Shown here: positions 1 through 64,000 of the stretch, piece by piece
Layout of the letters: every line of letters begins with the position of its first letter
How positions within the stretch are numbered: the stretch's first letter is position 1
NCBI GenBank assembly: GCA_965204745.1
Contig: OZ242010.1
Coordinates: 928,001-992,000 of the forward strand
DNA: 64,000 nucleotides
Reading direction: 5' to 3'
Source: Candidatus Latescibacterota bacterium
GTDB taxonomy: Bacteria; Latescibacterota; UBA2968
Made by a program: the position numbers and the translations under genes
Notes under the pieces: generated by a model
The model's database searches: none
What the model saw: the letters and a program-made list of their open reading frames with translations, nothing else
Told to the model about the DNA's origin: nothing

Positions 1-589
1 TGAGATCGCGCAGGGTCGCGCCGATGCGGATCGTGGAAATGGGCAAATAGAGCGCGCCGAAGTCCAAGCCGATGCCGGTGCCGATGCCCACGCCCAAGTC
101 GCGCCTGATGAGTTTCACGCCCGCGCCCAAGTGCAATTTATCCGTTATCCGCCGCCCATAAGCGATCCGAAAAACGTAATCGGTCGTGCCGATCTCGTCG
201 GTGATGACCGGGCGATTGCCCGGGCCGATGGGCAGATTGGGGTCTTCCAAAGTGGTCAGAGAGATTTTGTCAACGCCTGCGCGCACAATGCCCACGCCCA
301 TGCCACCCTTGAAGATGGGCACGCGCGCGGCAAAGACGTCGTGGTTCACACTGCCGCCGAATTGCTCGGCGTGTTGGAGGTGGATTTCCCGGTTGGGCGA
401 CGCATGGGCCAGGCCCGCGGGATTCCAGTACACGGCTGTGGCGTCCAGACTGAGCGCGACATACGCGTTGCCCATGCCCAAGGCGCGCGCGCCTGCACCG
501 AGCAGGAGGGGGTCGCCCGCATAGTGGCCCGTTTGTGCGTGGGCCGCACTGGTCAGCGCGAATATCAGCCAAGTCGCAATGCGTTTCAA
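1..589 (-). CDS. PorV/PorQ (FadL-like) outer-membrane beta-barrel protein, N-terminal part (runs off window)
   Basis: Not in ORF track. TTG at 589 overlaps the upstream TGA. Translates MKRIATWLIFALTSAAHAQ...GAGARALGMGNAYVALSLDATAVYWNPAGL, the family N-terminal signature. Confidence 0.75.
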   Translation of the reverse strand, partial: MKRIATWLIFALTSAAHAQTGHYAGDPLLLGAGARALGMGNAYVALSLDATAVYWNPAGLAHASPNREIHLQHAEQFGGSVNHDVFAARVPIFKGGMGVGIVRAGVDKISLTTLEDPNLPIGPGNRPVITDEIGTTDYVFRIAYGRRITDKLHLGAGVKLIRRDLGVGIGTGIGLDFGALYLPISTIRIGATLRDL

Positions 590-1095
590 GGATCGGTCTC
601 GCGTGATGGGGGGATGAGAATCGCGGTATTGCCCGGGCGCAGGGCCGAACCGAGGGCTTTGATATCCTCGGGGGATAGGGCGATATGTGGTGTCGTGTCG
701 GTTGACATGCCGCTAGCTTGAATGACGAGGGCAGGCGCGAAATAGAGGCGGGAACGGCGGCGAGGCCCTTCGATCAGGCGCCCGAAAAAGTCGAGGGGCA
801 AAAGCCGACCGCGCAATCGCAGGTTTGCATTGCCCGGCTCGACCGAGACGGGATCGACGCGGCGGGCAAAGCGATAGGTCTGCGTATGCTCGGCACTCGT
901 GGGCGACAAGTTGAGGATGGGACACATTCTCAAAATATTGCCATTGGCCTTGAGGTGAACGCGCTTTGCCGCGAGGTCGATGACGAGGTAAAACTCGGCC
1001 GTTTGGGCTTGATCGAGTTCGAGAATGAGGGCGTCTCTTTGGTTTTGGAGCGCGATCACGTCTCGACCAAATACAGGGGGTTGCGCGAGGAGCAA
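586..1095 (-). CDS. L,D-transpeptidase-like protein lacking the catalytic His/Cys
   Basis: YLVIDLAAKRVHL N-terminal strand and HIALSPEDIKAL...LRPG C-terminus parallel the upstream YkuD protein. Start uncertain (frame open to 1179). Confidence 0.55.
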   Translation of the reverse strand: MLLAQPPVFGRDVIALQNQRDALILELDQAQTAEFYLVIDLAAKRVHLKANGNILRMCPILNLSPTSAEHTQTYRFARRVDPVSVEPGNANLRLRGRLLPLDFFGRLIEGPRRRSRLYFAPALVIQASGMSTDTTPHIALSPEDIKALGSALRPGNTAILIPPSRETDP

Positions 1096-1100
1096 ACCGA

Positions 1101-1679
1101 TCAGTAGATATAGACCTGGTCGCCAACTTGAAGGGTGCGATGCACAAAGGCGAGGTCGTCGTCGTTGAGGCGAATACATCCGTGCGTGATATGCCTTCCG
1201 AGCAGGGCGGGATATAAGGTGCCGTGGATTTCGTAGCCCTCGCCCAATTCGAGGGCATAAGCACCTAAGGTCGTCTGGTCGAGGCGGCGAAAGGCCCAGG
1301 GCAATACCGGGGGGGCTTCGCCACTTTCGACAAAGGCCCAGATGGGTTTGGCCCAGATGGGATCTGTCACTTTACGCAAAATGGTTCGGACGCCCACTGG
1401 GGTGTGAAATTGCCAGCGCGCCGCGTTCCGCGGGTGGAGTAGCACTTTGCCGCTGCCAGTCGCGCAGGTCGCTTCTCGTATCACCCGATTGTCGCGCCAC
1501 ACTTGAAGGCGGTTGTGGACCGTGTCGATCACGATATAGGATTTCGCCGCGTGGCGGTTCAGGCTTTCGCGGAGGGATGCGATTTCGGCATGGAGTTGTT
1601 CGATTTCCACATCGCGCGCAGAGAGCCGCGGGGAGAAACCGAAGCACAAGAACAGGATGATGAACAGGGATAGGCGCAT
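1101..1679 (-). CDS. L,D-transpeptidase (YkuD/ErfK family)
   Basis: Signal peptide; TPVG motif; YEIHGT...THGCIRL catalytic motif. Confidence 0.9.
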   Translation of the reverse strand: MRLSLFIILFLCFGFSPRLSARDVEIEQLHAEIASLRESLNRHAAKSYIVIDTVHNRLQVWRDNRVIREATCATGSGKVLLHPRNAARWQFHTPVGVRTILRKVTDPIWAKPIWAFVESGEAPPVLPWAFRRLDQTTLGAYALELGEGYEIHGTLYPALLGRHITHGCIRLNDDDLAFVHRTLQVGDQVYIY

Positions 1680-1843
1680 GGTGTGGCTCGGAAATTGTCT
1701 AATTGCAAGCCCTTCCCAAAATGCGGAGGAAAGACTCGGGCCTTCCATTCGTCGCAGACATGGGCTAGGTCCCATAAATTGCAAAACCGAGACGCTTTTT
1801 GCACGCCTCGGTTTTTGTGTTTTGAGAAGCTATCGGATGGGGA

Positions 1844-2455
1844 TTACATCCGCAGGTACCAGGGTTTGTTCTGGTTTTGCCAGTCTGTGATCTTTTGGAG
1901 AGCCATCGCGATAGAACCCTGAACTTGAGACAGTTGGGTTTCGGCATCGCGAGCGCGGGCGAGCGCGTCATTGTATTTCCCGGTGTCGAGATTGCTGCGC
2001 GCATCGCTTGCATTGGCTTCGGCTTGATTGAGATCGGCGTTGAGTTGATCGAGGTCATCGTCCGCGCCTTTGCCCCGAGGGGCTTCGCCCAAACTGCCTC
2101 TGGTGTCTGAAATGCCGAGCATGACGCGGTCGATGATCGTTTGGGTTTCCGTGCTGATCTCGTTCTTGCTGGTCTCGGCTTCGGCTTTGGCGCGGTCAAA
2201 CAAGTCTTTTGCCTGCATGTAACCCGCCGTGGCCCCATCGTGTTCGTTTTGCTCAAATTTGCCATTGGCATCGTCAATGGTGCTGGTGGCAGAACGAAAT
2301 GTGTCGGCAGCATAGACATCGGCCTCGGCCGCTTTGGCCGCGGTTTGGGCCGCCATCGCTTCTTCTTGCGCTTTCAGGTCGGCTTCGTTGGGCCGACAAC
2401 CCGAAATGACAAGTGCCAACATGAGAACTGAACAAAGGCTTAAAATAGATCGCAT
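1844..2455 (-). CDS. Alanine-rich helical lipoprotein (DUF4398-like)
   Basis: Lipobox ISGC; Ala/Asp-rich helical sequence; upstream promoter. Confidence 0.65.
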   Translation of the reverse strand: MRSILSLCSVLMLALVISGCRPNEADLKAQEEAMAAQTAAKAAEADVYAADTFRSATSTIDDANGKFEQNEHDGATAGYMQAKDLFDRAKAEAETSKNEISTETQTIIDRVMLGISDTRGSLGEAPRGKGADDDLDQLNADLNQAEANASDARSNLDTGKYNDALARARDAETQLSQVQGSIAMALQKITDWQNQNKPWYLRM

Positions 2456-2512
2456 CGTGAATCTCCTTGTTTGCTGTTACGTGAAAACGGCGTCCTCTGC
2501 GAATGTATTGGA

Positions 2513-2541
2513 AAGATAAAACACATGTTTCAGGTTGTCAA
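2513..2541 (-). promoter_or_regulatory. sigma70-type promoter for the lipoprotein/LDT operon
   Basis: TTGACA-17 nt-TATCTT on minus strand. Confidence 0.6.
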
Positions 2542-2766
2542 TACCAAAATGGGAAAAGCAACCACAGATGAACGATGAAAGGCGAAGATGTGAGAAGTGA
2601 GACGCGAGATGGGGGTTAGCCACAAAAGGCACGAGCGGGTACAACTGGGCAACAGCTAGTTCAAAGGCGATCAGTGTGTAAGGGCGATGCCCCTGTGCTC
2701 GCCCAAAGATACGAGACGCGAGTTTTTGTCACTCCTGCGGTTGCCGGAGTCCGGTGACTTTTGTCT

Positions 2767-3603
2767 TTACCGCCGTTCGCTTTTTTTATAGAACATTTTG
2801 TTCAGCGGGCGTTTGGGGGCCGTGAGGTATTTGACTTCGCCGGGGGTTAGGGCTTTGCCAAAGACGGCGATTTCGTCGACTTCGCCGGGGTATTTGAAGT
2901 GGTTGAAGCGCATCACGAGGTTTTCGATGTCCCAAGTGACTTGTTGCGGCAGTGGGCCTTTGCTACCTGCGAGTTTGCCATCGACGTACAGGGCCCATTC
3001 TGCATCGGCGTTGCCGCTGTTGAAATTGGACCACGTAATCGCGACGTGGTGCCAGTCGTTGGGCTGCCAGTTGACGGGCACGGCGATCACGCGCTCTTCA
3101 AACATCTGGTCTGTAATTTCCCCATCTTTGTCCGGATAGCATCCAAAGCGGAGGGTGCTGTCGGCTTTTTTGAAATCGACAAACACGACGGCGTCATCCC
3201 ACGGAAATCCGTCTCCGTATTTTTTGCCGATGTGAAAGGGTTCGGGATTATCGTTTTCAAAGTTGGCTATGTCGGCCTTGAGCCAAAACGCCACACTGCC
3301 CGACCAAGCACTGTCCGCGCTGTACGCGAGGTTGTCTTTGCCCGCGTAGTTGAGCGCACCTGCGTTGGCGTTGAACGACAGGTACCCGTCCGGATTGCCG
3401 CCATCCATGATGTGGCTGGTGTTGGCCGTGTCAAAGGTCGCCAAATCCTTGCCGAGGCTGTCGAGGGCATCCACGCCCTTTTCAAAGTTGGCGAAGAAAA
3501 GCACATGTGCGTGCAAGTTCTTTTCAATGGCCCTTTCCGGGCCGCCGCAAGCTGTGCACAAAATGAGGACGAGCACGCCGAGATGGGAAAGGCGAAACGA
3601 CAT
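2767..3603 (-). CDS. LamG/concanavalin-like lipoprotein
   Basis: Lipobox LCTAC; GSVAFWLK, WHHVAITW, ALYVDG and GEVDEIAVF motifs. Confidence 0.8.
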   Translation of the reverse strand: MSFRLSHLGVLVLILCTACGGPERAIEKNLHAHVLFFANFEKGVDALDSLGKDLATFDTANTSHIMDGGNPDGYLSFNANAGALNYAGKDNLAYSADSAWSGSVAFWLKADIANFENDNPEPFHIGKKYGDGFPWDDAVVFVDFKKADSTLRFGCYPDKDGEITDQMFEERVIAVPVNWQPNDWHHVAITWSNFNSGNADAEWALYVDGKLAGSKGPLPQQVTWDIENLVMRFNHFKYPGEVDEIAVFGKALTPGEVKYLTAPKRPLNKMFYKKSERR

Positions 3604-3781
3604 GAGAAAATCTCCTAAAAAAAGCCGAGGTTCAGCGCGTTGTAAAGTTGCCGCGCAGCGGGTTCGCAAGTGATATACTTCCAAAACGCGGGGATGTCAA
3701 CCCCAAAACAAAAAAAACAAATGCGTAACGTCCGTTTTTAATACAGGCACTTACGCGAGGGGCGCAAGTGCCTGAAGGAAG

Positions 3782-3855
3782 TGCGGCAGAGAGGACTCGA
3801 ACCCCCAACCCTCTGGTCCGAAGCCAGATGCTCTATCCAATTGAGCTACTGCCGC
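3782..3855 (-). tRNA. tRNA-Arg(UCG)
   Basis: Cloverleaf GCGGCAG...CTGCCGC-A; anticodon arm TCTGG-CT TCG GA-CCAGA; GGTTCGA T-loop; CCA not encoded. Confidence 0.92.
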
Positions 3856-3978
3856 TGTGGGGATAATATACGGATTGTGATCGCGTTTTGCAAGGGAAAG
3901 GAATTGACTTGACAGGATAAAGCGCGTGGAGTAATTAAAAACCCACTCTTTGTTTTTATTTTTTCGTGGAGGTGTAAT

Positions 3979-5268
3979 TTGAGTACGCGTTCAAAGGCAT
4001 TATTTGATGCGGCGAGGCGCGTGATTCCCGGCGGCGTGAACAGTCCGGCGAGGGCATTTGGGCCGGTCGGTGGCGATCCCCTATTTATCGTGCGCGGTGA
4101 GGGGGCGCGAATTACCGATGCGGATGGCGCGTCTTATATCGACTTTGTGGGATCCTGGGGGCCGCTCATTTTGGGCCATGCCCATCCGGAAGTCGTTGCG
4201 GCGGTACAGGCGGCGGCAATAGCGGGAACGAGTTTTGGCGCGCCGACTGAAATCGAAGTCAAAATGGCCCAATTGGTCGCAGAAATGGTGCCGGGCGTGG
4301 AAATGGTGCGGATGGTCAATTCCGGCACGGAAGCCACGATGTCGGCGATTCGACTCGCACGCGGGCACACCGGGCGAAACAAAATTGTCAAGTTCGAGGG
4401 ATGCTGGCACGGGCACGCCGATAGCTTTTTGATTCGCGCCGGGTCTTCCGCGCTCACGATGGGCGCGCCGAACAGCCCTGGGGTCACGCCCGGAACCGCA
4501 GCAGATTCGATCACCGCGCCCTATAATGACTTGGAGGCCGTGCAAAAAGCCGTTGCGGAAAACAGGGATGAGATCGCCGCGGTGATCGTCGAACCCATCG
4601 CGGGCAACATGGGCGTGATTCCGCCTACGCCGGGGTTTTTGCAGGGCTTGCGGGATTTGACCACGGAATTGGGCATCGTGCTGATTTTTGACGAAGTCAT
4701 CACCGGGTTTCGCGTCGGTTCAGGCGGGGCGCAGGCCCTGTATGGCATGACGCCCGATTTGACGACTTTGGGGAAAATCATCGGCGGCGGGTTGCCGGTT
4801 GGCGCGTTTGGTGGCAAGCGGGAAATCATGTCGGACATTTCTCCGCTGGGCAAAATGGTGTCGCAGGCCGGCACGTTGTCCGGCAATCCCTTGGCGATGA
4901 CAGCGGGGTATGAGACTTTGAGGAGATTGCGTGCGCCGGGGGTATATGACGCGCTGGAGGCAAAAGCGCGGGCGTTGGAGACCGGCATTCGGGAAAATTT
5001 GAACGCGCTGGGATTGAAGTATCAGACCAATCGGGTGGGTTCGATGATGACCTTGTTCTTCACGGAAACCCCCGTGACCTCGTTTGATGCGGCCAATGCG
5101 TGCGATCAGGATTTGTTCGCCCGGTATTTTCGGGAGATGCTCAAGCGCGGCATTTATCTCGCGCCGTCGCAGTTCGAGGCTGCGTTTGTCTCTCTGGCGC
5201 ATTCTGATGCGGATATCGACGCGACCGTGAGGGCAAATTACGAAGCCCTAAAAATATGTACAATATGA
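3979..5268 (+). CDS. hemL: Glutamate-1-semialdehyde 2,1-aminomutase
   Basis: [25 protein letters not shown] and LGKIIGGG (PLP Lys) motifs. Confidence 0.97.
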
Positions 5269-5738
5269 AAAAGATATGGCTCGTGCTCTTGCTCGGTTGC
5301 GTGGGTTGCGGGTCTCCGTATGCCGACTATTTTGATCAACTGCGCTCCGGCTCGGTTGAGCAACGCCTGGACGCGGCGACTTTTTTGGGCGGGCATCGGA
5401 TCGTGGAGGCCATTCCCCATTTGCGCGCTGCGTTGCGCGACACCGTCCCACAGGTGCGAACAAAGGTCGCGTGGGCATTGGGCGCGTTGCGGGCGAAGGC
5501 GGCGTTGCGCGATTTGAGTTTGATGCTCGGCGACAGGGATCGGAATGCGCGCCAAGTTGCCGCGTGGGCATTGATGCAACTCGAAGAACCCGAAGCCATT
5601 CCCGCACTCGAACGCGCGATGGCGTCTGAACCCGATGCCTGGGTCAAAAAAGACATGGAACGCGCAACGCGCTATTTGAGGCAGTTTGAAGGTGAAGCAA
5701 ATGTCGAAGAAAGCCGCGTGCGAGGAGCGTTTTTTTAG
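5265..5738 (+). CDS. HEAT-repeat lipoprotein
   Basis: Lipobox; [10 protein letters not shown] and [14 protein letters not shown] repeats; ATGA overlap with hemL. Confidence 0.8.
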
Positions 5739-5766
5739 CGTAGTACACGTCATGGCGAATGTGATC

Positions 5767-7821
5767 CTACCCCCATAGTTTGCTCATCCATCGAGAACGA
5801 CGGCCCAGACGGAAGCCGAGAAATTCGTTCTCCAATTCCCTCCTGTTCAGCACCGTCCTGCCGCCGATGCTGGCGTTCTCATCGATCAGCGTCGAAGGTA
5901 CGTTCTCCCAGTCAAACTCGCGGCGACCGAATTGGTCCTTCTGCTCGATGACGATGACCTTATCGCCTTCTAGCATCCATCCGGATCGCGCATCCCCTTC
6001 CCGCTTTATCCTCGCCTCCGGGCGCAGCAAATTCCCGAGTTGATCTTTGACCTTGTCATGTCGCTTATCCGCGTATTCACGCCATGCCACCGGTTGACAC
6101 CACGCAGGTGCGCGTTCTTCGATGTTGGCGGCGATGATCTCACCGATCACGCGGGACGAAAATTTTAGCCAGTCGTCTGGCTGGCGATTATCCTTCATCC
6201 TTTCAATCACTTGCGAGAGGTAGAGGCGGTAGAGATGACCGCTGAGTTCGCCGTGTACCCGTTGGATATGAAGGTGGAGTTTGTGTCTCAGATCTTCCTT
6301 GTAGCTCGGCAGTGCGGTCGTGGTGTAAATCATCAGGCTTCGCTTGACTATCTCGTCGGGAAATGCCTTCATTTCGTTGTTCATCGACAGAATGAAGCAG
6401 GGGTACTCTTCAACCGGAGGCGGGTTCTCGTCTTTGATGATGTCGATTGCGTGATTTCGCACGGCCTGCTTCCCAACATCGTCGAACACCACGGGGAATC
6501 GTTTGTAATTCTGCTGAAGACCGCGAAGTTTGGATCGGGTGAAATCCCCTTTATCCACGCGATGCACGCGACCGAACATCGAGGTTATCAGGGTATCGAC
6601 AAGACTCGACTTGCCGCAACTCGGCTTACCATAGAGGATGGCAAAGGACGGGTAACGAAATATATCTCCCATCGCGCCGGCGAGATTTCTCATATCGCAC
6701 ATAAAGGGCGAGAAGTAAAGCCACGACCAGAGCATAAAGTAATCGCGCTGGAGACGATCCACATCGCCCTCAAACGTCTCTCGATAATTGCCGAAGTAAT
6801 TGACCAGTAGCCGTGCGTCGGTTTTCACTCGGGCCGGGTCGCTTTCCAAAGGGAAGGGGTTGCCAGACATCTCGGCGGTGCATTCCGTGCGATTGATGGA
6901 AAAGTAGCGGCTGTCGGCTTCTTCGTCAGAATGCACGATGCGAACGCGGCTGTGCTCTCGCCGTATCTCCCGCTTGATCTGCGGCGTGATCTTCTGGCGT
7001 CCATTGCGGATGGCTGGAATCAACGTAGAGACGACGGACGGTATGGTCGCTTTCACCTTCTCGATTCTCTCTATCTGGGTCTGCACGGAGATGGAAAGGG
7101 ACTTGGAAGAATCGGACGCGTCGATGACGAGCGTGGTGGGGTCGTGGGAATCCAAGACGGGGATCTCGTGCAACTGAATGTCGGCTTTTTGTATTTGCTC
7201 CGCTGGCAGTGGGATATCATCAGACGCGGAGTCCCTTATCTCTTTGTACATCCGCGAGTAGTGGGACCACGCGGATTCGTCGTTGTCGAACTTGACGAGG
7301 GTTTCGGATTGGCGACCACTGAAGGCTGTCTCCGATAGGTTGGCGGAGCCGATGATGGCGCGCGTGTTTCCGTTGGTCGCGTTTTCTAGCAGGTACAGTT
7401 TTGAATGCGCGATGGCTTTGCGGAGTACGCGGAAGCGGGCCTGCCCCTCTCGCACTCTGCCGAGGATAAAAGCGTGCCGTTGGTCCTTCAGCCCTTTTAT
7501 CGCCGCGAGTGTGTCGCTTATCGCCACCTGCTGAAACGCCATGATGTCCTTGAAGGTGCGGAGCGTGCTTTCGCAACCGAATACGCATTCGAAGTCCGTG
7601 AAGTCGTGCTCATCGAGCAACCTGACAATGGCGGATATGCCGGCGGAGTAGGTCAGGATGCGGATTTTGTCATAGCCGTCGAACAGGGGCCAACTGAATT
7701 TTGCCTCGCTGACGAACTCGGCATCTACCACGCGAAGCCCGCCACCGTCGTCGAGGGTCAACGCACTCTGGCCTTCACTCGCATCGGGGGAATCAAAAAA
7801 TAACTGGTTCATAGACATCAC
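5767..7821 (-). CDS. PLD-like nuclease (NgoFVII-like) fused to a P-loop ATPase
   Basis: AHSKLY...IGSANLS PLD motif; GKPSCGKS Walker A; VVFDD Walker B. Confidence 0.75.
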   Translation of the reverse strand: MMSMNQLFFDSPDASEGQSALTLDDGGGLRVVDAEFVSEAKFSWPLFDGYDKIRILTYSAGISAIVRLLDEHDFTDFECVFGCESTLRTFKDIMAFQQVAISDTLAAIKGLKDQRHAFILGRVREGQARFRVLRKAIAHSKLYLLENATNGNTRAIIGSANLSETAFSGRQSETLVKFDNDESAWSHYSRMYKEIRDSASDDIPLPAEQIQKADIQLHEIPVLDSHDPTTLVIDASDSSKSLSISVQTQIERIEKVKATIPSVVSTLIPAIRNGRQKITPQIKREIRREHSRVRIVHSDEEADSRYFSINRTECTAEMSGNPFPLESDPARVKTDARLLVNYFGNYRETFEGDVDRLQRDYFMLWSWLYFSPFMCDMRNLAGAMGDIFRYPSFAILYGKPSCGKSSLVDTLITSMFGRVHRVDKGDFTRSKLRGLQQNYKRFPVVFDDVGKQAVRNHAIDIIKDENPPPVEEYPCFILSMNNEMKAFPDEIVKRSLMIYTTTALPSYKEDLRHKLHLHIQRVHGELSGHLYRLYLSQVIERMKDNRQPDDWLKFSSRVIGEIIAANIEERAPAWCQPVAWREYADKRHDKVKDQLGNLLRPEARIKREGDARSGWMLEGDKVIVIEQKDQFGRREFDWENVPSTLIDENASIGGRTVLNRRELENEFLGFRLGRRSRWMSKLWG

Positions 7822-8182
7822 TCTTTATTATAGGCTGGCTACATCACCGGATTTTGTTCTGCGAGATCCGGCTCGTCTTTGTTGCAAGTCAAAAAAAGAA
7901 AATAGAACTTTGATTTTGATGCAAGATGATTAAGAAGCGGTCAGCGGTCAGTCCGCTCAACCCCTCCAACCCCAAGTAGTCAGTTGTCAGTTGTCAGTCC
8001 CCGCACAGCCCTTCCGCAAGTGAGACGTGAGACGCAAGACGGGAGAGGGCCACCCAGCACCCCAAGTAGTCAGTAGTCAGTAGTCAGTCCACCCGCCCAC
8101 AGGCCCCAAGCAACCAGCCCTAGCCCATCGCCTGAGTCATCCCAACGCGAACGGCGATATGCCCCGTACTCTGCACTATCGT

Positions 8183-8485
8183 TCATGCGCGTTCATCTGT
8201 GGTTGCTTTTTGTTTTTTTTGCCGTTGCGGAACCGGATCATAGCCCCCTTTGGCAAACGGATGGCAACAGGCGATGCGGCGCAAGGTCAAAGCGAGGGCG
8301 AATGCAAAGGAGTGGCGGCGGAAGGCTTCGAGGGCGTAGTGCGAGCAGGTGGGGGTATAGCGGCATGAACTGGGCGCGAGGGCGAAAAAGCGCGTCAGAG
8401 GCGCGAGGGTGTATTGATAGCCCTTGATGAGCGCGCACGCGAGGGTTGCCAATATTCTATCGGCGATTTTTAGGGGATTGACCAT
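8183..8485 (-). CDS. yidD: Membrane protein insertion efficiency factor
   Basis: CRYTPTCSHYA...RRIACCHPF..GGYDPVP. Confidence 0.9.
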   Translation of the reverse strand: MVNPLKIADRILATLACALIKGYQYTLAPLTRFFALAPSSCRYTPTCSHYALEAFRRHSFAFALALTLRRIACCHPFAKGGYDPVPQRQKKQKATTDERA

Positions 8486-8544
8486 TTTGCGTTTTCGGGT
8501 ATATTAGGCTAAATTTTTGCCGACACTTCCGCTTAGGAGAGGAA

Positions 8545-9393
8545 ATGGATTTACCGGATATACAGAACTCGCAGGACAGGCGCGGCATTGAAATTGACGA
8601 GGTGGGCGTGTCCAATGTGCGCTATCCCCTGACCTTGCCGCTGCGCGACAATGGCGAGTTTCACACTGTGGCGAATTTGTCGATGACCGTGAGCTTGCCC
8701 CACTATCAAAAGGGCACTCACATGTCGCGGTTTATGATCGCGCTGAACGAGCATCACAAACACTTCACGCCCAACAGCGTTCACATTGTCCTCGAAGAAA
8801 TCCTCGCATTTTTGGAAGCCGAAGAAGCATTTTTGAGCATGACATTTCCCATTTTTTTGTTGCGAAAAGCCCCGATAACGGGCATTGAAGGCATGCTGGA
8901 CTACAACTGTGAATTTAAGGCGATGTTGACCAGCGATGGCATGCACGACAAGTTGATCGGCGTGCGCGCAAATGTGGCGAGTCTCTGCCCGTGCAGCAAG
9001 GAAATCAGCGACTACGGCGCGCACAATCAGCGTTCCGAAGTGCGGATGGACGTGCGCCCATGTGACGGGGAATTTATCTGGTTTGAAGATCTGATCGACA
9101 TTGGCGAATACAATGCGTCTTGCCAACTCTATCCCATTTTGAAACGCCCAGATGAAAAATACGTCACGGAGCGTGCGTATAACAATCCCAAATTTGTCGA
9201 GGACATCGTGCGCGATGTGGCTGCGGATTTGCTCGCGATAATGGACGAAGAGCGCATCGCTTGGTTTTACGTATCGAGCAACAACTACGAGAGCATTCAC
9301 AACCACGATGCGTTTGCCAAAATAGAACGCGGCGCGCGCGGCCCACTTTTGACGCACCGCAAAGAAGCCCAAAATGAGTTGGTGATGCTTTAG
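8545..9393 (+). CDS. folE2: GTP cyclohydrolase I type IB
   Basis: KGTHMSRF, SLCPCSKEIS.YGAHNQRS, NPKFVED and ESIHNHDA motifs. Confidence 0.95.
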   Translation: MDLPDIQNSQDRRGIEIDEVGVSNVRYPLTLPLRDNGEFHTVANLSMTVSLPHYQKGTHMSRFMIALNEHHKHFTPNSVHIVLEEILAFLEAEEAFLSMTFPIFLLRKAPITGIEGMLDYNCEFKAMLTSDGMHDKLIGVRANVASLCPCSKEISDYGAHNQRSEVRMDVRPCDGEFIWFEDLIDIGEYNASCQLYPILKRPDEKYVTERAYNNPKFVEDIVRDVAADLLAIMDEERIAWFYVSSNNYESIHNHDAFAKIERGARGPLLTHRKEAQNELVML

Positions 9394-9495
9394 CTCAACA
9401 GCCCGCCCTGCCCTTGAGGGCGCGGGGACTGACCACCGACCCCTTTGGGAGCGGCGGTTGGGTGGGATTCGTCTATTCTGCGGTTTGGAACAAAG

Positions 9496-9528
9496 AAGGC
9501 CCGTGAACATTGCTCACGGGCCTTTTTT
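9496..9528. terminator. Intrinsic terminator between convergent folE2 and sufE
   Basis: AAGGCCCGTGA...TCACGGGCCTTTTTT hairpin. Confidence 0.7.
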
Positions 9529-9946
9529 ATGCTGCGGTTGCAAGCGCGAGTTCGTGAATGCGCTTGACCATCGCGGCAAAGCCATTGGCGCGGTTGATGC
9601 TGAGGTGTTTGGCGAGGTCGAGTTTGACAAAAATGTTGCGAATGTCCGCGGTGAGAATTTCCCGGGCGGTTTTGCCGGAATACAACGCCAACAAAATTGC
9701 GACCAAGCCCTTGACGATCTGCGCGTCGCTGTCTGCGCGAAATTCGATCACGGGCGGGTCCTCGTCTCGCACATCGGTGATGAGCCACACATTGCTCACG
9801 CACCCCTGCACGCGGTTGGCTTCGCTTTTGTGTTCCGCTTCGAGCGGTGGCAAGTTGCGACCAAGTTCGATGATATACCGATAGCGTTCTTCCCAATCCG
9901 CGAGCACATCGAAATTTTGCATGATGCGGTCAATGGTGATGTTCAT
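9527..9946 (-). CDS. sufE: Cysteine desulfurase acceptor SufE
   Basis: WEERYRYIIELG, VQGCVSNVW, DSDAQIVKG and RANG motifs. Confidence 0.93.
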   Translation of the reverse strand: MNITIDRIMQNFDVLADWEERYRYIIELGRNLPPLEAEHKSEANRVQGCVSNVWLITDVRDEDPPVIEFRADSDAQIVKGLVAILLALYSGKTAREILTADIRNIFVKLDLAKHLSINRANGFAAMVKRIHELALATAA

Positions 9947-10102
9947 GGAAAACCTCGGAAAAATGGGAGAAGTGAGGCGGCCTCACCGCGCCGCTCATCC
10001 ACCCGTGCGTGCCCATCCCACCTCCGCACCGCCGTGTGCGTTATCCCGGCCCATATTCCCCGACCTCTTGCCTCTCCCCTCTTGCCTCTCACGTCTTGCC
10101 TC

Positions 10103-11077
10103 TCACGTCTTCAACACCCGTGCGATGTCTCGGGCAAAATAGGTGAGAATCAGGTCCGCGCCTGCGCGTTTGATGCTCAATAAGATCTCGTCTCGCACCC
10201 GGGCTTCGTCGAGCCAGCCATTGGTCGATGCTGCTTTGACCATTGCAAATTCACCGCTGACATTGTACGCGGCAACTGGCACGCCAAATTCCGCCTTGAC
10301 CCGGTAGATGATGTCGAGATAGGACAACGCGGGTTTGACCATCACGATATCCGCGCCTTCTTCGATATCCAACGCCACTTCGCGCAGGGCTTCATCGCTG
10401 TTTGCCGGGTCCATCTGATAGGAGAGGCGGTCGCCGAATTGGGGCGCGGATTCCGCGGCCTCTCGAAACGGCCCGTAGAACCCGGAGCAGTATTTGGCCG
10501 CGTAAGCCATGATGGGAATGTGGTCAAATCCCTCTACGTCAAGCGCGGCGCGAATGGCCCCCACACGTCCATCCATCATGTCGGAAGGCGCGACCATATC
10601 TGCGCCCACGCGCACATGCGAAAGGGATTCTTTGACGAGGTAGGCGACGGTTTCATCGTTGTGTACGTCATCGTCCACGATGATGCCGCAATGCCCGTGG
10701 TCCGTGTATTCGCAGAGGCACACATCCGTGATCACGTAGAGGTCGGGCACTTGTGCTTTGATCGCGGATACGGCGCGTTGAATAATGCCGTCATCGCAAT
10801 ACGCCTCGCTACCCATCGCGTCTTTGTGGTCCGGAATGCCAAAGAGGATCACCGCGGGAATGCCCAAATCGGCGATTTCCCTGCACGCCTCAACCGCGAC
10901 ATCTATCGACATCTGATGGTTGCCCGGCATCGATTCAATTTCTTTTTTAATGCCTTTGCCCGGGCACACAAACAGGGGCATAATCAAGTCGTCAACGCGC
11001 AGGTGATTTTCGCGCACCATTCGCCGCATCGTTTCACTACGGCGCATCCGGCGCATGCGTGTGATTGGAAAGGTCAT
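10103..11077 (-). CDS. hemB: Porphobilinogen synthase
   Basis: [29 protein letters not shown] and MVKPA motifs. Confidence 0.97.
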
Positions 11078-11080
11078 GGG

Positions 11081-11161
11081 AGTTGTCGGTTGTCAGTTGT
11101 CAGTTGTCAGTTGTCAGTTGTCAGTTGTCAGTTGTCAGTTGTCAGTTGTCAGTTGTCAGTT
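11081..11161. repeat. Heptamer tandem array (AGTTGTC), about 11 copies
   Basis: Direct reading; abuts the hemB start. Confidence 0.95.
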
Positions 11162-11397
11162 ACCCCGCCTCGCCACCCAAAAAGCGAGAACGAATCGTAG
11201 GGGCGATGCCCCGTGCTCGCCGAAGCAGTGCATTCAGCAGTCAGCAAAACAAGCGATCAGCACAGACATTGCCTTGGGGTGGAAGGGCGGGGTTGCCTCA
11301 CCTCTCCCGTCTCCCGTCTTACGTCTCACTGAAGGGGGTTGGGTGGGGACTGACTACTGACTACTGACCACTGACCACTGCCTTTTTGCCTCTTGCC

Positions 11398-12324
11398 TCA
11401 TTCAAACAGTGCTTTGACAAAGCTCTCGGCGTCGAAATCGTCCAAGTCTTCGGCGGATTCGCCCAGGCCGACAAAGCGCACGGGCAAATCGAGTTCGTCG
11501 GCGATGGCGATGACCACGCCGCCCTTGGCCGTGCCGTCGAGTTTTGCAAGAACCAGGCCCGTGACTTCAACCGCGCTGTGAAATTGTTTGGCTTGCAGGA
11601 CAGCATTTTGGCCGGTGGTCGCGTCCAAGATGAGCAGGGTCTCATGGGGGGCGCCGGGCATGGCTTTGTCGATGACGCGGCGGATTTTTTTGACTTCCTC
11701 CATGAGGTTGACCTTGGTGTGGAGGCGGCCCGCGGTGTCGATGAGCACGATGTCTGTACCGCGTGCGCGTGCGGCTTTGATCGCGTCGAATGCCACGGAT
11801 GCTGCGTCTGCGCCCGGTTGGTGGCGCACCATGTCCGACCCCGTGCGTTCGGCCCAAATGCCGAGTTGATCGATGGCTGCGGCGCGAAAGGTGTCGCCTG
11901 CGGCAAAGAGCGCGGTTTTTCCCTCGCGTGCGAATTTGTGGGCCAGTTTGCCGATGGTGGTGGTCTTGCCCACGCCGTTGACGCCCACGACGAGAATGAC
12001 GTGGGGCTTTGTCGTAATGGCAATGGGGGCCGCGCCATCTGCGGGCATGAGGATTTTTCGGATTTCTTCTTCGAGAAAGTTTTGCACTGCGGTTTCCGCG
12101 TCTTCGACCGGTTCGTCCGATGCCACGCGCTCGCGCAAGTGGTCGATGATCCGAAGGGTCGGATCGACGCCCACGTCGGCTTGGATGAGGATTTCTTCGA
12201 TTTCTTCAAGGGTTTCTTCGTCGAGTTCGGGACGCCGCCGAATGACAGCGCGGATTTTTTGTACCATGCCCTCGCGGGTCTTGGTCAATCCCTTTCTAAA
12301 TTTGTCGATCAATTTGCCGAGCAT
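11398..12324 (-). CDS. ftsY: SRP receptor FtsY
   Basis: GVNGVGKTTT, DTFRAAA, DTAGR and KLDGTAKGG motifs. Confidence 0.97.
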   Translation of the reverse strand: MLGKLIDKFRKGLTKTREGMVQKIRAVIRRRPELDEETLEEIEEILIQADVGVDPTLRIIDHLRERVASDEPVEDAETAVQNFLEEEIRKILMPADGAAPIAITTKPHVILVVGVNGVGKTTTIGKLAHKFAREGKTALFAAGDTFRAAAIDQLGIWAERTGSDMVRHQPGADAASVAFDAIKAARARGTDIVLIDTAGRLHTKVNLMEEVKKIRRVIDKAMPGAPHETLLILDATTGQNAVLQAKQFHSAVEVTGLVLAKLDGTAKGGVVIAIADELDLPVRFVGLGESAEDLDDFDAESFVKALFE

Positions 12325-12488
12325 GCAAACTCCTTCAAAGCGTGCGAACAGGCGTTGCGAAAAGGGAAGATACACAAAACCGGTTTTTTTGCCAAAAAAA
12401 GACGGGATGCGTTCTGACTTGACATGCACGGGGGATTTCCTCATGCATGCAAGTTGACGCGCTACCTCTAGGATAAAGGAAGACTGCT

Positions 12489-13202
12489 ATGGCATCTGAA
12501 GACAGCACGCGCAAATCCCGCGTTGCCATTGAACTCGGCACCGAATCCGTCCCTATGCTCATTCGATGCGCCACCATGTGGGGGCGTTATAGCCCCTTTG
12601 AGTCCTACATCCTCAACGCGACAGAGGGCTGGGTCTTGATCGATCCAGAACGGCCCGACGCGCCTGCAAAAAATCGCCTGCTTCAACTGATCCCCGAACG
12701 GCCTATCGCAACCGTGCTGACCAGCGACGGACACGAGCGCAGTTGTTACGACATACGCGAGCAATGGGGCGTCCCCGTGTGGGGGCCAGAATACAGCCCG
12801 GCCGTGCGCGACATTGCTTACGATGGCGAACCCGATCACCTGTATAAAGAAGGCCAATCGCTACCCGGCGGTCTCAGGCCCATCAAACTTCAGGGCGCGT
12901 GGGGAGGCGACCACGCCCTCTTATGGTCTGCGCCTAGCGGACAAACCCTCGCGTTTACGGGCGACATCCTCAACGGCCAAGTCGAACGGACGCTGGCAGG
13001 CCCGGATCACTATCGCCGATCACCCGGTCTCGCCTTTGGCTCGCGCCCCGGCTACCTCGCACGTCACGGCAATCTCAAAGGCTTGAAACAGAGCTTGCAT
13101 CGCCTTCTCGAAGAAGACATAGACGCAATTTGCGGTGCCCATGGTATGCCGTTCTGGGACAATCCCAAAGCCGCGATCACGCGCTTGATCGCTACGCTCT
13201 GA
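12489..13202 (+). CDS. Metallo-beta-lactamase-fold protein with degenerate motif
   Basis: VLIDP, LTSDGHER, FTGD and GAHG pattern. Confidence 0.6.
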   Translation: MASEDSTRKSRVAIELGTESVPMLIRCATMWGRYSPFESYILNATEGWVLIDPERPDAPAKNRLLQLIPERPIATVLTSDGHERSCYDIREQWGVPVWGPEYSPAVRDIAYDGEPDHLYKEGQSLPGGLRPIKLQGAWGGDHALLWSAPSGQTLAFTGDILNGQVERTLAGPDHYRRSPGLAFGSRPGYLARHGNLKGLKQSLHRLLEEDIDAICGAHGMPFWDNPKAAITRLIATL

Positions 13203-13440
13203 TCGCGTAGCAAATGGGCGTTTTGGCATACCGTTCAAAGGATGTAAAGACCTAACAGAAAAAGACCCAAACACACTGTCCTCAAATGAATCGGTAGAGA
13301 TCGCAACAAAAGCGGTCGACGCATTCAGCAAATACGAGAAAAAGCCCGAGCAGATGGATCTCATAATTAAGGAATTGGAAACAGCAGACCACAAAAATGA
13401 AAACGCGGATCAAGTGCCCACAAATAACACAGGGAAATGA
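13189..13440 (+). pseudogene. Start-less C-terminal remnant of an unknown gene
   Basis: About 83 open codons, A-rich and protein-like (...VEIATKAVDAFSKYEKKPEQMDLIIKELE...), with no upstream start codon. Confidence 0.3.
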
Positions 13441-13540
13441 GGGCGTGCGTTGCCCAATATCTGAAATCCTATTGACGATAGATGCCGATTGTATATATTT
13501 TTTTTCGTCCCTTTCGATCTGTTCCACCTAAGGAGAGAAC

Positions 13541-16216
13541 ATGAAAAAAGCCAACGCAAAAGCGATGCCGGCAGGTGCCGTGTTTCATCGGTGCGCGCTA
13601 CAGGTCAACCCGCACGGCTATGGCGGTAAATTTCGCGGTCAAGAAGCCAAAGGCGACGATCGGTCCCACGCCGAGGCCATCGTCACAAGGGCCGATGAGA
13701 TCGGCGTCTCCGTGCTCGCCATTACCGATCACAACAACGCGAGTGGCGTCTCCGCATTTCAGGCCGCGGCCGAGGATCGAGGCATTGCGATATTTCCCGG
13801 ATTTGAGCTTTCTTCCACAGAGGGCATCCACGTCTTGTGCATCTATCCAAAAAATACCGACGAGGAGCAACTCGGAAGATTCCTCGGCGAGTTTGGGATC
13901 ACGGGAACCGATCCATCCTCGGATTTGTCGAACAGCAGTTTTGTCGAGATTCTCGCACAGGTCCGAAAACAGGGCGGCATCGCCATCGCCGCGCATGTGA
14001 CCAACGACAAAGGGCTATTCAAAGCTCTTTCGGGACAAGCGCGGATCAAGGCATGGCAAAGTGACGAACTCCTCGCGATTCAGATTCCGGGGGCGGTCGA
14101 GAACTTATCTCAGGATATACGCCAGATCGTGAAAAATAAAAACGCAGATTACCGGCGCACCCCTGCGGCGGGTGACAATCGGGCAGTGGCCGCGATCAAC
14201 GCGAAAGATATTGTCGACCCCGAGGATATAGAAGACCCTGCGGCGACATGCTGGATCAAGATGTCCGAGGTCACAGTTGAGGGTCTGCGGCAAGCCTTTC
14301 TCGATCCGGGATCGCGGATCCGGCTGACGAGCGACCCCGCGGCCGAAGAACATGCCGAACTCATCTCATTGGCTTGGGAGGGCGGATTTCTCGCTAGCAC
14401 GGCCGTTCGCTTCAACCCAAATCTGAACGTACTCGTTGGTGGCCGCGGCGCGGGCAAATCCACGGTCATCGAAAGCCTGCGCTATGTGCTCGGCGTGGTC
14501 CCTGTCGGCGAAGACGCCCGCAGAGCGCATGAGGGCATCGTTCGCCAAGTGCTCCGGAGCGGGACGAAAATATCGCTTTGCGTCCGATCCCATCGCCCTG
14601 CGAAACGGGCGTACCAGATCGAGCGAACCATTCCCAACCCGCCCGTTGTGCGAGACGAGAACGGCCGTATATCGAACCTGTCGCCCAGCGAAATACTCCC
14701 CGGCGTTGAGGTATATGGGCAACACGAGATATCGGAACTCGCCAAAAGCCCCGAAAAACTCACCCACCTGCTCGACCGCTTCATTGACCGGGATGCCGAT
14801 CTCGCCCGGCGCAAAGTCGATCTCCGCCGCGAACTCGAAAGGGTGAGACGCGCCGCCCTCGATGTGCGGGCAGAGCGCGAGCAAATTGACGAACAGCTGT
14901 CCACCCTGCCGGGCCTCGAGGAGACGCTCAAACAATTTCAAGAGGCAGGACTCGAAGACCGCTTGCGCGAACAGAGTTTGCTCGTCCGCGAGGAGCGCGT
15001 GCTCGACTCGATCCCAGAACGCTTGAAAACGTTTTTCGAATGCCTGGATATGTTGCGCCAAGAACTGCCCATCGATCGCGTATTTCTGTCGCCGAGGGCA
15101 CTCAAAGACCTGCCCGGGAAGAACATCCTCGCAGGGACTGATGAAATTTTGGCGCGTCTGAGCGGCGACCTCGAGCATGTCGTTCGCCAACTCGAAGCCG
15201 CGCTGAAACGCGCTGATGAAGAGATCGCCGCGGTGCGATCTCGCTGGGACAAACGCAAACATGAGGTCGATGCCGCATATCAAAAAATCCTGCGCGAACT
15301 CCAGAAATCAGCCGGAGATGGCGAGGCGTTTATTCGCCTGCGGCGCGAGATCGAAAGGTTGCGCCCGTTGCGCGAACGCCGGTCTTTGTTGCAACGCTTA
15401 GAGGGTGAGTACGCAACACAACGCCATGCGTTGCTCGTGGAGTGGGAAGATGTCAAGACGGAGGAATTTCGCCTTCTGGATCGGGCCGCGAAAAAGGTCA
15501 GCAAAAAGCTGCGCGGTCACATTCGGGTTGAGGTTACCGCCGCGGGCGACCGCGAGCCGCTGTTTCACCTTCTCCGCGATCAGATCGGCGGGCGTCTCTC
15601 CGAAGCCATTGACGTCATCGCCGAGATGGAGAGCTTTTCACTCTCCCAATTCGTCGAAAGCTGTAGGGCGGGAACGGTTCGGGATGCCTACACTATCCCG
15701 CCATCCCAAGCGCAACGCCTTGTCGAAGCCCCCGCCGATGTCCTGATGCAGATTGAAGAATTGGACTTGCCGCCGATAACGACCATTCAACTCAACACGG
15801 CGCATGCCGGCGGCCCGCCTGTGTGGCACGCGCTCGAAGCCCTTTCGACCGGTCAGAAAGCAACCGCGGTGTTGTTGCTCCTCTTGCTGGAATCCGACGC
15901 GCCGCTGATCGTCGATCAGCCAGAAGACGATCTCGACAATCGCTTCATCACGGAAGGCATCGTCCCCAAGATGCGCGAGGAGAAGCGCAGGCGGCAGTTC
16001 GTCTTCTCTACCCACAGCGCGAACATCCCCGTGCTCGGCGACGCCGAGATGATCGTCGGGCTTACGCCATCCGGCGAGGCAGATGGCGGGACTGCACGCA
16101 TCGCGCCCGAGCATGTAGGCTCAATTGACGCGCCCCCGGTTCGGGAACTGGTCGAAGAAATCCTCGAAGGAGGCAAGGAAGCCTTCGAACGCCGCCGCCG
16201 CAAGTATGGCTTTTGA
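13541..16216 (+). CDS. PHP domain + SMC/ABC-type ATPase (Ppl/TrlF-like)
   Basis: AITDHN, GFELS, IAAH; GGRGAGKST; coiled coil; LSTGQ, IVDQPEDDLD, STH. Confidence 0.85.
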   Translation: MKKANAKAMPAGAVFHRCALQVNPHGYGGKFRGQEAKGDDRSHAEAIVTRADEIGVSVLAITDHNNASGVSAFQAAAEDRGIAIFPGFELSSTEGIHVLCIYPKNTDEEQLGRFLGEFGITGTDPSSDLSNSSFVEILAQVRKQGGIAIAAHVTNDKGLFKALSGQARIKAWQSDELLAIQIPGAVENLSQDIRQIVKNKNADYRRTPAAGDNRAVAAINAKDIVDPEDIEDPAATCWIKMSEVTVEGLRQAFLDPGSRIRLTSDPAAEEHAELISLAWEGGFLASTAVRFNPNLNVLVGGRGAGKSTVIESLRYVLGVVPVGEDARRAHEGIVRQVLRSGTKISLCVRSHRPAKRAYQIERTIPNPPVVRDENGRISNLSPSEILPGVEVYGQHEISELAKSPEKLTHLLDRFIDRDADLARRKVDLRRELERVRRAALDVRAEREQIDEQLSTLPGLEETLKQFQEAGLEDRLREQSLLVREERVLDSIPERLKTFFECLDMLRQELPIDRVFLSPRALKDLPGKNILAGTDEILARLSGDLEHVVRQLEAALKRADEEIAAVRSRWDKRKHEVDAAYQKILRELQKSAGDGEAFIRLRREIERLRPLRERRSLLQRLEGEYATQRHALLVEWEDVKTEEFRLLDRAAKKVSKKLRGHIRVEVTAAGDREPLFHLLRDQIGGRLSEAIDVIAEMESFSLSQFVESCRAGTVRDAYTIPPSQAQRLVEAPADVLMQIEELDLPPITTIQLNTAHAGGPPVWHALEALSTGQKATAVLLLLLLESDAPLIVDQPEDDLDNRFITEGIVPKMREEKRRRQFVFSTHSANIPVLGDAEMIVGLTPSGEADGGTARIAPEHVGSIDAPPVRELVEEILEGGKEAFERRRRKYGF

Positions 16217-16226
16217 GGACCCAAAG

Positions 16227-17450
16227 ATGACCCCTAGCGAATTGTCGGAACTGCTCAGAAATGGCGAGGACTCAACTCTGGAGTTCAAGCGCGATGATAT
16301 CAAAAATTACGACTTAGCCAAGGAACTCGTGGCCTTTCTCAACCTCGAAGGCGGTACTGTTCTGCTCGGCGTTGAGGACGAAGGACATATTTCTGGCACG
16401 ACCCGCGAGCGTCTCGAGGCGTGGGTCAGCGAAATTTGCCGCGTGAAGATCGAACCCCCAGTCATTCCGCTGTTCTCTTGGGCAAAAAATGCCGAGCCGG
16501 ACCGGCATGTTCTCGCCGTTCGCGTCATGCAGGGATCGGACAAGCCCTACGCACGCATCCACAACCATCGCAGGACCTACTACATTCGCGTCGGCGATAC
16601 GTCGCAAGAGGCCAGCCGAGAAGAACTCGAGCGATTGTTTCAAGCGTCTGGTCGGCTGCATTACGGTTTGAAACCCGTTTCCGGCGCGCGTTTCGACGCG
16701 TTTGACCTGCGCCGATTGCGCGATTACTTCACGCGGGTATCTGGAGGAGAAGCACCGTCGGATGCGGATATCCATGGTTGGGAGGTCTTGCTCGGAAATG
16801 TGGAGTTGATGGCGGTTTCCCAGAATCAATACGTCGCCACTGTGGATGGGCAACTCCTCTTCGGCAATAATCCGAAGCGATTTGTGCCGCAATCGGGCAT
16901 TCGAGCCGTGTGTTACCCGGGTACAGAGCCCGATTATGCAACCCGTGCCGATGAATATCTGCGAGGCCCCATGACCCTATTGGGCACTGCTGACGGGCGC
17001 ATCGCGGAAACCGGCCTCGTCGAGCAGGCGTGGGATTTTGTGCGACGCAACACGACACCCACGGCCCGTCTTGAAGGTGGGCGAAGGATCGACCGATGGG
17101 ACTATCCCGAAGGGGCTTTCCGCGAAGCAATCGTCAACGCACTCGTTCACCGCGATTACACCATCGCGGGCACCGACATCCTCCTCGCCATCTACGCGGA
17201 TCGGCTCGAGATCGAAAGCCCGGGACGCCTGCCCAATACCGTGACGATTGAAGGCATGAAATCGGGCATGCGCTACGCACGCAACCAAACGCTGGTCAAT
17301 ATCATGCGGGATTACGGATACGTCGACGCCCGCGGCATGGGCGTGCGAAACAAGATCATCCCCGGCATGCTGGAACACAACGGGACCGAGCCTGACTTTA
17401 TCGAAAAAGAAAGCCGCTTCATCGTCCGGCTGTGGAAAACGCCAAAGTGA
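16227..17450 (+). CDS. Schlafen/AlbA_2 + HATPase_c_4 (RecG-C-like) protein
   Basis: EDSTLEFK...VAFLN.EGGTVLLGVED; REAIVNALVHRDY; IESPG; GMG. Confidence 0.85.
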   Translation: MTPSELSELLRNGEDSTLEFKRDDIKNYDLAKELVAFLNLEGGTVLLGVEDEGHISGTTRERLEAWVSEICRVKIEPPVIPLFSWAKNAEPDRHVLAVRVMQGSDKPYARIHNHRRTYYIRVGDTSQEASREELERLFQASGRLHYGLKPVSGARFDAFDLRRLRDYFTRVSGGEAPSDADIHGWEVLLGNVELMAVSQNQYVATVDGQLLFGNNPKRFVPQSGIRAVCYPGTEPDYATRADEYLRGPMTLLGTADGRIAETGLVEQAWDFVRRNTTPTARLEGGRRIDRWDYPEGAFREAIVNALVHRDYTIAGTDILLAIYADRLEIESPGRLPNTVTIEGMKSGMRYARNQTLVNIMRDYGYVDARGMGVRNKIIPGMLEHNGTEPDFIEKESRFIVRLWKTPK

Positions 17451-17463
17451 AATTGCAAAAAAC

Positions 17464-17495
17464 AAAAAAGCCAGATATCGCATCTGGCTTTTTTT
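17464..17495. terminator. Bidirectional intrinsic terminator
   Basis: AAAAAAGCCAGAT-ATCGC-ATCTGGCTTTTTTT. Confidence 0.8.
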
Positions 17496-17688
17496 GTGGC
17501 TGACCGCTTGGGGGCGAGGTGGACTGGCAACTGACCACTGGCAACTGACCACTTGGGGTTGCGTGCTCGAACAGGCACAGGGCCTATCCCTACGGGTGTG
17601 GCGGGCCGGAGGTGGGCTGGGCACGCACGGGCGGATGAGTGGCGCGGTTGGGCACGCACGGGCGGATGGGCGGCGCGGTGAGGCACGC

Positions 17689-20394
17689 TTACATCGAAAC
17701 GCCCAAAAGCCCGCGCGTGAATTGAAAATCCGTGTTGCCGATTGCGGGTGTTTTGGGCGCGTATTGGCGGGAGGCGACCGCGAGGATCAAATTCAAAAGG
17801 ACATCGGCATTGCGGTTGGGATCCGCGCTGAGGATCGCGTCAAAGTCATCGCCATAGAAGTGGGCCGCGCGTTCATCGGCGGTTGCTTGTAGCACTGGGA
17901 TGAGCGGATGGCCCTGTTGGGGGTGGTCGCCGGCATACGCCGCGATGAGGTGGACGCCTGTTCCGCCCAATCCGGTGAGGGTTTCGACCCAGTGATCGGT
18001 CTGGCTGTCCATGATATAATACCCGGCGCGATCTGTGGCTTGCCCGTGCGATAGGGTGGGCGCGGGGGGCGTGTTGCCCAACACAGCGGACAGGTAGATC
18101 GGATGGGACAGGAAACGTGCGTTGTCCGGCACGACGAGCGTGGCGCCAGCGCGGATCAGGGTTTGCGACAAGTGGGCGAGGGATTGCGCGGCACTATCGG
18201 AAAGAGAACCCGTAGCGTGCAGGCCGATGCGGAGTGCGGACAGATCGGTCGGCGCGAGTTCCGGGGGTTCGGCCCGTGCGAATTGGCGGGCAAAATAGGC
18301 TTCGACCTCGTCCAAAACCGCGTCTATGCCGCCGTCGAGTTGGACGCTCGCCCATCCGTACGCATCCGCGCTGATCCCCTTGTCGATGAGCGCGTGGCGG
18401 ATATAGTCGTTGTGGGTCTTTTCGCAACCGTGTTCCAAGAGCAAGCCGCTGTGTACCAAGGGGTGGGTGAGATACCCGAGCATGGTGCGCGTGTACAGGC
18501 GTTCGGTGGCTTCGCCGGCTACGCCGCAACCTTCGGTATGCGCGAGGGCCACAAAGCGCGAGATGCCCTTTTCGCGGCCCAAGCCCTTTGCGGTGAGGCG
18601 TTTGGCGGCCATCAGCGCGATTTGCCCGGAACACAAGCTAGTCGGCAAAATCAAACCCAAGCGGTCCGTGGTCACGCCGTCGGGGGTGCGGATGGCGTCA
18701 AAGGTGCGTTGTGCTGCATCTCTTTGCCCGTGGTCGTCTTGAACGACGAGGGGCACGCCCAGGGGTTCGGGACGATTTTGCAGGTCGGGCAGGTGATCTG
18801 TGGAGGTCTGCCGCCAGGCGCGCCAAATAGAAACTTGCGCGTGGGCGGCCCGTTCGCCTTTGCTGCGTTGTCCAGACGCGATTTTGCAGGTCAGGTCAAA
18901 CATGTCGCGGCCCAGGTCGTCCATAGACGCGCCATCCAAATACGCGCCCGCGTTGACATCCATATCCTTGCTGAGCAGGCCATAGCGTTCAGAGGTGGTC
19001 ACGATTTTGAGGGTGGGCACAAAGGGGAAATTTGTGATCGAGCCGTTGCCCGTGACAAAGAAGATCAGATTGCATCCCGAAGCCACTTGCCCGGCGATGC
19101 TCTCGAGGTCATTGCCCGGGCTGTCCATAAAATAGTAGCCCGGCTGCGTCATGGGCGCGGCGTAGTCGATCACCGCGTCGAGGCGCACATCCGGGTGGCG
19201 TTTCATGGCCGCGCCGATGGATTTGAGGACGATGTTGTACAGGCCGCGAAATTTGTTGCCCCCGGACGGGTTGCCTTCTGCGGTTGTGCCGTGCCACGCG
19301 GCCAGAGTCTTGTACGCTTCGACTTTGTCGAGAAAGCGTTGGGCCACGTCGCGAGACGCGACGTTTTGCAGGACATAAGACTCGGCGCCGATGAGTTCGT
19401 CTGTTTCCGCGAGATTAGCCGCGCCGCCATAGCGGATGATTTCCCGCGCAACCCACGACGCCAATGGATTGCCGGAGATGCCCGAAAACGCATCGGAGCC
19501 GCCGCATTGCAACGCGATTTTGATGTGCGACAGGGGTTCGGAGGTGCGGGGCATCGCATCGACTTGCGGCAACCAGTTGGCGATGATGGTTTCGCCCTGT
19601 TGCAGCGCGTTTTCAAAACTGCCTTTGAGTGTGAGGAAGTGGTGCAAGACGTGGTCGATGGGATGGTTTTCTCTTTTGAGAAACGCCTGCAAGTCCCGAT
19701 TGGTGATGGCTTCAAAGCCATAGTCCGCCGCGAGCACGGCGCCGACATTGGGGTGAGCGATGAATCCCGCGAGGGTACGCAAGAGGAGGGCTTTGTTGTT
19801 CGGGCGTTCCGCGCCGCCGCCTTCGGTGTGGGCCACCGCGACAATGCCGTCGATGTTTGGATAGGCGCGTACGCGATCTTTGAATCGCGCCTCGAGTTGT
19901 TTGGCATAACTCGCGGTGCGCGAGGATGTGCCCAAGATGACGATGGTATTGCGCGTGCCCACGCCTCGGTTGCCCGGTCGCCTGTATCCCTGAAACGCGC
20001 CGCCCGAGTCGTAGCGTTCGACTTGCTCGCCCGGCGCAAACGCGTCGAGTTGGTGCGGCACGATGCGGTCTTCAAAATTGGGCACATCGGGAAGGTCAAA
20101 GGCGAGGGCGCGCAAGGCGAGGGCATGGAGGATCTGCGGATTGCAAGCGTAATCCCCAGGAGCTATGGGGCGCGTGGCAACGCCAAACGGCAAGCCCCAC
20201 GAGAGCAGGGGATCGCCCGTTGCAATGGGCTGAACCGCAAAGCGATGGCCTTCGAGGATGGTATGCCCAAGCGCGAACGCGTGCCCCGCATGGACGATCT
20301 GCGTGCCCTTGTCCAGCGTGCGGATCGCAATGCCGACGTTGTCAGCGGGTAGCGGAAGACGGCCGATTTCGGAAAAAGCGTGGGGTTTTGCCAT
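17689..20394 (-). CDS. UxaA/GarD-family sugar-acid dehydratase with duplicated domain
   Basis: SAF domain, VGTRN, HTEGGG, CGGSDAFSG..GNP and NPSGGNK; second HTEGCG/HGCEK block. Confidence 0.85.
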   Translation of the reverse strand: MAKPHAFSEIGRLPLPADNVGIAIRTLDKGTQIVHAGHAFALGHTILEGHRFAVQPIATGDPLLSWGLPFGVATRPIAPGDYACNPQILHALALRALAFDLPDVPNFEDRIVPHQLDAFAPGEQVERYDSGGAFQGYRRPGNRGVGTRNTIVILGTSSRTASYAKQLEARFKDRVRAYPNIDGIVAVAHTEGGGAERPNNKALLLRTLAGFIAHPNVGAVLAADYGFEAITNRDLQAFLKRENHPIDHVLHHFLTLKGSFENALQQGETIIANWLPQVDAMPRTSEPLSHIKIALQCGGSDAFSGISGNPLASWVAREIIRYGGAANLAETDELIGAESYVLQNVASRDVAQRFLDKVEAYKTLAAWHGTTAEGNPSGGNKFRGLYNIVLKSIGAAMKRHPDVRLDAVIDYAAPMTQPGYYFMDSPGNDLESIAGQVASGCNLIFFVTGNGSITNFPFVPTLKIVTTSERYGLLSKDMDVNAGAYLDGASMDDLGRDMFDLTCKIASGQRSKGERAAHAQVSIWRAWRQTSTDHLPDLQNRPEPLGVPLVVQDDHGQRDAAQRTFDAIRTPDGVTTDRLGLILPTSLCSGQIALMAAKRLTAKGLGREKGISRFVALAHTEGCGVAGEATERLYTRTMLGYLTHPLVHSGLLLEHGCEKTHNDYIRHALIDKGISADAYGWASVQLDGGIDAVLDEVEAYFARQFARAEPPELAPTDLSALRIGLHATGSLSDSAAQSLAHLSQTLIRAGATLVVPDNARFLSHPIYLSAVLGNTPPAPTLSHGQATDRAGYYIMDSQTDHWVETLTGLGGTGVHLIAAYAGDHPQQGHPLIPVLQATADERAAHFYGDDFDAILSADPNRNADVLLNLILAVASRQYAPKTPAIGNTDFQFTRGLLGVSM

Positions 20395-20700
20395 GTGCTG
20401 TATTCCTTTGGAAAGGGTGGCGTGACAGAGAGAAATAAGAGAAAGAATGGGGGATGTCAAGGAAGATGAGAGGCAGTAAAAAGGGGAGACGGGAGACGGG
20501 ATTTTAGCCACGAGCGGGGTACAACTGGCGACAGCCAGTTCAAAGGCACAAAAGGCACAAAAGGGGTACAACTAGGCGATAGCCCGTAGTGTGTAGGGGC
20601 GATGTCCCCGTGCTCACCCAAAGATACAAGACGCAAGAAGGTTGTCGCCCAAGCGGTCAGTGGTCAGTGGATTGAACAGATGACGATGTAAATTTGTGTG

Positions 20701-20729
20701 TTGACAAGGGTACCTTGTTTTTTTATCAT
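20701..20729 (+). promoter_or_regulatory. sigma70 promoter for hup-bS22-(RNA)-tRNA
   Basis: TTGACA-17 nt-TATCAT. Confidence 0.7.
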
Positions 20730-20789
20730 TCACGCACGAAAAATAAAACGGGTAGAAGGATGTCTGTAAAACCAAAGAAAGGGGATGCG

Positions 20790-21086
20790 GTGACCAAAGC
20801 GGATATTGTCAATCAGATTGCCGAAGCAACGGGATTGACCAAAACAGATACTTCATTGGTCGTAGAGGGCATGCTCGCGTCGCTCAGTGAGGCGATGCAA
20901 CAGGGTGAACACATTGAGATTCGCGGTTTTGGCACGTTCAAGGTGGTTCGCCGCGCACCGCGCACGGGTCGCAACCCCAAAACAGGCAAAGTCGTAAAAA
21001 TTCCCGCACGCCCAGTGCCCGTGTTCAAGCCCTCACGCGAACTGCGTCATTCTGTTGCGGAGGCTTCTGTTCTTCCATCTAGCTAA
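20790..21086 (+). CDS. hup: HU/IHF family DNA-binding protein
   Basis: TKADIV, IRGFGTF, GRNPKTG and PVFKPS motifs. Confidence 0.92.
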   Translation: MTKADIVNQIAEATGLTKTDTSLVVEGMLASLSEAMQQGEHIEIRGFGTFKVVRRAPRTGRNPKTGKVVKIPARPVPVFKPSRELRHSVAEASVLPSS

Positions 21087-21107
21087 TGCACCCACAGGAG
21101 GTGGCTC

Positions 21108-21200
21108 TTGCCCAGCGGAAAAAAGCGCAAACGCGCAAAAATCGCAACGCATAAGCGAAAAAAAAGACGCCGACGAGACCGACACAAAAAGAAGGTTTAA
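21108..21200 (+). CDS. 30S ribosomal protein bS22 (AURKAIP1/COX24-like), 30 aa
   Basis: AGGAGG RBS then TTG; MPSGKKRKRAKIATHKRKKRRRRDRHKKKV; below ORF-track length cutoff. Confidence 0.88.
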   Translation: MPSGKKRKRAKIATHKRKKRRRRDRHKKKV

Positions 21201-21240
21201 GGGTAGTAAGGCGGTCAGCGATTCGCGCACGGCACGCCAA

Positions 21241-21322
21241 GGGCCCCTGACCTTGTACATTACCGGTCTTGTCAGCCCCAAAGGCTGCGATACTCTTCGG
21301 TAAAACTTGAAGGCAGGGGCCC
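21241..21322. ncRNA. Putative structured RNA related to the IS110 bridge RNA donor loop
   Basis: Long hairpin GGGCCCCTG...CAGGGGCCC containing two 12-nt, one 10-nt and one 9-nt exact matches to the IS110 non-coding end. Confidence 0.55.
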
Positions 21323-21348
21323 ATTTCCCAGTTGGATGTGGCTACTCT

Positions 21349-21425
21349 GGGGCATTAGCTCAGTTGGATAGAGCACTGGTCTCCGGAACCAGAGGTCACA
21401 GGTTCGAATCCTGTATGTCCCACCA
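21349..21425 (+). tRNA. tRNA-Arg(CCG)
   Basis: Anticodon arm CTGGT-CT CCG GA-ACCAG; GGTTCGAATCC; CCA encoded. Confidence 0.95.
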
Positions 21426-21430
21426 TAAGC

Positions 21431-21469
21431 AATGGGGCGAGAGTGATGAATAACTCTCGCCCCATTTTT
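21431..21469 (+). terminator. Intrinsic terminator
   Basis: ATGGGGCGAGAGT...ACTCTCGCCCCATTTTT. Confidence 0.75.
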
Positions 21470-21499
21470 GTATTCGTCGTTATCCGCGTTCATCCCCGC

Positions 21500-22555
<1,056 letters not shown>

Positions 22556-22646
22556 CTACTGACCGCTTGGAACGTTCGGGCGAGCACGGGACATCGCCCA
22601 AAAAGGTGAGAGGTGAGAGGCAAGACGTGAGAAAGCCACCCCTCTT

Positions 22647-22704
22647 GTATCTTGGAAGAAAGGGTTAATTAGGTGTTGCGCCCTCGCATCGAGACAAGCC
22701 ATCT
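22647..22704 (+). mobile_element. IS110 left-end stub (58 bp)
   Basis: 54/58 identical to 28886-28943; preceded by the same CCCCTCTT target half. Confidence 0.85.
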
Positions 22705-22899
22705 CACGTCTCGGTTTTGGGCGGCTGGGCGGGGACTGACTACTGACTACTGACCGCTTGGAACGTTCGGGCGAGCACGGGGGCATCGCCCCTCTCTTGA
22801 ACTGGCTATCGCCAGTTGTACCCCTTTTGTGCCTTTGAACTGGCTGTCGCCAGTTGTACCCCGCTCGTGCCTTTTGTGGCTAAAATCTCATCTCCCCTC

Positions 22900-23538
22900 T
22901 CACCGCCGGGCGGCTGGGCGGGGACTGACCGCTGAATCCTGCGCGGCATCGATCAGTTCGTTGATTTTGTCGCGGGCGTCGCGGGCTTCTTTGTTTAGCT
23001 TTTGGATCAGCGGCGGCACTTGTGAGGCGGTCTGAATGCCCAGTTTTTCGAGCGTGGTTTTTACGTTGGGAAACATGGCTTGCACCCCATCGGCAATGAC
23101 GCGGGCGGCTTTTTGCAGGGGCGGCCCCAAGGCGGAGTCGTCAATGAGTTCGGGCACGCGGCTGTGGATGGGGTTTGCGCGCAAAAACAGGGTGAGCAGG
23201 CCGATGATCAAGACGCCTTGCGCCAGGCCCAAAATGCCGCCGCCAACCGCATCTATCAGGCCCAAGGGCGATGCGTGCAGGACCCTGTGGATGGCCTGAC
23301 CAATCAGGTAGCAGGCGATCAAGACAGCCAGCCCCACCGCAAAAAACCCGATCAGCATGGTGCCCTCGCTGGTCGAATCGAACAGGGCACGCGCCAAAGA
23401 TTCGCCATAAGCGAGGGCACATCCGTAGGCCAAGACCACGCTGATCAGCCAGATCAGGCTTTGCACCAGCCCGATTTGCCACCCTTTCCAAGCGAGGTAA
23501 AAGAGGCCGAGTGCGAGAATGGGATCGATGATGTTCAT
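22900..23538 (-). CDS. CvpA family membrane protein
   Basis: MNIIDPIL..., GWQIGLV and IDAVGGGILG; four TM segments. Confidence 0.85.
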   Translation of the reverse strand: MNIIDPILALGLFYLAWKGWQIGLVQSLIWLISVVLAYGCALAYGESLARALFDSTSEGTMLIGFFAVGLAVLIACYLIGQAIHRVLHASPLGLIDAVGGGILGLAQGVLIIGLLTLFLRANPIHSRVPELIDDSALGPPLQKAARVIADGVQAMFPNVKTTLEKLGIQTASQVPPLIQKLNKEARDARDKINELIDAAQDSAVSPRPAARR

Positions 23539-23688
23539 GGCAAAAATAAAAAAGCGACAGCCACCCGTAGGTGACTATCGCGTGACCTAAAAATTGCGAA
23601 AGACTTAGAGAATACCCCCTACTCGCCTCAGTTGGGAGAGACAGGCTCCCTTGTAGAGGGGTGAGGAAGCGGATCTTAAAGCACTCTC

Positions 23689-23886
23689 TTAGCGGGTGTA
23701 TTGTTGGTCCATCTTGATCCGCTTGCGTCTTGCAGCGGCAATTTTGCGTTTCCGACGTTCACTTGGTTTTTCAAAGTGCTGGTTTTTCTTCATGTCGGAA
23801 ATAACACCGGCTTTTTCGCAGGCTTTTTTGAACCGCTTGAGTGCTCTTTCAAACGGCTCGTCATCGCGTACGAGGACACCAGGCAT
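23689..23886 (-). CDS. rpsU: 30S ribosomal protein S21
   Basis: EPFERALKRFKK...FEKPSERRK. Confidence 0.95.
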   Translation of the reverse strand: MPGVLVRDDEPFERALKRFKKACEKAGVISDMKKNQHFEKPSERRKRKIAAARRKRIKMDQQYTR

Positions 23887-24091
23887 GCCTGGATCACCCC
23901 TTTCTTGAATGAGTGTTGTGAACGACCAAAGCGAAGTTCAATATATAAAAACCCCCGCACTTTCGCAACCCGTTTTTAGGCGCGAAACGTGCGAGGGGAG
24001 TTTGGTCACAAGCGGGATAACTGGCGATAGCCCGTTCAATGGAGAGCAGTGTGTAGGGGCTGACGCCTCCACGCTCGCCCGAAGATAAATG

Positions 24092-24242
24092 CAGTAGTCA
24101 GTAGTCAGTGGTCAGTGGTCAGTGGTCAGTGGTCAGTGGTCAGTGGTCAGTGGTCAGTGGTCAGTGGTCAGTGGTCAGTGGTCAGTGGTCAGTGGTCAGT
24201 GGTCAGTGGTCAGTGGTCAGTGGTCAGTGGTCAGTGGTCAGT
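24092..24242. repeat. Heptamer tandem array (CAGTGGT/CAGTAGT), about 21 copies
   Basis: Direct reading. Confidence 0.95.
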
Positions 24243-24354
24243 CCCCGCCCATCGCCGCCCAAAGGCGGTTCGCAGATCAGGCAGAGGGCGCAGATGTAGG
24301 GGCGATGCCCCCGCGCTCGCCCAACCCGTTCAACCGCTTGGTATGACCACTGCC

Positions 24355-25119
24355 TTAAGCAAATTGCAACACGGTGCGATGCGCTCCGACGTGACCGATG
24401 TTGTCGTCGATTTCCCGGCGGTTCATCATGCCGATGGTGATGGCGTCGATGGCCGGGATGTCGAGGACGTAGTGGATGGCGTCGCGCGCGGGCAGGTCGC
24501 CGCGGCCCACCACTTTCATGCCGTAAACCCCGATGTCGTTGGCGTCCATTTCTTCGAGAATGGGGATGACCCGTTCGGGCGGGCCGTCCATGTTTTTGCC
24601 AGCGTAGTTGATGCGCGCCAAAACGACGTCGACCCAAGGGGTAAAGGCGGCTTGCTGGAACGCGTCGATATCGTGGCAGGAAACCCCGTGGGCGCGGATG
24701 ACGCCGCGTTGCTTTTTCTCGGCGAGCACGTCCATGACCCCGCGATACGAGAAGGGCCATTCCTCGTCGGTCAGGCAATGCATGAGAACGATGTCGATGT
24801 AATCGGTGTTCAGTTCGCGCAAGATGCGATCCATATCGCGCTCGGCCTCGCGGGCCGTGGTGGCGCGAATTTTGGAGGTGATGACCACGTCCTCGCGGTC
24901 GATGTGATCGAGCGCGGCCGCGAGGTGGCGATGGCTACCGTATTGATCCGCGCTGTCCCAAAACGCGATGCCCCGCTCAAAGCCGTAGATGAGCAGGTCG
25001 GTCAACGCACGCTGTCCCAAGTCCGTCTGGTTGGAACGCCCGCCCCAACCATTGGTGCCCGTGCCAAAACAGAGTTGCGAGACCGCGATGCCGGTGGTGC
25101 CGAGTTCGACGATTTTCAT
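24355..25119 (-). CDS. Aldo/keto reductase
   Basis: LGTTGIAVSQLCFGT, WDSADQYG, ITSK and TDYIDIVLMH motifs. Confidence 0.9.
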   Translation of the reverse strand: MKIVELGTTGIAVSQLCFGTGTNGWGGRSNQTDLGQRALTDLLIYGFERGIAFWDSADQYGSHRHLAAALDHIDREDVVITSKIRATTAREAERDMDRILRELNTDYIDIVLMHCLTDEEWPFSYRGVMDVLAEKKQRGVIRAHGVSCHDIDAFQQAAFTPWVDVVLARINYAGKNMDGPPERVIPILEEMDANDIGVYGMKVVGRGDLPARDAIHYVLDIPAIDAITIGMMNRREIDDNIGHVGAHRTVLQFA

Positions 25120-25337
25120 GGTGAGCTCCTCGTGAAAATGAAAGACGACCCCTCCCCCGGCCCCTCCCCGAGACGGGGAGTCCTTATACCCATTTGATTT
25201 TAGGTTGTCCGTATCCTGGTCCCATCAAGGAATGGCGAGGGGGTAGGTCTCGGGTTAGACTGGTGTTTTGTGTATATTAAAGTCCTGTGCTGCATTCGTC
25301 AATGAATTTGTGTTGGGGAAAAAAGGAGTTTGCCGCG

Positions 25338-26381
25338 ATGAAATTAGGTCTTGTCGGGTTGCCGCAGGTGGGGAAAAAGACGCTGTTTCGGTTGTTGACC
25401 GGGCAGGTTGCAAGCGAGATGGGGCAGGTGAAAGTGCGCGACGCACGGTTTGATAGGCTGGTGGAACTGTATGCCCCACAGCGCGGAGTGCCCGCACAGA
25501 TGGATTTTGTGTTGTTGCCGGATTTGGATGTTCAGGCGGATCGCAATATCCCGGTTTTTCGCGGTCTGGAGCGGGTGGATGTGATTTGCTTGCTCGCGCG
25601 GGCGTTTGAAGACGATACGGTTTTTCACGTTGCGGGCCGCGTGGATGCCAAGCGCGATGTGCAGGCGTTTTGGGACGAGTTGTTGCTCGCCGATCTGATT
25701 TTTGTGGAGAAGCGGTTGGCGCGGTTGGCAAAAGAGCAGCGAACAAGAGATCGGCAACGCGCAGCGCGAGAGGCGGATTTGATGACGCGGATGCAGGCGC
25801 ATTTGGAAGCGGGCAACCCCCTCCGAGAATTCGCGCTCACCGCAGAGGAGGTGAAGTTGACCGCGAGTTATCCCTTTTTGACGGCCAAGGCCGTGATCGT
25901 GGTGCTGAACACAAGCGAAGATCAAATCGGCGATGCGCGTCTCGTGGCGGAACTCGCGGCTGATTTTGCCACCTGTGGGTTTGAATGGATTTCGATTTCC
26001 GCGCAAATCGAGGTGGAAATTTCCCTGCTCGACGCAGAGGGTCGCGCGGCGTTTCTCGCCGATTTGGGCATCGATCAACCCGCGCTGGATCGGTTGACTC
26101 TGCTGTGTTATGAGACGCTGGGGTTGATTTCGTTTTTCACCGTGGGCGAGGACGAGGTGCGCGCTTGGACGATTCGCAAGGGGACATTGGCCCAGCGAGC
26201 AGGCGGCGCGATTCACGGGGATATCGAGCGGGGGTTCATTCGCGCAGAGGTGACGCGCTACGAGGATTTGATCGCACTGGGCGATGAGCAAAAAGTGAAA
26301 GCCGCAGGCAAACTGATGGTTAAGGGAAAAGACGCAGAGGTGCTAGATGGCGATGTGATTCACTTTTTGTTTAAGGTGTGA
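25338..26381 (+). CDS. YchF-like protein with divergent G motifs
   Basis: GLVGLPQVGKKT; SFFTVGEDEVRAW; IHGDIERGFIRAE; DGDVIHF (TGS domain). Confidence 0.85.
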   Translation: MKLGLVGLPQVGKKTLFRLLTGQVASEMGQVKVRDARFDRLVELYAPQRGVPAQMDFVLLPDLDVQADRNIPVFRGLERVDVICLLARAFEDDTVFHVAGRVDAKRDVQAFWDELLLADLIFVEKRLARLAKEQRTRDRQRAAREADLMTRMQAHLEAGNPLREFALTAEEVKLTASYPFLTAKAVIVVLNTSEDQIGDARLVAELAADFATCGFEWISISAQIEVEISLLDAEGRAAFLADLGIDQPALDRLTLLCYETLGLISFFTVGEDEVRAWTIRKGTLAQRAGGAIHGDIERGFIRAEVTRYEDLIALGDEQKVKAAGKLMVKGKDAEVLDGDVIHFLFKV

Positions 26382-26493
26382 TGTGGCTCGAGTGGCATTT
26401 TGGGGCAAGCGTTCCCCGCTTGACTTTTCTCGAAATGGATCTTTATTATCGCTGTGCGTAATAGAGGGTTGACACAGAACGACGAGGGCAATC

Positions 26494-28689
26494 ATGACCA
26501 ATAATTCTCATACCGCCGAACGGCTCACCCCGTTGCATCGCATCAAACTGTTGCTTCTAGCGGGGTTGATCGCCTTGGGTACTTTTGTGCAGTGCGGGCA
26601 ACCCGAACCCGAACCCGTGTCCGAGCCAGCGTCGGCGTCGCGGCCCAAGTACACCGGCGACCTTCCACAGTTGCAGGAACGCGGGGCCTTGCGCGTGATC
26701 GTGCGCCCGGATCCGATCAGCCACATGCCTCGTCGGGCAGAGCCGGTGACCCTGAACCACGACATCGCCAATGGCCTGGCAGAAGCCTTTAAGGTGAAGT
26801 TGGAACTCGTCAATGCCGAGAATTACGCGCAGATGATCGACAAACTCCTCGAAGGTGAGGGCGACATCATCGCCGCCAGCTTGACCGTGACGCCAGAGCG
26901 CGAACAGGTCGGGGCGTTTTCCGTGCCCTATCTGTACGTGGATGAGTACTTGATAACAGCAACCGGGGACAGCCTGCCGCAGACCATAGACGAACTCGCG
27001 GGCATGGTAATCAGCGTGCGGCAGACGAGTTCGTATCATCAAACCCTAGTTGATATTCAGAAGCGCGTCCCGTCTTTGACCATCCACGCCGCGCCCGAAT
27101 CGCTCAGCACCACAGCGCTGATCGACGGCGTCGCGCACGGCAAATTCACCGCGACCGTCTCCGACGCCCACATCTGGCAAGCCGTGTCCAGCTATTACGA
27201 CAGGTTGGCGACCCCACTCGTGCTGGCTGAAAATCGCCCCATCGCCCTGATGATGCGGCCCGGCGATGTGAAGCTCAAAGAAAAGGTGGATGAGTTCCTG
27301 CTCGCATACCAGTTCACGCGCCATCGGCAACAGACATTTGACGACGACCTGAGCGGCCTGAAAAAACGCCGGCGGTTGCGGATGATCACGCGCAACAATG
27401 CCATGACCTATTTTATCTACCGCGGCCAGCAAGTGGGCTTTGAATACGAACTCATGAAAAAATTCGCGTCCGAACACGACTTGCGCCTCGAAATCGTCAT
27501 TCCAGACAGCCATGCCGAACTGCTCTCGTACTTGAACGCGGGCAAGGGCGACGTCGTGGCCGTGGCAATGACCATCACCGAAGAACGGCAAGCGCAGGCC
27601 GCATTTACCCTGCCCTACAACGAGGTGGAAGAACTGGTGGTGGTGCGCGAAGAGGACCATTCAATTACCAGCTTGAAGGATTTGGCCGGGAGAACCGTCC
27701 ATGTGCGCGAGAGCTCTTCGTTTCACACCACCCTGACCGCGTTGCAAAATTCTATCGGCGGCCTCGAGATCGCGGCGGTTGCCGACCATATTGAAACCGA
27801 AGATATTTTGGCCGGGGTGGAAGCGGGCAAATACGATATTACGCTGTGCGACTCCAATTTGCTCGACGTGGAACGCGCTTATGGCCGCCGCCTCAAAGCC
27901 GCCTTCAGCATCAAACCCACCGCGTTGGGCTGGGCCGTGCGAAAGGACAATCCGGAATTGCTGGCCGCACTCGATCAATACATCGCACGCGAAAAAGGCG
28001 GTTTGTTTTTCAACATGATGAAAAAGCGGTATTTTCAGAACAAACGCGCAGTCGCCAGAGCCAAGGATTCCCTGCGGGTCGATCTGGGCGGGAAGTTGTC
28101 GCCTTATGACGACCTCGTCAAAAAGTACGCGTACCAATACGGGCAGGACTGGCGGTTGACCACCGCGCAGATGTACCAGGAATCCAAATTCGATCCCAAA
28201 GCCGTCAGTTGGGTCGGCGCGCAGGGCCTGATGCAGGTGATGCCGAGAACGGGCCGGCAGTTGGGATTCACCAAACTTTACGAACCCCACGAGAGCATCC
28301 ACGCGGGCGTGAAGTACATGCATCAACTCATCAACCGGTTCGATCACAACTTGCCAATGGACGAGCGGATTCGCTTCGCGCTGGCTTCGTACAATGTCGG
28401 GTACGGTCATGTGCTCGACGCCCGCCGCTTGGCGCGAGAAAAGGGATGGAATGCGGACCGCTGGTTCGGTCATGTGGAACGGGCCATGCGCCTGCTCTCC
28501 CAACCCGCTTACTACAAACGGGCGCGATACGGCTTTTGCCGCGGCAACCAACCCGTACACTACGTCGAGAACATCCAGAGTTTTTACGACGCGTATGTCG
28601 AAATCCTGAGCACGACCACGCCCACAACTCTGCCCCTCGTCGCGGGCTTCATCGGACGCCCATCCGCTATAACGCAACCGCATCGCTGA
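26494..28689 (+). CDS. MltF-like lytic transglycosylase with two substrate-binding domains
   Basis: Two SBP_bac_3-like domains; YQESKF, GLMQV and ASYNVG SLT motifs. Confidence 0.88.
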   Translation: MTNNSHTAERLTPLHRIKLLLLAGLIALGTFVQCGQPEPEPVSEPASASRPKYTGDLPQLQERGALRVIVRPDPISHMPRRAEPVTLNHDIANGLAEAFKVKLELVNAENYAQMIDKLLEGEGDIIAASLTVTPEREQVGAFSVPYLYVDEYLITATGDSLPQTIDELAGMVISVRQTSSYHQTLVDIQKRVPSLTIHAAPESLSTTALIDGVAHGKFTATVSDAHIWQAVSSYYDRLATPLVLAENRPIALMMRPGDVKLKEKVDEFLLAYQFTRHRQQTFDDDLSGLKKRRRLRMITRNNAMTYFIYRGQQVGFEYELMKKFASEHDLRLEIVIPDSHAELLSYLNAGKGDVVAVAMTITEERQAQAAFTLPYNEVEELVVVREEDHSITSLKDLAGRTVHVRESSSFHTTLTALQNSIGGLEIAAVADHIETEDILAGVEAGKYDITLCDSNLLDVERAYGRRLKAAFSIKPTALGWAVRKDNPELLAALDQYIAREKGGLFFNMMKKRYFQNKRAVARAKDSLRVDLGGKLSPYDDLVKKYAYQYGQDWRLTTAQMYQESKFDPKAVSWVGAQGLMQVMPRTGRQLGFTKLYEPHESIHAGVKYMHQLINRFDHNLPMDERIRFALASYNVGYGHVLDARRLAREKGWNADRWFGHVERAMRLLSQPAYYKRARYGFCRGNQPVHYVENIQSFYDAYVEILSTTTPTTLPLVAGFIGRPSAITQPHR

Positions 28690-28707
28690 GTGACGCGGTT
28701 GACCTAT

Positions 28708-28756
28708 CAAAAAAAATGAGAGGTTGCGACGAACTCGAGCGCGACCTCTCATTTTT
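28708..28756. terminator. Terminator-like hairpin
   Basis: AAAAAATGAGAGGTTGCG...CGCGACCTCTCATTTTT. Confidence 0.65.
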
Positions 28757-28790
28757 AAGTTACTGACCACTTGGGCGGCGATGGGCGGGG

Positions 28791-28848
28791 ACTGACCACT
28801 GACCACTGACCACTGACCACTGACCACTGACCACTGACCACTGACCAC
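28791..28848. repeat. Heptamer tandem array (ACTGACC), about 8 copies
   Basis: Direct reading. Confidence 0.9.
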
Positions 28849-28899
28849 TTGTTTCTTGCCTCTCCCCTCTTGCGTCTCCCCTCTTGTATCTTGGAAGTA

Positions 28900-29095
28900 A
28901 GGGTTAATTAGGAGTTGCGCCCTCGTATCGAGATAAGCCATCTTGATGCCCGGCTCGGGGAAGGCCGGCCCCTCTTGAAGGCGATGACCTTGTAGGTAAG
29001 ATAGGCCCCCCGACCGCCGGGTCTATGCCGAAGAGTATCTAAGTCCCTTGAGGCTGCATATACAAGACCGGTAGACTTGGCGTCAATGGTCGGGA
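28900..29095 (+). ncRNA. IS110 bridge RNA (target and donor loops); 5' end approximate
   Basis: Target guides CCCCTCT (28969-75) and AGGTAAGA (28994-29001); donor guides AGAGTATCT (29032-40) and ATACAAGA (29060-67); each pair flanks a hairpin inside a closing stem. Confidence 0.8.
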
Positions 29096-29149
29096 TCGAA
29101 CTCGAGCGCACACCAGACCCCTTACAACCCCTCATCACAGGAGGCCCCC

Positions 29150-30157
29150 ATGTCGAAATCTCAACCCGCTTTCGCCGGCATTGATGTCAGTGCCCGCACG
29201 TTGTCTGTTGCCCTGTCCAGACCCGGACAAGCTGTCATGCAAGCGACCTTTGCCAATGATCCCCAAGCCCATAAGCGGTTGCTGAAGTGGCTCACCAAGG
29301 GCGGGCACATGGTCTCTGTGTGCCTCGAAGCGACCGGGCTTTACAGCTTGGGGGTGGCCTTGGCCTTGCATCGGCATCGCCACACAAAGGTCATGGTCGT
29401 CAATCCCAAAGCGATGAGCAAGTACGGTCAAGCCCGCATGCAACGAGCCAAGACGGATGCGAAGGATGCGTTGTTGATCATGGATTATGCCGAGCGCATG
29501 CCGTTTGTGCCTTGGCAAGCGCCGAGTGAGCAACGGCTTCAACTGCAAGCCCTCACCAGACGCATTGACCAACTCAAGCAGGTGATCATCAGTGAACAGA
29601 GCCGCAACCACGCGCAAAGCTACCACATCCTGAGCACACGGCGCATCGCACGCGATATTCAGGTGAATATTCGACACCTCAAACGCCGGATTGCATACTT
29701 GGAAGACCAAGCCCTCGATCTCGTTTTGCACGATGAGACCCTCAAGCGCGCCTACCAACGCCTCTGCTCGACGCCTGGCATCGCACAAACGAGCGCCTTG
29801 CGGCTCTTGGCCGAGTTGACCCTTTTGCCTGAGGAGATGCAACCGCCCCAGTGGGTCGCACATGCAGGCCTGGATCCCAAACCCAAACAATCCGGAACCG
29901 CCAACCCACAAAGACGCATCTCGAAAACCGGGAATAAGTACCTCCGCCATGCCCTCTATATGCCTGCCTGGGTGGCCATCAGACACGAAGTCCATGTCAA
30001 AGCCTTCTATGACCAACTCATTGCCCGCGGCAAGAAACCTTTGCAGGCTATCGTTGCGGTGATGCGAAAGTTGCTCCATTCAATCTGGGGCATGTTGCGG
30101 CATGACCAAGATTTTGAGGGCGAGAAATTCTATCGAATCGCCCCGCAATCCCCTTGA
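29150..30157 (+). CDS. IS110 DEDD recombinase/transposase
   Basis: GIDVS, LEATG, KTDAKDA, QSG serine motif and GNKYLR. Confidence 0.96.
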   Translation: MSKSQPAFAGIDVSARTLSVALSRPGQAVMQATFANDPQAHKRLLKWLTKGGHMVSVCLEATGLYSLGVALALHRHRHTKVMVVNPKAMSKYGQARMQRAKTDAKDALLIMDYAERMPFVPWQAPSEQRLQLQALTRRIDQLKQVIISEQSRNHAQSYHILSTRRIARDIQVNIRHLKRRIAYLEDQALDLVLHDETLKRAYQRLCSTPGIAQTSALRLLAELTLLPEEMQPPQWVAHAGLDPKPKQSGTANPQRRISKTGNKYLRHALYMPAWVAIRHEVHVKAFYDQLIARGKKPLQAIVAVMRKLLHSIWGMLRHDQDFEGEKFYRIAPQSP

Positions 30158-30291
30158 CCTTTAAGAGAGTATCTTACCTCTCCCGTCTTCCGTCTCACCT
30201 TTTACCACTGCCCGCCTTTGAACGGGCTATCGCCAGTTGTACCCCTTTTGTGCCTTTTGTGCCTTTTGTGGCTAAACTTTCATCTCACCTT

Positions 30292-31290
30292 TTACCGCTC
30301 TTGCACCAATTTCTCGAACTCTGAAGTCATCTTTTCCACGAACCCATCCTCTCGGCGCACGATCATAAACGCGGCCAAGCCGCGGGCTTCTGCAAATGCA
30401 AATCCCCTTTCCGGCCCCATCACGTTGATCGCCGTCGCCAAGCCATCCGCGTACAGGCAACTCGGATGCACCACGGACACGGACGCCAAGCCGTGCGTAA
30501 TCGGTCGGCCCGTGCGCGGGTCAAGGGTATGCGAATACCGCACCCCATCGCGTTCAAAATAATTGTGGTAATCCCCAGACGTCGCCAACGACATGTTTTT
30601 CAGTGCCAGCACCTTTTGCAACGCGCCCGGTTCTGTGGGACTCGCAATGCCGACCCGCCAGCGTTGGCCGAGGTGATTGCGTCCCTTGGTCCGCAACTCG
30701 CCGCCGATTTCGATAAAATAGCCATCCACGCCCAAACTATCCAAATAGCTCGCCACGCGGTCCACGCCAAAGCCCTTGGCTATCGCAGACAAATCGCAAT
30801 AAACCCCACCCACCTCTTTTTTGATCGCAGACGCAGACCGATCCACGCGAACCTTCTCGTAGCCCACCCGCGCTTTGCGTGCGGCTATCGAATCCGGCGG
30901 TGGCACGCGGTTCGGGATGGCGTTTGGGCCAAAGCCCCACAAATTGACCAATGGCCCAACTGTGACGTCAAACGCGCCATCGGACCAAGTGCTGATTTGA
31001 TGGGCAACGCGCAAAACCCGCGCAAAGTCCGGCGAGACGCGCACCCAGTTAGTCGAGCGCGAACGATTAAAGCGGCTGATCTCCGAATCCTTTCGATACG
31101 TGGACATCTGCCGGTTCACCTCGTCCAACCGCGCATCGATCTCCCGCGCCAATACCCGTGCGTCCAACGCGACCTCATCCCGCGCGATCTTCACCTGAAA
31201 CGTCGTCCCCATTGTCGAACCCGAGATCGCCATGAACGGCTCATCGCATCCGGCGAGGACAACCATCAAGATTGAAACCACCCAGCGCAT
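30292..31290 (-). CDS. apbE: FAD:protein FMN transferase
   Basis: TMGT, GAFDVTVGPL, DLSAIAKG, ATSGDY, YSHTLDPRTG and ADGLAT motifs. Confidence 0.95.
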   Translation of the reverse strand: MRWVVSILMVVLAGCDEPFMAISGSTMGTTFQVKIARDEVALDARVLAREIDARLDEVNRQMSTYRKDSEISRFNRSRSTNWVRVSPDFARVLRVAHQISTWSDGAFDVTVGPLVNLWGFGPNAIPNRVPPPDSIAARKARVGYEKVRVDRSASAIKKEVGGVYCDLSAIAKGFGVDRVASYLDSLGVDGYFIEIGGELRTKGRNHLGQRWRVGIASPTEPGALQKVLALKNMSLATSGDYHNYFERDGVRYSHTLDPRTGRPITHGLASVSVVHPSCLYADGLATAINVMGPERGFAFAEARGLAAFMIVRREDGFVEKMTSEFEKLVQER

Positions 31291-31361
31291 TTCGCATCTC
31301 GCAAAAAAAAGCGGAGCCCGGCGCGCCGGCACTCCGCTCGTCGTGTTGGTCTATGACGACA

Positions 31362-32612
31362 CTAGCCGCCAAAATCGTCGAACAAAACGTTCTCGGGCTC
31401 CACGCCCAAATCGTCTAACATGTTCAGACAAGCCGTGAGCATCAGCGGAGGGCCGCAAATATAATATTCGCAATCCTCGGGCGCGGGGTGATCTTTCAAA
31501 TACTCATCGTAGAGCACTTGGTGAATAAACCCGGTCAGGCCCGTCCAATTGTCTTCTGGCATGGGGTCGGACAGCGCGACATGCCAGGTGAAGTTGTCAA
31601 AATCGCGCTGCAACCCGTCGAAATCATCCACGTAAAACATCTCGTTCAAACTGCGCGCGCCGTACCAGAAGGTGACTTTGCGATCTGTGCCAATGCGTTT
31701 GAATTGATCAAAAATATGCGACCGCATGGGCGCCATGCCCGCGCCGCCGCCAATGAAAATCATCTCCGCGGGTGTATCTTTGGCAAAAAACTCGCCGTAA
31801 GGCCCCGAGATGGTCACATCATCGCCGGGTTTCAAATTGAAGGTCCACGACGACATCTTGCCCGGCGGAATGCCCGTCGTGCCCGGCGGCGGAGACGCCA
31901 CGCGGATGTTGAGCATGATGACCCCTTTTTCCTCGGGGTAATTCGCCATGGAATACGCGCGAAAAACCGGCTCATCCACCGTGGAAATATTGTCCCACAC
32001 CTCGAAGTGATCCCAGGTGCTGTGGAACCGATCTTCGCCATCGGCGGCTGTGATATCGAAGTCGCGGTAGTCGACCGTATGCGGCGGGCATTCGATCTGG
32101 ATAAACCCCCCTGCGCGAAACCCCACGTCTTCTCCCGGCGGCAATTCGAGCACCAATTCCTTGATGAAGGTGGCGACATTGTAATTGGAGAGCACCTTGC
32201 ACTGCCACTTCTTGACGCTAAACACCTCGGCGGGCACTTCGATATTCATGTCGCCCTTCACCGTCACCTGACACGAGAGCCGGCATCCCTCGCGCGCTTC
32301 CTTGCGGTTGATGTGCGATTTCTCGGTCGGCAAAATATCGCCGCCCCCTTCGCGAATCCCCACCTTGCACTGACCGCAGGTGCCCCCGCCGCCACATGCG
32401 GAAGACACAAAAATTCTGTTGTCCGCCAATGTGTTGAGCAACTTGCCGCCCACGGGCACCGAAATGCTGTGGTCCGGATCGTCATTGATCACGATGCGCG
32501 CCTGACCGGCCGTCACCAACCGCGATCTGGCAATGAGAATAATCGCCACGAGCATGAGCACGATGGTCGTGAACATCCCCACACCGAGTAGAATCAGTTT
32601 GACGTCGTCCAT
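31362..32612 (-). CDS. nqrF: Na+-NQR subunit F
   Basis: [27 protein letters not shown] and DDFGG motifs. Confidence 0.97.
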
Positions 32613-32627
32613 ACCCTCTCCACATTG

Positions 32628-33236
32628 CTAAAGTTGAATCCCAGAAAAAAGCATAAAGGCCATCGCCATCAACCCCACGGTCATAAACGTAATGCCCAAC
32701 CCGCGCAGGGCCGGCGGCACATTGCTGTACTTCAGTTTTTCGCGTATCCCGGCCAACCCGACGATGGCGAGTGCCCAACCCGTGCCACTGCCCAAGCCGA
32801 ACACCACGCTCTCGGAAAAATTGAAATCGCGCTCGACCATCAGCAAGGACCCGCCCAAAATCGCGCAGTTCACCGTGATCAGGGGCAAGAAGATGCCCAA
32901 GGCGTTGTACAGGCTGGGAACGTATTTGTCCAACACCATTTCCAAAATTTGAATCATCGCGGCGATCACGCCGATGTACGTGACCAAGCCCAAAAACGTC
33001 AAATCGCCGTCAAACCCGGCCCAAGACAGCGCGCCTTCGGTCAGCACATGGGTAAAAATCAAGTTGTTGATCGGCACGGTGATCGTCTGCACCACGATGA
33101 CCGCGATGCCCAACCCGACCGCCGTCGTCACCTGCTTGGAAACGGCGAGGTACGTACACATGCCCAAGAAAAAAGCAAGGGCCATGTTTTCCACAAAAAC
33201 GGCTTTGACAAACAAGCTAATATAGTGTTCGAGCAT
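32628..33236 (-). CDS. nqrE: Na+-NQR subunit E
   Basis: [20 protein letters not shown] and FSGIQL motifs. Confidence 0.96.
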
Positions 33237-33237
33237 T

Positions 33238-33915
33238 TTAGTCCTCTTCCACTTGTTCGGGTTTCCAGGCGCGCACGATCCAGATAAAGAACCCGATTAA
33301 GAAAAACGCACTCGGCGACAACAACATCAAACCGTTGGGCGCGTACCAACCCCCTTCGGTGACGAGCGACAAAACTTCAACGCCCAAAATTTTGCCCGAT
33401 CCCAAGAGTTCGCGGAAAAACCCCACCGCGATCAGAATCGTACTGTAGCCCAAGCCATTGCCCACGCCATCCAACAAGCTGTGCATGGGTGGGTTTTTCG
33501 ACGCAAACCCCTCGGCGCGCCCCATGATGATGCAGTTGGTGATGATCAGCCCGACAAAAATGGACAACTGCTTGGAGATGCTGTACGCAAACGCCTGAAT
33601 GAGCTGATCCGCGATGATCACGAGCGCGGCAATAATGGTCATTTGAACGAGGATGCGGACGCTCGACGGAATGTGACTTCTGATCGCGCTGACCGACACA
33701 TTGGACAGTGCCAGCACGAAAATGACCGCCAACGACATCACGATAGACGTTTCCAACTTTGTCGTCACCGCGAGCGCGGAACAAACCCCGAGCACCTGAC
33801 GCCCGATGGGATTGTCGTCAAAAACAGGCGTGAACAACAGGCTCTTGGCTTCTTTCGTTGTCAGCGGCGGCGATGGCGCTATCGCGCGTTCTTCTCTTTC
33901 GATCACTTCAGCCAC
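33238..33915 (-). CDS. nqrD: Na+-NQR subunit D
   Basis: [10 protein letters not shown] and [13 protein letters not shown] motifs. Confidence 0.96.
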
Positions 33916-34705
33916 GAACCCCTCCTTGGTTTAGCGTTTTTAAGAATGCACCGTATCCCTTCTCGCCCAGCCAATAATTGATCATATTGTGGACGCCGCG
34001 CGTGGTAATGGTCGCGCCGGACAGGCCATCGACCTGGTATTGTGCTTTTGCCCCCTTGGGATCAACCTGCCCTTTGATCACGGAAAGGGCGACATTGCCC
34101 GCGTCGTCAAACGCCCGTTTGCCCGGCCACAACGCCTTCCATCGGGCATTATCGACCTCGCCTCCCAGGCCCGGGGTCTCGCCGTGTTCGTAAAACGCGA
34201 TGCCCTGAATGCTCTGCAAATCGCTGCCCAGCGACACAAACCCGTAGAGCGTGGACCACAGGCCATACCCGTAGATGGGCAAAATAACGCGCTGCAATTT
34301 GTCGCCTTCCATCACCTGATACACGAAAATGTAGTTCGGGCGGTTGCGGATATTGGCGATGTCTTCGCCCGGATCGACAGGCCGCCCAAACGCGGGGTCA
34401 ACGGCCATTTTTTTCAGATCATACGCCCCCACGCTGATTCCGTCCGGGTAGTCTTCCTGGCTCAAAATCCGCCCGGTATCCAGTTCGATCAGCAAGGGCA
34501 CGACCTTGTCTTCGTAAACCGCCTGCACATCGACCTCGGGATCGTACAGCCCACCTGCGACCAAAATATTCTTCACCATGTCGAGGCGTTTGTTTTCCCT
34601 TTGGATATCATCGAGCAACACCGCGGCCAGCGACACGAAGAACGAACACACCAAACACAGCGCGACCGCGACGAAGATCGTTTTTTTGATGCTGTCATTT
34701 TGCAC
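33908..34705 (-). CDS. nqrC: Na+-NQR subunit C
   Basis: [20 protein letters not shown] and DGLSGAT (FMN-Thr) motifs. Confidence 0.95.
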
Positions 34706-35897
34706 GGGCGAGTCTCCTCTTGATATTGCGGTTGATAAACACGCGGTCGATGATGGGCGCGAACACATTGCCGAACAAAATCGCCAGCATAATGCCTTCG
34801 GGATAGGCCGGGTTGGTCACGCGGATCAACACGGTCATGCCCCCGATCAACACCCCGTACACCCACTTGCCCCCGCGCGTTACAGCCGCGCTGACGGGGT
34901 CCGTCGCCATAAATACCGTGCCAAATGCAAACCCGCCGATGACGAAATGCCACGCGGGAGACACGTTGAACATCGGGTTGGTCGCGCTACCGACCCAGTT
35001 GAAAAACAACGCACATCCCACCATGCCGAGGGTGACGCCGGCCATGATTTGCCACGAACCCACGCGGGTCAAAATCAACACTCCCGCGCCGAGCAAACAG
35101 CAAAGCGCGGAGGTCTCGCCCATCGACCCGGGCAGAAAGCCGATAAACGCCTCCCACCACGTATAGGAAAAATCCATCTGCTGTGGATCCGCGTACGCGG
35201 CCAATGGCGTGGCGTGGCTATACCCATCTACGGCCACCCAAACCGCGTCGCCCGAGATTTGCGCGGGATAGGCAAAATAGAGAAACGCGCGGCCCGTCAG
35301 CGCGGGATTGAGGAAGTTCATCCCCACGCCGCCGAAAATCTCTTTGCCGATGACCACGCCAAAAATAATGCCGAGCGCGACTTGCCACAGGGGAATCAGC
35401 GGCGGCAATGTCAGCGGAAACAGGGTGCTGGTCACGAGAAAGCCCTCGTTGATCTCGTGTTTGCGAATCACGGCAAAAATGGCCTCGCACAGGCCGCCCG
35501 CGGCCACGGTCATCAGCTGTACGGGCACGAAGTAAATCGCGCCGAGCGCAAAACAACTCAGCACGTCATCGGGTTGAAACGACAAGCCCAAGGCCTGGCC
35601 GAGCCACACATGCCAATCGCCCGCGCCCACCGCGCCGAGCGACGCATAAGCCAGACTCGCTTGCAGGCCCGTATTGTACAGGGCCATCAAAATGCACGGC
35701 TGCAACGACAGCACCACCGTAATCATCATCCGCTTCAAATCCATGCCGTCGCGCACATGGGCATCGGCACGGGTCACTTCGCCGGGGGTGTAGAGGAACG
35801 TGTCGCCGGCTTCGTAAAACGGATACAGTTTCTCGAGCTTGCCACCTTCTTCAAAGTGCTCGGCCTGTTTGTCGAGTAAATCGCGTAAAGGCTTCAC
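34695..35897 (-). CDS. nqrB: Na+-NQR subunit B
   Basis: [29 protein letters not shown] and MATDPVS motifs. Confidence 0.96.
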
Positions 35898-37249
35898 TAT
35901 CCTTCCTTTTCAATCTCGGTGAGGTTTTCGCGCAAAATGGGTCCAAAATCCATTTTTGACGAACACGAAAAGGTACACAATGCGAGGTCTTCCTCGTCCA
36001 ATTCCAAGATGCCCAGATTCTCGGCATCGTCGAGGTCGCGGGTCACGAGGGCGCGAATCAAAAAATTGGGCAAAATATCCAAGGGCATCACGTCGTCGTA
36101 ATTGCCGTGCGGCACCAGGGCGCGATGGCTACCGTTGGTCGACGTGGTCAAGTCGAGGCGTTGCCCGAAAAACAGTTTGGACAGGGCCAAATTCTTGATG
36201 GTGAAAAATTCCAAGCCGGGCGTGACCCAGCCCAAAAACGCGCGTTTGTTGCCCTCTTCGAGCGCGGTGATCTGCTGGTGGTACCGCCCCAAAAACGCGC
36301 GGTGATCATCCGCTTTGCGCCCGGAGAACACGGACCCGCTGATGACCCGATTTTCGACATTCTCGAGTTCGCCCGAGGTCAGATCCTCGAGGGACGCGCC
36401 CAGCCGCGTTCGGATCAATCGGGGGTGTTTCACCGTGGGCCCGCCCAAAGCCACCACGCGCTCGGTCATAATCCGCCCGGTTGAGAACAGATGCCCCCAC
36501 GCGATCACATCCTGAAGCCCGAGGTGCCAGACGGTTTTGTTGCGATGTACGGGGTCCAAAAAGTGGATGTGCGTCCCCACCAAGCCGGCCGGGTGCGGCC
36601 CGGAAAATTCTTCGACCTGCACGCGATCAGAATCGACTGCGGGCAATGCCAACTCTGGGGACTTGCACACAAAAATCGTCCCATCTACGAGTTTTGAGAC
36701 GATTTCCAAGCCCAGTGCAAAACGGTTCTCTCGCCCCGCCAAGACCCGCGCCATGTCGGGGGCCAAGGGGTTGGTGTCCATGGCATTGACGAAAATGGAT
36801 CGCGCCGCTGTCGCCGGGTCGACCACTTTGCCAAAGGGCCGCGCCCTGAGGGCCGTCCATTGCCCGGAATCCACGAGTTGTTTTTTGACCGCATCCGGAG
36901 CCAAACGCCCGATCTCGTCTTCCGAGTGGGATGCGAATGTGACCTCGTCGCTACCATCCAAGCGAATCACCATGGCCAAGAAAGCGCGTTTCGCCCCCCG
37001 ATGAATGGCGACCACGTCGCCCGCGCCGGGCGACGTGTATTGCACACCCGCCATTTTTTTGTCGGTGAACAGCACCTCGCCGAGTTTGACGCGCTCTCCC
37101 ACCTGCGCCACGATTGTGGGCCGCATGCCCACGTAATCCTCACCCAAGAGGGCCACCGTTTGCACGGGTTTGCCATTTCGCACCGCCGATTGATCGGGCA
37201 CGCCGCTGATGGGCAGGTCAAGCCCTTTTTTAATTTTTGTCAATCCCAT
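35897..37249 (-). CDS. nqrA: Na+-NQR subunit A
   Basis: [19 protein letters not shown] and [10 protein letters not shown] motifs. Confidence 0.96.
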
Positions 37250-37473
37250 ATCGCCTCAATTTCCCAACCAAAAAAAAACAACCACCACTGTCAGTACAAC
37301 CGGCCCTTGCAGGCGCGGACGAACAGCGCAGTTGCAATGTGTTGGGACAATCAACACCTACGTGGGTAGGAAACAAATCCATTTCAATCCAATAAAGAAC
37401 AGACGCCAGCGCGAAACTGACGCGATATGTCGCCAAAATTTCGACAGAGAACCAACCATCCCGCGATGGAAAT

Positions 37474-37502
37474 AATTTAGTACAAGCCCTTTTAATTGTC
37501 AA
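37474..37502 (-). promoter_or_regulatory. sigma70 promoter for the nqr operon
   Basis: TTGACA-17 nt-TAAATT. Confidence 0.55.
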
Positions 37503-37547
37503 GAAAAACGATGTGACAAAACCGCCACGCCGCTCCGCCGATTCCCC

Positions 37548-39217
37548 CTACGGTGCCCAAGCCTGTGGTGCGATGCCTTCGAGGTGGGTTTTGACATCGA
37601 TGATCGCGGGTTTGCCCGAGGCGAGGGCTTGTTCCAACGCGCTCGGCAATTCGCTCGGGCGATAAACTGTCGTGCCAAAGCAATCCATAGATTGTGCGAT
37701 CTTGGCGAAATCCGCATCCGTGAGGATCCACAATTCGTCAGAGCCGGGGGTCTGCCCCCGTAAGTGCGCTCGTTGATGCCCTTTTCTTGGTTCAGGGAGC
37801 GGTTGTTGTTGACAATCGTCACCGTGGGAATGTCGTATCGCAAAGCCGTGTCGAGTTCGGTGAGGTGATACCAGATGCCGCCGTCGCCTGTGAAGCAAAT
37901 CACCGGGCGGTCTGGCTCGGCGCATTTGGCTCCGATTGCCGCGGGCAATCCCCAGCCGAGGGACCCAGCGCAGCGGATGAACATCTGCTCCGGGTGTTTG
38001 AGATCCATCATCGTGCCCGTCCAAATCCCCGAATGGCCCGTGTCCGAGACGAGGATGGCGTCGGCTGGCAGGAGATCCGTGAGTTCCTTGCACAGGCGTT
38101 CCGGGCGCATGGGCATGTCGTCTGAATCGACGAGCGGCGCGACTTCGGCGCGCCAGTCGCGCACCAATGCTCGGACGCGGCTGACCCAGGCCTCGCGTTC
38201 TGCGATGGGGTCCGCATGGTCGATCAACTTTCGTAGCGTTGCCCGCACGTCGCCTTGCAGGCCGAGCGCGAGGGGAAATGACCGACCGAGTTCCGCCGGG
38301 TTGATGTCCAGTTGGATAATGGTCGTGCCCTTGGGCGGGATTTTCCACTCATTGGTGACTTGCCCGCCTGTGTGGCTGCCGATGAAAAACACGAGATCCG
38401 CTTCGCAGACGGCCTTGTTCGCGCATGCCCGCGAGTAGTGCCCGCAAACCCCCACCGCGAGCGGATGGTCATACGGGAAGGTCTCTTTGGCGTTGAGGGA
38501 GGTGGCGACCGGAATGGACAATTTCTCCGCAAATTCGATGAGCTCCGCGCCCGCCTGCGAATAGGTGACGCCCCCGCCGGCAATGATCACGGGCCGCTCT
38601 GCGCGGGCGAGCAACTGAATCGCTTCTCGCACGCGCGACAGTTCCGGCTCTGGGCGAAACGGCGGCACTCGCACAAATTGCCCTTCGATGATGACGTCCA
38701 ACTCCGCTTCGGCTTCTGCGATGTTTTGCCCGATAAATCCCTCAAAGTCGAGATGCACCGGGCCGGGCGTGCCCGAGACGGCTTCCCGAAATGCCTGACG
38801 CAGAAAATACGGCAGTTGCTCGAGCGCGTTCACGTTGACGCTGTATTTTGTGACCGCGCCAAAAGGGCCCTTGTGATCGACTTCTTGATACGCATGCCGA
38901 TGCTGGTTGATCTGCGTCTGCCGTCCGGTAATGGCGATCACCGGCGCGCACGCGAGATAGGCGTCTTGCAGGCCCGCCGCGAGGTTGGCCGCGCCGACCG
39001 ATTGGGCCATGCAAATGCCGGCGCCTCGACTGATGCGGGCGTACGCATCCGCCATGTACGCAGCGGCTTTTTCGCCGTGTGTCATAATGCGTTTGATGCC
39101 CAAATTTTCCATTTCATACAACGCCTTGGGCGCGATGACGGGCATAAAAAAAACGTGGGTAATGCCGTATCCCTTAAAGGTTTCGGCGATGAACCGACCG
39201 CCGGTCATTTTGGGCAT
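37548..39217 (-). CDS. TPP-dependent enzyme (acetolactate synthase-like), apparent 1-nt frameshift near 37757
   Basis: HGEKAAAYMAD, PGPVHL and GDGG...NN; the natural C-terminus (DFAKIAQSM...GKPAIIDV) lies in the adjacent frame. Confidence 0.88.
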
Positions 39218-39636
39218 GGTGTTCTCCTTATCGCGGTTTTACGCAGGGCGATTGATTTTTGAAGACGCCATCAATATAAGCCCAAAAACAAAGTTATCAA
39301 GGGTTCAAGCACCGCGGGAAAACCACTTATTCCCCTCCCTACGCTAAAGAGATGGAATTTTAGGTAGTGTCTCACTTTGCAATTCGCCGACATTCGCAAC
39401 AAAATGATCGACATTTGAATCGGCAATCCGCCCAGCGCGATAACCATGGTTGCTGACCCAACGCAACGCGGGTCAGCCGAATGGTTGGCGCAGATGCCTT
39501 TTCGCCGTCGGATGGGCATTGCATGCCTTGATTTTGAACGGACAAATGTGTAAGTTTGAGGGTGTTGTGGTCGTCATTAAAAAGTCCCGGACTGGGGCTG
39601 AACGCTTTCGGGAAGTGCGTCGTGGATAAAAATTTT

Positions 39637-40584
39637 ATGGCTTTTGATTCCATCGTCGAAGAGGTCGCGCCGGATATGGCGTCGGTGAATGCGTCCATGC
39701 AAGCCCTGATGGGCGAGTTGGACAATTTTCAGGATATCGCACGGTACGTGAAGCCACTGCCGGGGGAAATCCCCATGCTCGATGGTGTGGATATTTACGG
39801 CGAGACCATTCCGCTCAACGGCATCGTGGGGGGCGATCACGTCGTCTATGTCGATTTTAAGACGCGCTACGATCTGAATGCGCGCATCGAGAAGGCCCGC
39901 GACCGGGGGCAGGAGCACGTCGTGAGAGAATTGGAAGCATGCAGGTTCAAGGCCGGGGTTGCTTTGGCCGATGTGTCCGGGCATCTGATTACGGACGCGC
40001 TGCTCGCCGCGATGCTGCATCAGGCTTTTCTGCTCGGCGCGATTTACGAAATGGATTACTACGGCAATATCACGCCCAAGTTGTTTGAAAATCTCAATAC
40101 GCGGTTTTACAACTCGTCTAGCTTGAGCAAGTTCATCACGATGATCTACGGAGAAATTTCCCGGGATGGGCATTTCCAATTTTTGTCGGCCGGGCATCCG
40201 ATGCCGATGGTTTATTCGCGCAGGTACGAGGCGATTGTCGATGTGCCCGAGTCCAAAATGATCGCCTGTCCGCCCATTGGCACGCTGCCGTCTGGCCGGG
40301 ATATCGACCGCAATGCGAACAAGAGCGTGCTCGGGTACAAGGAAGAATACGAGATTAACGAATGGGATTTAATGGGCGCGGGCGATATTCTCATTCTGTA
40401 CACGGATGGCTTGGTCGAGCACCACCGCCATGGCGAGTTGTACGCGCCGCATTATCTCGAACAAAAACTCCACGCGATCAGGGACCTGTCCGCCAAAGAA
40501 ATTTTCCACGCCCTCAAAGAAGACCTCATCGCTTTCACCAAGCCCGAAGACGACATCAGCTACGTCGTCATCAAGCGGTACTGA
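39637..40584 (+). CDS. SpoIIE/RsbU-like PP2C phosphatase
   Basis: VGGD, ADVSGH, SAGH, LYTDGLVE and EDDIS motifs. Confidence 0.9.
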   Translation: MAFDSIVEEVAPDMASVNASMQALMGELDNFQDIARYVKPLPGEIPMLDGVDIYGETIPLNGIVGGDHVVYVDFKTRYDLNARIEKARDRGQEHVVRELEACRFKAGVALADVSGHLITDALLAAMLHQAFLLGAIYEMDYYGNITPKLFENLNTRFYNSSSLSKFITMIYGEISRDGHFQFLSAGHPMPMVYSRRYEAIVDVPESKMIACPPIGTLPSGRDIDRNANKSVLGYKEEYEINEWDLMGAGDILILYTDGLVEHHRHGELYAPHYLEQKLHAIRDLSAKEIFHALKEDLIAFTKPEDDISYVVIKRY

Positions 40585-40621
40585 GGCCCCCTCTCCGCAC
40601 ATCCCTCCTTACTTTTTGCCC

Positions 40622-40650
40622 TTGACACACCCTTAAATTCTAACTATACA
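40622..40650 (+). promoter_or_regulatory. Putative sigma70 promoter
   Basis: TTGACA-17 nt-TATACA. Confidence 0.5.
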
Positions 40651-40683
40651 TGTGTGCAGTAATTGCTCGCATGGAGGCGCGCT

Positions 40684-41622
40684 ATGTCGGTTCGGGAAAA
40701 AATTCGGAAACGCTATGAGCAGGCCCTGGCGGCACTCGTGGAAAAACTCGAGCGAGACCGCACGGTGCTCGCGGCGATTCTCTTTGGGAGTTTGGCTTAT
40801 GACGAGGTGTGGAAGCACTCGGATATCGACTTGTGGATCATCATGGAGGACGGGCAAAAACAAGGAGGGGTCACGCTTTGCGAGGACGACGTCAACATCC
40901 ACGCCCAGCGCATTTCCCGCAGCGTTTTCAAACGCCGCATCGAAGGCGACCTCAGCGGAGGGTGGCTCGACTTCACGTTTTCCAACAGCGCGCTGTTGTT
41001 CACCAAAGACGACTCGGTGGCGCGGTGGTACGCCACTATCGACCACATCGGCACGCGGGACCGGGCATTCCAACTGATGCGGAACGCGGCCTTTTTGCTG
41101 CCCTCGCTCCACAAGGCCGAGAAGTACTTTTACTTAAAAGAGGACTGCGAATACAGTTTTTGGTGGCTGATGCAGGTCGTGCGCGGGTTGGCGACTATCG
41201 AAGTCCTGTTCCACAACCGAGCACCCGCGCGCGAGGTCATCCACCAGGCCCTGCAATTCAATCCGCAATTTTTCACGCGCGTCTATGCGGATTTTGTCAA
41301 CCAGCCCAAAACGCGCGAAGCCGTTGCAAGCGTGCTCGATCTGGTCAACCGGTATTTGGAAGACAAAACGCACGCCCTCTTTCGGCCCCTGCTCGACTAC
41401 CTCACGGAAGCGGGCGACGTGCGGACCCTGTCTGAAATCGACGATTACTTTCGCAAAAAAATTCAGGGCGGGGGCCTCGAGGAAGCCTGCGAGTGGCTCG
41501 TACAACAGGAAGTCATCGAAAAGCTGTCGTGCCCCATCCACCTGACCGAGAAAAGCCGCGTCGAAGTCGAAGAGCCCGCGTATTATTGCGACGGGGATGT
41601 GGTGGACTTGTTTGAGCAATGA
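40684..41622 (+). CDS. Pol-beta-type nucleotidyltransferase with helical C-terminal region
   Basis: LFGSLA...SDIDL motif. Confidence 0.75.
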   Translation: MSVREKIRKRYEQALAALVEKLERDRTVLAAILFGSLAYDEVWKHSDIDLWIIMEDGQKQGGVTLCEDDVNIHAQRISRSVFKRRIEGDLSGGWLDFTFSNSALLFTKDDSVARWYATIDHIGTRDRAFQLMRNAAFLLPSLHKAEKYFYLKEDCEYSFWWLMQVVRGLATIEVLFHNRAPAREVIHQALQFNPQFFTRVYADFVNQPKTREAVASVLDLVNRYLEDKTHALFRPLLDYLTEAGDVRTLSEIDDYFRKKIQGGGLEEACEWLVQQEVIEKLSCPIHLTEKSRVEVEEPAYYCDGDVVDLFEQ

Positions 41623-41632
41623 GGAGATCGAC

Positions 41633-44548
41633 ATGAGATCGACGATTGAAGTCAAAGGTGCACGGGAGAACAATTTGCAAAATATCCATCTCGAAATTCC
41701 GCGAGACAAACTCGTGGTGGTCACGGGGGTCAGTGGTTCGGGCAAATCTTCTTTGGCGTTTGATACGGTGTATGCCGAAGGGCAGCGGCGGTTTATGGAG
41801 TCGCTTTCCACGTTTGCGCGGCGGTTTGTCTCGCAGCTCAAAAAGCCGGATGTCGATTTTGTCAATGGGTTGTCGCCCGTGATTTCCATCGAACAGAAGA
41901 CCGTCATGAAAAACCCCCGGTCCACCGTGGGCACGATGACGGATCTGTACGATTATTTGCGGATGCTCTTTGCAAATATCGGGCAACCGCGCTGTCCGAT
42001 CACGCATGAAAAAGTCAAGGTGTGGACGCCGCATCAGATGATGGAACACATGCTCGCGCTGCCCGAGGGCACAGAGGTCGAAGTTCGCGCGCCCGTGCTC
42101 AAAATTTACGGCGAGGATTACGCCTATCTCTTTGACGACATTCGCACCAAGGGCTATCGCCGCGTGCGGATCGACGGCGGGGTTTGCGATCTCGGCGAAG
42201 AGATGGATTTGGACGAAGACAAAAATTATTTCATCGAAGTGATCGTGGATCGCTTTGTCATTCGCAAGGGCATGGACAAGCAGATCGTCACGTCGCTCAA
42301 GCACGGGCTCGAAGTCATCGGCGAGGGCTTTTTGAGTTTTCGCGTTCTCAAGAGCAAACGCAAAAAAGCCACCGAGACCTTTTACGAAAAACTCGGCGGC
42401 TCGTCTGTGCGCGTGGTCGCAGGGCGCATGCACCACGGCATGTTCACGTTCAACGACCCCTTGGGCGCGTGCATCACTTGCTCGGGCTTGGGCACGTATC
42501 TCAAAGCCCATCCGGACTTGGTGGCCCCAGACAAAGACCGCAGCCTGCGCGATGGGGCATTTGTCAAAGAGGCGTTGAAGTACGATGTCAATACGTGGGG
42601 CGGGCGCATGTTGTACAGTTTGTCGAAAAAGTACGGGTTTGACTTGGACATGCCGTACAAAGCCCTCGCAGACGATGTGAAGGACTTGCTCCTGTACGGC
42701 ACAAAGGGCGAGAAGGTCGTGATCAAACACCCCCCCGGCGCGAAACTCGGCGCGAAGTACGCGGGGCGCGAGTTTAGCTACGACGGCGTTATCAACCAGA
42801 TAGAACGCCGCTACCGCCGGTACCGGCAAAAGGGCGTCGCGCACGGTGGCATGGAAGATTATTTGCGAAAGGTCATGGTCGAAAATCCGTGCCCGGACTG
42901 CGGGGGCGAGCGCCTGAAAAAACAACGCTTGTCGGTCACGATTGAGGATCACAACATCCACAGCTTGGGGCAAATGCACATGCCGGAATTGTTCGCGTTT
43001 CTCACGCAACTCGCGTTGCCGCCCAAGCACCGGGAGGTCGCGTCTCAAATCATCTACGAAATCACGTCTCGCCTCGAACTCCTCATGGGCATCGGCTTGG
43101 ACTATCTCAACCTCAACCGGCCGTCGGGCACGCTTTCCGGGGGCGAATCGCAGCGCATTCGCCTTTCCACGCAAATCGGCTCTGGGCTGATGGGCATGCT
43201 CTACGTGCTCGACGAACCGAGCATTGGCTTGCACCCCAAGGACAATGTCAAGATGATCAACACCATGCGGCGGTTGCGCGACATCGGCAATACGGTGATT
43301 GTGGTGGAACACGACGAGGGCACGATCCGCGCTGCGGATCACATCGTCGAGATGGGGCCTGGGCCGGGGGTTCACGGCGGGCATGTGGTCGCAAGCGGCC
43401 CGCTATCGGAGGTGGTCAAATGCGCGGAATCGCCGACCGCGCAATACCTCAGCGGCAAGCGGCACATCGCGGTTCCGTCCCAACGCCGAGAAAAGAACGG
43501 CCAAGCCCTGTTCATCAAGGGCGCGCGCGCGAACAATCTCAACGACATTGACGTGGAAATCCCGCTCGGCATGTTCACCTGCATCACCGGGGCATCCGGG
43601 TCGGGCAAAAGCACCTTGATTCACGAAGTCCTGTACAAGAAACTCTACAATCTGTACCACGACAGCCGGGTGTTTTCCGGGGATCACGACGACCTCATCG
43701 GGCACGAACACCTCGGCGATGTGATCAATATCGACCAATCGCCCATCGGACGCTCGCCGCGGTCCAACCCCGCGACGTACATCGGCTTTTACGACAACAT
43801 CCGCAGATGCTTTGCGCGCACCCCCGAAGCCGAATCGCGCGGGTACACGGCGTCCCGGTTCAGTTTCAACGTCAAGGGCGGTCGTTGCGAGGAATGCGCG
43901 GGCGAAGGCGCGATTAAGACCAGCCTCGCGTTTATGCCGGACGTGGAAATCCCCTGCCCCACCTGCAAAGGCGCGCGCTACAATGACGAGACCCTCGAAG
44001 TCGCTTATCGGGACAAGACCATCGCCGATGTGTTGGACATGTCGATAGAAGATGGGGTCTCGTTTTTTTGCGACGAGAGACTCGTCGCCCACAAACTCTC
44101 GGTGCTCGACGACCTAGGCTTGGGCTATCTCAAAATCGGCCATCCGGCCACCATCCTCTCTGGCGGCGAGGCGCAGCGCGTCAAACTCGCCAATGAACTC
44201 GGCAAGGTCAAACGCGGGAAGCACAACCTCTACATTCTCGATGAACCCACGACGGGCTTGCACTTGGCGGATATTCAAAAGTTGCTCGACGCGCTCGACA
44301 AGTTGGTGGATGCGGGCCACGCGGTTGTGGTGATCGAACACCACTTGGACGTGATCAAAACCGCGGATTACGTCATCGACCTAGGCCCGGAAGGCGGGCA
44401 CAATGGGGGCGATGTGATCGCAACCGGGCCGCCGGAGGCAATCGTCCAAATTGAGCAGTCTTATACGGGCCAATTTTTGAAATCGCATCTGAATGGAGAA
44501 ATGTCCTATGGCGACAAAAAACCTGACGCCGCTGTTGCAGGTCTATGA
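41633..44548 (+). CDS. uvrA: UvrA-family ATPase (divergent paralog)
   Basis: GARENNL, GVSGSGKSS, two LSGGE, two LDEP and Zn fingers; insertion region diverges from canonical UvrA. Confidence 0.85.
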   Translation: MRSTIEVKGARENNLQNIHLEIPRDKLVVVTGVSGSGKSSLAFDTVYAEGQRRFMESLSTFARRFVSQLKKPDVDFVNGLSPVISIEQKTVMKNPRSTVGTMTDLYDYLRMLFANIGQPRCPITHEKVKVWTPHQMMEHMLALPEGTEVEVRAPVLKIYGEDYAYLFDDIRTKGYRRVRIDGGVCDLGEEMDLDEDKNYFIEVIVDRFVIRKGMDKQIVTSLKHGLEVIGEGFLSFRVLKSKRKKATETFYEKLGGSSVRVVAGRMHHGMFTFNDPLGACITCSGLGTYLKAHPDLVAPDKDRSLRDGAFVKEALKYDVNTWGGRMLYSLSKKYGFDLDMPYKALADDVKDLLLYGTKGEKVVIKHPPGAKLGAKYAGREFSYDGVINQIERRYRRYRQKGVAHGGMEDYLRKVMVENPCPDCGGERLKKQRLSVTIEDHNIHSLGQMHMPELFAFLTQLALPPKHREVASQIIYEITSRLELLMGIGLDYLNLNRPSGTLSGGESQRIRLSTQIGSGLMGMLYVLDEPSIGLHPKDNVKMINTMRRLRDIGNTVIVVEHDEGTIRAADHIVEMGPGPGVHGGHVVASGPLSEVVKCAESPTAQYLSGKRHIAVPSQRREKNGQALFIKGARANNLNDIDVEIPLGMFTCITGASGSGKSTLIHEVLYKKLYNLYHDSRVFSGDHDDLIGHEHLGDVINIDQSPIGRSPRSNPATYIGFYDNIRRCFARTPEAESRGYTASRFSFNVKGGRCEECAGEGAIKTSLAFMPDVEIPCPTCKGARYNDETLEVAYRDKTIADVLDMSIEDGVSFFCDERLVAHKLSVLDDLGLGYLKIGHPATILSGGEAQRVKLANELGKVKRGKHNLYILDEPTTGLHLADIQKLLDALDKLVDAGHAVVVIEHHLDVIKTADYVIDLGPEGGHNGGDVIATGPPEAIVQIEQSYTGQFLKSHLNGEMSYGDKKPDAAVAGL

Positions 44549-44912
44549 TATGAAGGCATCCGTTGCGTTCTATTGTGATGTACTCGGATTCGAGGTGGTA
44601 CATTCTTATGAACCCGATGGGCATTTTTATTGGGCGTCTCTCGAATTGGGAGGCGCGAAACTCATGCTCAATGCCCGTTACGAAGACGACAAACGGCCCG
44701 CTGAACCCGAAGCGGATCGGATAAATGCACACGGAGATACAGAACTGTATTTTGAATGCGACAATGTGGCCGAGGTGTACACTTCAATCAAAAAGAGAGG
44801 CGTTGATCTCAGCCCGCCGGCAGAATCCAACTACGGGGCAATGGAAATCGAATTGCGAGACCCCGACGGCTTTGGCATATACTTTTTTCAACCGACAGAA
44901 CAGACCTTCTAA
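44508..44912 (+). CDS. VOC/glyoxalase (bleomycin-resistance-like) protein
   Basis: PLLQV.DM..SVAFYCDVLGF and YGAMEIELRDPDG motifs. Confidence 0.88.
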   Translation: MATKNLTPLLQVYDMKASVAFYCDVLGFEVVHSYEPDGHFYWASLELGGAKLMLNARYEDDKRPAEPEADRINAHGDTELYFECDNVAEVYTSIKKRGVDLSPPAESNYGAMEIELRDPDGFGIYFFQPTEQTF

Positions 44913-44940
44913 CGGGTTTTGAACAATAGGTCTCGATACC

Positions 44941-45876
44941 GTGATCCGCAATTTTCTCATCGTTGCCATTCGCAACACGATGCGCCGCAAGGGCTATGCG
45001 GCCATCAGTTTGGGCAGTTTGGTCATTGGGTTGACGTGTGCGATGCTCATCCTGCTCTCGGTTCGCTACGAGATGAGCTTCGACGCGTTTCGCCCGCATG
45101 CGGATCGCGTGTATCGCAAGGAACGGGATGCGCGTGGGCAAATCGAATGGCGCGGCGTGTTGCCCACCCAGGTCGCAACGCATTTGCGCGAGGAATACGC
45201 CGAGGTGGAGGCGGTTGTGCAGTTTCGGCGGATTACGTCCTGATTTCGCGTTGAGGGCCGGGTGTTTCAACACCGCCTTTGTCCCGCGCGTGGGGATGTC
45301 ATCGACTTTTTTGGGCTCGAGATCGTCCGCGGGGATGCCACCGCGCTCAACCGCGGGGATGCCGCCATCGTTTTGACCGAGAGCCTCGCGGCCAAACTCT
45401 TTGGGCAAACAGACCCCATCGGGCGCGTGGTCGAGGTGCAGCACGAGACCGCTGTGCAGTCTTTCGCCGTGGTTGGGGTGATGAAAGATCGCCCGCCCAA
45501 CACGCGCTTGGACTTTGACAGCGTGACCTTTTTCGCGTCCGATCTATGGGCCATCCGATCTGCGCCGATTTACGTGCGGATGCGTGCAGATGCCGATGTC
45601 GCCGCACTCGAGCGGGCGTTGGGCGAGCGATTTCCCGATGATTCGCAAGATGCGACCTATCATTTCCAAGCCCTGCCGCGCATCCATCTGTATTCCAAAC
45701 TCGATTTGGAGGGCTTTACCGGGGATTCGGGCATGCCGTACCGGGATGTCCGCGATTTGTATCCTCTGGCTGTTTTGGGATTGTGCATTTTGCTCATCGC
45801 CTGCATCAATTTCATGAATTTGGCGACCGCGCGTTCTGCCACGCGCGCCCGAGAGATTGGCTTGCGCCGAGAGTAA
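44941..45876 (+). pseudogene. MacB/FtsX ABC permease pseudogene
   Basis: In-frame TGA at 45241-43; ends just after IACINFMNLATARSATRAREIGLR, well short of full length. Confidence 0.8.
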
Positions 45877-45927
45877 TGATCACCCGTTGCTTTCCACATG
45901 AGATGCCAAGCAAAGGATGCCAAAACA

Positions 45928-47040
45928 ATGGATAATTTGACGGTCATTGACTTGTTTAGCGGTTGTGGTGGCATGTCTTGGGGGCTTTCAAAGGCGGGTT
46001 TTGTGGTGCTTGCCGGCATTGATAATTGGGTGCCTGCACTCAATACGTTTCTTATGAATCATCCGGGTTCTCGAATCATCAATGGCGATATAACACGTCT
46101 TGATCCCGAAGATGTTATGGAGCAGTTGCATCTCAAAAAAGGAGAATTGGATTGTATTGCCGGCGGCCCTCCATGTCAGGGGTTTTCAAAAAATGTGCCA
46201 TCTTCGTATAGATTCTTAGAAGATCCAAGAAATCAACTCTTTAGAGATTTTCTCAGATTTGTTAAAATCCTATATCCCAAAACCGTGTGCATGGAAAATG
46301 TCGCGGAAATTTACAATGCCTATTCTGGAATCGTTCGCGATGAAGTCATCGGTATTCTGAATGCGGCGGGCTATGAGGTGGCGGTCAAGGTTATTTACGC
46401 GCCCGATTACGGGGTTCCACAAAAGCGGCGGCGGTGCTTCTTTTTTGCGTCGAGAACAGGTGTGTCGCCTTCGTTTTCTCCTCCTAAATTCGGGTCAGTT
46501 GAGAAATTGTCCCTTTGGCAACGTCATACAGCACAATATCGATCTGCTTGGTCGGCGTTATCCGATTTACCCGTTTTGGAAAATGGCGAAGGGTTTGAAC
46601 CTATGGCATACGACAAAGAACCCGAGAATGAATTTCAAAATCAGATGCGTGGCGATTCGACAAAACTTTACGATCACATCACGCGCAAATTGAGACCGAA
46701 GCAATTTTCGAGAATCGCCTCGCTAACCCCAGGTCAGGGTATCAAAGACCTGCCAGATCACCTAAGACCCAAGTCTGGATATAGTGGCGCGTATGGACGG
46801 TTGGATTGTGAAATGATTGCGCCAACGATCACGCGATGGGTATTTCATCCGGGGTCGGGGAGATTTTGCCACCCAAAAGAAATCCGCCTCATCACAATAC
46901 GAGAGGCGGCGCGGTTACAATCATTTTCTGACGATTTTAGATTTACGGGAACGTACATCCAAAAATCCCAACAAGTGGGCAATGCGGTTCTCCCTTTATT
47001 GATGGAGGCGTTCGCCGAAGATATTAGGCGGTGTTGTTGA
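45928..47040 (+). CDS. DNA cytosine-C5 methyltransferase
   Basis: DLFSGCGG, GGPPCQGFS, MENV, PQKRRR, REAARLQSF and QVGNAV motifs. Confidence 0.95.
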   Translation: MDNLTVIDLFSGCGGMSWGLSKAGFVVLAGIDNWVPALNTFLMNHPGSRIINGDITRLDPEDVMEQLHLKKGELDCIAGGPPCQGFSKNVPSSYRFLEDPRNQLFRDFLRFVKILYPKTVCMENVAEIYNAYSGIVRDEVIGILNAAGYEVAVKVIYAPDYGVPQKRRRCFFFASRTGVSPSFSPPKFGSVEKLSLWQRHTAQYRSAWSALSDLPVLENGEGFEPMAYDKEPENEFQNQMRGDSTKLYDHITRKLRPKQFSRIASLTPGQGIKDLPDHLRPKSGYSGAYGRLDCEMIAPTITRWVFHPGSGRFCHPKEIRLITIREAARLQSFSDDFRFTGTYIQKSQQVGNAVLPLLMEAFAEDIRRCC

Positions 47041-47397
47041 GTTGATCCAACAACAGATCGACAACCGCATCAATTGACAATCGCTTGGGTTCAATCGAAA
47101 AAATGTACGCGTTTTCCGGGAGAATAAATCTTTCAAAAAATTGTTTTTGATTGGGATACCATCGGAAAACACAAAATCCATCCTTTTTTTAATACCTTGA
47201 AGACCCGTTTTTGTTTCCGTAGTCCATCTCCATTCGAGCTCATCGGGGTTGTAATCTGATAGATCTTCTTCGAGAAAGGCATAGGTTTTGCGGTCTTTTG
47301 ATTTGTGGATTTCGCATTCAAAACCGAATGCTTCTTGATTCAGATTTTTTTTCGTTCTCAAGCGTTTGAGAACTTTTGCAAAAGCTTCGTTTATCAT
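47024..47397 (-). pseudogene. Controller (XRE) N-terminus fused to a C-terminal remnant of a probable restriction endonuclease
   Basis: MINEAFAKVLKRLR..NLNQEAF (half an HTH) joined to WRWTT..TGLQG; frameshift at an A run, then FRWYPNQKQFFERF; convergent with the MTase. Confidence 0.55.
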
Positions 47398-47502
47398 AAT
47401 TGTGAACTTAGAAAATTGAATACTATTAGTCCACAGCCTATAGTATTCAATACGATTGGATCAAATAACAGCGTCGTTCAATCTATTGAGAAAGGAATGG
47501 GT

Positions 47503-49194
47503 ATGACCACAACTGGAAGTTACAAGATCGCGGACCTCTGTGAGGCGGCGGCCGAGGGTGATGTGGGGAAAATGAGGCGGATTCTCGAGGTGCAACCCGA
47601 TCTGGTCAATGTTCACATGGCCGAAAGCGACGAGCATCGCGCCATTCACTATGCGGTCGTGAATGGGCACGCGGATGCGGTGCGCGTGCTGATGGAAGCG
47701 GGGGCCGATCACACGTCGGGCATCTATCCGCACCGCGATGCCACAGACGCGCTGACGATGGCGCGTGAACGCGGCCTGGACGATATCGTTCACATCTTGC
47801 AAGAAGAAGACGAAAGGCGCAAACTCGCGGCCTGCAAGAACATCACCATAACAAAAGAAAATGACGCGCTCTTCGAGGTGGTTCAAGAAGGGCGAGAGGC
47901 AGACGCGCTGGCGATTCTCGACCAACACCCGGATTTGCTCGACGCTTGCTATCGCAATGGCGGCAGTGTGATTCACGCGGCGGCCTCTCGCGGGCGTTAC
48001 CACCTCGTTCAGGAACTGCTCGAGCGCGGCGCGGACATCGCCCATCTCACCCCAGAAGGGCAATCGCCCCTCGATGGCGCGGTTCACAATATTCGCGGTC
48101 GCAACAGGCCGATTGACGAAGGGTGTTTGATTTGCGCGGGGATGCTCCTTCAGGCCGGTTGCACGCAATCGGTCGAATCGGCCATTGCACTCGGGGATTT
48201 CGACTTTGTCCGCGAATACGCAAAACAGCATCCCCAACGCTTTCAATCCAATGACAGGGACCGCGACGGGCTTTTGCAGATCGCGGTGCAAAACGACAAT
48301 GTCGATATGACGCGCTTGCTGCTCGACTTCGGCCTCGACCCGGACGACAAACACCAACTCCACCACTACGAATCCAAGCCCTATTCATGGGGGCAATCCC
48401 TCGCCCATGCCGCGGGCAACGCGCAGTACGAAATCGCCGAACTCTTGCTCGAGCGCGGCGCAGATCCCAATGCCAGCATTTATGCGAGCGGCAATCCGGT
48501 CGAGGCCGCGTACAACAACCGCGACGACGAAATGAAGGGCTTGCTGTTTCGATACGGCGGGGTTTTGACGCACATCACCGCCGGACTCGAAGGCGAGACC
48601 TCTGCGGCTGCGGTCGCGCTTCACAACGATCCATCGCTTGCCGAAAGGTTGCTGTGGGCGGCCGGGTGCGGGGGCGATCCCAATATCGTGGGGATGTGTT
48701 TGCGCCAACTCGACTGGCGACCCGATGACAACCGCTGGTTCGGCTTGCTCGAGCAACCGCTCCGCCTGTGGCGCGCTAGCCCCCATCGCAAATTCCGCGA
48801 CTTTGACCGCTCGGTCTATCCGGAGATTTTTCGCATGATCCTTGACCGCGGCGTTAGCCCCAATCTGATCGGGCGTTTCGGCTACCGCCTCGCGCATCGC
48901 TTGGCCGCGTGCGGCGTGGTTTGGGGGCAAACGATTATGACCGAACCCGAACGCATCGCCTTTGCGACCATTCTTCTCGACTGTGGCGCGGACCTCGATG
49001 TGACCGACGATCTCCTGCTGTCTTCCCCACTCGGATGGGCCGCGCGCTGGGGCAAGTACGACCTCGCGCGTCTCTATCTCGACCGCGGCGCGGACCCCAC
49101 TCTCGCAGGTGCCGAATGGGCAACCCCACTCGCTTGGGCGCAAAAAAAAGGGCATGACGACATTGCGGATCTCATCGGACGGTATGAGAAGTAG
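47503..49194 (+). CDS. Ankyrin-repeat protein
   Basis: Multiple AIHYAV/VIHAAA/PLGWAA...LL..GAD repeats. Confidence 0.9.
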   Translation: MTTTGSYKIADLCEAAAEGDVGKMRRILEVQPDLVNVHMAESDEHRAIHYAVVNGHADAVRVLMEAGADHTSGIYPHRDATDALTMARERGLDDIVHILQEEDERRKLAACKNITITKENDALFEVVQEGREADALAILDQHPDLLDACYRNGGSVIHAAASRGRYHLVQELLERGADIAHLTPEGQSPLDGAVHNIRGRNRPIDEGCLICAGMLLQAGCTQSVESAIALGDFDFVREYAKQHPQRFQSNDRDRDGLLQIAVQNDNVDMTRLLLDFGLDPDDKHQLHHYESKPYSWGQSLAHAAGNAQYEIAELLLERGADPNASIYASGNPVEAAYNNRDDEMKGLLFRYGGVLTHITAGLEGETSAAAVALHNDPSLAERLLWAAGCGGDPNIVGMCLRQLDWRPDDNRWFGLLEQPLRLWRASPHRKFRDFDRSVYPEIFRMILDRGVSPNLIGRFGYRLAHRLAACGVVWGQTIMTEPERIAFATILLDCGADLDVTDDLLLSSPLGWAARWGKYDLARLYLDRGADPTLAGAEWATPLAWAQKKGHDDIADLIGRYEK

Positions 49195-49347
49195 GGGGCA
49201 ACTATCGCCCATCCATGAGGACAGGCATGGGGCCTATCCCTACGGCTGGTGGGAGGCGAGAAACGGGTGGTCACTTGGGATTAACGGCGGGATGGATTGA
49301 CGGGGGATGGGATGGGTGGAGGCCCTCTCCCGTCTTGCGCCTTATCT

Positions 49348-50661
49348 TTATTTCGCCACTATTTCGGTAAATCTGTCAATTAGGTAGGCGGGTATGTGGA
49401 TGATTTTTAGACCTTTAGGCGTCGTGAATTTTCCCGGCAGGTCGAGGTTGACGAGCATGCCCAAGTCGCTGCCGTGGCGTGCGGCGTATTCCGCGATGCC
49501 GCCCGTATCCCGAGGTCTCGTGACGAGCGACGCTTTGCATTCGATGGGCATGGTGTTGCCCAAGTTCGTGCGAAAGATAAAATCGACTTCGGAACTGTTG
49601 ACTCCCTTTTTCCATCCCGTCAGGTGTTGGCCTAATGCCACGAGTTCGGTTGCCAACATATTTTCCAAAATGCCCCCGAGTGGCGTGCGCTGGGCGGCGT
49701 CGAGGTTTGAGAGGAGGTCGATACGCGGCAGGGCGATCAGCCGCAGGTCATTTGCCAAGCCCGGATCGTAGAGATAGCGTTTGGGCGAAAAGTGTTGTCG
49801 TTCTGGGCGCGTGCCGCGGATTTCGCATTTGTGGATGAGTTTCCACGATTCGAGCAATTCCAAAAAATTGGGCACTTTTCTGTAAAGGGCCGATGTCGTG
49901 CGAACCATCTGGGCGTATTTGCTCGGGCTACCGAGGTTTGATGCGACGCCCCGCAAACACTGATCGAACAAAGAGGCTTCGGTTTCTGAAAAAATTCTGG
50001 CGAAGTCACTGCGATAGTCGAAATACAAATCCCGGCGTATTTGTCGCCAGTCCTGTTGGGCAAAAAACGACGACGCAACGGCTGGCAACCCGCCCACATC
50101 GAGATAGGCTTGCACGTATTTGAGAAGGCGTTCGTGTAAGAACAGCGGGATCTGGAAGGGGTCTTCAAAAGCGAGCAGTGTTTCCCGTTTTCCACAGCGC
50201 AGAAATTCTTTGAAGCTGAACGGTTGCAACAGGAATCGCGTGACCCTGCCCACTGGAAACCGCGTTTCCCGGCCGAAAATTCGGGTCATGGAACTGCCTG
50301 TGAGGATGACGGGTGTGTGTTGCCATTTTTCTTTCATAAATCGCACAAACCCGCCCAGGGCAGGGGCTTCTTGCGCTTCATCAATGCAGAGGACGCGCTG
50401 TCCGTCGCCTTTGAACTGGTGTGTGGTCACAAGATAGGTTTCAAAATCTGCGAAATCCCTACAGGAACTGAGGTCGTGAACCGCGCGGTTGTTTTCCTCT
50501 AAATTCAGGTAAAGCATTTCGCGGGCGAGTTTCGGTCTGATGGATTCTACCAGCGTGGTCTTGCCAACCTGCCGCGCACCTTCCAACAGGGCGACATTGG
50601 GATGCTCAACGCGATGGGTCAGATGTGCGATCAGGCGTTTTTCCAAATCTCTTTGTATCAT
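49348..50661 (-). CDS. AAA_14 ATPase + DUF4143 protein
   Basis: GARQVGKT, IDEAQ, TGSS, GGLP, KRYLYDPG and EVDF...PIECK motifs. Confidence 0.88.
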   Translation of the reverse strand: MIQRDLEKRLIAHLTHRVEHPNVALLEGARQVGKTTLVESIRPKLAREMLYLNLEENNRAVHDLSSCRDFADFETYLVTTHQFKGDGQRVLCIDEAQEAPALGGFVRFMKEKWQHTPVILTGSSMTRIFGRETRFPVGRVTRFLLQPFSFKEFLRCGKRETLLAFEDPFQIPLFLHERLLKYVQAYLDVGGLPAVASSFFAQQDWRQIRRDLYFDYRSDFARIFSETEASLFDQCLRGVASNLGSPSKYAQMVRTTSALYRKVPNFLELLESWKLIHKCEIRGTRPERQHFSPKRYLYDPGLANDLRLIALPRIDLLSNLDAAQRTPLGGILENMLATELVALGQHLTGWKKGVNSSEVDFIFRTNLGNTMPIECKASLVTRPRDTGGIAEYAARHGSDLGMLVNLDLPGKFTTPKGLKIIHIPAYLIDRFTEIVAK

Positions 50662-50791
50662 GGTCTTATCACCCTTTGCATGGTTGCCATTTTTATTTTG
50701 ACAAAAATTAGCTAAAAATTGTCATGTTTTCAACAAAAATGAGCCGAAACAATGAAAATTTTCAAACAAGTGTCAGTTACCACCTCACCCA

Positions 50792-51007
50792 TCTCACGTC
50801 TCACGTCTCACGTCTCACGTCTCACGTCTCACGTCTCACGTCTCACGTCTCACGTCTCACGTCTCACGTCTCACGTCTCACGTCTCACGTCTCACGTCTC
50901 ACGTCTCACGTCTCACGTCTCACGTCTCACGTCTCACGTCTCACGTCTCACGTCTCACGTCTCACGTCTCACGTCTCACGTCTCACGTCTCACGTCTCAC
51001 GTCTCAC
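50792..51007. repeat. Heptamer tandem array (TCTCACG), about 30 copies
   Basis: Direct reading; perfect array. Confidence 0.96.
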
Positions 51008-51111
51008 CTTTTACCGCTAACCGCATCGAAATTGTTTTCCAATGGCGTTTTCTTTTTGTACCATGAAAGCGATGTGTATCCACCATTTGAAAGTCCAAAA
51101 GGAGATGGCTT

Positions 51112-52053
51112 ATGATTCGCGTATTGATCGGCAGTCGAAATGGCGCGGAGGTCGAGGCGTTGTTGGATGACGCGCCGCCCGAAGCGAAGGTGGTATTTTT
51201 GCCCGAGGGCGAAAAGCAGATGGATTATCTGCCGGGGGTGGAAGTGCTTTTTGGGCGTCTTCCCGAATCCGAATTTGACGCGGCAGACGCGCTGAAGTGG
51301 GTTCAGCAACCCCACGCGGGTGCCGAGGGGCATTTGTACGAAAAGTTTAAGAACAGCGATATCGTCTTGACCAATGCGGGCGGGTTGTTCGGGCCGCAAA
51401 TTGCAGAGCATGCGTTCGCGCTTTTGTTGGCATTGACGCGGCGGATTCACACGCAGTTGGACTTTATGAAACGCAAACACTGGGAGCGCGTGCCGTGTTT
51501 GGAACTGGCCGGCATGACGATGGGCATCATCGGATTGGGGGGTATTGGGCGGGCTATCGCAGATCGCGCAAAAGCCTTTGAGTTCCGCGTGCTCGCGGTG
51601 GATCCCGAAGATATGGCTTGCCCGGACTCGGTCGATCACTTGGGAAAAATGGACGCTTTGCCCGACCTCATGGCGCAGTCCCAAGTGGTGATGAGCTGTT
51701 GCCCGAGCACGCCTGAGACGCACAAAATGATCTCTCGCGACATGTTTGACCGGTTGATGCCGGGCAGTTTTTTCATCAATGTCAGCCGGGGAAAGGTGGT
51801 GGATGAGGAGGCGATGATCGATGCGTTGCGGTCGGGCAAACTGGCGGGTGTTGGGCTGGACGTGACGTACACGGAGCCGTGCCCGGAGGACAGTCCTCTG
51901 TGGACCGAACCCAATGTGATTTTGACCTCGCACAGCGCGGGGTCTTCCCAACACATTCGGCGGCGTGCTCTAGCGCGGTTTGTGGATAATTTGCACCGAT
52001 ATGTGAAGGGCGAGGCGTTGTCCAATGTGGTGGATAAGGAGAAGGGATATTAG
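51112..52053 (+). CDS. D-2-hydroxyacid dehydrogenase
   Basis: GLGGIG, INVSRG, LDVT..EP and SHSAG motifs. Confidence 0.92.
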
Positions 52054-52137
52054 CGGGGTAGCAGGAAAGACACTGGCCTCCAGCTTTCGCCGGAGTGACA
52101 TCTGTTTGGCGATAAACCGAGTTGAAAGACGCCGGGT

Positions 52138-52866
52138 TCATTCACCTAAAAAAGATGTTTTCCAAAAGTTTGCAAAAGCGCGCGTGACCCAGGCCATCGG
52201 CTTTTGGGCAAGCGCGTTAAAACCGCCCCATGTCCAGCGCGTGGGGCGGTTTTTTTGTGTGGCTTGCTGAAATGCGGCGCGGCGGTCTGCGTCCAACCAA
52301 TCGAGCGCATTGGACATGTCGATCAACTCGCGTTCGTATTGCAATGAGACCATCGCCTGCATGTGTTGATCGACTTTGTCGGTTTCTTGCAATTTGGTTT
52401 TTGGACACACGGTGTACTGTTCTGTGGCTAAGAAAGCCGATACCCATTGCCACGGCACCTCGCCGTGGACAGCCGCGGCCGTGGCTTTGACCTGTGCCGC
52501 ATCGTTCAAGACCCCGTACGTGCGACACGTCAAGGGGCGCGCGGGATGGATTGAGCAACCGCCTGCATCGGTCAAAAACGGGCACCGCCGCGGGCGTTCT
52601 TCGACGATGTTCAGCAGTGCCCGCTGTTTTTTCGCGTCAAAATGCGAGCGCACGTAATCCACGATGTGGACGTATTCCACGGCGTAAAGCGGGTACATGG
52701 TTGCATAATTGTCCTCGTATTCGGCTTCTGTGAGTTCGCAACAACTCCCCGGCGCGTCGCACCCGGCGCACGATACCGCGGGAATGCGGGCGTACAAGGC
52801 GTTTAAGCGCGTGCGCGTTTGTTCGGGTAAAATTGGCGATGCGATTTGCAACAGGGAATTGCTCAC
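52138..52866 (-). CDS. YkgJ-family cysteine-cluster protein
   Basis: CAGC...CC; CPFL....CSIHPARPLTCRTY. Confidence 0.85.
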   Translation of the reverse strand: MSNSLLQIASPILPEQTRTRLNALYARIPAVSCAGCDAPGSCCELTEAEYEDNYATMYPLYAVEYVHIVDYVRSHFDAKKQRALLNIVEERPRRCPFLTDAGGCSIHPARPLTCRTYGVLNDAAQVKATAAAVHGEVPWQWVSAFLATEQYTVCPKTKLQETDKVDQHMQAMVSLQYERELIDMSNALDWLDADRRAAFQQATQKNRPTRWTWGGFNALAQKPMAWVTRAFANFWKTSFLGE

Positions 52867-52878
52867 TTTCGCGCCTTT

Positions 52879-54710
<1,832 letters not shown>

Positions 54711-54715
54711 TGTTT

Positions 54716-54883
54716 GGTAAGAGGTAAAAGGTAAGAGGTAAGAGGTAAGAGGTAAGAGGTAAGAGGTGAAAGGTAAGAGGTAAGAGGTAAGAGGTAAGAG
54801 GTAAGAGGTGAAAGGTAAGAGGTAAGAGGTAAGAGGTAAGAGGTAAGAGGTGAAAGGTAAGAGGTAAGAGGTAAGAGGTAAGA
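54716..54883. repeat. (AAGAGGT)n array with a 42-bp higher-order unit
   Basis: [(AAGAGGT)5 GAAAGGT] three times; abuts the IS110 right end. Confidence 0.93.
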
Positions 54884-56176
54884 TACTCTCTTAAAAGGTC
54901 AAGGGGTTTTCGGGGTGATTCGATAGAATTTTTCGCCCTCAAAATCTTGGTCATGGCGCAACATGCCCCAGATCGAATGGAGCAACTTTCGCATCACCGC
55001 AACGATAGCCTGCAAAGGTTTCTTGCCGCGGGCGATGAGTTGGTCATAGAAGGCTTTGACATGGCCTTCGTGTCTGATGGCCACCCAGGCAGGCATATAG
55101 AGGGCATGGCGGAGGTACTTATTCCCGGTTTTCGAGATGCGTCTTTGTGGATTGGCGGTTCCGGATTGTTTGGGTTTGGGATCCAGGCCTGCATGTGCGA
55201 CCCACTGGGGCGGTTGCATCTCCTCTGGCAAAAGGGTCAACTCGGCCAAGAGCCGCAAGGCACTCGTTTGCGCGATGCCAGGCGTCGAGCAGAGGCGTTG
55301 GTAGGCACGCTTGAGGGGCTCATCGTGCAAAACGAGATCGAGGGCTTGGCTTTCCAAGTATGCAATCCGGCGTTTGAAGTGTCGAATATTCACCTGAATA
55401 TCGCGTGCGATGAGACGTGTGCTGCGGATGTGGTAGCTCTGCGCGTGGTTGCGGCTCTGTTCGCGGATGATCTCCTGCTTGAGTTGGTCAATGCGTCTGG
55501 TGAGGGCTTGCAGTTGAAGCCGTTGCTCGCTCGGCGCTTGCCAAGGCACAAAAGGCATGCGCTCGGCATAGTCGAGGATCAACAACGCATCCTTCGCATC
55601 CGTCTTCGCCCGTTGCATGCAGGCTTGGGCGTACTTGCTCATCGCTTTGGGATTGACGACCATGACCTTTGTGTGGCGATGCCGATGCAAGGCCAAGGCC
55701 ACCCCCAAACTGTAAAGCCCGGTCGCTTCGAGGCACACAGAGACCATGTGCCCGCCCTTCGTGAGCCACTTCAGCAACCGCTTATGCGCTTGGGGATCAT
55801 TGGCAAAGGTCGCTTGCATGACAGCTTGTCCGGGTCTGGACAGGGCAACGGACAACGTGCGGGCACTGACATCAATGCCGGCAAAAGCGGGGTGAGATTT
55901 CGACATGGGGGCCTCCTGTGATGAGGGGGTTGTAAGGGATCTGGTGCGCGCTCGGGGTCGCGTCCCGACCATTGACGCCAAGTCTACCGGTCTTGTATAT
56001 GCAGCCTCAAGGGGCTTAGATACTCTTCGGCATAGACCCGGCGGTCGGGGGGCCTATCTTACCTACAAGGTCATCGCCTTCAAGAGGGGCCGGCCTTCCC
56101 CGAGCCGGGCATCAAGATGGCTTATCTCGATACGAGGGCGCAACTCCTAATTAACCCTTACTTCCAAGATACAAGA
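54880..56176 (-). mobile_element. IS110-family element, copy 2
   Basis: Same ends and bridge loops as copy 1; reconstructed target CCCCTCTTACCT. Confidence 0.93.
54899..55906 (-). CDS. IS110 DEDD recombinase/transposase
   Basis: Near-identical to 29150-30157. Confidence 0.96.
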   Translation of the reverse strand: MSKSHPAFAGIDVSARTLSVALSRPGQAVMQATFANDPQAHKRLLKWLTKGGHMVSVCLEATGLYSLGVALALHRHRHTKVMVVNPKAMSKYAQACMQRAKTDAKDALLILDYAERMPFVPWQAPSEQRLQLQALTRRIDQLKQEIIREQSRNHAQSYHIRSTRLIARDIQVNIRHFKRRIAYLESQALDLVLHDEPLKRAYQRLCSTPGIAQTSALRLLAELTLLPEEMQPPQWVAHAGLDPKPKQSGTANPQRRISKTGNKYLRHALYMPAWVAIRHEGHVKAFYDQLIARGKKPLQAIVAVMRKLLHSIWGMLRHDQDFEGEKFYRITPKTP

Positions 56177-56415
56177 GGGGAAAGGGTTGGTTAGTCCCAG
56201 TTCATCCTCAAGTTGTCAGTTGTCAGGCCGCCCCCCATCACCCGTAGGGACAGGCCCCTGTGCCTGTCCTCAGTCCTCGGTTAGTCGCTTCGTCATTCCG
56301 ATGCACGCGCAAGCACAACGTCGGTAATTCAGTGACTTGTGTTTTTCGCCTTTCCCATCTCACGTCTCACGTCTTGCCTCTTGCCTCTTACGTCTCGCCT
56401 CTTACCTCTTGCGTC

Positions 56416-57396
56416 TCACGTCTTACCCGGTGCGCCGGAGGTGAATTTTGCGAGTTGCCGATGCAGATGGGTGCGGAGGTCGGGGTCGTCCGGTTGCAAG
56501 GCGATGGCTTGGCGGATGATGAGGATGGCGCGTTCTGTGTTGCCCAGTCTGTAATGCAATTCGGCGAGGGTGTCCAGGTACGAGGGCGCGTGGGGGCGCA
56601 GGCGCAGGGATCGCCGGGACAAGCGAATGCCCTCGCGCAGGTGAATCCCCTGAATCGCGTAGAGCCACGCGAGGTTGTTCAGGCTACTGTCGTCGAGGGG
56701 ATTGAGTTCGAGGGCTTTTTTGAAGTATTCCTCTGCGCGTTCATAGTCCTCATGCTCGTAGTACACATTGCCCAATTCGCCGTGGGCGCGGGCGTGGAGT
56801 TCGGATTCGCGGTCGGTTTGCGGTTCAATCGCCAACACTTGTCGGTATGATTCTTCGGCGCGCTCGGGCCATTTCAGGATGAGATAGAGCCTGCCGAGTT
56901 GGAAATGTGCCCACAGTGCCTGCGGCCAGCGTTCCACAACGGTTTCCAAGAGCGATTGGGCTTCGGGCAATTGTTCGTGCGCGAGATAGAGAACGATGAG
57001 GTCGCGGTGCGAGTCCTCGTGCGCGGGCACTTGGGCGATTGCTTTTTCCAACCAGCCGATAGCGGCTTCAGGCATGTCCATGGCTTCGCTGACCAGTGCC
57101 AAGTCTCGGTAGATGACGAGGTACTGCGGAGCCAATGCCTGTGCGGTTTCAAACTCGGCTTGGGCCGCGGCGTATTGCCGGCTCCGCAAATATGCCCTGC
57201 CCAACCACCGGCGCAAGACCGCGTCTTTGGGGCAGATTTCCACGGCGGCTTGAAATATCGCCAGCGCGGTTTCGCTGTTGCCATTGGCCTCGTGCGCGAT
57301 GGCGCGGTCCAAATGGCGATACGCCCGATACTCGGCACAACCGGCCAAGAGCAACGCAGACGCGAACAAAAACAGAAGGGGATAGTTGGCGTTCAT
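56416..57396 (-). CDS. TPR-repeat lipoprotein
   Basis: Lipobox LAGC; TPR repeats; LNNLAW and YLDTLA motifs. Confidence 0.88.
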   Translation of the reverse strand: MNANYPLLFLFASALLLAGCAEYRAYRHLDRAIAHEANGNSETALAIFQAAVEICPKDAVLRRWLGRAYLRSRQYAAAQAEFETAQALAPQYLVIYRDLALVSEAMDMPEAAIGWLEKAIAQVPAHEDSHRDLIVLYLAHEQLPEAQSLLETVVERWPQALWAHFQLGRLYLILKWPERAEESYRQVLAIEPQTDRESELHARAHGELGNVYYEHEDYERAEEYFKKALELNPLDDSSLNNLAWLYAIQGIHLREGIRLSRRSLRLRPHAPSYLDTLAELHYRLGNTERAILIIRQAIALQPDDPDLRTHLHRQLAKFTSGAPGKT

Positions 57397-57415
57397 GGCT
57401 TCGCTCCTTTAGAGG

Positions 57416-57444
57416 AGTATAGAAATCGCACGGGGGGTTGTCAA
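57416..57444 (-). promoter_or_regulatory. sigma70 promoter
   Basis: TTGACA-17 nt-TATACT. Confidence 0.7.
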
Positions 57445-57643
57445 GGTGCATCTCGCATCACATTAGGCAACAGCAATTCAATTTGGCGTTACACCATACA
57501 TGGGTTCTCTAAACAGCCCGTAAGACCCCATCCCTTTAGGGTGGGGATATAGTGCTTGCATGTTGTGAAAGTAGGGGGGTATATTCCCCCTGTTTGCAAA
57601 CGGAGGAGTACGTCACCCGTTCACCTTTTCGATGGGGTTTGTT

Positions 57644-58657
57644 ATGACGCGCAGGTATTTTGTTTTTTTGCTCGCTTCGGTGCTCTGCCTTTCCTGCGGC
57701 GATGGGCGAGAGGGGATGCAGACGCAGAGTTTGATTATTGCGACTGCCACGCCCGGGGGCACGTATTATCCGGTGGGGGTCGCATTGGGTACGACCATCA
57801 CACAGCGGTTGCAACCCAAAATTGTGGCTTCGGCCATCAATTCCGCGGGGTCGGGCGAGAATATTCAGATGTTGCTCAACCGCGAGGCGCATTTGGCGAT
57901 TTTGCAGGGGTTGTTCGGCGAGATGGCGTATCGGGGGCAAGGCACGTATCAGGGCCAGCCGGTTCGGGAAATCCGCTCTGTTGCGATGCTGTGGGAAAAC
58001 GTCGAGCATTTTGTGCTACGCGCATCCGATGCCAAGACGGGTACGATTGACGATCTGAAAGACCTCGGTCACAAGTTCTCCATCGGCAAGCGCGGGAGCG
58101 GTACCGAAGGCGCGACCCGAGCCATTCTCGCGGCCCTGGGCATTTCTCCGGATGAGGATTTTACGTCTGAGTATTTGGGATATAGCCCGTCTGCTCAGGC
58201 CATGATCGACGGGCGCATCGCAGGGGCCACGCTGTCCGCAGGGCCGCCGGTGGCCGCTGTGACGCAGGCGTTTGCCCAACTCGGCGCGGATGGGGTCGCC
58301 GTGCTCGCGTTTGGGGACGACCACCTCAGCACCATCCAAAAATCGTTTTCGGTGTGGACGCGCTACACCATTCCGGCCAATACGTATCCCGGTCAGTCCG
58401 AAGCGATTGCGACTATCGCGCAACCCAATTTTTTGGCGTGCAGAGCCGACTTGCCCGAAGACATGGTGTACGAGATCACCAAGACCATTTACGAAAATTT
58501 GACGGAGATTCAAAATATCCACAAAGCCACGCTCGCCATGTCGCTCGAAAAAGCCACTGCGGGCCTGTCCGTTCCCCTGCACGCGGGTGCGTTGCGTTAT
58601 TATCGAGAAAAGGGGTTGGATATTGCACAGTCCGCCCCGCCCAACTCCCTTCGGTGA
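57644..58657 (+). CDS. TAXI-family TRAP solute receptor
   Basis: ATATPGGTYY, SAGSGEN, GSGT and VPLHAGALRYY motifs. Confidence 0.92.
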   Translation: MTRRYFVFLLASVLCLSCGDGREGMQTQSLIIATATPGGTYYPVGVALGTTITQRLQPKIVASAINSAGSGENIQMLLNREAHLAILQGLFGEMAYRGQGTYQGQPVREIRSVAMLWENVEHFVLRASDAKTGTIDDLKDLGHKFSIGKRGSGTEGATRAILAALGISPDEDFTSEYLGYSPSAQAMIDGRIAGATLSAGPPVAAVTQAFAQLGADGVAVLAFGDDHLSTIQKSFSVWTRYTIPANTYPGQSEAIATIAQPNFLACRADLPEDMVYEITKTIYENLTEIQNIHKATLAMSLEKATAGLSVPLHAGALRYYREKGLDIAQSAPPNSLR

Positions 58658-59491
58658 GAGGGGAGACGGGAGAGGGCTACCGCACTATTCCGCTCAAGGG
58701 GTCAGTAGTCAGCCCACCCTGCCCAACCCCCTTTGGTAAGACGTGAGACGTGAGAGGGCTACCGCACTATCCCGCTCAAGAGGTCAGTTGTCAGTAGTCA
58801 GTAGTCAGTAGTCAGTGGCGTTGTTGCATAAATGTTGTCGTGGCAAAGTTCGTCCCTTTCCCGCGAGATTTAAGCCCCTCTTTCTCTGGGATAGGACACG
58901 GGTTTCGCGATCCTCATCATGCGATTGAGCACCGCACATCCCAACCGCGCTTCCGTTTCTTGGTTCTCCTGACTGCGTGCGCGCAACTGCCGCCCAATGC
59001 GTTGCTTGTACCGGCATAGTTGGGTTTCAACGACCGAGCGACGATGATAGCCACTGGTGCGTTTCCACTTTCGGCGACCTTGACGCCGGATGGCTCGGAT
59101 GATTTCATCGCGGGCGAGGGGGGGGGCCTTCCTGTTTCCATGTTGTTCAATTTTCGCGTCATGGCGCGGGGGAATCAGAGGTCGGATGGGGCCTCCTTGT
59201 TTGGGGGCGGCGCATGTGTTGGGGAGAATAATTATTCGCCCCTACCTTGCGTTTGTCATAGCCGCCATCTGTCAAGGCAGAAGGGAAATACATCTCCCGC
59301 TTGCCTCGGGGATGGGGTATCATTTAACCGCAAAGCGCGGCGGAATTTTTCCGTCGCGCTTTTTGTTTTGGAACGAAAATTGCATAGATCCCCAATAGAA
59401 CGAAATTCCCGCTCAAAACCGCGCCTAAATGTGGTATTTTTTTCACATGTGTATATTTCTTTCACAGTTCAAAAAAGGATGAGATGCTTCC

Positions 59492-60691
59492 ATGAGTCCA
59501 TGTCGCACAACTTTTTATTTTTCTCTATCGCGTTTTTCAACCGCCATCTTCATCACAGCGGCACTCGTGCTCAACGCGATGGCCCCCATGCTCGCACATG
59601 CCGCCACGCAACTCCACGGCGATCAGGTCAATGCCAATGCGCTGGTTCGAGATGCGTACATCGCCATCACCTATCGCGACCGCAACGATCAAAAAAGAAT
59701 GGCGAGGGGCTGGATTGATGCGATAGGCGAGACATCGTTCACCATTCGCAGCGGCGGCCTCAAGGGCAAAACGACTATCGCATACGTCAAAGTCCTGTCC
59801 ATCATCATGAGCACAGAATCCAGCGTGCCCGCGAAACAGATGAACGAGGTGAACAGGTTCATTCGGAATGAACAAATGAAAGCCGTGAGTGTCGCGGTCA
59901 TGACACTCGAGGAGGGCACTCCCGAAAAGATCAAAAAGGGATGGTATGCCCATGTCGTCTATACGTCAGAAGGGGTGAAAGTGACCACAACGGGATGGAT
60001 TACTGCCAAAGACGCGGAGGGTATCGCGATCTATAATGGGGAAGGATTGAAAAAATGGAAAATAGCATACAGCGACATCGACACGCTTGCCGTCGCTAAA
60101 TACCGACGAACTGTTGAAGGATGGCAAAATTTAAGGCAGGCCGTGCAACTTTTCTCGAACGATGATCCAAAATCTGGACAAAGGTTTGATCTACGCAATG
60201 CCAAAGTGCGTTTCAAAGCCCCTTCAATTTCAAAATGGCGAATCGTTGGCAAGGTCGTAGAAATGAATCGGGATACGCTCGTTATCGAACTGCCGAGAAC
60301 TTTCATCCCCGGGCGACAAAAGCGAATCGTGGAAGTGACCGCCGCCACAATCACGAGCCAAGATGGACGGACATTGTATCAAGTGCCCATGGCTTCAATC
60401 TCCAATTTTGAAGTCAGCATTGGACAGCATAGACACACGGACACAGGCTTGTCAGTTGGGCTGATCTTGAGTGCAGGACTGGTCACACTCGCAGCAATTT
60501 CACAAGTGCGATACGTAAGTGTCGGCAATGTCGCAATGAGGGCGTGTGTACCGCTTACCGCCGTTACAACGCTCATTGGTGTTGCAATAAAATCCGAGAA
60601 ATGGGTCGAGGTGCCTCCGCAACGCCTCAACCTGAGCATCGCGCCCACGCCTGAAAAAGGACTTCGCGCCGCGCTCATGGTCAATTTTTGA
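59492..60691 (+). CDS. Secreted/membrane hypothetical protein with repeated small beta domains
   Basis: Signal peptide; two to three similar GW(I)...IAY modules; C-terminal hydrophobic helices and terminal Phe. Confidence 0.65.
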   Translation: MSPCRTTFYFSLSRFSTAIFITAALVLNAMAPMLAHAATQLHGDQVNANALVRDAYIAITYRDRNDQKRMARGWIDAIGETSFTIRSGGLKGKTTIAYVKVLSIIMSTESSVPAKQMNEVNRFIRNEQMKAVSVAVMTLEEGTPEKIKKGWYAHVVYTSEGVKVTTTGWITAKDAEGIAIYNGEGLKKWKIAYSDIDTLAVAKYRRTVEGWQNLRQAVQLFSNDDPKSGQRFDLRNAKVRFKAPSISKWRIVGKVVEMNRDTLVIELPRTFIPGRQKRIVEVTAATITSQDGRTLYQVPMASISNFEVSIGQHRHTDTGLSVGLILSAGLVTLAAISQVRYVSVGNVAMRACVPLTAVTTLIGVAIKSEKWVEVPPQRLNLSIAPTPEKGLRAALMVNF

Positions 60692-60703
60692 AAGGAGACC
60701 CCA

Positions 60704-61537
60704 ATGAATGCAAAGCCCATCGGCAAATCCATCGCCATCTTCATCACAGCGGCACTGTTCATGGCGAGTCTCCTCGTCCTGTTCCCGCGTCTTGTGCAAG
60801 CGCAAGACCGCGTCTCCGTCAACATGGCGGGCGACTGGCTTCGGCGCGATTGGGGCAACTGCCGCGAAAACGTCACCGCGCAGCATCGCAATGGCGCGTT
60901 TGAAATCCACAGCGATCAGGCCGCCGCGCTCTTTTGGCAAGTGCCCACCAAAAACGGCATGTCCTTGCCCGTCGACCGCGAGCAAAATTGGATCAAACGC
61001 TGTGACCGTCCCCCAACCGGATTTGAAAAAACCATCCGCAACCAAGCGCGGGGGCAACACGACCTCATCTCGGCAACCGAATACCCCAACATCTCTTGGC
61101 GTTGGCGCGTGAGCAACACCATAGACGACAGCCGTACCACAGATGACAAAGGGGAAATCCAAAAATCGGGCGACGACTTCGCCGCCAAACTCGGCATCTC
61201 CGTGCTCAACACCAAAGGCGACCTGCGGGAAATCGCCTACTTGTGGACGCGCACCATCCCGGAAGAAACCGCGCTCACGCAGGTGACAACCGTCATTCCG
61301 TGGGTGCTCAAATTCAAATGGTACCGCATCGTCGCCCAAACCGGAGACCAAAACGCGAACCGATGGGTTGCGGAATCGCGCAATTTTTACAACGACTTCA
61401 AACGCTTCTACCCCAAAGAAGAACCCGCAGAAATCGTGCGCGTCTATCTCATGTCCGACTCGGACAACACCGGTAGCACAGTCACGGGCGCATTCGCGGA
61501 TCTCATGTTTCAAAAGTCAAAGAAATCAAAAAAATAA
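60704..61537 (+). CDS. DUF3047-like secreted protein
   Basis: ISWRWRV, GDDFAA, AYLW, ESRNFYNDF and MSDSDNT motifs. Confidence 0.75.
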   Translation: MNAKPIGKSIAIFITAALFMASLLVLFPRLVQAQDRVSVNMAGDWLRRDWGNCRENVTAQHRNGAFEIHSDQAAALFWQVPTKNGMSLPVDREQNWIKRCDRPPTGFEKTIRNQARGQHDLISATEYPNISWRWRVSNTIDDSRTTDDKGEIQKSGDDFAAKLGISVLNTKGDLREIAYLWTRTIPEETALTQVTTVIPWVLKFKWYRIVAQTGDQNANRWVAESRNFYNDFKRFYPKEEPAEIVRVYLMSDSDNTGSTVTGAFADLMFQKSKKSKK

Positions 61538-61736
61538 ATTGATTTTCTATTGACCTATAGGACACCTCAACCCGTCACTGCTTCGGACAGGCACGGGGGC
61601 TTGTCCCTACGATTCGTGTAATGGGGGACATCCTGTGCGAGCAGGTTGACGTTGCGCCGCCGCGGCCTATCCCTACGATTCGCGTATTTGAAAATGAGGA
61701 CAAATAGAAATCAAATTGGTATAAGCATGGCAGAAG

Positions 61737-61979
61737 GTGAGGACGCAACAACCGCCCGAAATCGCGACAAATATCGGCGTTGCCACGGAAGAGGCGATTG
61801 TCAATGCCATGTGCGTGGTCGATTCTATGGTGGGACGCGACGACCGCGTGATGCCCGCGCTACCGCATGAGGAGTTGATCGAGATTTTGAGGAAGTACGG
61901 GAGAGGTGGGATGAACACAGATGAAAGAACAAAAAAACAAGCCCGGGTTCGCAAGGAACTCGGGCTTTTTGTTGTCTGA
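61737..61979 (+). pseudogene. C-terminal fragment of a DmpA/peptidase S58 (P1) gene
   Basis: ATEEAIVNAM...GRD...ALPHEEL..IL.KYGR; followed by a terminator hairpin at about 61932-61975. Confidence 0.55.
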
Positions 61980-62110
61980 ATCGCGGATTTGTGCGGATTA
62001 GGGGATTGCGCGGATTACCCTACCCCCTACCACCCCCACTGCGTCCTTCGCACCTGCTACATCCTTTACACCACCTGCACGCTCCGCCCTACCTGCGCCC
62101 CAATCCGCAT

Positions 62111-62428
62111 TCATCCGCTGATCGCCTGGGCGACAGAAGAAATCTGGCCCCGTTTGTTCAGTATGGCGACGATCTGACGGAATACGGTCAAGGTGTGTCC
62201 TTCGTAGTCGGCGTTTTCAAGGCTGTCAATGACCGAGACGGGCATGCCGGTCTGATCGACCAATTCCCGTTGCGACAGGCCAGACGCGGTTCTAAGGTGA
62301 TAGAGTTGAGTGCCGATCTCTGCGTTGATCCGTTCTGTTTTGAGCAAGGCTTCCAATTTCGGGTCGCCCGCGACATAGCGTTTGTGCAGGATTTCCACGG
62401 CATCTGTGGTTCTTTTTTCGCGCATCAT
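62111..62428 (-). CDS. XRE/HTH antitoxin (HigA-like)
   Basis: LYHLRTASGLSQREL...IDSLENADYEGH. Confidence 0.82.
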   Translation of the reverse strand: MMREKRTTDAVEILHKRYVAGDPKLEALLKTERINAEIGTQLYHLRTASGLSQRELVDQTGMPVSVIDSLENADYEGHTLTVFRQIVAILNKRGQISSVAQAISG

Positions 62429-62798
62429 TCATTCTCCAGCGAATAAGTATGTCGTTCAGGATTCCGTTCAAAGTTTCTTTTTCGGCGAATAGCACGGGCG
62501 ATTTCCGCAGGCGGCACGCGCTGTGTTTTGACAATGCCGTGCGAGAGCACCGCGGCGTTACGTCCATAAAAAAGTAAAGAAGCCGATATTGAATGTTGCG
62601 ATATGCGATGCGAAGTTCGTAAATATCGTCTCTCAAATAATCGGCTTCAGGTCTCCGAAGATCATATCCTAATGTGCTGAGTCGCTCAATTTTTGCAATA
62701 CATTTGGCCCTAACCTTGGGAAGCAGGTCGTCGAGCCACGCCAGCACGGGAACGGTTCCGTTCGCTTCACAATAGAATAGGACCTTAGTTTCCGGCAT
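62425..62798 (-). CDS. RelE/HigB (Gp49-like) toxin, apparent 1-nt frameshift at 62568-73
   Basis: RRPEADYLRDDIYELR...YRLLYFF, continuing in the next frame as YGRNAAVLSHGIVK...NPERH; stop overlaps the antitoxin ATG. Confidence 0.8.
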
Positions 62799-63400
62799 TG
62801 CGGGTAGTTGTTTCTCAAGTGAAATTCTCGAATCCCTCCCGTGTTTAATCTCGCAAATTTGAGCGCAAGGTCAACCAATATCTCATCCTGACCCGCGTCT
62901 TTCATCCGCGTTCATCGGTAACTCCCCTGCCTTTCGCTACTGAATAACCGCTTCAGCACATGCTTTGCCCGTTACCTTTCTGCGCCCTTCGCCCCACCTG
63001 CGTCGCCCAATCCGCGCAATCCGCGCAATCCGTTTAATCCGCGATTCAGACTTGTTTGAGGTTGTGAAATGGGGAAAAGTGGCTATATTTGTCGCAAGGC
63101 CAACCACTGACCGCTTGAGGGTTCGGGGCGGGGCGGACTGACCACTGACCACTGCTTCGGGCGAGCACGGGGGCACCGCCCAAAAAGGTGAGAGGTGAGA
63201 GGCAAGACGGGAGAATACTTACACTCACTGCTCGCCTTTGAACGGCCTATCGCCATGTACCCCTTTTGTGTCTTTGAACTGGCTATCGCCAGTTGTACCC
63301 CGCTCGTGGCTATCCTCGCCTCTCGCCTCTTGCCTCTCGCCTCTCGCCTCTTGCCTCTCCCCTCTTACGTCTCACCTTTTACCCCTGACCAAGGAATCCC

Positions 63401-64000
63401 ATGTCCCAACTGCCCATCATCGCAGGTCTTTGTTCTTACGTTTTGATTACCCTGTCGGTCGGCATTTATGCCAGCAGGCGCGTTAAGGATTCGGTGGATT
63501 TTGTGGTTGCGGGTCGGCGGTTGGGCTTGGTGTTGACCACGGGCACGCTGTCCGCCACTTGGTTTGGCACGGGCACGGTGCTCGGCGCGGCGGGTGCGGC
63601 TTACAAAGGGGGGTTTTTGGCTGTGATTGCCGATCCCTTTGGCGCGGCTTTGTGTTTGTTTCTCGCGGGGATGTTTTACGTGCGGATGATGCGGCGGGCA
63701 GGCGTTTCCACAATTGCCGAATTTTTTGAGCGCAGATTTGGTCGGACAGCGGGGGTGTTCGCGGCGGTGTGTACGGTGCCGGCGTATTTGGGATGGGTCG
63801 CGTCGCTGATGGTCGGGTTTGGCAAGATCATCCACGCGGTGACGGGATTGGACGCGGTTGTAGGCACTTGCATCGGCGCGGTTATCGTGCTCGTCTATAC
63901 CACCGCAGGGGGCATGTGGGCGGTGACGCTCACGGATTTTATCCAAGTTGCGGTCTTGACGTTGGGCCTCATTTTTATGACGCCCATTCTCTTGAACGAC
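63401..64000 (+). CDS. Sodium:solute symporter, N-terminal part (runs off window)
   Basis: DFVVAGRRL...SATWFG...DPFGAALCL...TIAEFFERRFG. Confidence 0.88.
   Translation, partial: MSQLPIIAGLCSYVLITLSVGIYASRRVKDSVDFVVAGRRLGLVLTTGTLSATWFGTGTVLGAAGAAYKGGFLAVIADPFGAALCLFLAGMFYVRMMRRAGVSTIAEFFERRFGRTAGVFAAVCTVPAYLGWVASLMVGFGKIIHAVTGLDAVVGTCIGAVIVLVYTTAGGMWAVTLTDFIQVAVLTLGLIFMTPILLND

What the first reader, a model, noticed from the sequence alone, without database searches (positions are those of the whole stretch)
21234..21322. Orphan bridge-RNA-derived hairpin in a core operon: candidate anti-bridge or donor-loop-only RNA for IS110
Seen: an 82-nt hairpin sits between bS22 and tRNA-Arg(CCG), with no transposase or IS ends. 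Its minus strand reads taCCGAAGAGTATCg-cagcctttggggctg-ACAAGACCGGTA. The bridge RNA donor loop reads tgCCGAAGAGTATCta-agtcccttgaggct-gcatatACAAGACCGGTA (29026-29073). The exact 12-mers are at 21261-72 and 21289-300, and ACGCCAAG (21234-41) also matches. The outer stem carries TGACCTTGTA (21248-57) and CTTGAAGGC (21306-14). These are the two halves of the target-loop hairpin CTTGAAGGC-GA-TGACCTTGTA, but in swapped order and opposite orientation to the donor part, so this is not a simple colinear IS relic. Known: in IS621 the target and donor loops bind separate recombinase dimers. Inference: read-through from the hup promoter would make an RNA antisense to both donor guides. A minus-strand transcript would be a donor-loop-only decoy whose arms could also pair with the target loop. 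Either would give the host RNA-level control of a bridge recombinase.
Basis: partly seen in the sequence, partly recalled or inferred. Interest (0 to 1): 0.85.

Follow-up and report, generated by a model that had tools for sequence, protein, structure and literature searches.

The report
Orphan bridge-RNA donor-loop relic hairpin
The hairpin is an old, leftover piece of a jumping gene's guide RNA that became fixed between a ribosomal-protein-like gene and a tRNA gene in one bacterial genus, and nothing found here shows that it controls the jumping gene.

Summary
An 82-nt hairpin lies at 21241-21322, and both exact 12-mers shared with the resident IS110 bridge RNA are there.

The hairpin is bridge-RNA-derived and orphan, but it is not a rearranged mosaic of target-loop and donor-loop pieces. 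Its minus strand is colinear with the whole donor-binding-loop (DBL) domain of IS110 bridge RNAs. This includes a basal stem that the resident IS has lost and that related IS copies keep (63 of 73 aligned bases identical to the G072 IS).

A covariance model built from the host hairpins finds one copy at the same locus in 20 of 21 genomes of the genus. In a 151-genome sample of the phylum, 4 genomes outside the genus had hits. All 5 places I fetched lay antisense and just upstream of IS110 transposase homologues or fragments. In 9 of 9 sister-genus genomes the spacer is only 7-27 nt, so this is an insertion of roughly 130 nt dating to the base of the genus.

18 of the 21 genus genomes lack this IS clade. 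In G018 the hairpin loops no longer match the resident guides. The stems are kept, with G·U pairs mostly on the plus strand.

The best reading is an ancient IS110 relic kept as a plain stem-loop in the hup operon transcript. An anti-bridge role is possible but unsupported.

The parts
21241..21322 (-). Orphan relic of an IS110 bridge-RNA donor-binding-loop (DBL) domain. The bridge-RNA sense is on the minus strand. On the plus strand it is a hairpin inside the hup-ORF-tRNA transcription unit.
   Evidence: Fold. Model R1 hits antisense of IS DBL domains. Colinear alignment with 63 of 73 aligned bases identical to the G072 IS. Orientation test z 6-14 against 1-5 for most pairs.
21241..21254 (.). 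5' strand (plus sense) of the basal stem: a 9-bp GC-rich stem, a bulged A at 21250, and a 4-bp CCTT/AAGG extension. It pairs with 21310-21322.
Evidence: The same basal stem, with the same bulge, is seen in the DBL domains of related IS.
21310..21322 (.). 3' strand (plus sense) of the basal stem.
21261..21265 (.). Middle stem, 5' strand. It pairs with 21298-21302.
   Evidence: Pair states across the genus are A-U, G·U and G-C.
21266..21272 (-). Internal-loop strand equal to the reverse complement of the 3' part of the right donor guide (RDG). It is 5 nt shorter than in every IS compared.
21273..21287 (.). Distal 5-bp stem with a 5-nt loop, the homologue of the DBL stem-loop.
21288..21297 (-). 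Internal-loop strand equal to the reverse complement of the left donor guide (LDG).
   Evidence: The LDG matches the right end of the IS.
21298..21302 (.). Middle stem, 3' strand.
21202..21348 (.). The whole ORF-stop to tRNA spacer, 147-148 nt by either count. Sister genera have only 7-27 nt here, so about 130 nt is inserted DNA. Only the hairpin plus about 5 nt on its tRNA side is demonstrably IS-derived.
   Evidence: Flank homology is not significant.
20701..20729 (+). Promoter-like site upstream of hup (11 of 12 consensus positions).
20760..21086 (+). hup (HU family DNA-binding protein).
21109..21201 (+). The name was not confirmed by Pfam or NCBIfam. It is 96% identical in DNA across the genus.
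21349..21425 (+). tRNA-Arg(CCG).
21431..21466 (+). Terminator-like hairpin with a T-run after the tRNA. It also lies between the end of obg and the relic on the minus strand.
29007..29094 (+). DBL domain of the resident IS110 copy, used for comparison. Its basal stem has diverged from that of the relic.
28886..30175 (+). Resident IS110-family element (approximate ends, with core CTT at the right junction). The transposase is at 29150-30157. There are 52 full-length copies in the genome, in three subfamilies.

Best explanation
The hairpin is an ancient, single-copy remnant of an IS110-family insertion.

Shown:
- What survives is the donor-binding-loop domain of the element's bridge RNA: basal stem, middle stem, the two guide strands and the distal stem-loop.
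- It lies antisense to the hup - small ORF - tRNA-Arg unit.
- It entered a spacer that is 7-27 nt long in sister genera, at the base of this genus.
- It came from an IS lineage more like the one now seen in G072 than like the IS now resident in the window.
- The exact 12-mers shared with the resident IS reflect guides that are conserved across the IS clade because the IS ends are conserved, together with slow divergence of the 'short-form' hairpin. The resident IS is not shown to be the hairpin's source.

Inferred:
- The transposase, the IS ends and most or all of the target loop were later lost.
- Because the tRNA sits directly behind the ORF throughout the family, the inserted segment is transcribed on the plus strand as part of the operon transcript.
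- There it acts only as a stable stem-loop. The most likely role is a 3' protective or processing structure left on the hup mRNA after the tRNA is cut out.
- That role would explain why the stems are kept (with G·U pairs mainly on the plus strand), why the loops drift, and why internal deletions are tolerated as long as the basal stem remains.
- It does not act as a bridge RNA.
For: Identity.
- Model R1, built only from host hairpins, matches the antisense strand of bridge-RNA DBL domains over its full length. The Gemmatimonadota relative scores 34.4 bits (E 3e-6), and three more score 17-19 bits.
- In a sample of 151 genomes of the phylum, 4 genomes outside the genus had hits (26-46 bits). 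All 5 of the places I fetched lie about 35-50 nt upstream of, and antisense to, transposase homology. Four have near-full-length homologues 53-64% identical; one (G035) matches only residues 1-39.
- Global alignments favour host-minus against IS-sense (z 6-14 for most pairs) over host-plus (z about 1-5). For each of the 8 host hairpins tested the best partner is the G072 IS. G000 scores 63 of 73 identical against it and 60 of 74 against its own IS.

Age and locus.
- 20 of 21 genus genomes have one hit each. The 18 aligned in detail lie in the ORF-tRNA spacer.
- The spacer is 7-27 nt in 9 of 9 genomes of five sister genera.

Independence from the resident IS.
- The transposase clade is found in 3 of 21 genus genomes at E<=1e-20.

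Structure maintenance.
- 96.8% of 403 cells form standard pairs, against 37-50% when partners are slid. Three pairs show changes on both sides.
- 30 G·U cells at 7 pairs on the plus strand, against 6 A·C cells at 3 pairs.
- Plus-strand MFE is lower in 16 of 18 orthologues, whereas true DBL domains show no strand bias (4 of 11).
- Mean pairwise identity is 0.75 in stems, 0.59 in non-stem positions and 0.38 in the upstream spacer.

Transcription.
- RNA-library contigs of relatives bridge hup to the tRNA with about 150 unlike letters where the spacer lies (X14 record 16). Another runs 207 nt upstream from the tRNA (X5 record 23).
Against: - No strand-specific RNA data exist for this organism, so transcription of either strand is inferred. 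The contigs cannot show strand and may contain DNA.
- The plus-strand preference is weak once shared ancestry is allowed for, roughly 6 against 3 independent events by my reading. The alignment used was also fitted to the plus-strand model.
- Hairpin stems (0.75) are no better conserved than hup third codon positions (0.80).
- Five of 18 orthologues carry internal deletions and one genome (G001) lacks the element, so any function is dispensable.
- No T-run follows the stem, so it is not a classical terminator.
- Homology of the flanking spacer to the target loop or to the transposase 5' UTR is not significant, so loss of 'the rest of the IS' is inferred from context only.
- G000's perfect match to its own IS guides includes one state otherwise seen only in that IS. 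I attribute this to chance, but cannot exclude gene conversion or selection.
Confidence: 0.6

Rival explanations
1. Purely neutral relic. The hairpin is decaying IS110 debris with no role on either strand. Its stems persist only because the genus is young and because palindromes are slow to lose both arms.
For: - Five of 18 orthologues have internal deletions and G001 has lost the element.
- Stems are no better conserved than hup third codon positions (0.75 against 0.80).
- The count of further pair types does not exceed the shuffles (499 of 500 shuffles reach it).
Against: - Stems are clearly better kept than loops or the flanking spacer (0.75 against 0.59 and 0.38).
- Three pairs have changes on both sides; one of them is U-A to C-G in 5 sequences.
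- Every deletion variant keeps the basal stem.
- G·U pairs are biased to one strand.
Confidence: 0.25
2. Anti-bridge sponge. The plus-strand RNA, made in quantity as the hup 3' region, pairs with both donor guides of the resident IS110 bridge RNA and lowers transposition in the genomes that carry the IS.
For: - In G000 both internal-loop strands are perfectly complementary to the resident guides: 16 of 16 loop positions, 12+12 nt counting the stem bases.
- Cofolding predicts a heteroduplex 16.8 kcal/mol more stable than the two hairpins apart in G000, 14.2 in G016 and 9.8 in G018.
- The plus strand is the one expected to be transcribed.
- IS110 elements are known to have cis-antisense small RNAs over this region (Asr9/Asr10; passages of PMC12288879 read).
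Against: - The element is fixed in the 17 hairpin-bearing genus genomes that lack the IS clade.
- It resembles another IS lineage more than the resident one.
- Loop complementarity is 14 of 16 in G016 and 11 of 16 in G018 although both carry the IS.
- Heteroduplex gain is no better for cognate than for non-cognate pairs.
- G000, with the perfect match, has the largest IS expansion (52 full-length copies).
- No paper found describes such an RNA.
Confidence: 0.08
3. Donor-loop-only RNA. A minus-strand transcript folds as a stand-alone DBL, binds a recombinase dimer and acts as a decoy or helper.
For: - The minus strand has the stem / LDG / stem-loop / RDG layout of a DBL (layout as described in PMC11208158).
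- In the IS621 synaptic complex the two loops come from two different bridge-RNA molecules (figure legend read), so a lone DBL could in principle occupy a dimer.
Against: - No promoter-like site was found on the minus strand in 20500-21700, and a strong hairpin lies between the end of obg and the relic.
- The RDG is 5 nt shorter than in all 11 IS compared.
- In most orthologues the minus strand has A·C mismatches in the 5-bp middle stem and folds less well (16 of 18).
- 18 of the 21 genus genomes have no recombinase of this clade.
Confidence: 0.03
4. Gene conversion. The old relic in the G000 lineage was recently overwritten in its guide region by one of the many IS copies, which would explain the two exact 12-mers. 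This rival is compatible with the best explanation.
For: - G000 has 52 full-length copies to serve as donors.
- The G000 hairpin shares with its IS a base in the RDG remnant that the other IS lineages and the G016 hairpin lack.
Against: - The 5-nt gap in the RDG, the distal loop and the closing pairs differ from the IS inside the supposed conversion tract.
- The first 12-mer is also exact in the distant G132 IS, so it needs no conversion.
- Only one position is really diagnostic.
Confidence: 0.1

Closest known systems
Donor-binding loop of IS110-family bridge RNAs (IS621 type; Durrant et al. 2024, PMC11208160; Hiraizumi et al. 2024, PMC11208158; passages read)
   Same: - The minus strand has the layout stem, 5' guide strand, stem-loop, 3' guide strand.
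- Sequence and structure homology to DBL domains of a defined IS110 clade is shown by a covariance model and by alignment.
- The 5' guide equals the left donor guide of the resident IS and matches its right end.
   Different: - There is no recombinase gene, no IS ends and no recognisable target-binding loop.
- The 3' guide is 5 nt shorter.
- It lies antisense to the surrounding transcription unit.
- It is single copy and fixed at one chromosomal locus across a genus.
- Stem changes favour the opposite strand.
Orphan ssr9 copies and the antisense sRNAs Asr9/Asr10 of ISPpu9/ISPpu10 (PMC12288879, passages read; PMC8450116, seen only in the listing)
   Same: These are IS110-associated small-RNA modules. 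Some occur away from any transposase (three orphan ssr9 copies), and others are antisense to the bridge-RNA / 5' UTR region.
   Different: - ssr9 lies downstream of tnp, is mobile through its own circles and is not a bridge-RNA loop.
- Asr9/Asr10 are encoded inside the IS, in cis.
- The element here is a fixed chromosomal remnant of the donor loop itself.
REP-type extragenic hairpins that protect upstream mRNA 3' ends (from general knowledge; no paper read)
   Same: A stable GC-rich stem-loop without a T-run, downstream of a highly expressed gene. This is the proposed working analogy for the plus strand.
   Different: REPs are multi-copy families. This element is single copy and has a traceable IS origin. 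The protective role is inferred, not shown.
Truncated IS fragments / solo IS ends
   Same: A non-autonomous remnant of an insertion sequence. The same genome holds 13 partial matches to the IS, plus a 60-nt solo left end at window 22644-22704 that fell below that search's threshold.
   Different: It is older than those fragments (genus-wide), derives from another IS lineage, and consists of just the structured RNA module.

Membership tests
IS110-family bridge RNA | Encoded next to, and in the same direction as, an IS110 recombinase (DEDD_Tnp_IS110 + Transposase_20) within IS ends | tested here: not met
   The neighbours are hup, a 30-codon ORF, tRNA-Arg and obg. There are no IS-end motifs in the spacer. 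The nearest transposase is at 29150-30157.
IS110-family bridge RNA | Two internal loops: target-binding and donor-binding | tested here: not met
   Only the DBL domain is recognisable. Similarity of the tRNA-side flank to target loops is not significant.
IS110-family bridge RNA | DBL layout of stem, LDG, stem-loop, RDG, with homology to known DBLs | tested here: met
   Minus strand. R1 hits antisense of IS DBL domains at up to 46 bits. The RDG is 5 nt short.
IS110-family bridge RNA | Guides complementary to the donor (joined IS ends) of a cognate element | tested here: inconclusive
   The LDG remnant matches the resident IS right end. The RDG remnant covers only about 5 nt of core plus left end. 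In G018 5 of 16 loop positions differ from the resident guides. 18 of 21 genus genomes have no cognate IS.
IS110-family bridge RNA | Transcribed in the sense orientation and bound by the recombinase | not testable with these tools
   There are no RNA runs of this organism, and contigs give no strand.
Rho-independent terminator | GC-rich stem-loop followed directly by a T-run | tested here: not met
   The scan did not list it, and the tail after 21322 has no T-run. The tRNA's own terminator at 21431-21466 is listed.
REP / MITE-like repeated palindromes | Many dispersed copies per genome | tested here: not met
   There is one full-length copy in G000 and one R1 hit per genome in 20 of 21 genomes.
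Any Rfam 15 family | Covariance-model match | tested here: not met
   In 19000-32000 at E<=1 only the tRNA matched. The resident bridge RNA itself also has no Rfam match.
cis-antisense sRNA of IS110 elements (Asr9 type) | Encoded inside the IS, opposite the bridge-RNA / 5' UTR region of the same copy | tested here: not met
   The hairpin is 7.6 kb from the nearest IS copy and has no IS around it.

The most novel reading that the evidence does not exclude
In the three genomes that carry the related IS110, the relic has been co-opted as a natural trans-acting 'anti-bridge' RNA. It would be transcribed at high level as the tail of the hup mRNA. Its two internal-loop strands would kiss and then zip up with both donor guides of the bridge RNA, titrating the donor-binding module and damping transposition. 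This would be a host-encoded RNA inhibitor of an RNA-guided recombinase, built from the element's own guide.
Probability: 0.08. Interest if true: 0.8.

Novelty: new member of a known kind. Interest (0 to 1): 0.3.

Why it matters
- It shows that a bridge-RNA module can outlive its transposon and become a fixed, structured part of a core operon transcript. To my knowledge no such orphan donor loop has been described; two full-text searches found none.
- It is a caution for genome scans. Exact guide-length matches between an orphan hairpin and a resident IS110 can arise from shared descent, because donor guides are conserved along with the IS ends.
- It dates an IS110 invasion to the base of a Latescibacterota genus.
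- It shows that the donor-loop domain of this IS clade has a conserved basal stem, with the same motifs as the small hairpin inside the target loop. That may interest people who engineer bridge RNAs.
- If the anti-bridge reading were true, it would be the first host RNA brake on bridge recombination. The evidence here leans against selection for that role.

Tried and rejected
1. 'Swapped target-loop halves': rejected. The 10-mer and the 9-mer are the two strands of the DBL domain's own basal stem in related IS.

2. Direct-orientation homology (host plus strand = DBL sense): considered because the stems read alike both ways, then rejected. Alignment z-scores are 1-5 for direct against 6-14 for reverse-complement, and every R1 hit on an IS is antisense.

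3. Covariation of hairpin loops with resident IS guides across G000, G016 and G018. Loop matches are 16, 14 and 11 of 16. At the two variable RDG sites the matches are 2/2, 1/2 and 1/2. This is no evidence of tracking.

4. Extending the relic into the flanks (target loop on the tRNA side, transposase 5' UTR on the ORF side). Local alignments looked suggestive, but against 300 shuffles most z-scores are below 2 and the best is 3.5 among 98 tests. Not claimed.

5. A second covariance model from IS DBL domains. The alignment (A7) was staggered at its 3' end, so I did not build the model.

6. Public RNA runs.
- The 18 runs on record as RNA hold only 0.07-0.09 of the sampled words.
- Laying four of the 24 listed runs (X1, X5, X12, X14) gave no cover of 21203-21337 at 80% likeness. 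It gave contigs of relatives that bridge or flank the spacer.
- There is no strand or end information.

7. Metagenome pattern scan. It returned 11 loci, all with weak R1 scores (13-26 bits), no transposase homology, and only the pattern's ends matching. These are chance hits, and no orthologues were gained.

8. MFE strand bias as a strand indicator. True DBL domains show none (4 of 11), so the 16 of 18 bias in the host is only a hint.

9. Rfam: no family.

10. Naming the small ORF: Pfam and NCBIfam returned nothing.

11. Tools not used: protein-structure, complex, atlas and homologous-protein searches. The question did not need them.

12. Supplements of papers were closed and not requested. 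The supplementary tables of PMC12288879 and the supplementary data of PMC11208160 might list orphan RNA copies that I could not see.
Full report
**What is there.**
Window 21241-21322 is an 82-nt inverted repeat. On the plus strand it reads as follows:
- a 9-bp GC-rich basal stem, a bulged A, then 4 more pairs;
- an internal loop;
- a 5-bp middle stem;
- a second internal loop of 7 nt on the 5' side and 10 nt on the 3' side;
- a 5-bp distal stem with a 5-nt loop.

It folds at -45 kcal/mol as plus-strand RNA (z -3.1, 0 of 200 shuffles as good). As minus-strand RNA it folds at -44.3 kcal/mol (z -1.85, 10 of 200).

It lies 40 nt after the stop of a 30-codon Lys/Arg-rich ORF that follows hup, and 26 nt before tRNA-Arg(CCG). 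The 8-mer at 21234-21241 is not beyond chance. Rfam has no family for the hairpin, nor for the resident bridge RNA. The name bS22 for the small ORF was not confirmed.

**The resident IS.**
- The transposase at 29150-30157 has the two IS110 domains.
- The genome (one contig, 5.48 Mb) holds 52 full-length copies in three subfamilies, about 100, 96 and 88% identical, plus 13 partial matches.
- Junctions of the 52 copies show insertion into tandem heptamer repeats.
- The 5' strand of the first bridge-RNA loop equals the left flank. The 3' strand is the reverse complement of the right flank, and both change together with the flanks in the 88% subfamily.
- The second loop matches the right end plus core, and core plus left end.

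This agrees with the published definitions of LTG, RTG, LDG and RDG (passage of PMC11208160 read). The '9-mer GA 10-mer' in the target loop is the end of the LTG, the small distal hairpin of that loop, and the first bases before the RTG.

**The hairpin is old and fixed.**
- The hup-to-tRNA segment matches end to end in 18 of the 19 genomes of the same genus in that search. The aligned spacers all contain the hairpin; only G001 has a different spacer.
- A covariance model built from seven of the host hairpins on the plus strand (A4, R1) finds one hit per genome in 20 of 21 genus genomes. The 18 aligned in detail are syntenic.
- G000, G016 and G018 have a 'short form'. The others have a 'long form' with a longer middle stem.
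- G007, G011, G017, G014 and G004 carry internal deletions but keep the basal stem.
- In nine of nine genomes from the five sister genera of the family, the ORF stop and the tRNA are only 7-27 nt apart. In this genus the spacer is 139-175 nt in the 7 genomes measured.

The hairpin therefore arrived with an insertion of roughly 130 nt at the base of the genus.

**What it derives from.**
- R1 also matches related IS110 elements over its whole length, always on the strand opposite to the transposase: the Gemmatimonadota relative at 34.4 bits, and three others at 17-19 bits.
- In a sample of 151 genomes of the phylum, 4 genomes outside the genus had hits: G030 (four), G072, G132 (two) and G035, at 26-46 bits.
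- All five places I fetched lie about 35-50 nt upstream of, and antisense to, transposase homology. Four have near-full-length homologues 53-64% identical to the resident one. G035 matches only residues 1-39.
- Global alignments of 8 host hairpins against 11 IS DBL domains give z 6-14 for host-minus against IS-sense in most pairs, and about 1-5 for the direct orientation. The lowest values, near 2-3 in both orientations, involve the most distant IS.
- For each of the eight hosts the best partner is the G072 IS, not the resident one. G000's hairpin has 63 of 73 aligned bases identical to it, and 60 of 74 to its own IS.

The alignment is colinear from basal stem to basal stem. Relative to the IS the hairpin has three 5-nt gaps, one of which removes 5 nt of the RDG.

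The basal stem of the DBL domain in G072, G035, G030, G132 and the two relatives from other phyla carries the same motifs, with the same single-base bulge, as the host hairpin. The resident IS has a different basal stem.

**Is it tied to the resident IS?**
- The transposase clade occurs in 3 of 21 genus genomes: G000 with 62 matches, G016 with 8 and G018 with 19 (E<=1e-20). These are the three with the short form, so they count as one clade, not three independent cases.
- Loop positions matching the resident guides number 16 of 16 in G000, 14 of 16 in G016 and 11 of 16 in G018.
- The first 12-mer is also exact in the distant G132 IS, because the LDG is conserved along with the IS right end.
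- Only one base in the second 12-mer is peculiar to G000's hairpin and G000's IS.
- Predicted heteroduplex gains are favourable (-16.8, -14.2 and -9.8 kcal/mol for the three cognate pairs) but are no better than for non-cognate pairs.

I conclude that the exact matches reflect shared descent and conserved guides, perhaps with some chance or gene conversion. They do not reflect tracking of the IS by the host.

**Which strand matters?**
- On the R1-fitted alignment of 18 orthologues, 96.8% of 403 cells are standard pairs, against 37-50% when partners are slid by 1-3 columns. Three pairs have changes on both sides.
- 30 cells at 7 pairs are G·U on the plus strand, and these would be A·C on the minus strand. 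6 cells at 3 pairs are the reverse.
- Plus-strand MFE is lower in 16 of 18, while true DBL domains show no bias (4 of 11).
- These sequences are kin and the alignment leans towards the model, so this is a mild preference for the plus strand.
- The only promoter-like site in 20500-21700 is the plus-strand one before hup. A strong hairpin lies between the end of obg and the relic on the minus strand.
- Because the tRNA directly follows the ORF in the whole family, the operon is most simply read as one transcript. The inserted segment would then be transcribed on the plus strand (inference).
- RNA-library contigs of relatives bridge hup to the tRNA, or run 207 nt upstream of the tRNA. This fits but cannot prove transcription.

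**Conservation.**
Mean pairwise identity is 0.75 in stems, 0.59 in non-stem positions, 0.38 and 0.66 in the two flanking spacers, and 0.80 at hup third positions. The constraint is real but weak, and the deletions and the loss in G001 show the element is dispensable.

**Mechanism proposed.**
- Shown: a bridge-RNA donor-loop domain, antisense, old, single copy, with its stems maintained.
- Inferred: after loss of the rest of the IS, it persists as a stable stem-loop in the hup operon transcript. There it most likely marks and protects the 3' end of the hup mRNA once RNase P releases the tRNA.
- It is not a terminator of the classical kind. It is not a bridge RNA either: it has no recombinase, no target loop and a shortened RDG.

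**Comparison with what is known.**
- The DBL layout matches the description in PMC11208158.
- The nearest published parallels are the orphan ssr9 copies and the cis-antisense Asr9/Asr10 RNAs of ISPpu9/ISPpu10 (passages of PMC12288879).
- A large survey of bridge-RNA loci (bioRxiv 10.64898/2026.10.21.760802, passages read) kept only sequences flanked by the recombinase, and contains neither 'orphan' nor 'standalone'.
- Two full-text searches found no host-encoded anti-bridge RNA. This is a statement about those searches only.

**Verdict.**
This is a tidy example of an IS110 relic, of modest interest, with a low-probability but attractive regulatory reading that simple experiments could settle.

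Noticed in passing
window 28760-28900 and 30175-30300; 52 junctions in the genome: The resident IS110 inserts into tandem heptamer microsatellites. Its two target guides co-vary with the flanks in the 88% subfamily, which gives a clean natural example of target-loop reprogramming. One copy sits directly inside the target left by another, as a tandem pair at genome 1121584-1124187.
   Followed up: partly
window 22644-22704: A solo 60-nt fragment of the IS left end (the first 15 nt exact), cut off before the bridge RNA, lies upstream of obg among heptamer repeats.
   Followed up: partly
window 54846-56181 (minus strand): A second full-length copy of the IS (96% subfamily) lies in the window.
   Followed up: no
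IS bridge RNAs: window 28975-28995 and 29007-29094; L132, L134, L135, L136, L117, L118: Across this IS110 clade the arms of the small hairpin inside the target loop are the reverse complements of the two strands of the DBL basal stem, over 6-9 nt. In G072 the differences are wobble-compatible. This could mean a shared protein-recognition helix or an alternative inter-loop pairing. Unexplained.
   Followed up: no
window 21109-21201 and orthologues: The 30-codon ORF is 96% identical in DNA across the genus, with third codon positions (0.97) no more variable than the rest. It matches no Pfam or NCBIfam model. This pattern is unusual for a coding sequence.
   Followed up: partly
L058 (G001) about 1960-2260: In the one genus member without the hairpin, the ORF-tRNA spacer is about 330 nt of unrelated sequence that includes heptamer-like repeats. 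This suggests replacement rather than simple deletion.
   Followed up: no
window 21234-21241; G016 and G018 orthologues (L042, L043): Just outside the basal stem on the ORF side, G016 and G018 carry 12 extra nt. All three short-form genomes share short motifs with the 3' internal loop of the resident IS DBL domain, but not in colinear order. The similarity is not significant. Unexplained.
   Followed up: partly

Follow-up and report, generated by a model that had tools for sequence, protein, structure and literature searches.

An IS110-group insertion sequence from Latescibacterota with a predicted bridge RNA matching a unit junction of heptamer tandem arrays

The window, a stretch of 64,000 nucleotides from a Candidatus Latescibacterota bacterium, contains an IS110-group insertion sequence with a single recombinase gene and non-coding ends of 265 nt on the left and 18 nt on the right (30158-30175), together with a second copy on the opposite strand (Table 1). 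The first-pass annotation had placed an IS110 element at 28882-30175, and all of its coordinates were borne out. Comparison across the genome revealed 52 full-length copies, 51 of which retain an intact ORF. Relative to the window copy, 8 are identical, 39 share approximately 96% identity and 5 share 88-89%, and 30 of the full-length copies are mutually identical. A megablast search of the element against a plasmid collection gave no match. The element is young and appears to be active.

Table 1. Coordinates of the element, its parts and related sites in the window.
Feature	Position	Strand	Basis or remark
IS110-group insertion sequence, 1294 bp	28882..30175	+	delimited as in the first-pass annotation; ends ambiguous by 4 bp
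CT core, left copy	28883..28884	+	ends of copy G000:1297033
Left non-coding end, 265 nt, encoding the predicted bridge RNA	28885..29149	+	alignment of relatives, covariation
Candidate -10 box TATCTT	28887..28892	+	presumed function; TGTATCTT or TGTACCTT conserved in all relatives
Two 5' hairpins, predicted	28900-28923 and 28925-28949	+	single-sequence prediction alone; region poorly conserved in alignment A1
Closing helix, 5' strand	28954..28958	+	brackets both loop modules; partner 29102-29106
Target-binding module	28963..29007	+	helices 2 and 3
Left target guide CCCCTCT plus one T	28969..28976	+	sense of target -6 to +1 (0 = T of core)
Right target guide AGGTAAG	28994..29000	+	antisense to CTT(A/G)CCT; A or G opposite T28997
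Target-loop handshake positions (A, T)	29001..29002	+	complement T and A at donor positions 7 and 6; model as given in PMC11208158
Donor-binding module	29009..29094	+	helices 4-6
Left donor guide AGAGTATCT	29032..29040	+	sense of IS right end 30166-30174
Right donor guide ATACAAG	29060..29066	+	antisense to CTTGTAT at IS left end
Donor-loop handshake positions (A, C)	29067..29068	+	A29067 complementary to the T preceding the target core
Closing helix, 3' strand	29102..29106	+	partner 28954-28958; covariation
Ribosome-binding site GGAGG	29140..29144	+	sequence
Recombinase gene, 335 aa; catalytic D12, E60, D103, D106, S248	29150..30157	+	profile matches, alignment to IS621
Candidate -35 box TTGACC	30154..30159	+	right end; overlaps stop codon TGA 30155-30157
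CT core, right copy	30173..30174	+	ends of copy G000:1297033
Second window copy, type B, 1297 bp, 96% identical	54880..56176	-	adjoins a 24-unit GGTAAGA array (54716-54883)
Empty near-cognate site CGCCTCTTACCT	56396..56407	+	1 mismatch to A/B guide; left half fits type C guide
Empty near-cognate site CCCCTCTTACGT	63359..63370	+	1 mismatch

The left junction runs from ...tctcccc into TCTTGTAT and the right junction from AGAGTATCTT into acct, so that the joined flanks read CCCCTCTTACCT and the joined IS ends AGAGTATCTTGTAT. The target reconstructed for the second window copy on the minus strand is identical, in agreement with the earlier claim that both copies share one target. TCTT is present at both ends in most copies, and the boundary is therefore ambiguous by 4 bp. 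In copy G000:1297033, the left end is TCTT and the right end is TCTC, with a matching change in both target guides, which narrows the exchange to CT, the core originally proposed. This CT is common to donor and target, and there is no longer target duplication.

The predicted recombinase matches Pfam PF01548 (E = 4.6e-23; 82.2 bits, cutoff 29) and PF02371 (E = 6.6e-20; 71.7 bits, cutoff 21.3), and scores 211.9 bits against NCBIfam NF033542, "IS110 family RNA-guided transposase" (cutoff 140). The nearest solved structures are those of ISCro4 (E = 7.9e-41) and IS621 (E = 1.9e-36). Residues D12, E60, D103, D106, S248 and G249 align with D11, E60, D102, D105, S241 and G242 of IS621 (PDB chain numbering offset by 2), whose catalytic residues have been assigned roles in the account of PMC11208158. 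These matches support assignment of the protein to the IS110 family as a putative DEDD/Ser recombinase.

Long left ends carrying the RNA mark the IS110 group, as described in PMC11208160. The secondary structure adopted for the left end of the element is that of the alignment of relatives, in place of a single-sequence fold. It contains 37 pairs, with 91.1% of cells paired, falling to 28-50% when the partners were slid, and two-sided (compensatory) changes are found in 15 of the 37 pairs. In a shuffle control, 0 of 500 shuffles reached the observed value on four of five measures. The closing helix (helix 1) has 5 pairs, 3 of them with two-sided changes, and 90.6% of its cells are paired. In the target module, an outer stem pairs GGCC 28963-28966 with 29004-29007, and an inner hairpin pairs AAGG 28978-28981 with CCTT 28988-28991. 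The donor module consists of stems pairing 29009-29030 with 29069-29094, and an inner hairpin of 29042-29045 with 29052-29055; within it, 9 of the 13 pairs of helix 5 carry two-sided changes. The IS621-type architecture first suggested for this RNA, two stem-loops with an internal loop in each, is supported by covariation. When the sequence is folded singly, its stability does not exceed that of shuffles (z = -0.80), and the minimum-energy form pairs both target guides with each other; these observations count against the bridge-RNA reading. No match to Rfam was found at E <= 1 across 28500-30500.

All four guide strings lie where the first-pass annotation had put them: CCCCTCT (28969-28975) and AGGTAAGA (28994-29001) in the first loop, in agreement with the target, and AGAGTATCT (29032-29040) and ATACAAGA (29060-29067) in the second, in agreement with the joined IS ends. 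Their positions stand, while their extents require one revision, as the final A of the right target guide and of the right donor guide is better read as a handshake position. The 5' sides of the loops are sense to the left target or donor and the 3' sides antisense to the right, with the core present in all four guides. In the left target guide, the core CT lies at 28974-28975, and the guide columns are the most variable among relatives; here the guide sits one nucleotide shifted in the loop compared with most relatives, which counts against the bridge-RNA reading. Among 5000 shuffles of the left-end interior, the four match lengths (8, 8, 9 and 8) were reached individually in 165, 194, 21 and 118 shuffles and together in 0, and the summed match length was 33, versus a shuffle maximum of 30. 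The handshake position of the target loop changes with donor position 7: in the relative G097, where donor position 7 is C, the first target-loop handshake position is G. Comparison of the donor-loop handshake with target position 7 in 11 lineages revealed 7 Watson-Crick pairs, 2 wobble pairs and 2 mismatches; the two mismatched lineages count against the bridge-RNA reading.

Insertion at CCCCTCTT(A/G)CCT was observed for 37 of the 47 type A/B copies. Within the heptamer arrays, this sequence is the junction formed where a TCTCCCC unit meets a TCTT(A/G)CC unit. The earlier proposal that the element targets heptamer repeats therefore holds, but the guide fits this junction instead of the CCTCTTA repeat as such, and pure TCTTACC runs hold only 4 of the 47 A/B copies, with 2 mismatches each. 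A G at the ninth target position is accommodated through a U.G wobble. Occupancy was 20 of 25 (80%; 5 empty) for Watson-Crick-perfect (A) sites and 17 of 82 (21%; 65 empty) for U.G-wobble (G) sites (Fisher test, p = 1.2e-7), or 37 of 107 (35%) for the two together, versus 2 of 415 (0.5%; 413 empty) for one-mismatch sites (perfect versus one-mismatch, p = 5.8e-26); 6 two-mismatch sites are occupied and 1773 empty. The remaining 10 A/B copies, at sites with one (2 copies), two (6) or three (2) mismatches, count against the bridge-RNA reading. The flanks are conserved past the guide-matched 12 nt: positions -9 to -7 read T, C, T, and positions +6 to +8 read C, T, T.

Both empty near-match sites reported for the window exist, each differing from the target by one letter. 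The genome contains 656 heptamer arrays with many near-cognate sites, and the arrays differ between close relatives. These features are consistent with the notion of the arrays as a "renewable safe harbour" for the element, which is a reasonable way to view them. Contigs of four sequencing runs from four studies were compared with 28300-30800. One X5 contig joins 28881 to 30172 (4 shared letters, 30-letter shorter side), corresponding to the empty-site form; in X1, X5 and X8, position 28885 is joined to 30173 by contigs whose sides are 24 letters long. We do not take these joints as a sign of insertion polymorphism, given the short sides and the recurrence of the heptamer flanks at many loci. 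No right-end/left-end circle junction was found among the contig joints listed for the four runs, in which rare forms would not be visible. In run X8, part of the element is without cover.

The guides differ between copies of the same genome. Type C copies have the guides CGCCTCT and AAGTAAGA; the flank CGCC is found at 3 of 5 type C copies versus 0 of 47 A/B copies (p = 4.5e-4), and the flank ACTT at 4 of 5 versus 1 of 47 (p = 9.1e-5). Copy 1297033 has the guides TCCCTCTC and AGGTGAGA and lies at TCCCTCTCACCT, and the partial copy 1433016 has the guide CCCCCCTT and the left flank ttcccCCT. Copy 602779 has flanks that match the guides of another copy, 1297033, and do not match its own guides, which counts against the bridge-RNA reading. 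In nine further genomes of the phylum, relatives carry different target-loop letters, which fit their own flanks. Using the longest exact guide-flank match in 24 elements of 12 lineages, the sum of left and right matches averaged 12.96 for own flanks versus 6.81 for 488 non-cognate pairs. In G082 the left guides match only weakly, the longest common run being 3-7, which counts against the bridge-RNA reading. Among relatives, variability is highest in the target loop, and the donor loop is nearly invariant, a pattern described for IS621 in PMC11208160. Taken at the level of sequence, these comparisons support the view that guides vary in step with flanks from one sub-lineage, or one genome, to another.

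Joining the right end to the left end would give TTGACC, a 17-nt spacer and TATCTT, and the two candidate boxes are paired only in that form. In the five relatives with a complete string at this place, a TTGAnn hexamer precedes the end of the core by 15 nt. A promoter scan of the integrated copy found nothing promoter-like 5' of the RNA, which counts against the bridge-RNA reading; the sole promoter-like site falls within the ORF, a count at chance level.

Recognition of the heptamer junction by protein-DNA contacts alone, with coincidental or regulatory matches in the left end, would fit both the unremarkable single-sequence fold and the conservation of flanks beyond the guide-matched 12 nt. 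The wider conservation is, however, accounted for by the 7-bp periodic context, and guides and flanks change together (type C, 1297033, 1433016 and nine other genomes) on an unchanged protein scaffold. As the four guide matches also failed to arise together in any shuffle, we consider recognition by the protein alone highly improbable. The arrays might otherwise act as generic sinks, their enrichment reflecting the survival of neutral insertions and not RNA-guided choice. At least two tandem units adjoin 49 of the 52 copies, as expected of such a sink, and tolerance of insertions in arrays probably explains the persistence of copies. Tolerance does not explain the single register, orientation and unit junction, nor the difference in occupancy between perfect and one-mismatch sites of the same arrays, and a generic sink is accordingly a very unlikely account of how the sites are chosen. 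Elements of the IS1111 group carry their guide RNA at the right and have long subterminal inverted repeats. An IS1111-group element, with a seekRNA encoded at the 3' end and left-end strings that are not the guide, would belong to the same superfamily and share both Pfam domains; with 18 nt of non-coding sequence on the right versus 265 nt on the left, and long left ends being the mark of the IS110 group in the description of PMC11208160, such an assignment seems extremely remote.

We conclude that this is very probably an autonomous IS110-group element that chooses its insertion site by a bridge RNA from its own left end. The support is sequence-based and covers the protein family, catalytic residues, RNA fold, guide-flank matches and their covariation, and site occupancy. 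In the proposed mechanism, the first loop would pair with both target strands around the CT core, CCCCUCU(U) as the sense of the left target half and AGGUAAG as antisense to the right half, and the second loop would pair likewise with the joined right and left element ends via AGAGUAUCU and AUACAAG. A DEDD/Ser recombinase tetramer would then exchange strands at CT. The programmed target would be CCCC-T-CT-T(A/G)CCT, the TCTCCCC / TCTT(A/G)CC unit junction in intergenic heptamer arrays, and such programming would account for nearly all copies sharing a single register and orientation with respect to the repeat. The A/B RNA would be expected to favour CCCCTCTTACCT, use CCCCTCTTGCCT less, and reject CGCCTCTTACTT and TCCCTCTCACCT.

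The bridge-RNA mechanism was first described in 2024 for IS621 of Escherichia coli (Durrant et al. 2024, PMC11208160; Hiraizumi et al. 2024, PMC11208158), and the present element leaves it unchanged. As far as those accounts describe IS621, the two elements share DEDD RuvC-like and Tnp domains with aligned catalytic D, E, D, D and S; an RNA in the long left end, with two internal loops, 5' sense and 3' antisense sides and a CT core in four guides; a variable target loop and conserved donor loop, with handshake positions beside the core-binding AG; -35 and -10 boxes (candidates here) split between the right and left ends; and a repeated intergenic sequence as target. They differ in that the recombinases are only distantly related (phmmer 129 bits) and 52 copies are present in this genome. 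The target described for IS621 is a REP palindrome, read by a nine-base left and four-base right guide, whereas that of the present element is a junction of tandem-heptamer units, read by 5 nt + CT + 1 nt and CT + 5 nt. ISCro4 (PDB 9t56) is the closest solved relative by sequence, with E = 7.9e-41 over residues 7-332. ISPpu9 (PMC12288879) and ISPpu10 (bioRxiv 10.64898/2026.03.19.712850) of Pseudomonas putida are likewise described as IS110-family elements with a single insertion site in an intergenic repeat of many copies; as described, they target either REP-type palindromes or one conserved intergenic sequence, whereas here the target arises from unit order in a tandem array. Among the papers listed by full-text literature searches, none concerned an IS110 element directed at heptamer tandem arrays, and relative to the repeat targets described in these sources (REP sequences and a single conserved intergenic sequence), the unit junction of short tandem arrays is a new target type. 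The 52 near-identical copies, the empty sites and the sister lineages with altered guides together constitute a natural specificity profile of a bridge recombinase, in which single mismatches are strongly discriminated, one U.G wobble is tolerated and variable positions are revealed. An element from uncultured Latescibacterota with already readable guides is also a candidate tool.

Within this one genome, the A/B, C and 1297033 sub-lineages and a decayed fourth lineage have identical donor guides and differ at target-loop guide positions, along with scattered changes elsewhere in the left end, and each has its own unit junction or its own repeat as insertion site. The guide may be reprogrammed naturally as target sites become exhausted, a suggestion that we offer tentatively and consider somewhat less likely than other causes. 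On that suggestion, the main lineage, with 20 of 25 perfect Watson-Crick sites filled, would now be inserting at wobble and mismatched sites. The arrays, which vary even among close relatives, would be a continuing source of new junctions, so that guide and repeat would co-evolve. Because the donor loop is common to all sub-lineages, they could mobilise each other in trans, as the mismatch between guides and flanks of copy 602779 might reflect.

The only long ORF of the element encodes a 335-aa protein, leaving 265 nt non-coding before it and 18 nt after it. The protein carries the recombinase domains typical of the IS110 family (Pfam PF01548, 82.2 bits; PF02371, 71.7 bits) and passed the NCBI model NF033542, "IS110 family RNA-guided transposase" (211.9 bits, cutoff 140). 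At E ≤ 0.001 the only related solved structures were two transposases, those of ISCro4 (9t56, E = 7.9e-41) and IS621 (8wt6, E = 1.9e-36). Residues D12, E60, D103, D106 and S248-G249 align to D11, E60, D102, D105 and S241-G242 of IS621, its composite active site according to PMC11208158 (IS621 PDB chain numbering is the paper's plus 2). The element lies between a lytic-transglycosylase-like and an ApbE-like ORF, with several arrays adjoining it.

The first-pass annotation had decoded a bridge RNA, with target guides in the first internal loop and donor guides in the second, and this decoding is correct in its strings, targets and empty sites. All four guide strings were found exactly where it had placed them, the second copy in the window reconstructs to an identical target, and both near-match empty sites are present, each differing by one letter. 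The four guide match lengths were jointly reached in 0/5000 shuffles of the left-end interior. The junctions read ...tctcccc^TCTTGTAT on the left and AGAGTATCTT^acct on the right (^, junction), with TCTT at both and a boundary ambiguous by 4 bp. The copy at G000:1297033 (G000, the window's own genome) has guides TCCCTCTC and AGGTGAGA and the site cttccc^TCTT...TATCTC^acct; there the letter after CT is target-derived at the right junction and element-derived at the left, which pins the core down as CT. In another genome, G041, the left junction is ...CAT^TGTAT and the right one TATCT^AACG in two of three copies (L038, L047, L052), and the left guide ends in CAT; the first core letter there seems to differ between the junctions.

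Features of the element and its surroundings (window coordinates)
Feature	Position	Strand
Element, first copy	28882-30175	+
Element, second copy	54880-56176	-
Recombinase ORF	29150-30157	
Core CT	28883-28884, 30173-30174	
Target-loop guides	28969-28975, 28994-29001	
Donor-loop guides	29032-29040, 29060-29067	
Closing helix (predicted)	28954-28958 with 29102-29106	
TTGACC	30154-30159	
TATCTT	28887-28892	
Near-match empty sites	56396-56407, 63359-63370	
Lytic-transglycosylase-like ORF	26494-28689	
ApbE-like ORF	30292-31332	-
(AGTTGTC) x 11.6	11081-11161	
(CAGTGGT) x 21.6	24092-24242	
(ACTGACC) x 8.4	28791-28849	
9-mer (CCTTTTGTG) x 3	30244-30270	
(TCTCACG) x 30.9	50792-51007	
(GGTAAGA) x 24	54716-54883	
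Solo left-end remnant	22643-22704	

When 17 left ends were folded together with RNAalifold, 35 pairs resulted, of which 16 had compensatory changes. The structure tested was a hand-cleaned version of 37 pairs, in which predicted guide-guide pairs were omitted and a basal donor-loop stem was added. In this structure, picked after the alignment was seen (the alignment itself was made without fitting to structure), 91.1% of cells were paired, compared with 28-50% when partners were slid by 1-3 columns, and 15 of the 37 pairs changed on both sides. Shuffles reached the observed value in 0/500 cases on four of five measures and in 23/500 on the fifth. The weakest helix, helix 4 (78.2% paired), is so because distant relatives are misaligned there. 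The predicted order is the closing helix, a target module and a donor module; in both modules the 5' and 3' guides flank a small hairpin and are themselves enclosed by a stem. RNAalifold also pairs left with right target guide letters (columns 90-91 with 113-114 of the left-end alignment A1; 28972-28973 with 28995-28996), and the paired columns covary, the first pair being C-G in 13, U-A in 2 and A-U in 1 of 17. The cause may be base pairing while the RNA is free, or natural targets may themselves be regular in this way.

Judged from its sequence, the element is a true bridge-RNA member of the IS110 family, with expression, RNA binding and programmability predicted, and the mechanism is the already published one. 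New in detail are the type of target (the point where two units of tandem heptamers meet), the near saturation of perfect sites and the set of natural guide variants.

A search of the window's genome (5.48 Mb, single contig) found 52 full-length copies, in 51 of which the ORF is still 335 aa or longer, besides about 20 fragments. Eight copies (type A) are 100% identical to the window copy, 39 (type B) about 96% identical, 30 of them identical among themselves, and five (type C) 88-89% identical. Among the 47 copies of types A and B, the reconstructed sites were CCCCTCTTACCT (20 copies), CCCCTCTTGCCT (17), TACCTCTTACCT (4), TCCCTCTCACCT and CCCCTCTCCCGT (2 each), and CCCCTCTTGCCC and CCCCTCTTACTT (1 each). 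The A/B target is the junction of a TCTCCCC unit and a TCTT(A/G)CC unit within TCT-type heptamer arrays. Such arrays (at least 3 units) number 656 in the genome versus 18 in a reversed-sequence control, and at least 2 tandem units adjoin 49/52 copies. The heptamer arrays of the window are numerous and unrelated.

Occupied and empty sites were counted genome-wide, the counts representing surviving insertions rather than rates. Perfect sites with A at position 9 were 80% occupied (20 occupied, 5 empty; 20/25) versus 21% of those with G (17 occupied, 65 empty; 17/82; Fisher p = 1.2e-7). Occupancy fell to 0.5% at one-mismatch sites (2 occupied, 413 empty; 2/415; perfect versus one-mismatch, Fisher p = 5.8e-26) and was 0.3% at two-mismatch sites (6 occupied, 1773 empty; 6/1779); two three-mismatch sites were occupied. 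A G at position 9 stands opposite the guide's U, and the A/G ambiguity fits a U at 28997 that can form either a Watson-Crick pair with A or a wobble pair with G. The left target loop runs on as ...CTTG, matching one extra letter at G sites.

Guides and flanks also vary together within the genome. In the type C target loop CGCCTCT replaces CCCCTCT and AAGTAAGA replaces AGGTAAGA; the left flank is CGCC in 3/5 type C versus 0/47 A/B copies (p = 4.5e-4), and the right flank is ACTT in 4/5 versus 1/47 (p = 9.1e-5). Counting against this covariation, copy 602779 (G000:C1:602779-604074, L011) has type-C-like guides, yet its site is the one that the copy 1297033 guides predict, which suggests that another copy's RNA acted in trans or that the left end recombined later. 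A fourth lineage, now decayed and represented by the partial copy 1433016 plus three left-end remnants like it, has CCCCCCTT as a guide in its loop and ttcccCCT at the junction. Its remnants (G000:C1:1433016-1433889, 921770, 2089468, 1263485 and 5088855) are 87-89% identical, except one of 63 nt at 98%, and the reconstructed target, ...ATTCCCCCT^TCCTCGCAGGCACAGGCG..., is not a heptamer array. A stretch resembling this target occurs in the DNA flanking the G082 relatives.

Homologues at E ≤ 1e-30 occur in 12/168 genomes of the phylum, including the window's own; left ends and flanks were read for 21 loci from nine others. The left-end scaffold is conserved, with lineage-specific letters between GGCCG and GAAGG and before AGAT, and the donor loop (AGAGTATCT and ACAAG) is nearly unchanged. 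The relatives share the pattern described in PMC11208160, a poorly conserved first loop and a highly conserved second. Across 24 elements of 12 lineages, the longest exact matches of target-loop guides to flanks, left and right summed, averaged 12.96 for own flanks versus 6.81 for 488 non-cognate pairs; G082 was weakest (left matches 3-7). The relative in G091, of the same genus, also targets heptamer arrays, but at a different junction, TCGCCTCT^CCCG, and the targets of G082 and more distant genomes are other sequences. In the left target guide (A1 columns 85-95), the gap between CT and the inner hairpin is longer by one nucleotide in the window's genome and G082 than in G091, G128, G101, G120 and G151, so that one more guide letter matches the target past the core.

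The spacer orthologous to window 28690-30291 holds, in G091 (L065), other arrays and a copy of that genome's own IS110 relative at a different unit junction; in G082 (L066) it is about 110 nt with neither array nor element. Between close relatives, therefore, both the arrays and the insertions are subject to turnover. Such turnover, as read from these spacers, is what the "renewable" target of the first-pass annotation needs.

According to PMC11208158, once strands have been exchanged in IS621, the nucleotides that immediately follow the core-binding AG of each loop on its 3' side pair with positions 6-7 of the other DNA. Here the handshake position of the target loop (29001) is A, opposite a T at donor position 7; in G097 the two are G and C. 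For the donor-loop position, which is A29067 in this element, the partner is the base preceding the target core: the two are complementary in 7/11 lineages, with all four nucleotides used, wobble in 2/11 and mismatch in 2/11 (G151 and the decayed fourth lineage). A promoter scan found no promoter-like site before the RNA in the integrated copy. Once the ends are joined, TTGACC would lie 17 nt before TATCTT; all five relatives with the box fully within the printed string have the same TTGAnn box 15 nt ahead of the core end, and in four others the string begins at TGA. By analogy with IS621, for which PMC11208160 describes transcription from the joined-end junction, we infer that the element's RNA would be transcribed from joined ends.

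At G000:C1:1121590-1124183 (L006, L014), one type A copy and one type B copy are arranged head to tail with a 3-bp gap (ACC), the A copy having inserted at TACCTCTTACCT, a site that arose immediately next to the B copy's right end. The solo remnant of the element's left end in the window (62 nt, G000:950643-950704, 93.5% identical) has the flank ...gccacccc^TCTTGTATC; similar lone left-end or right-end remnants occur elsewhere in the genome.
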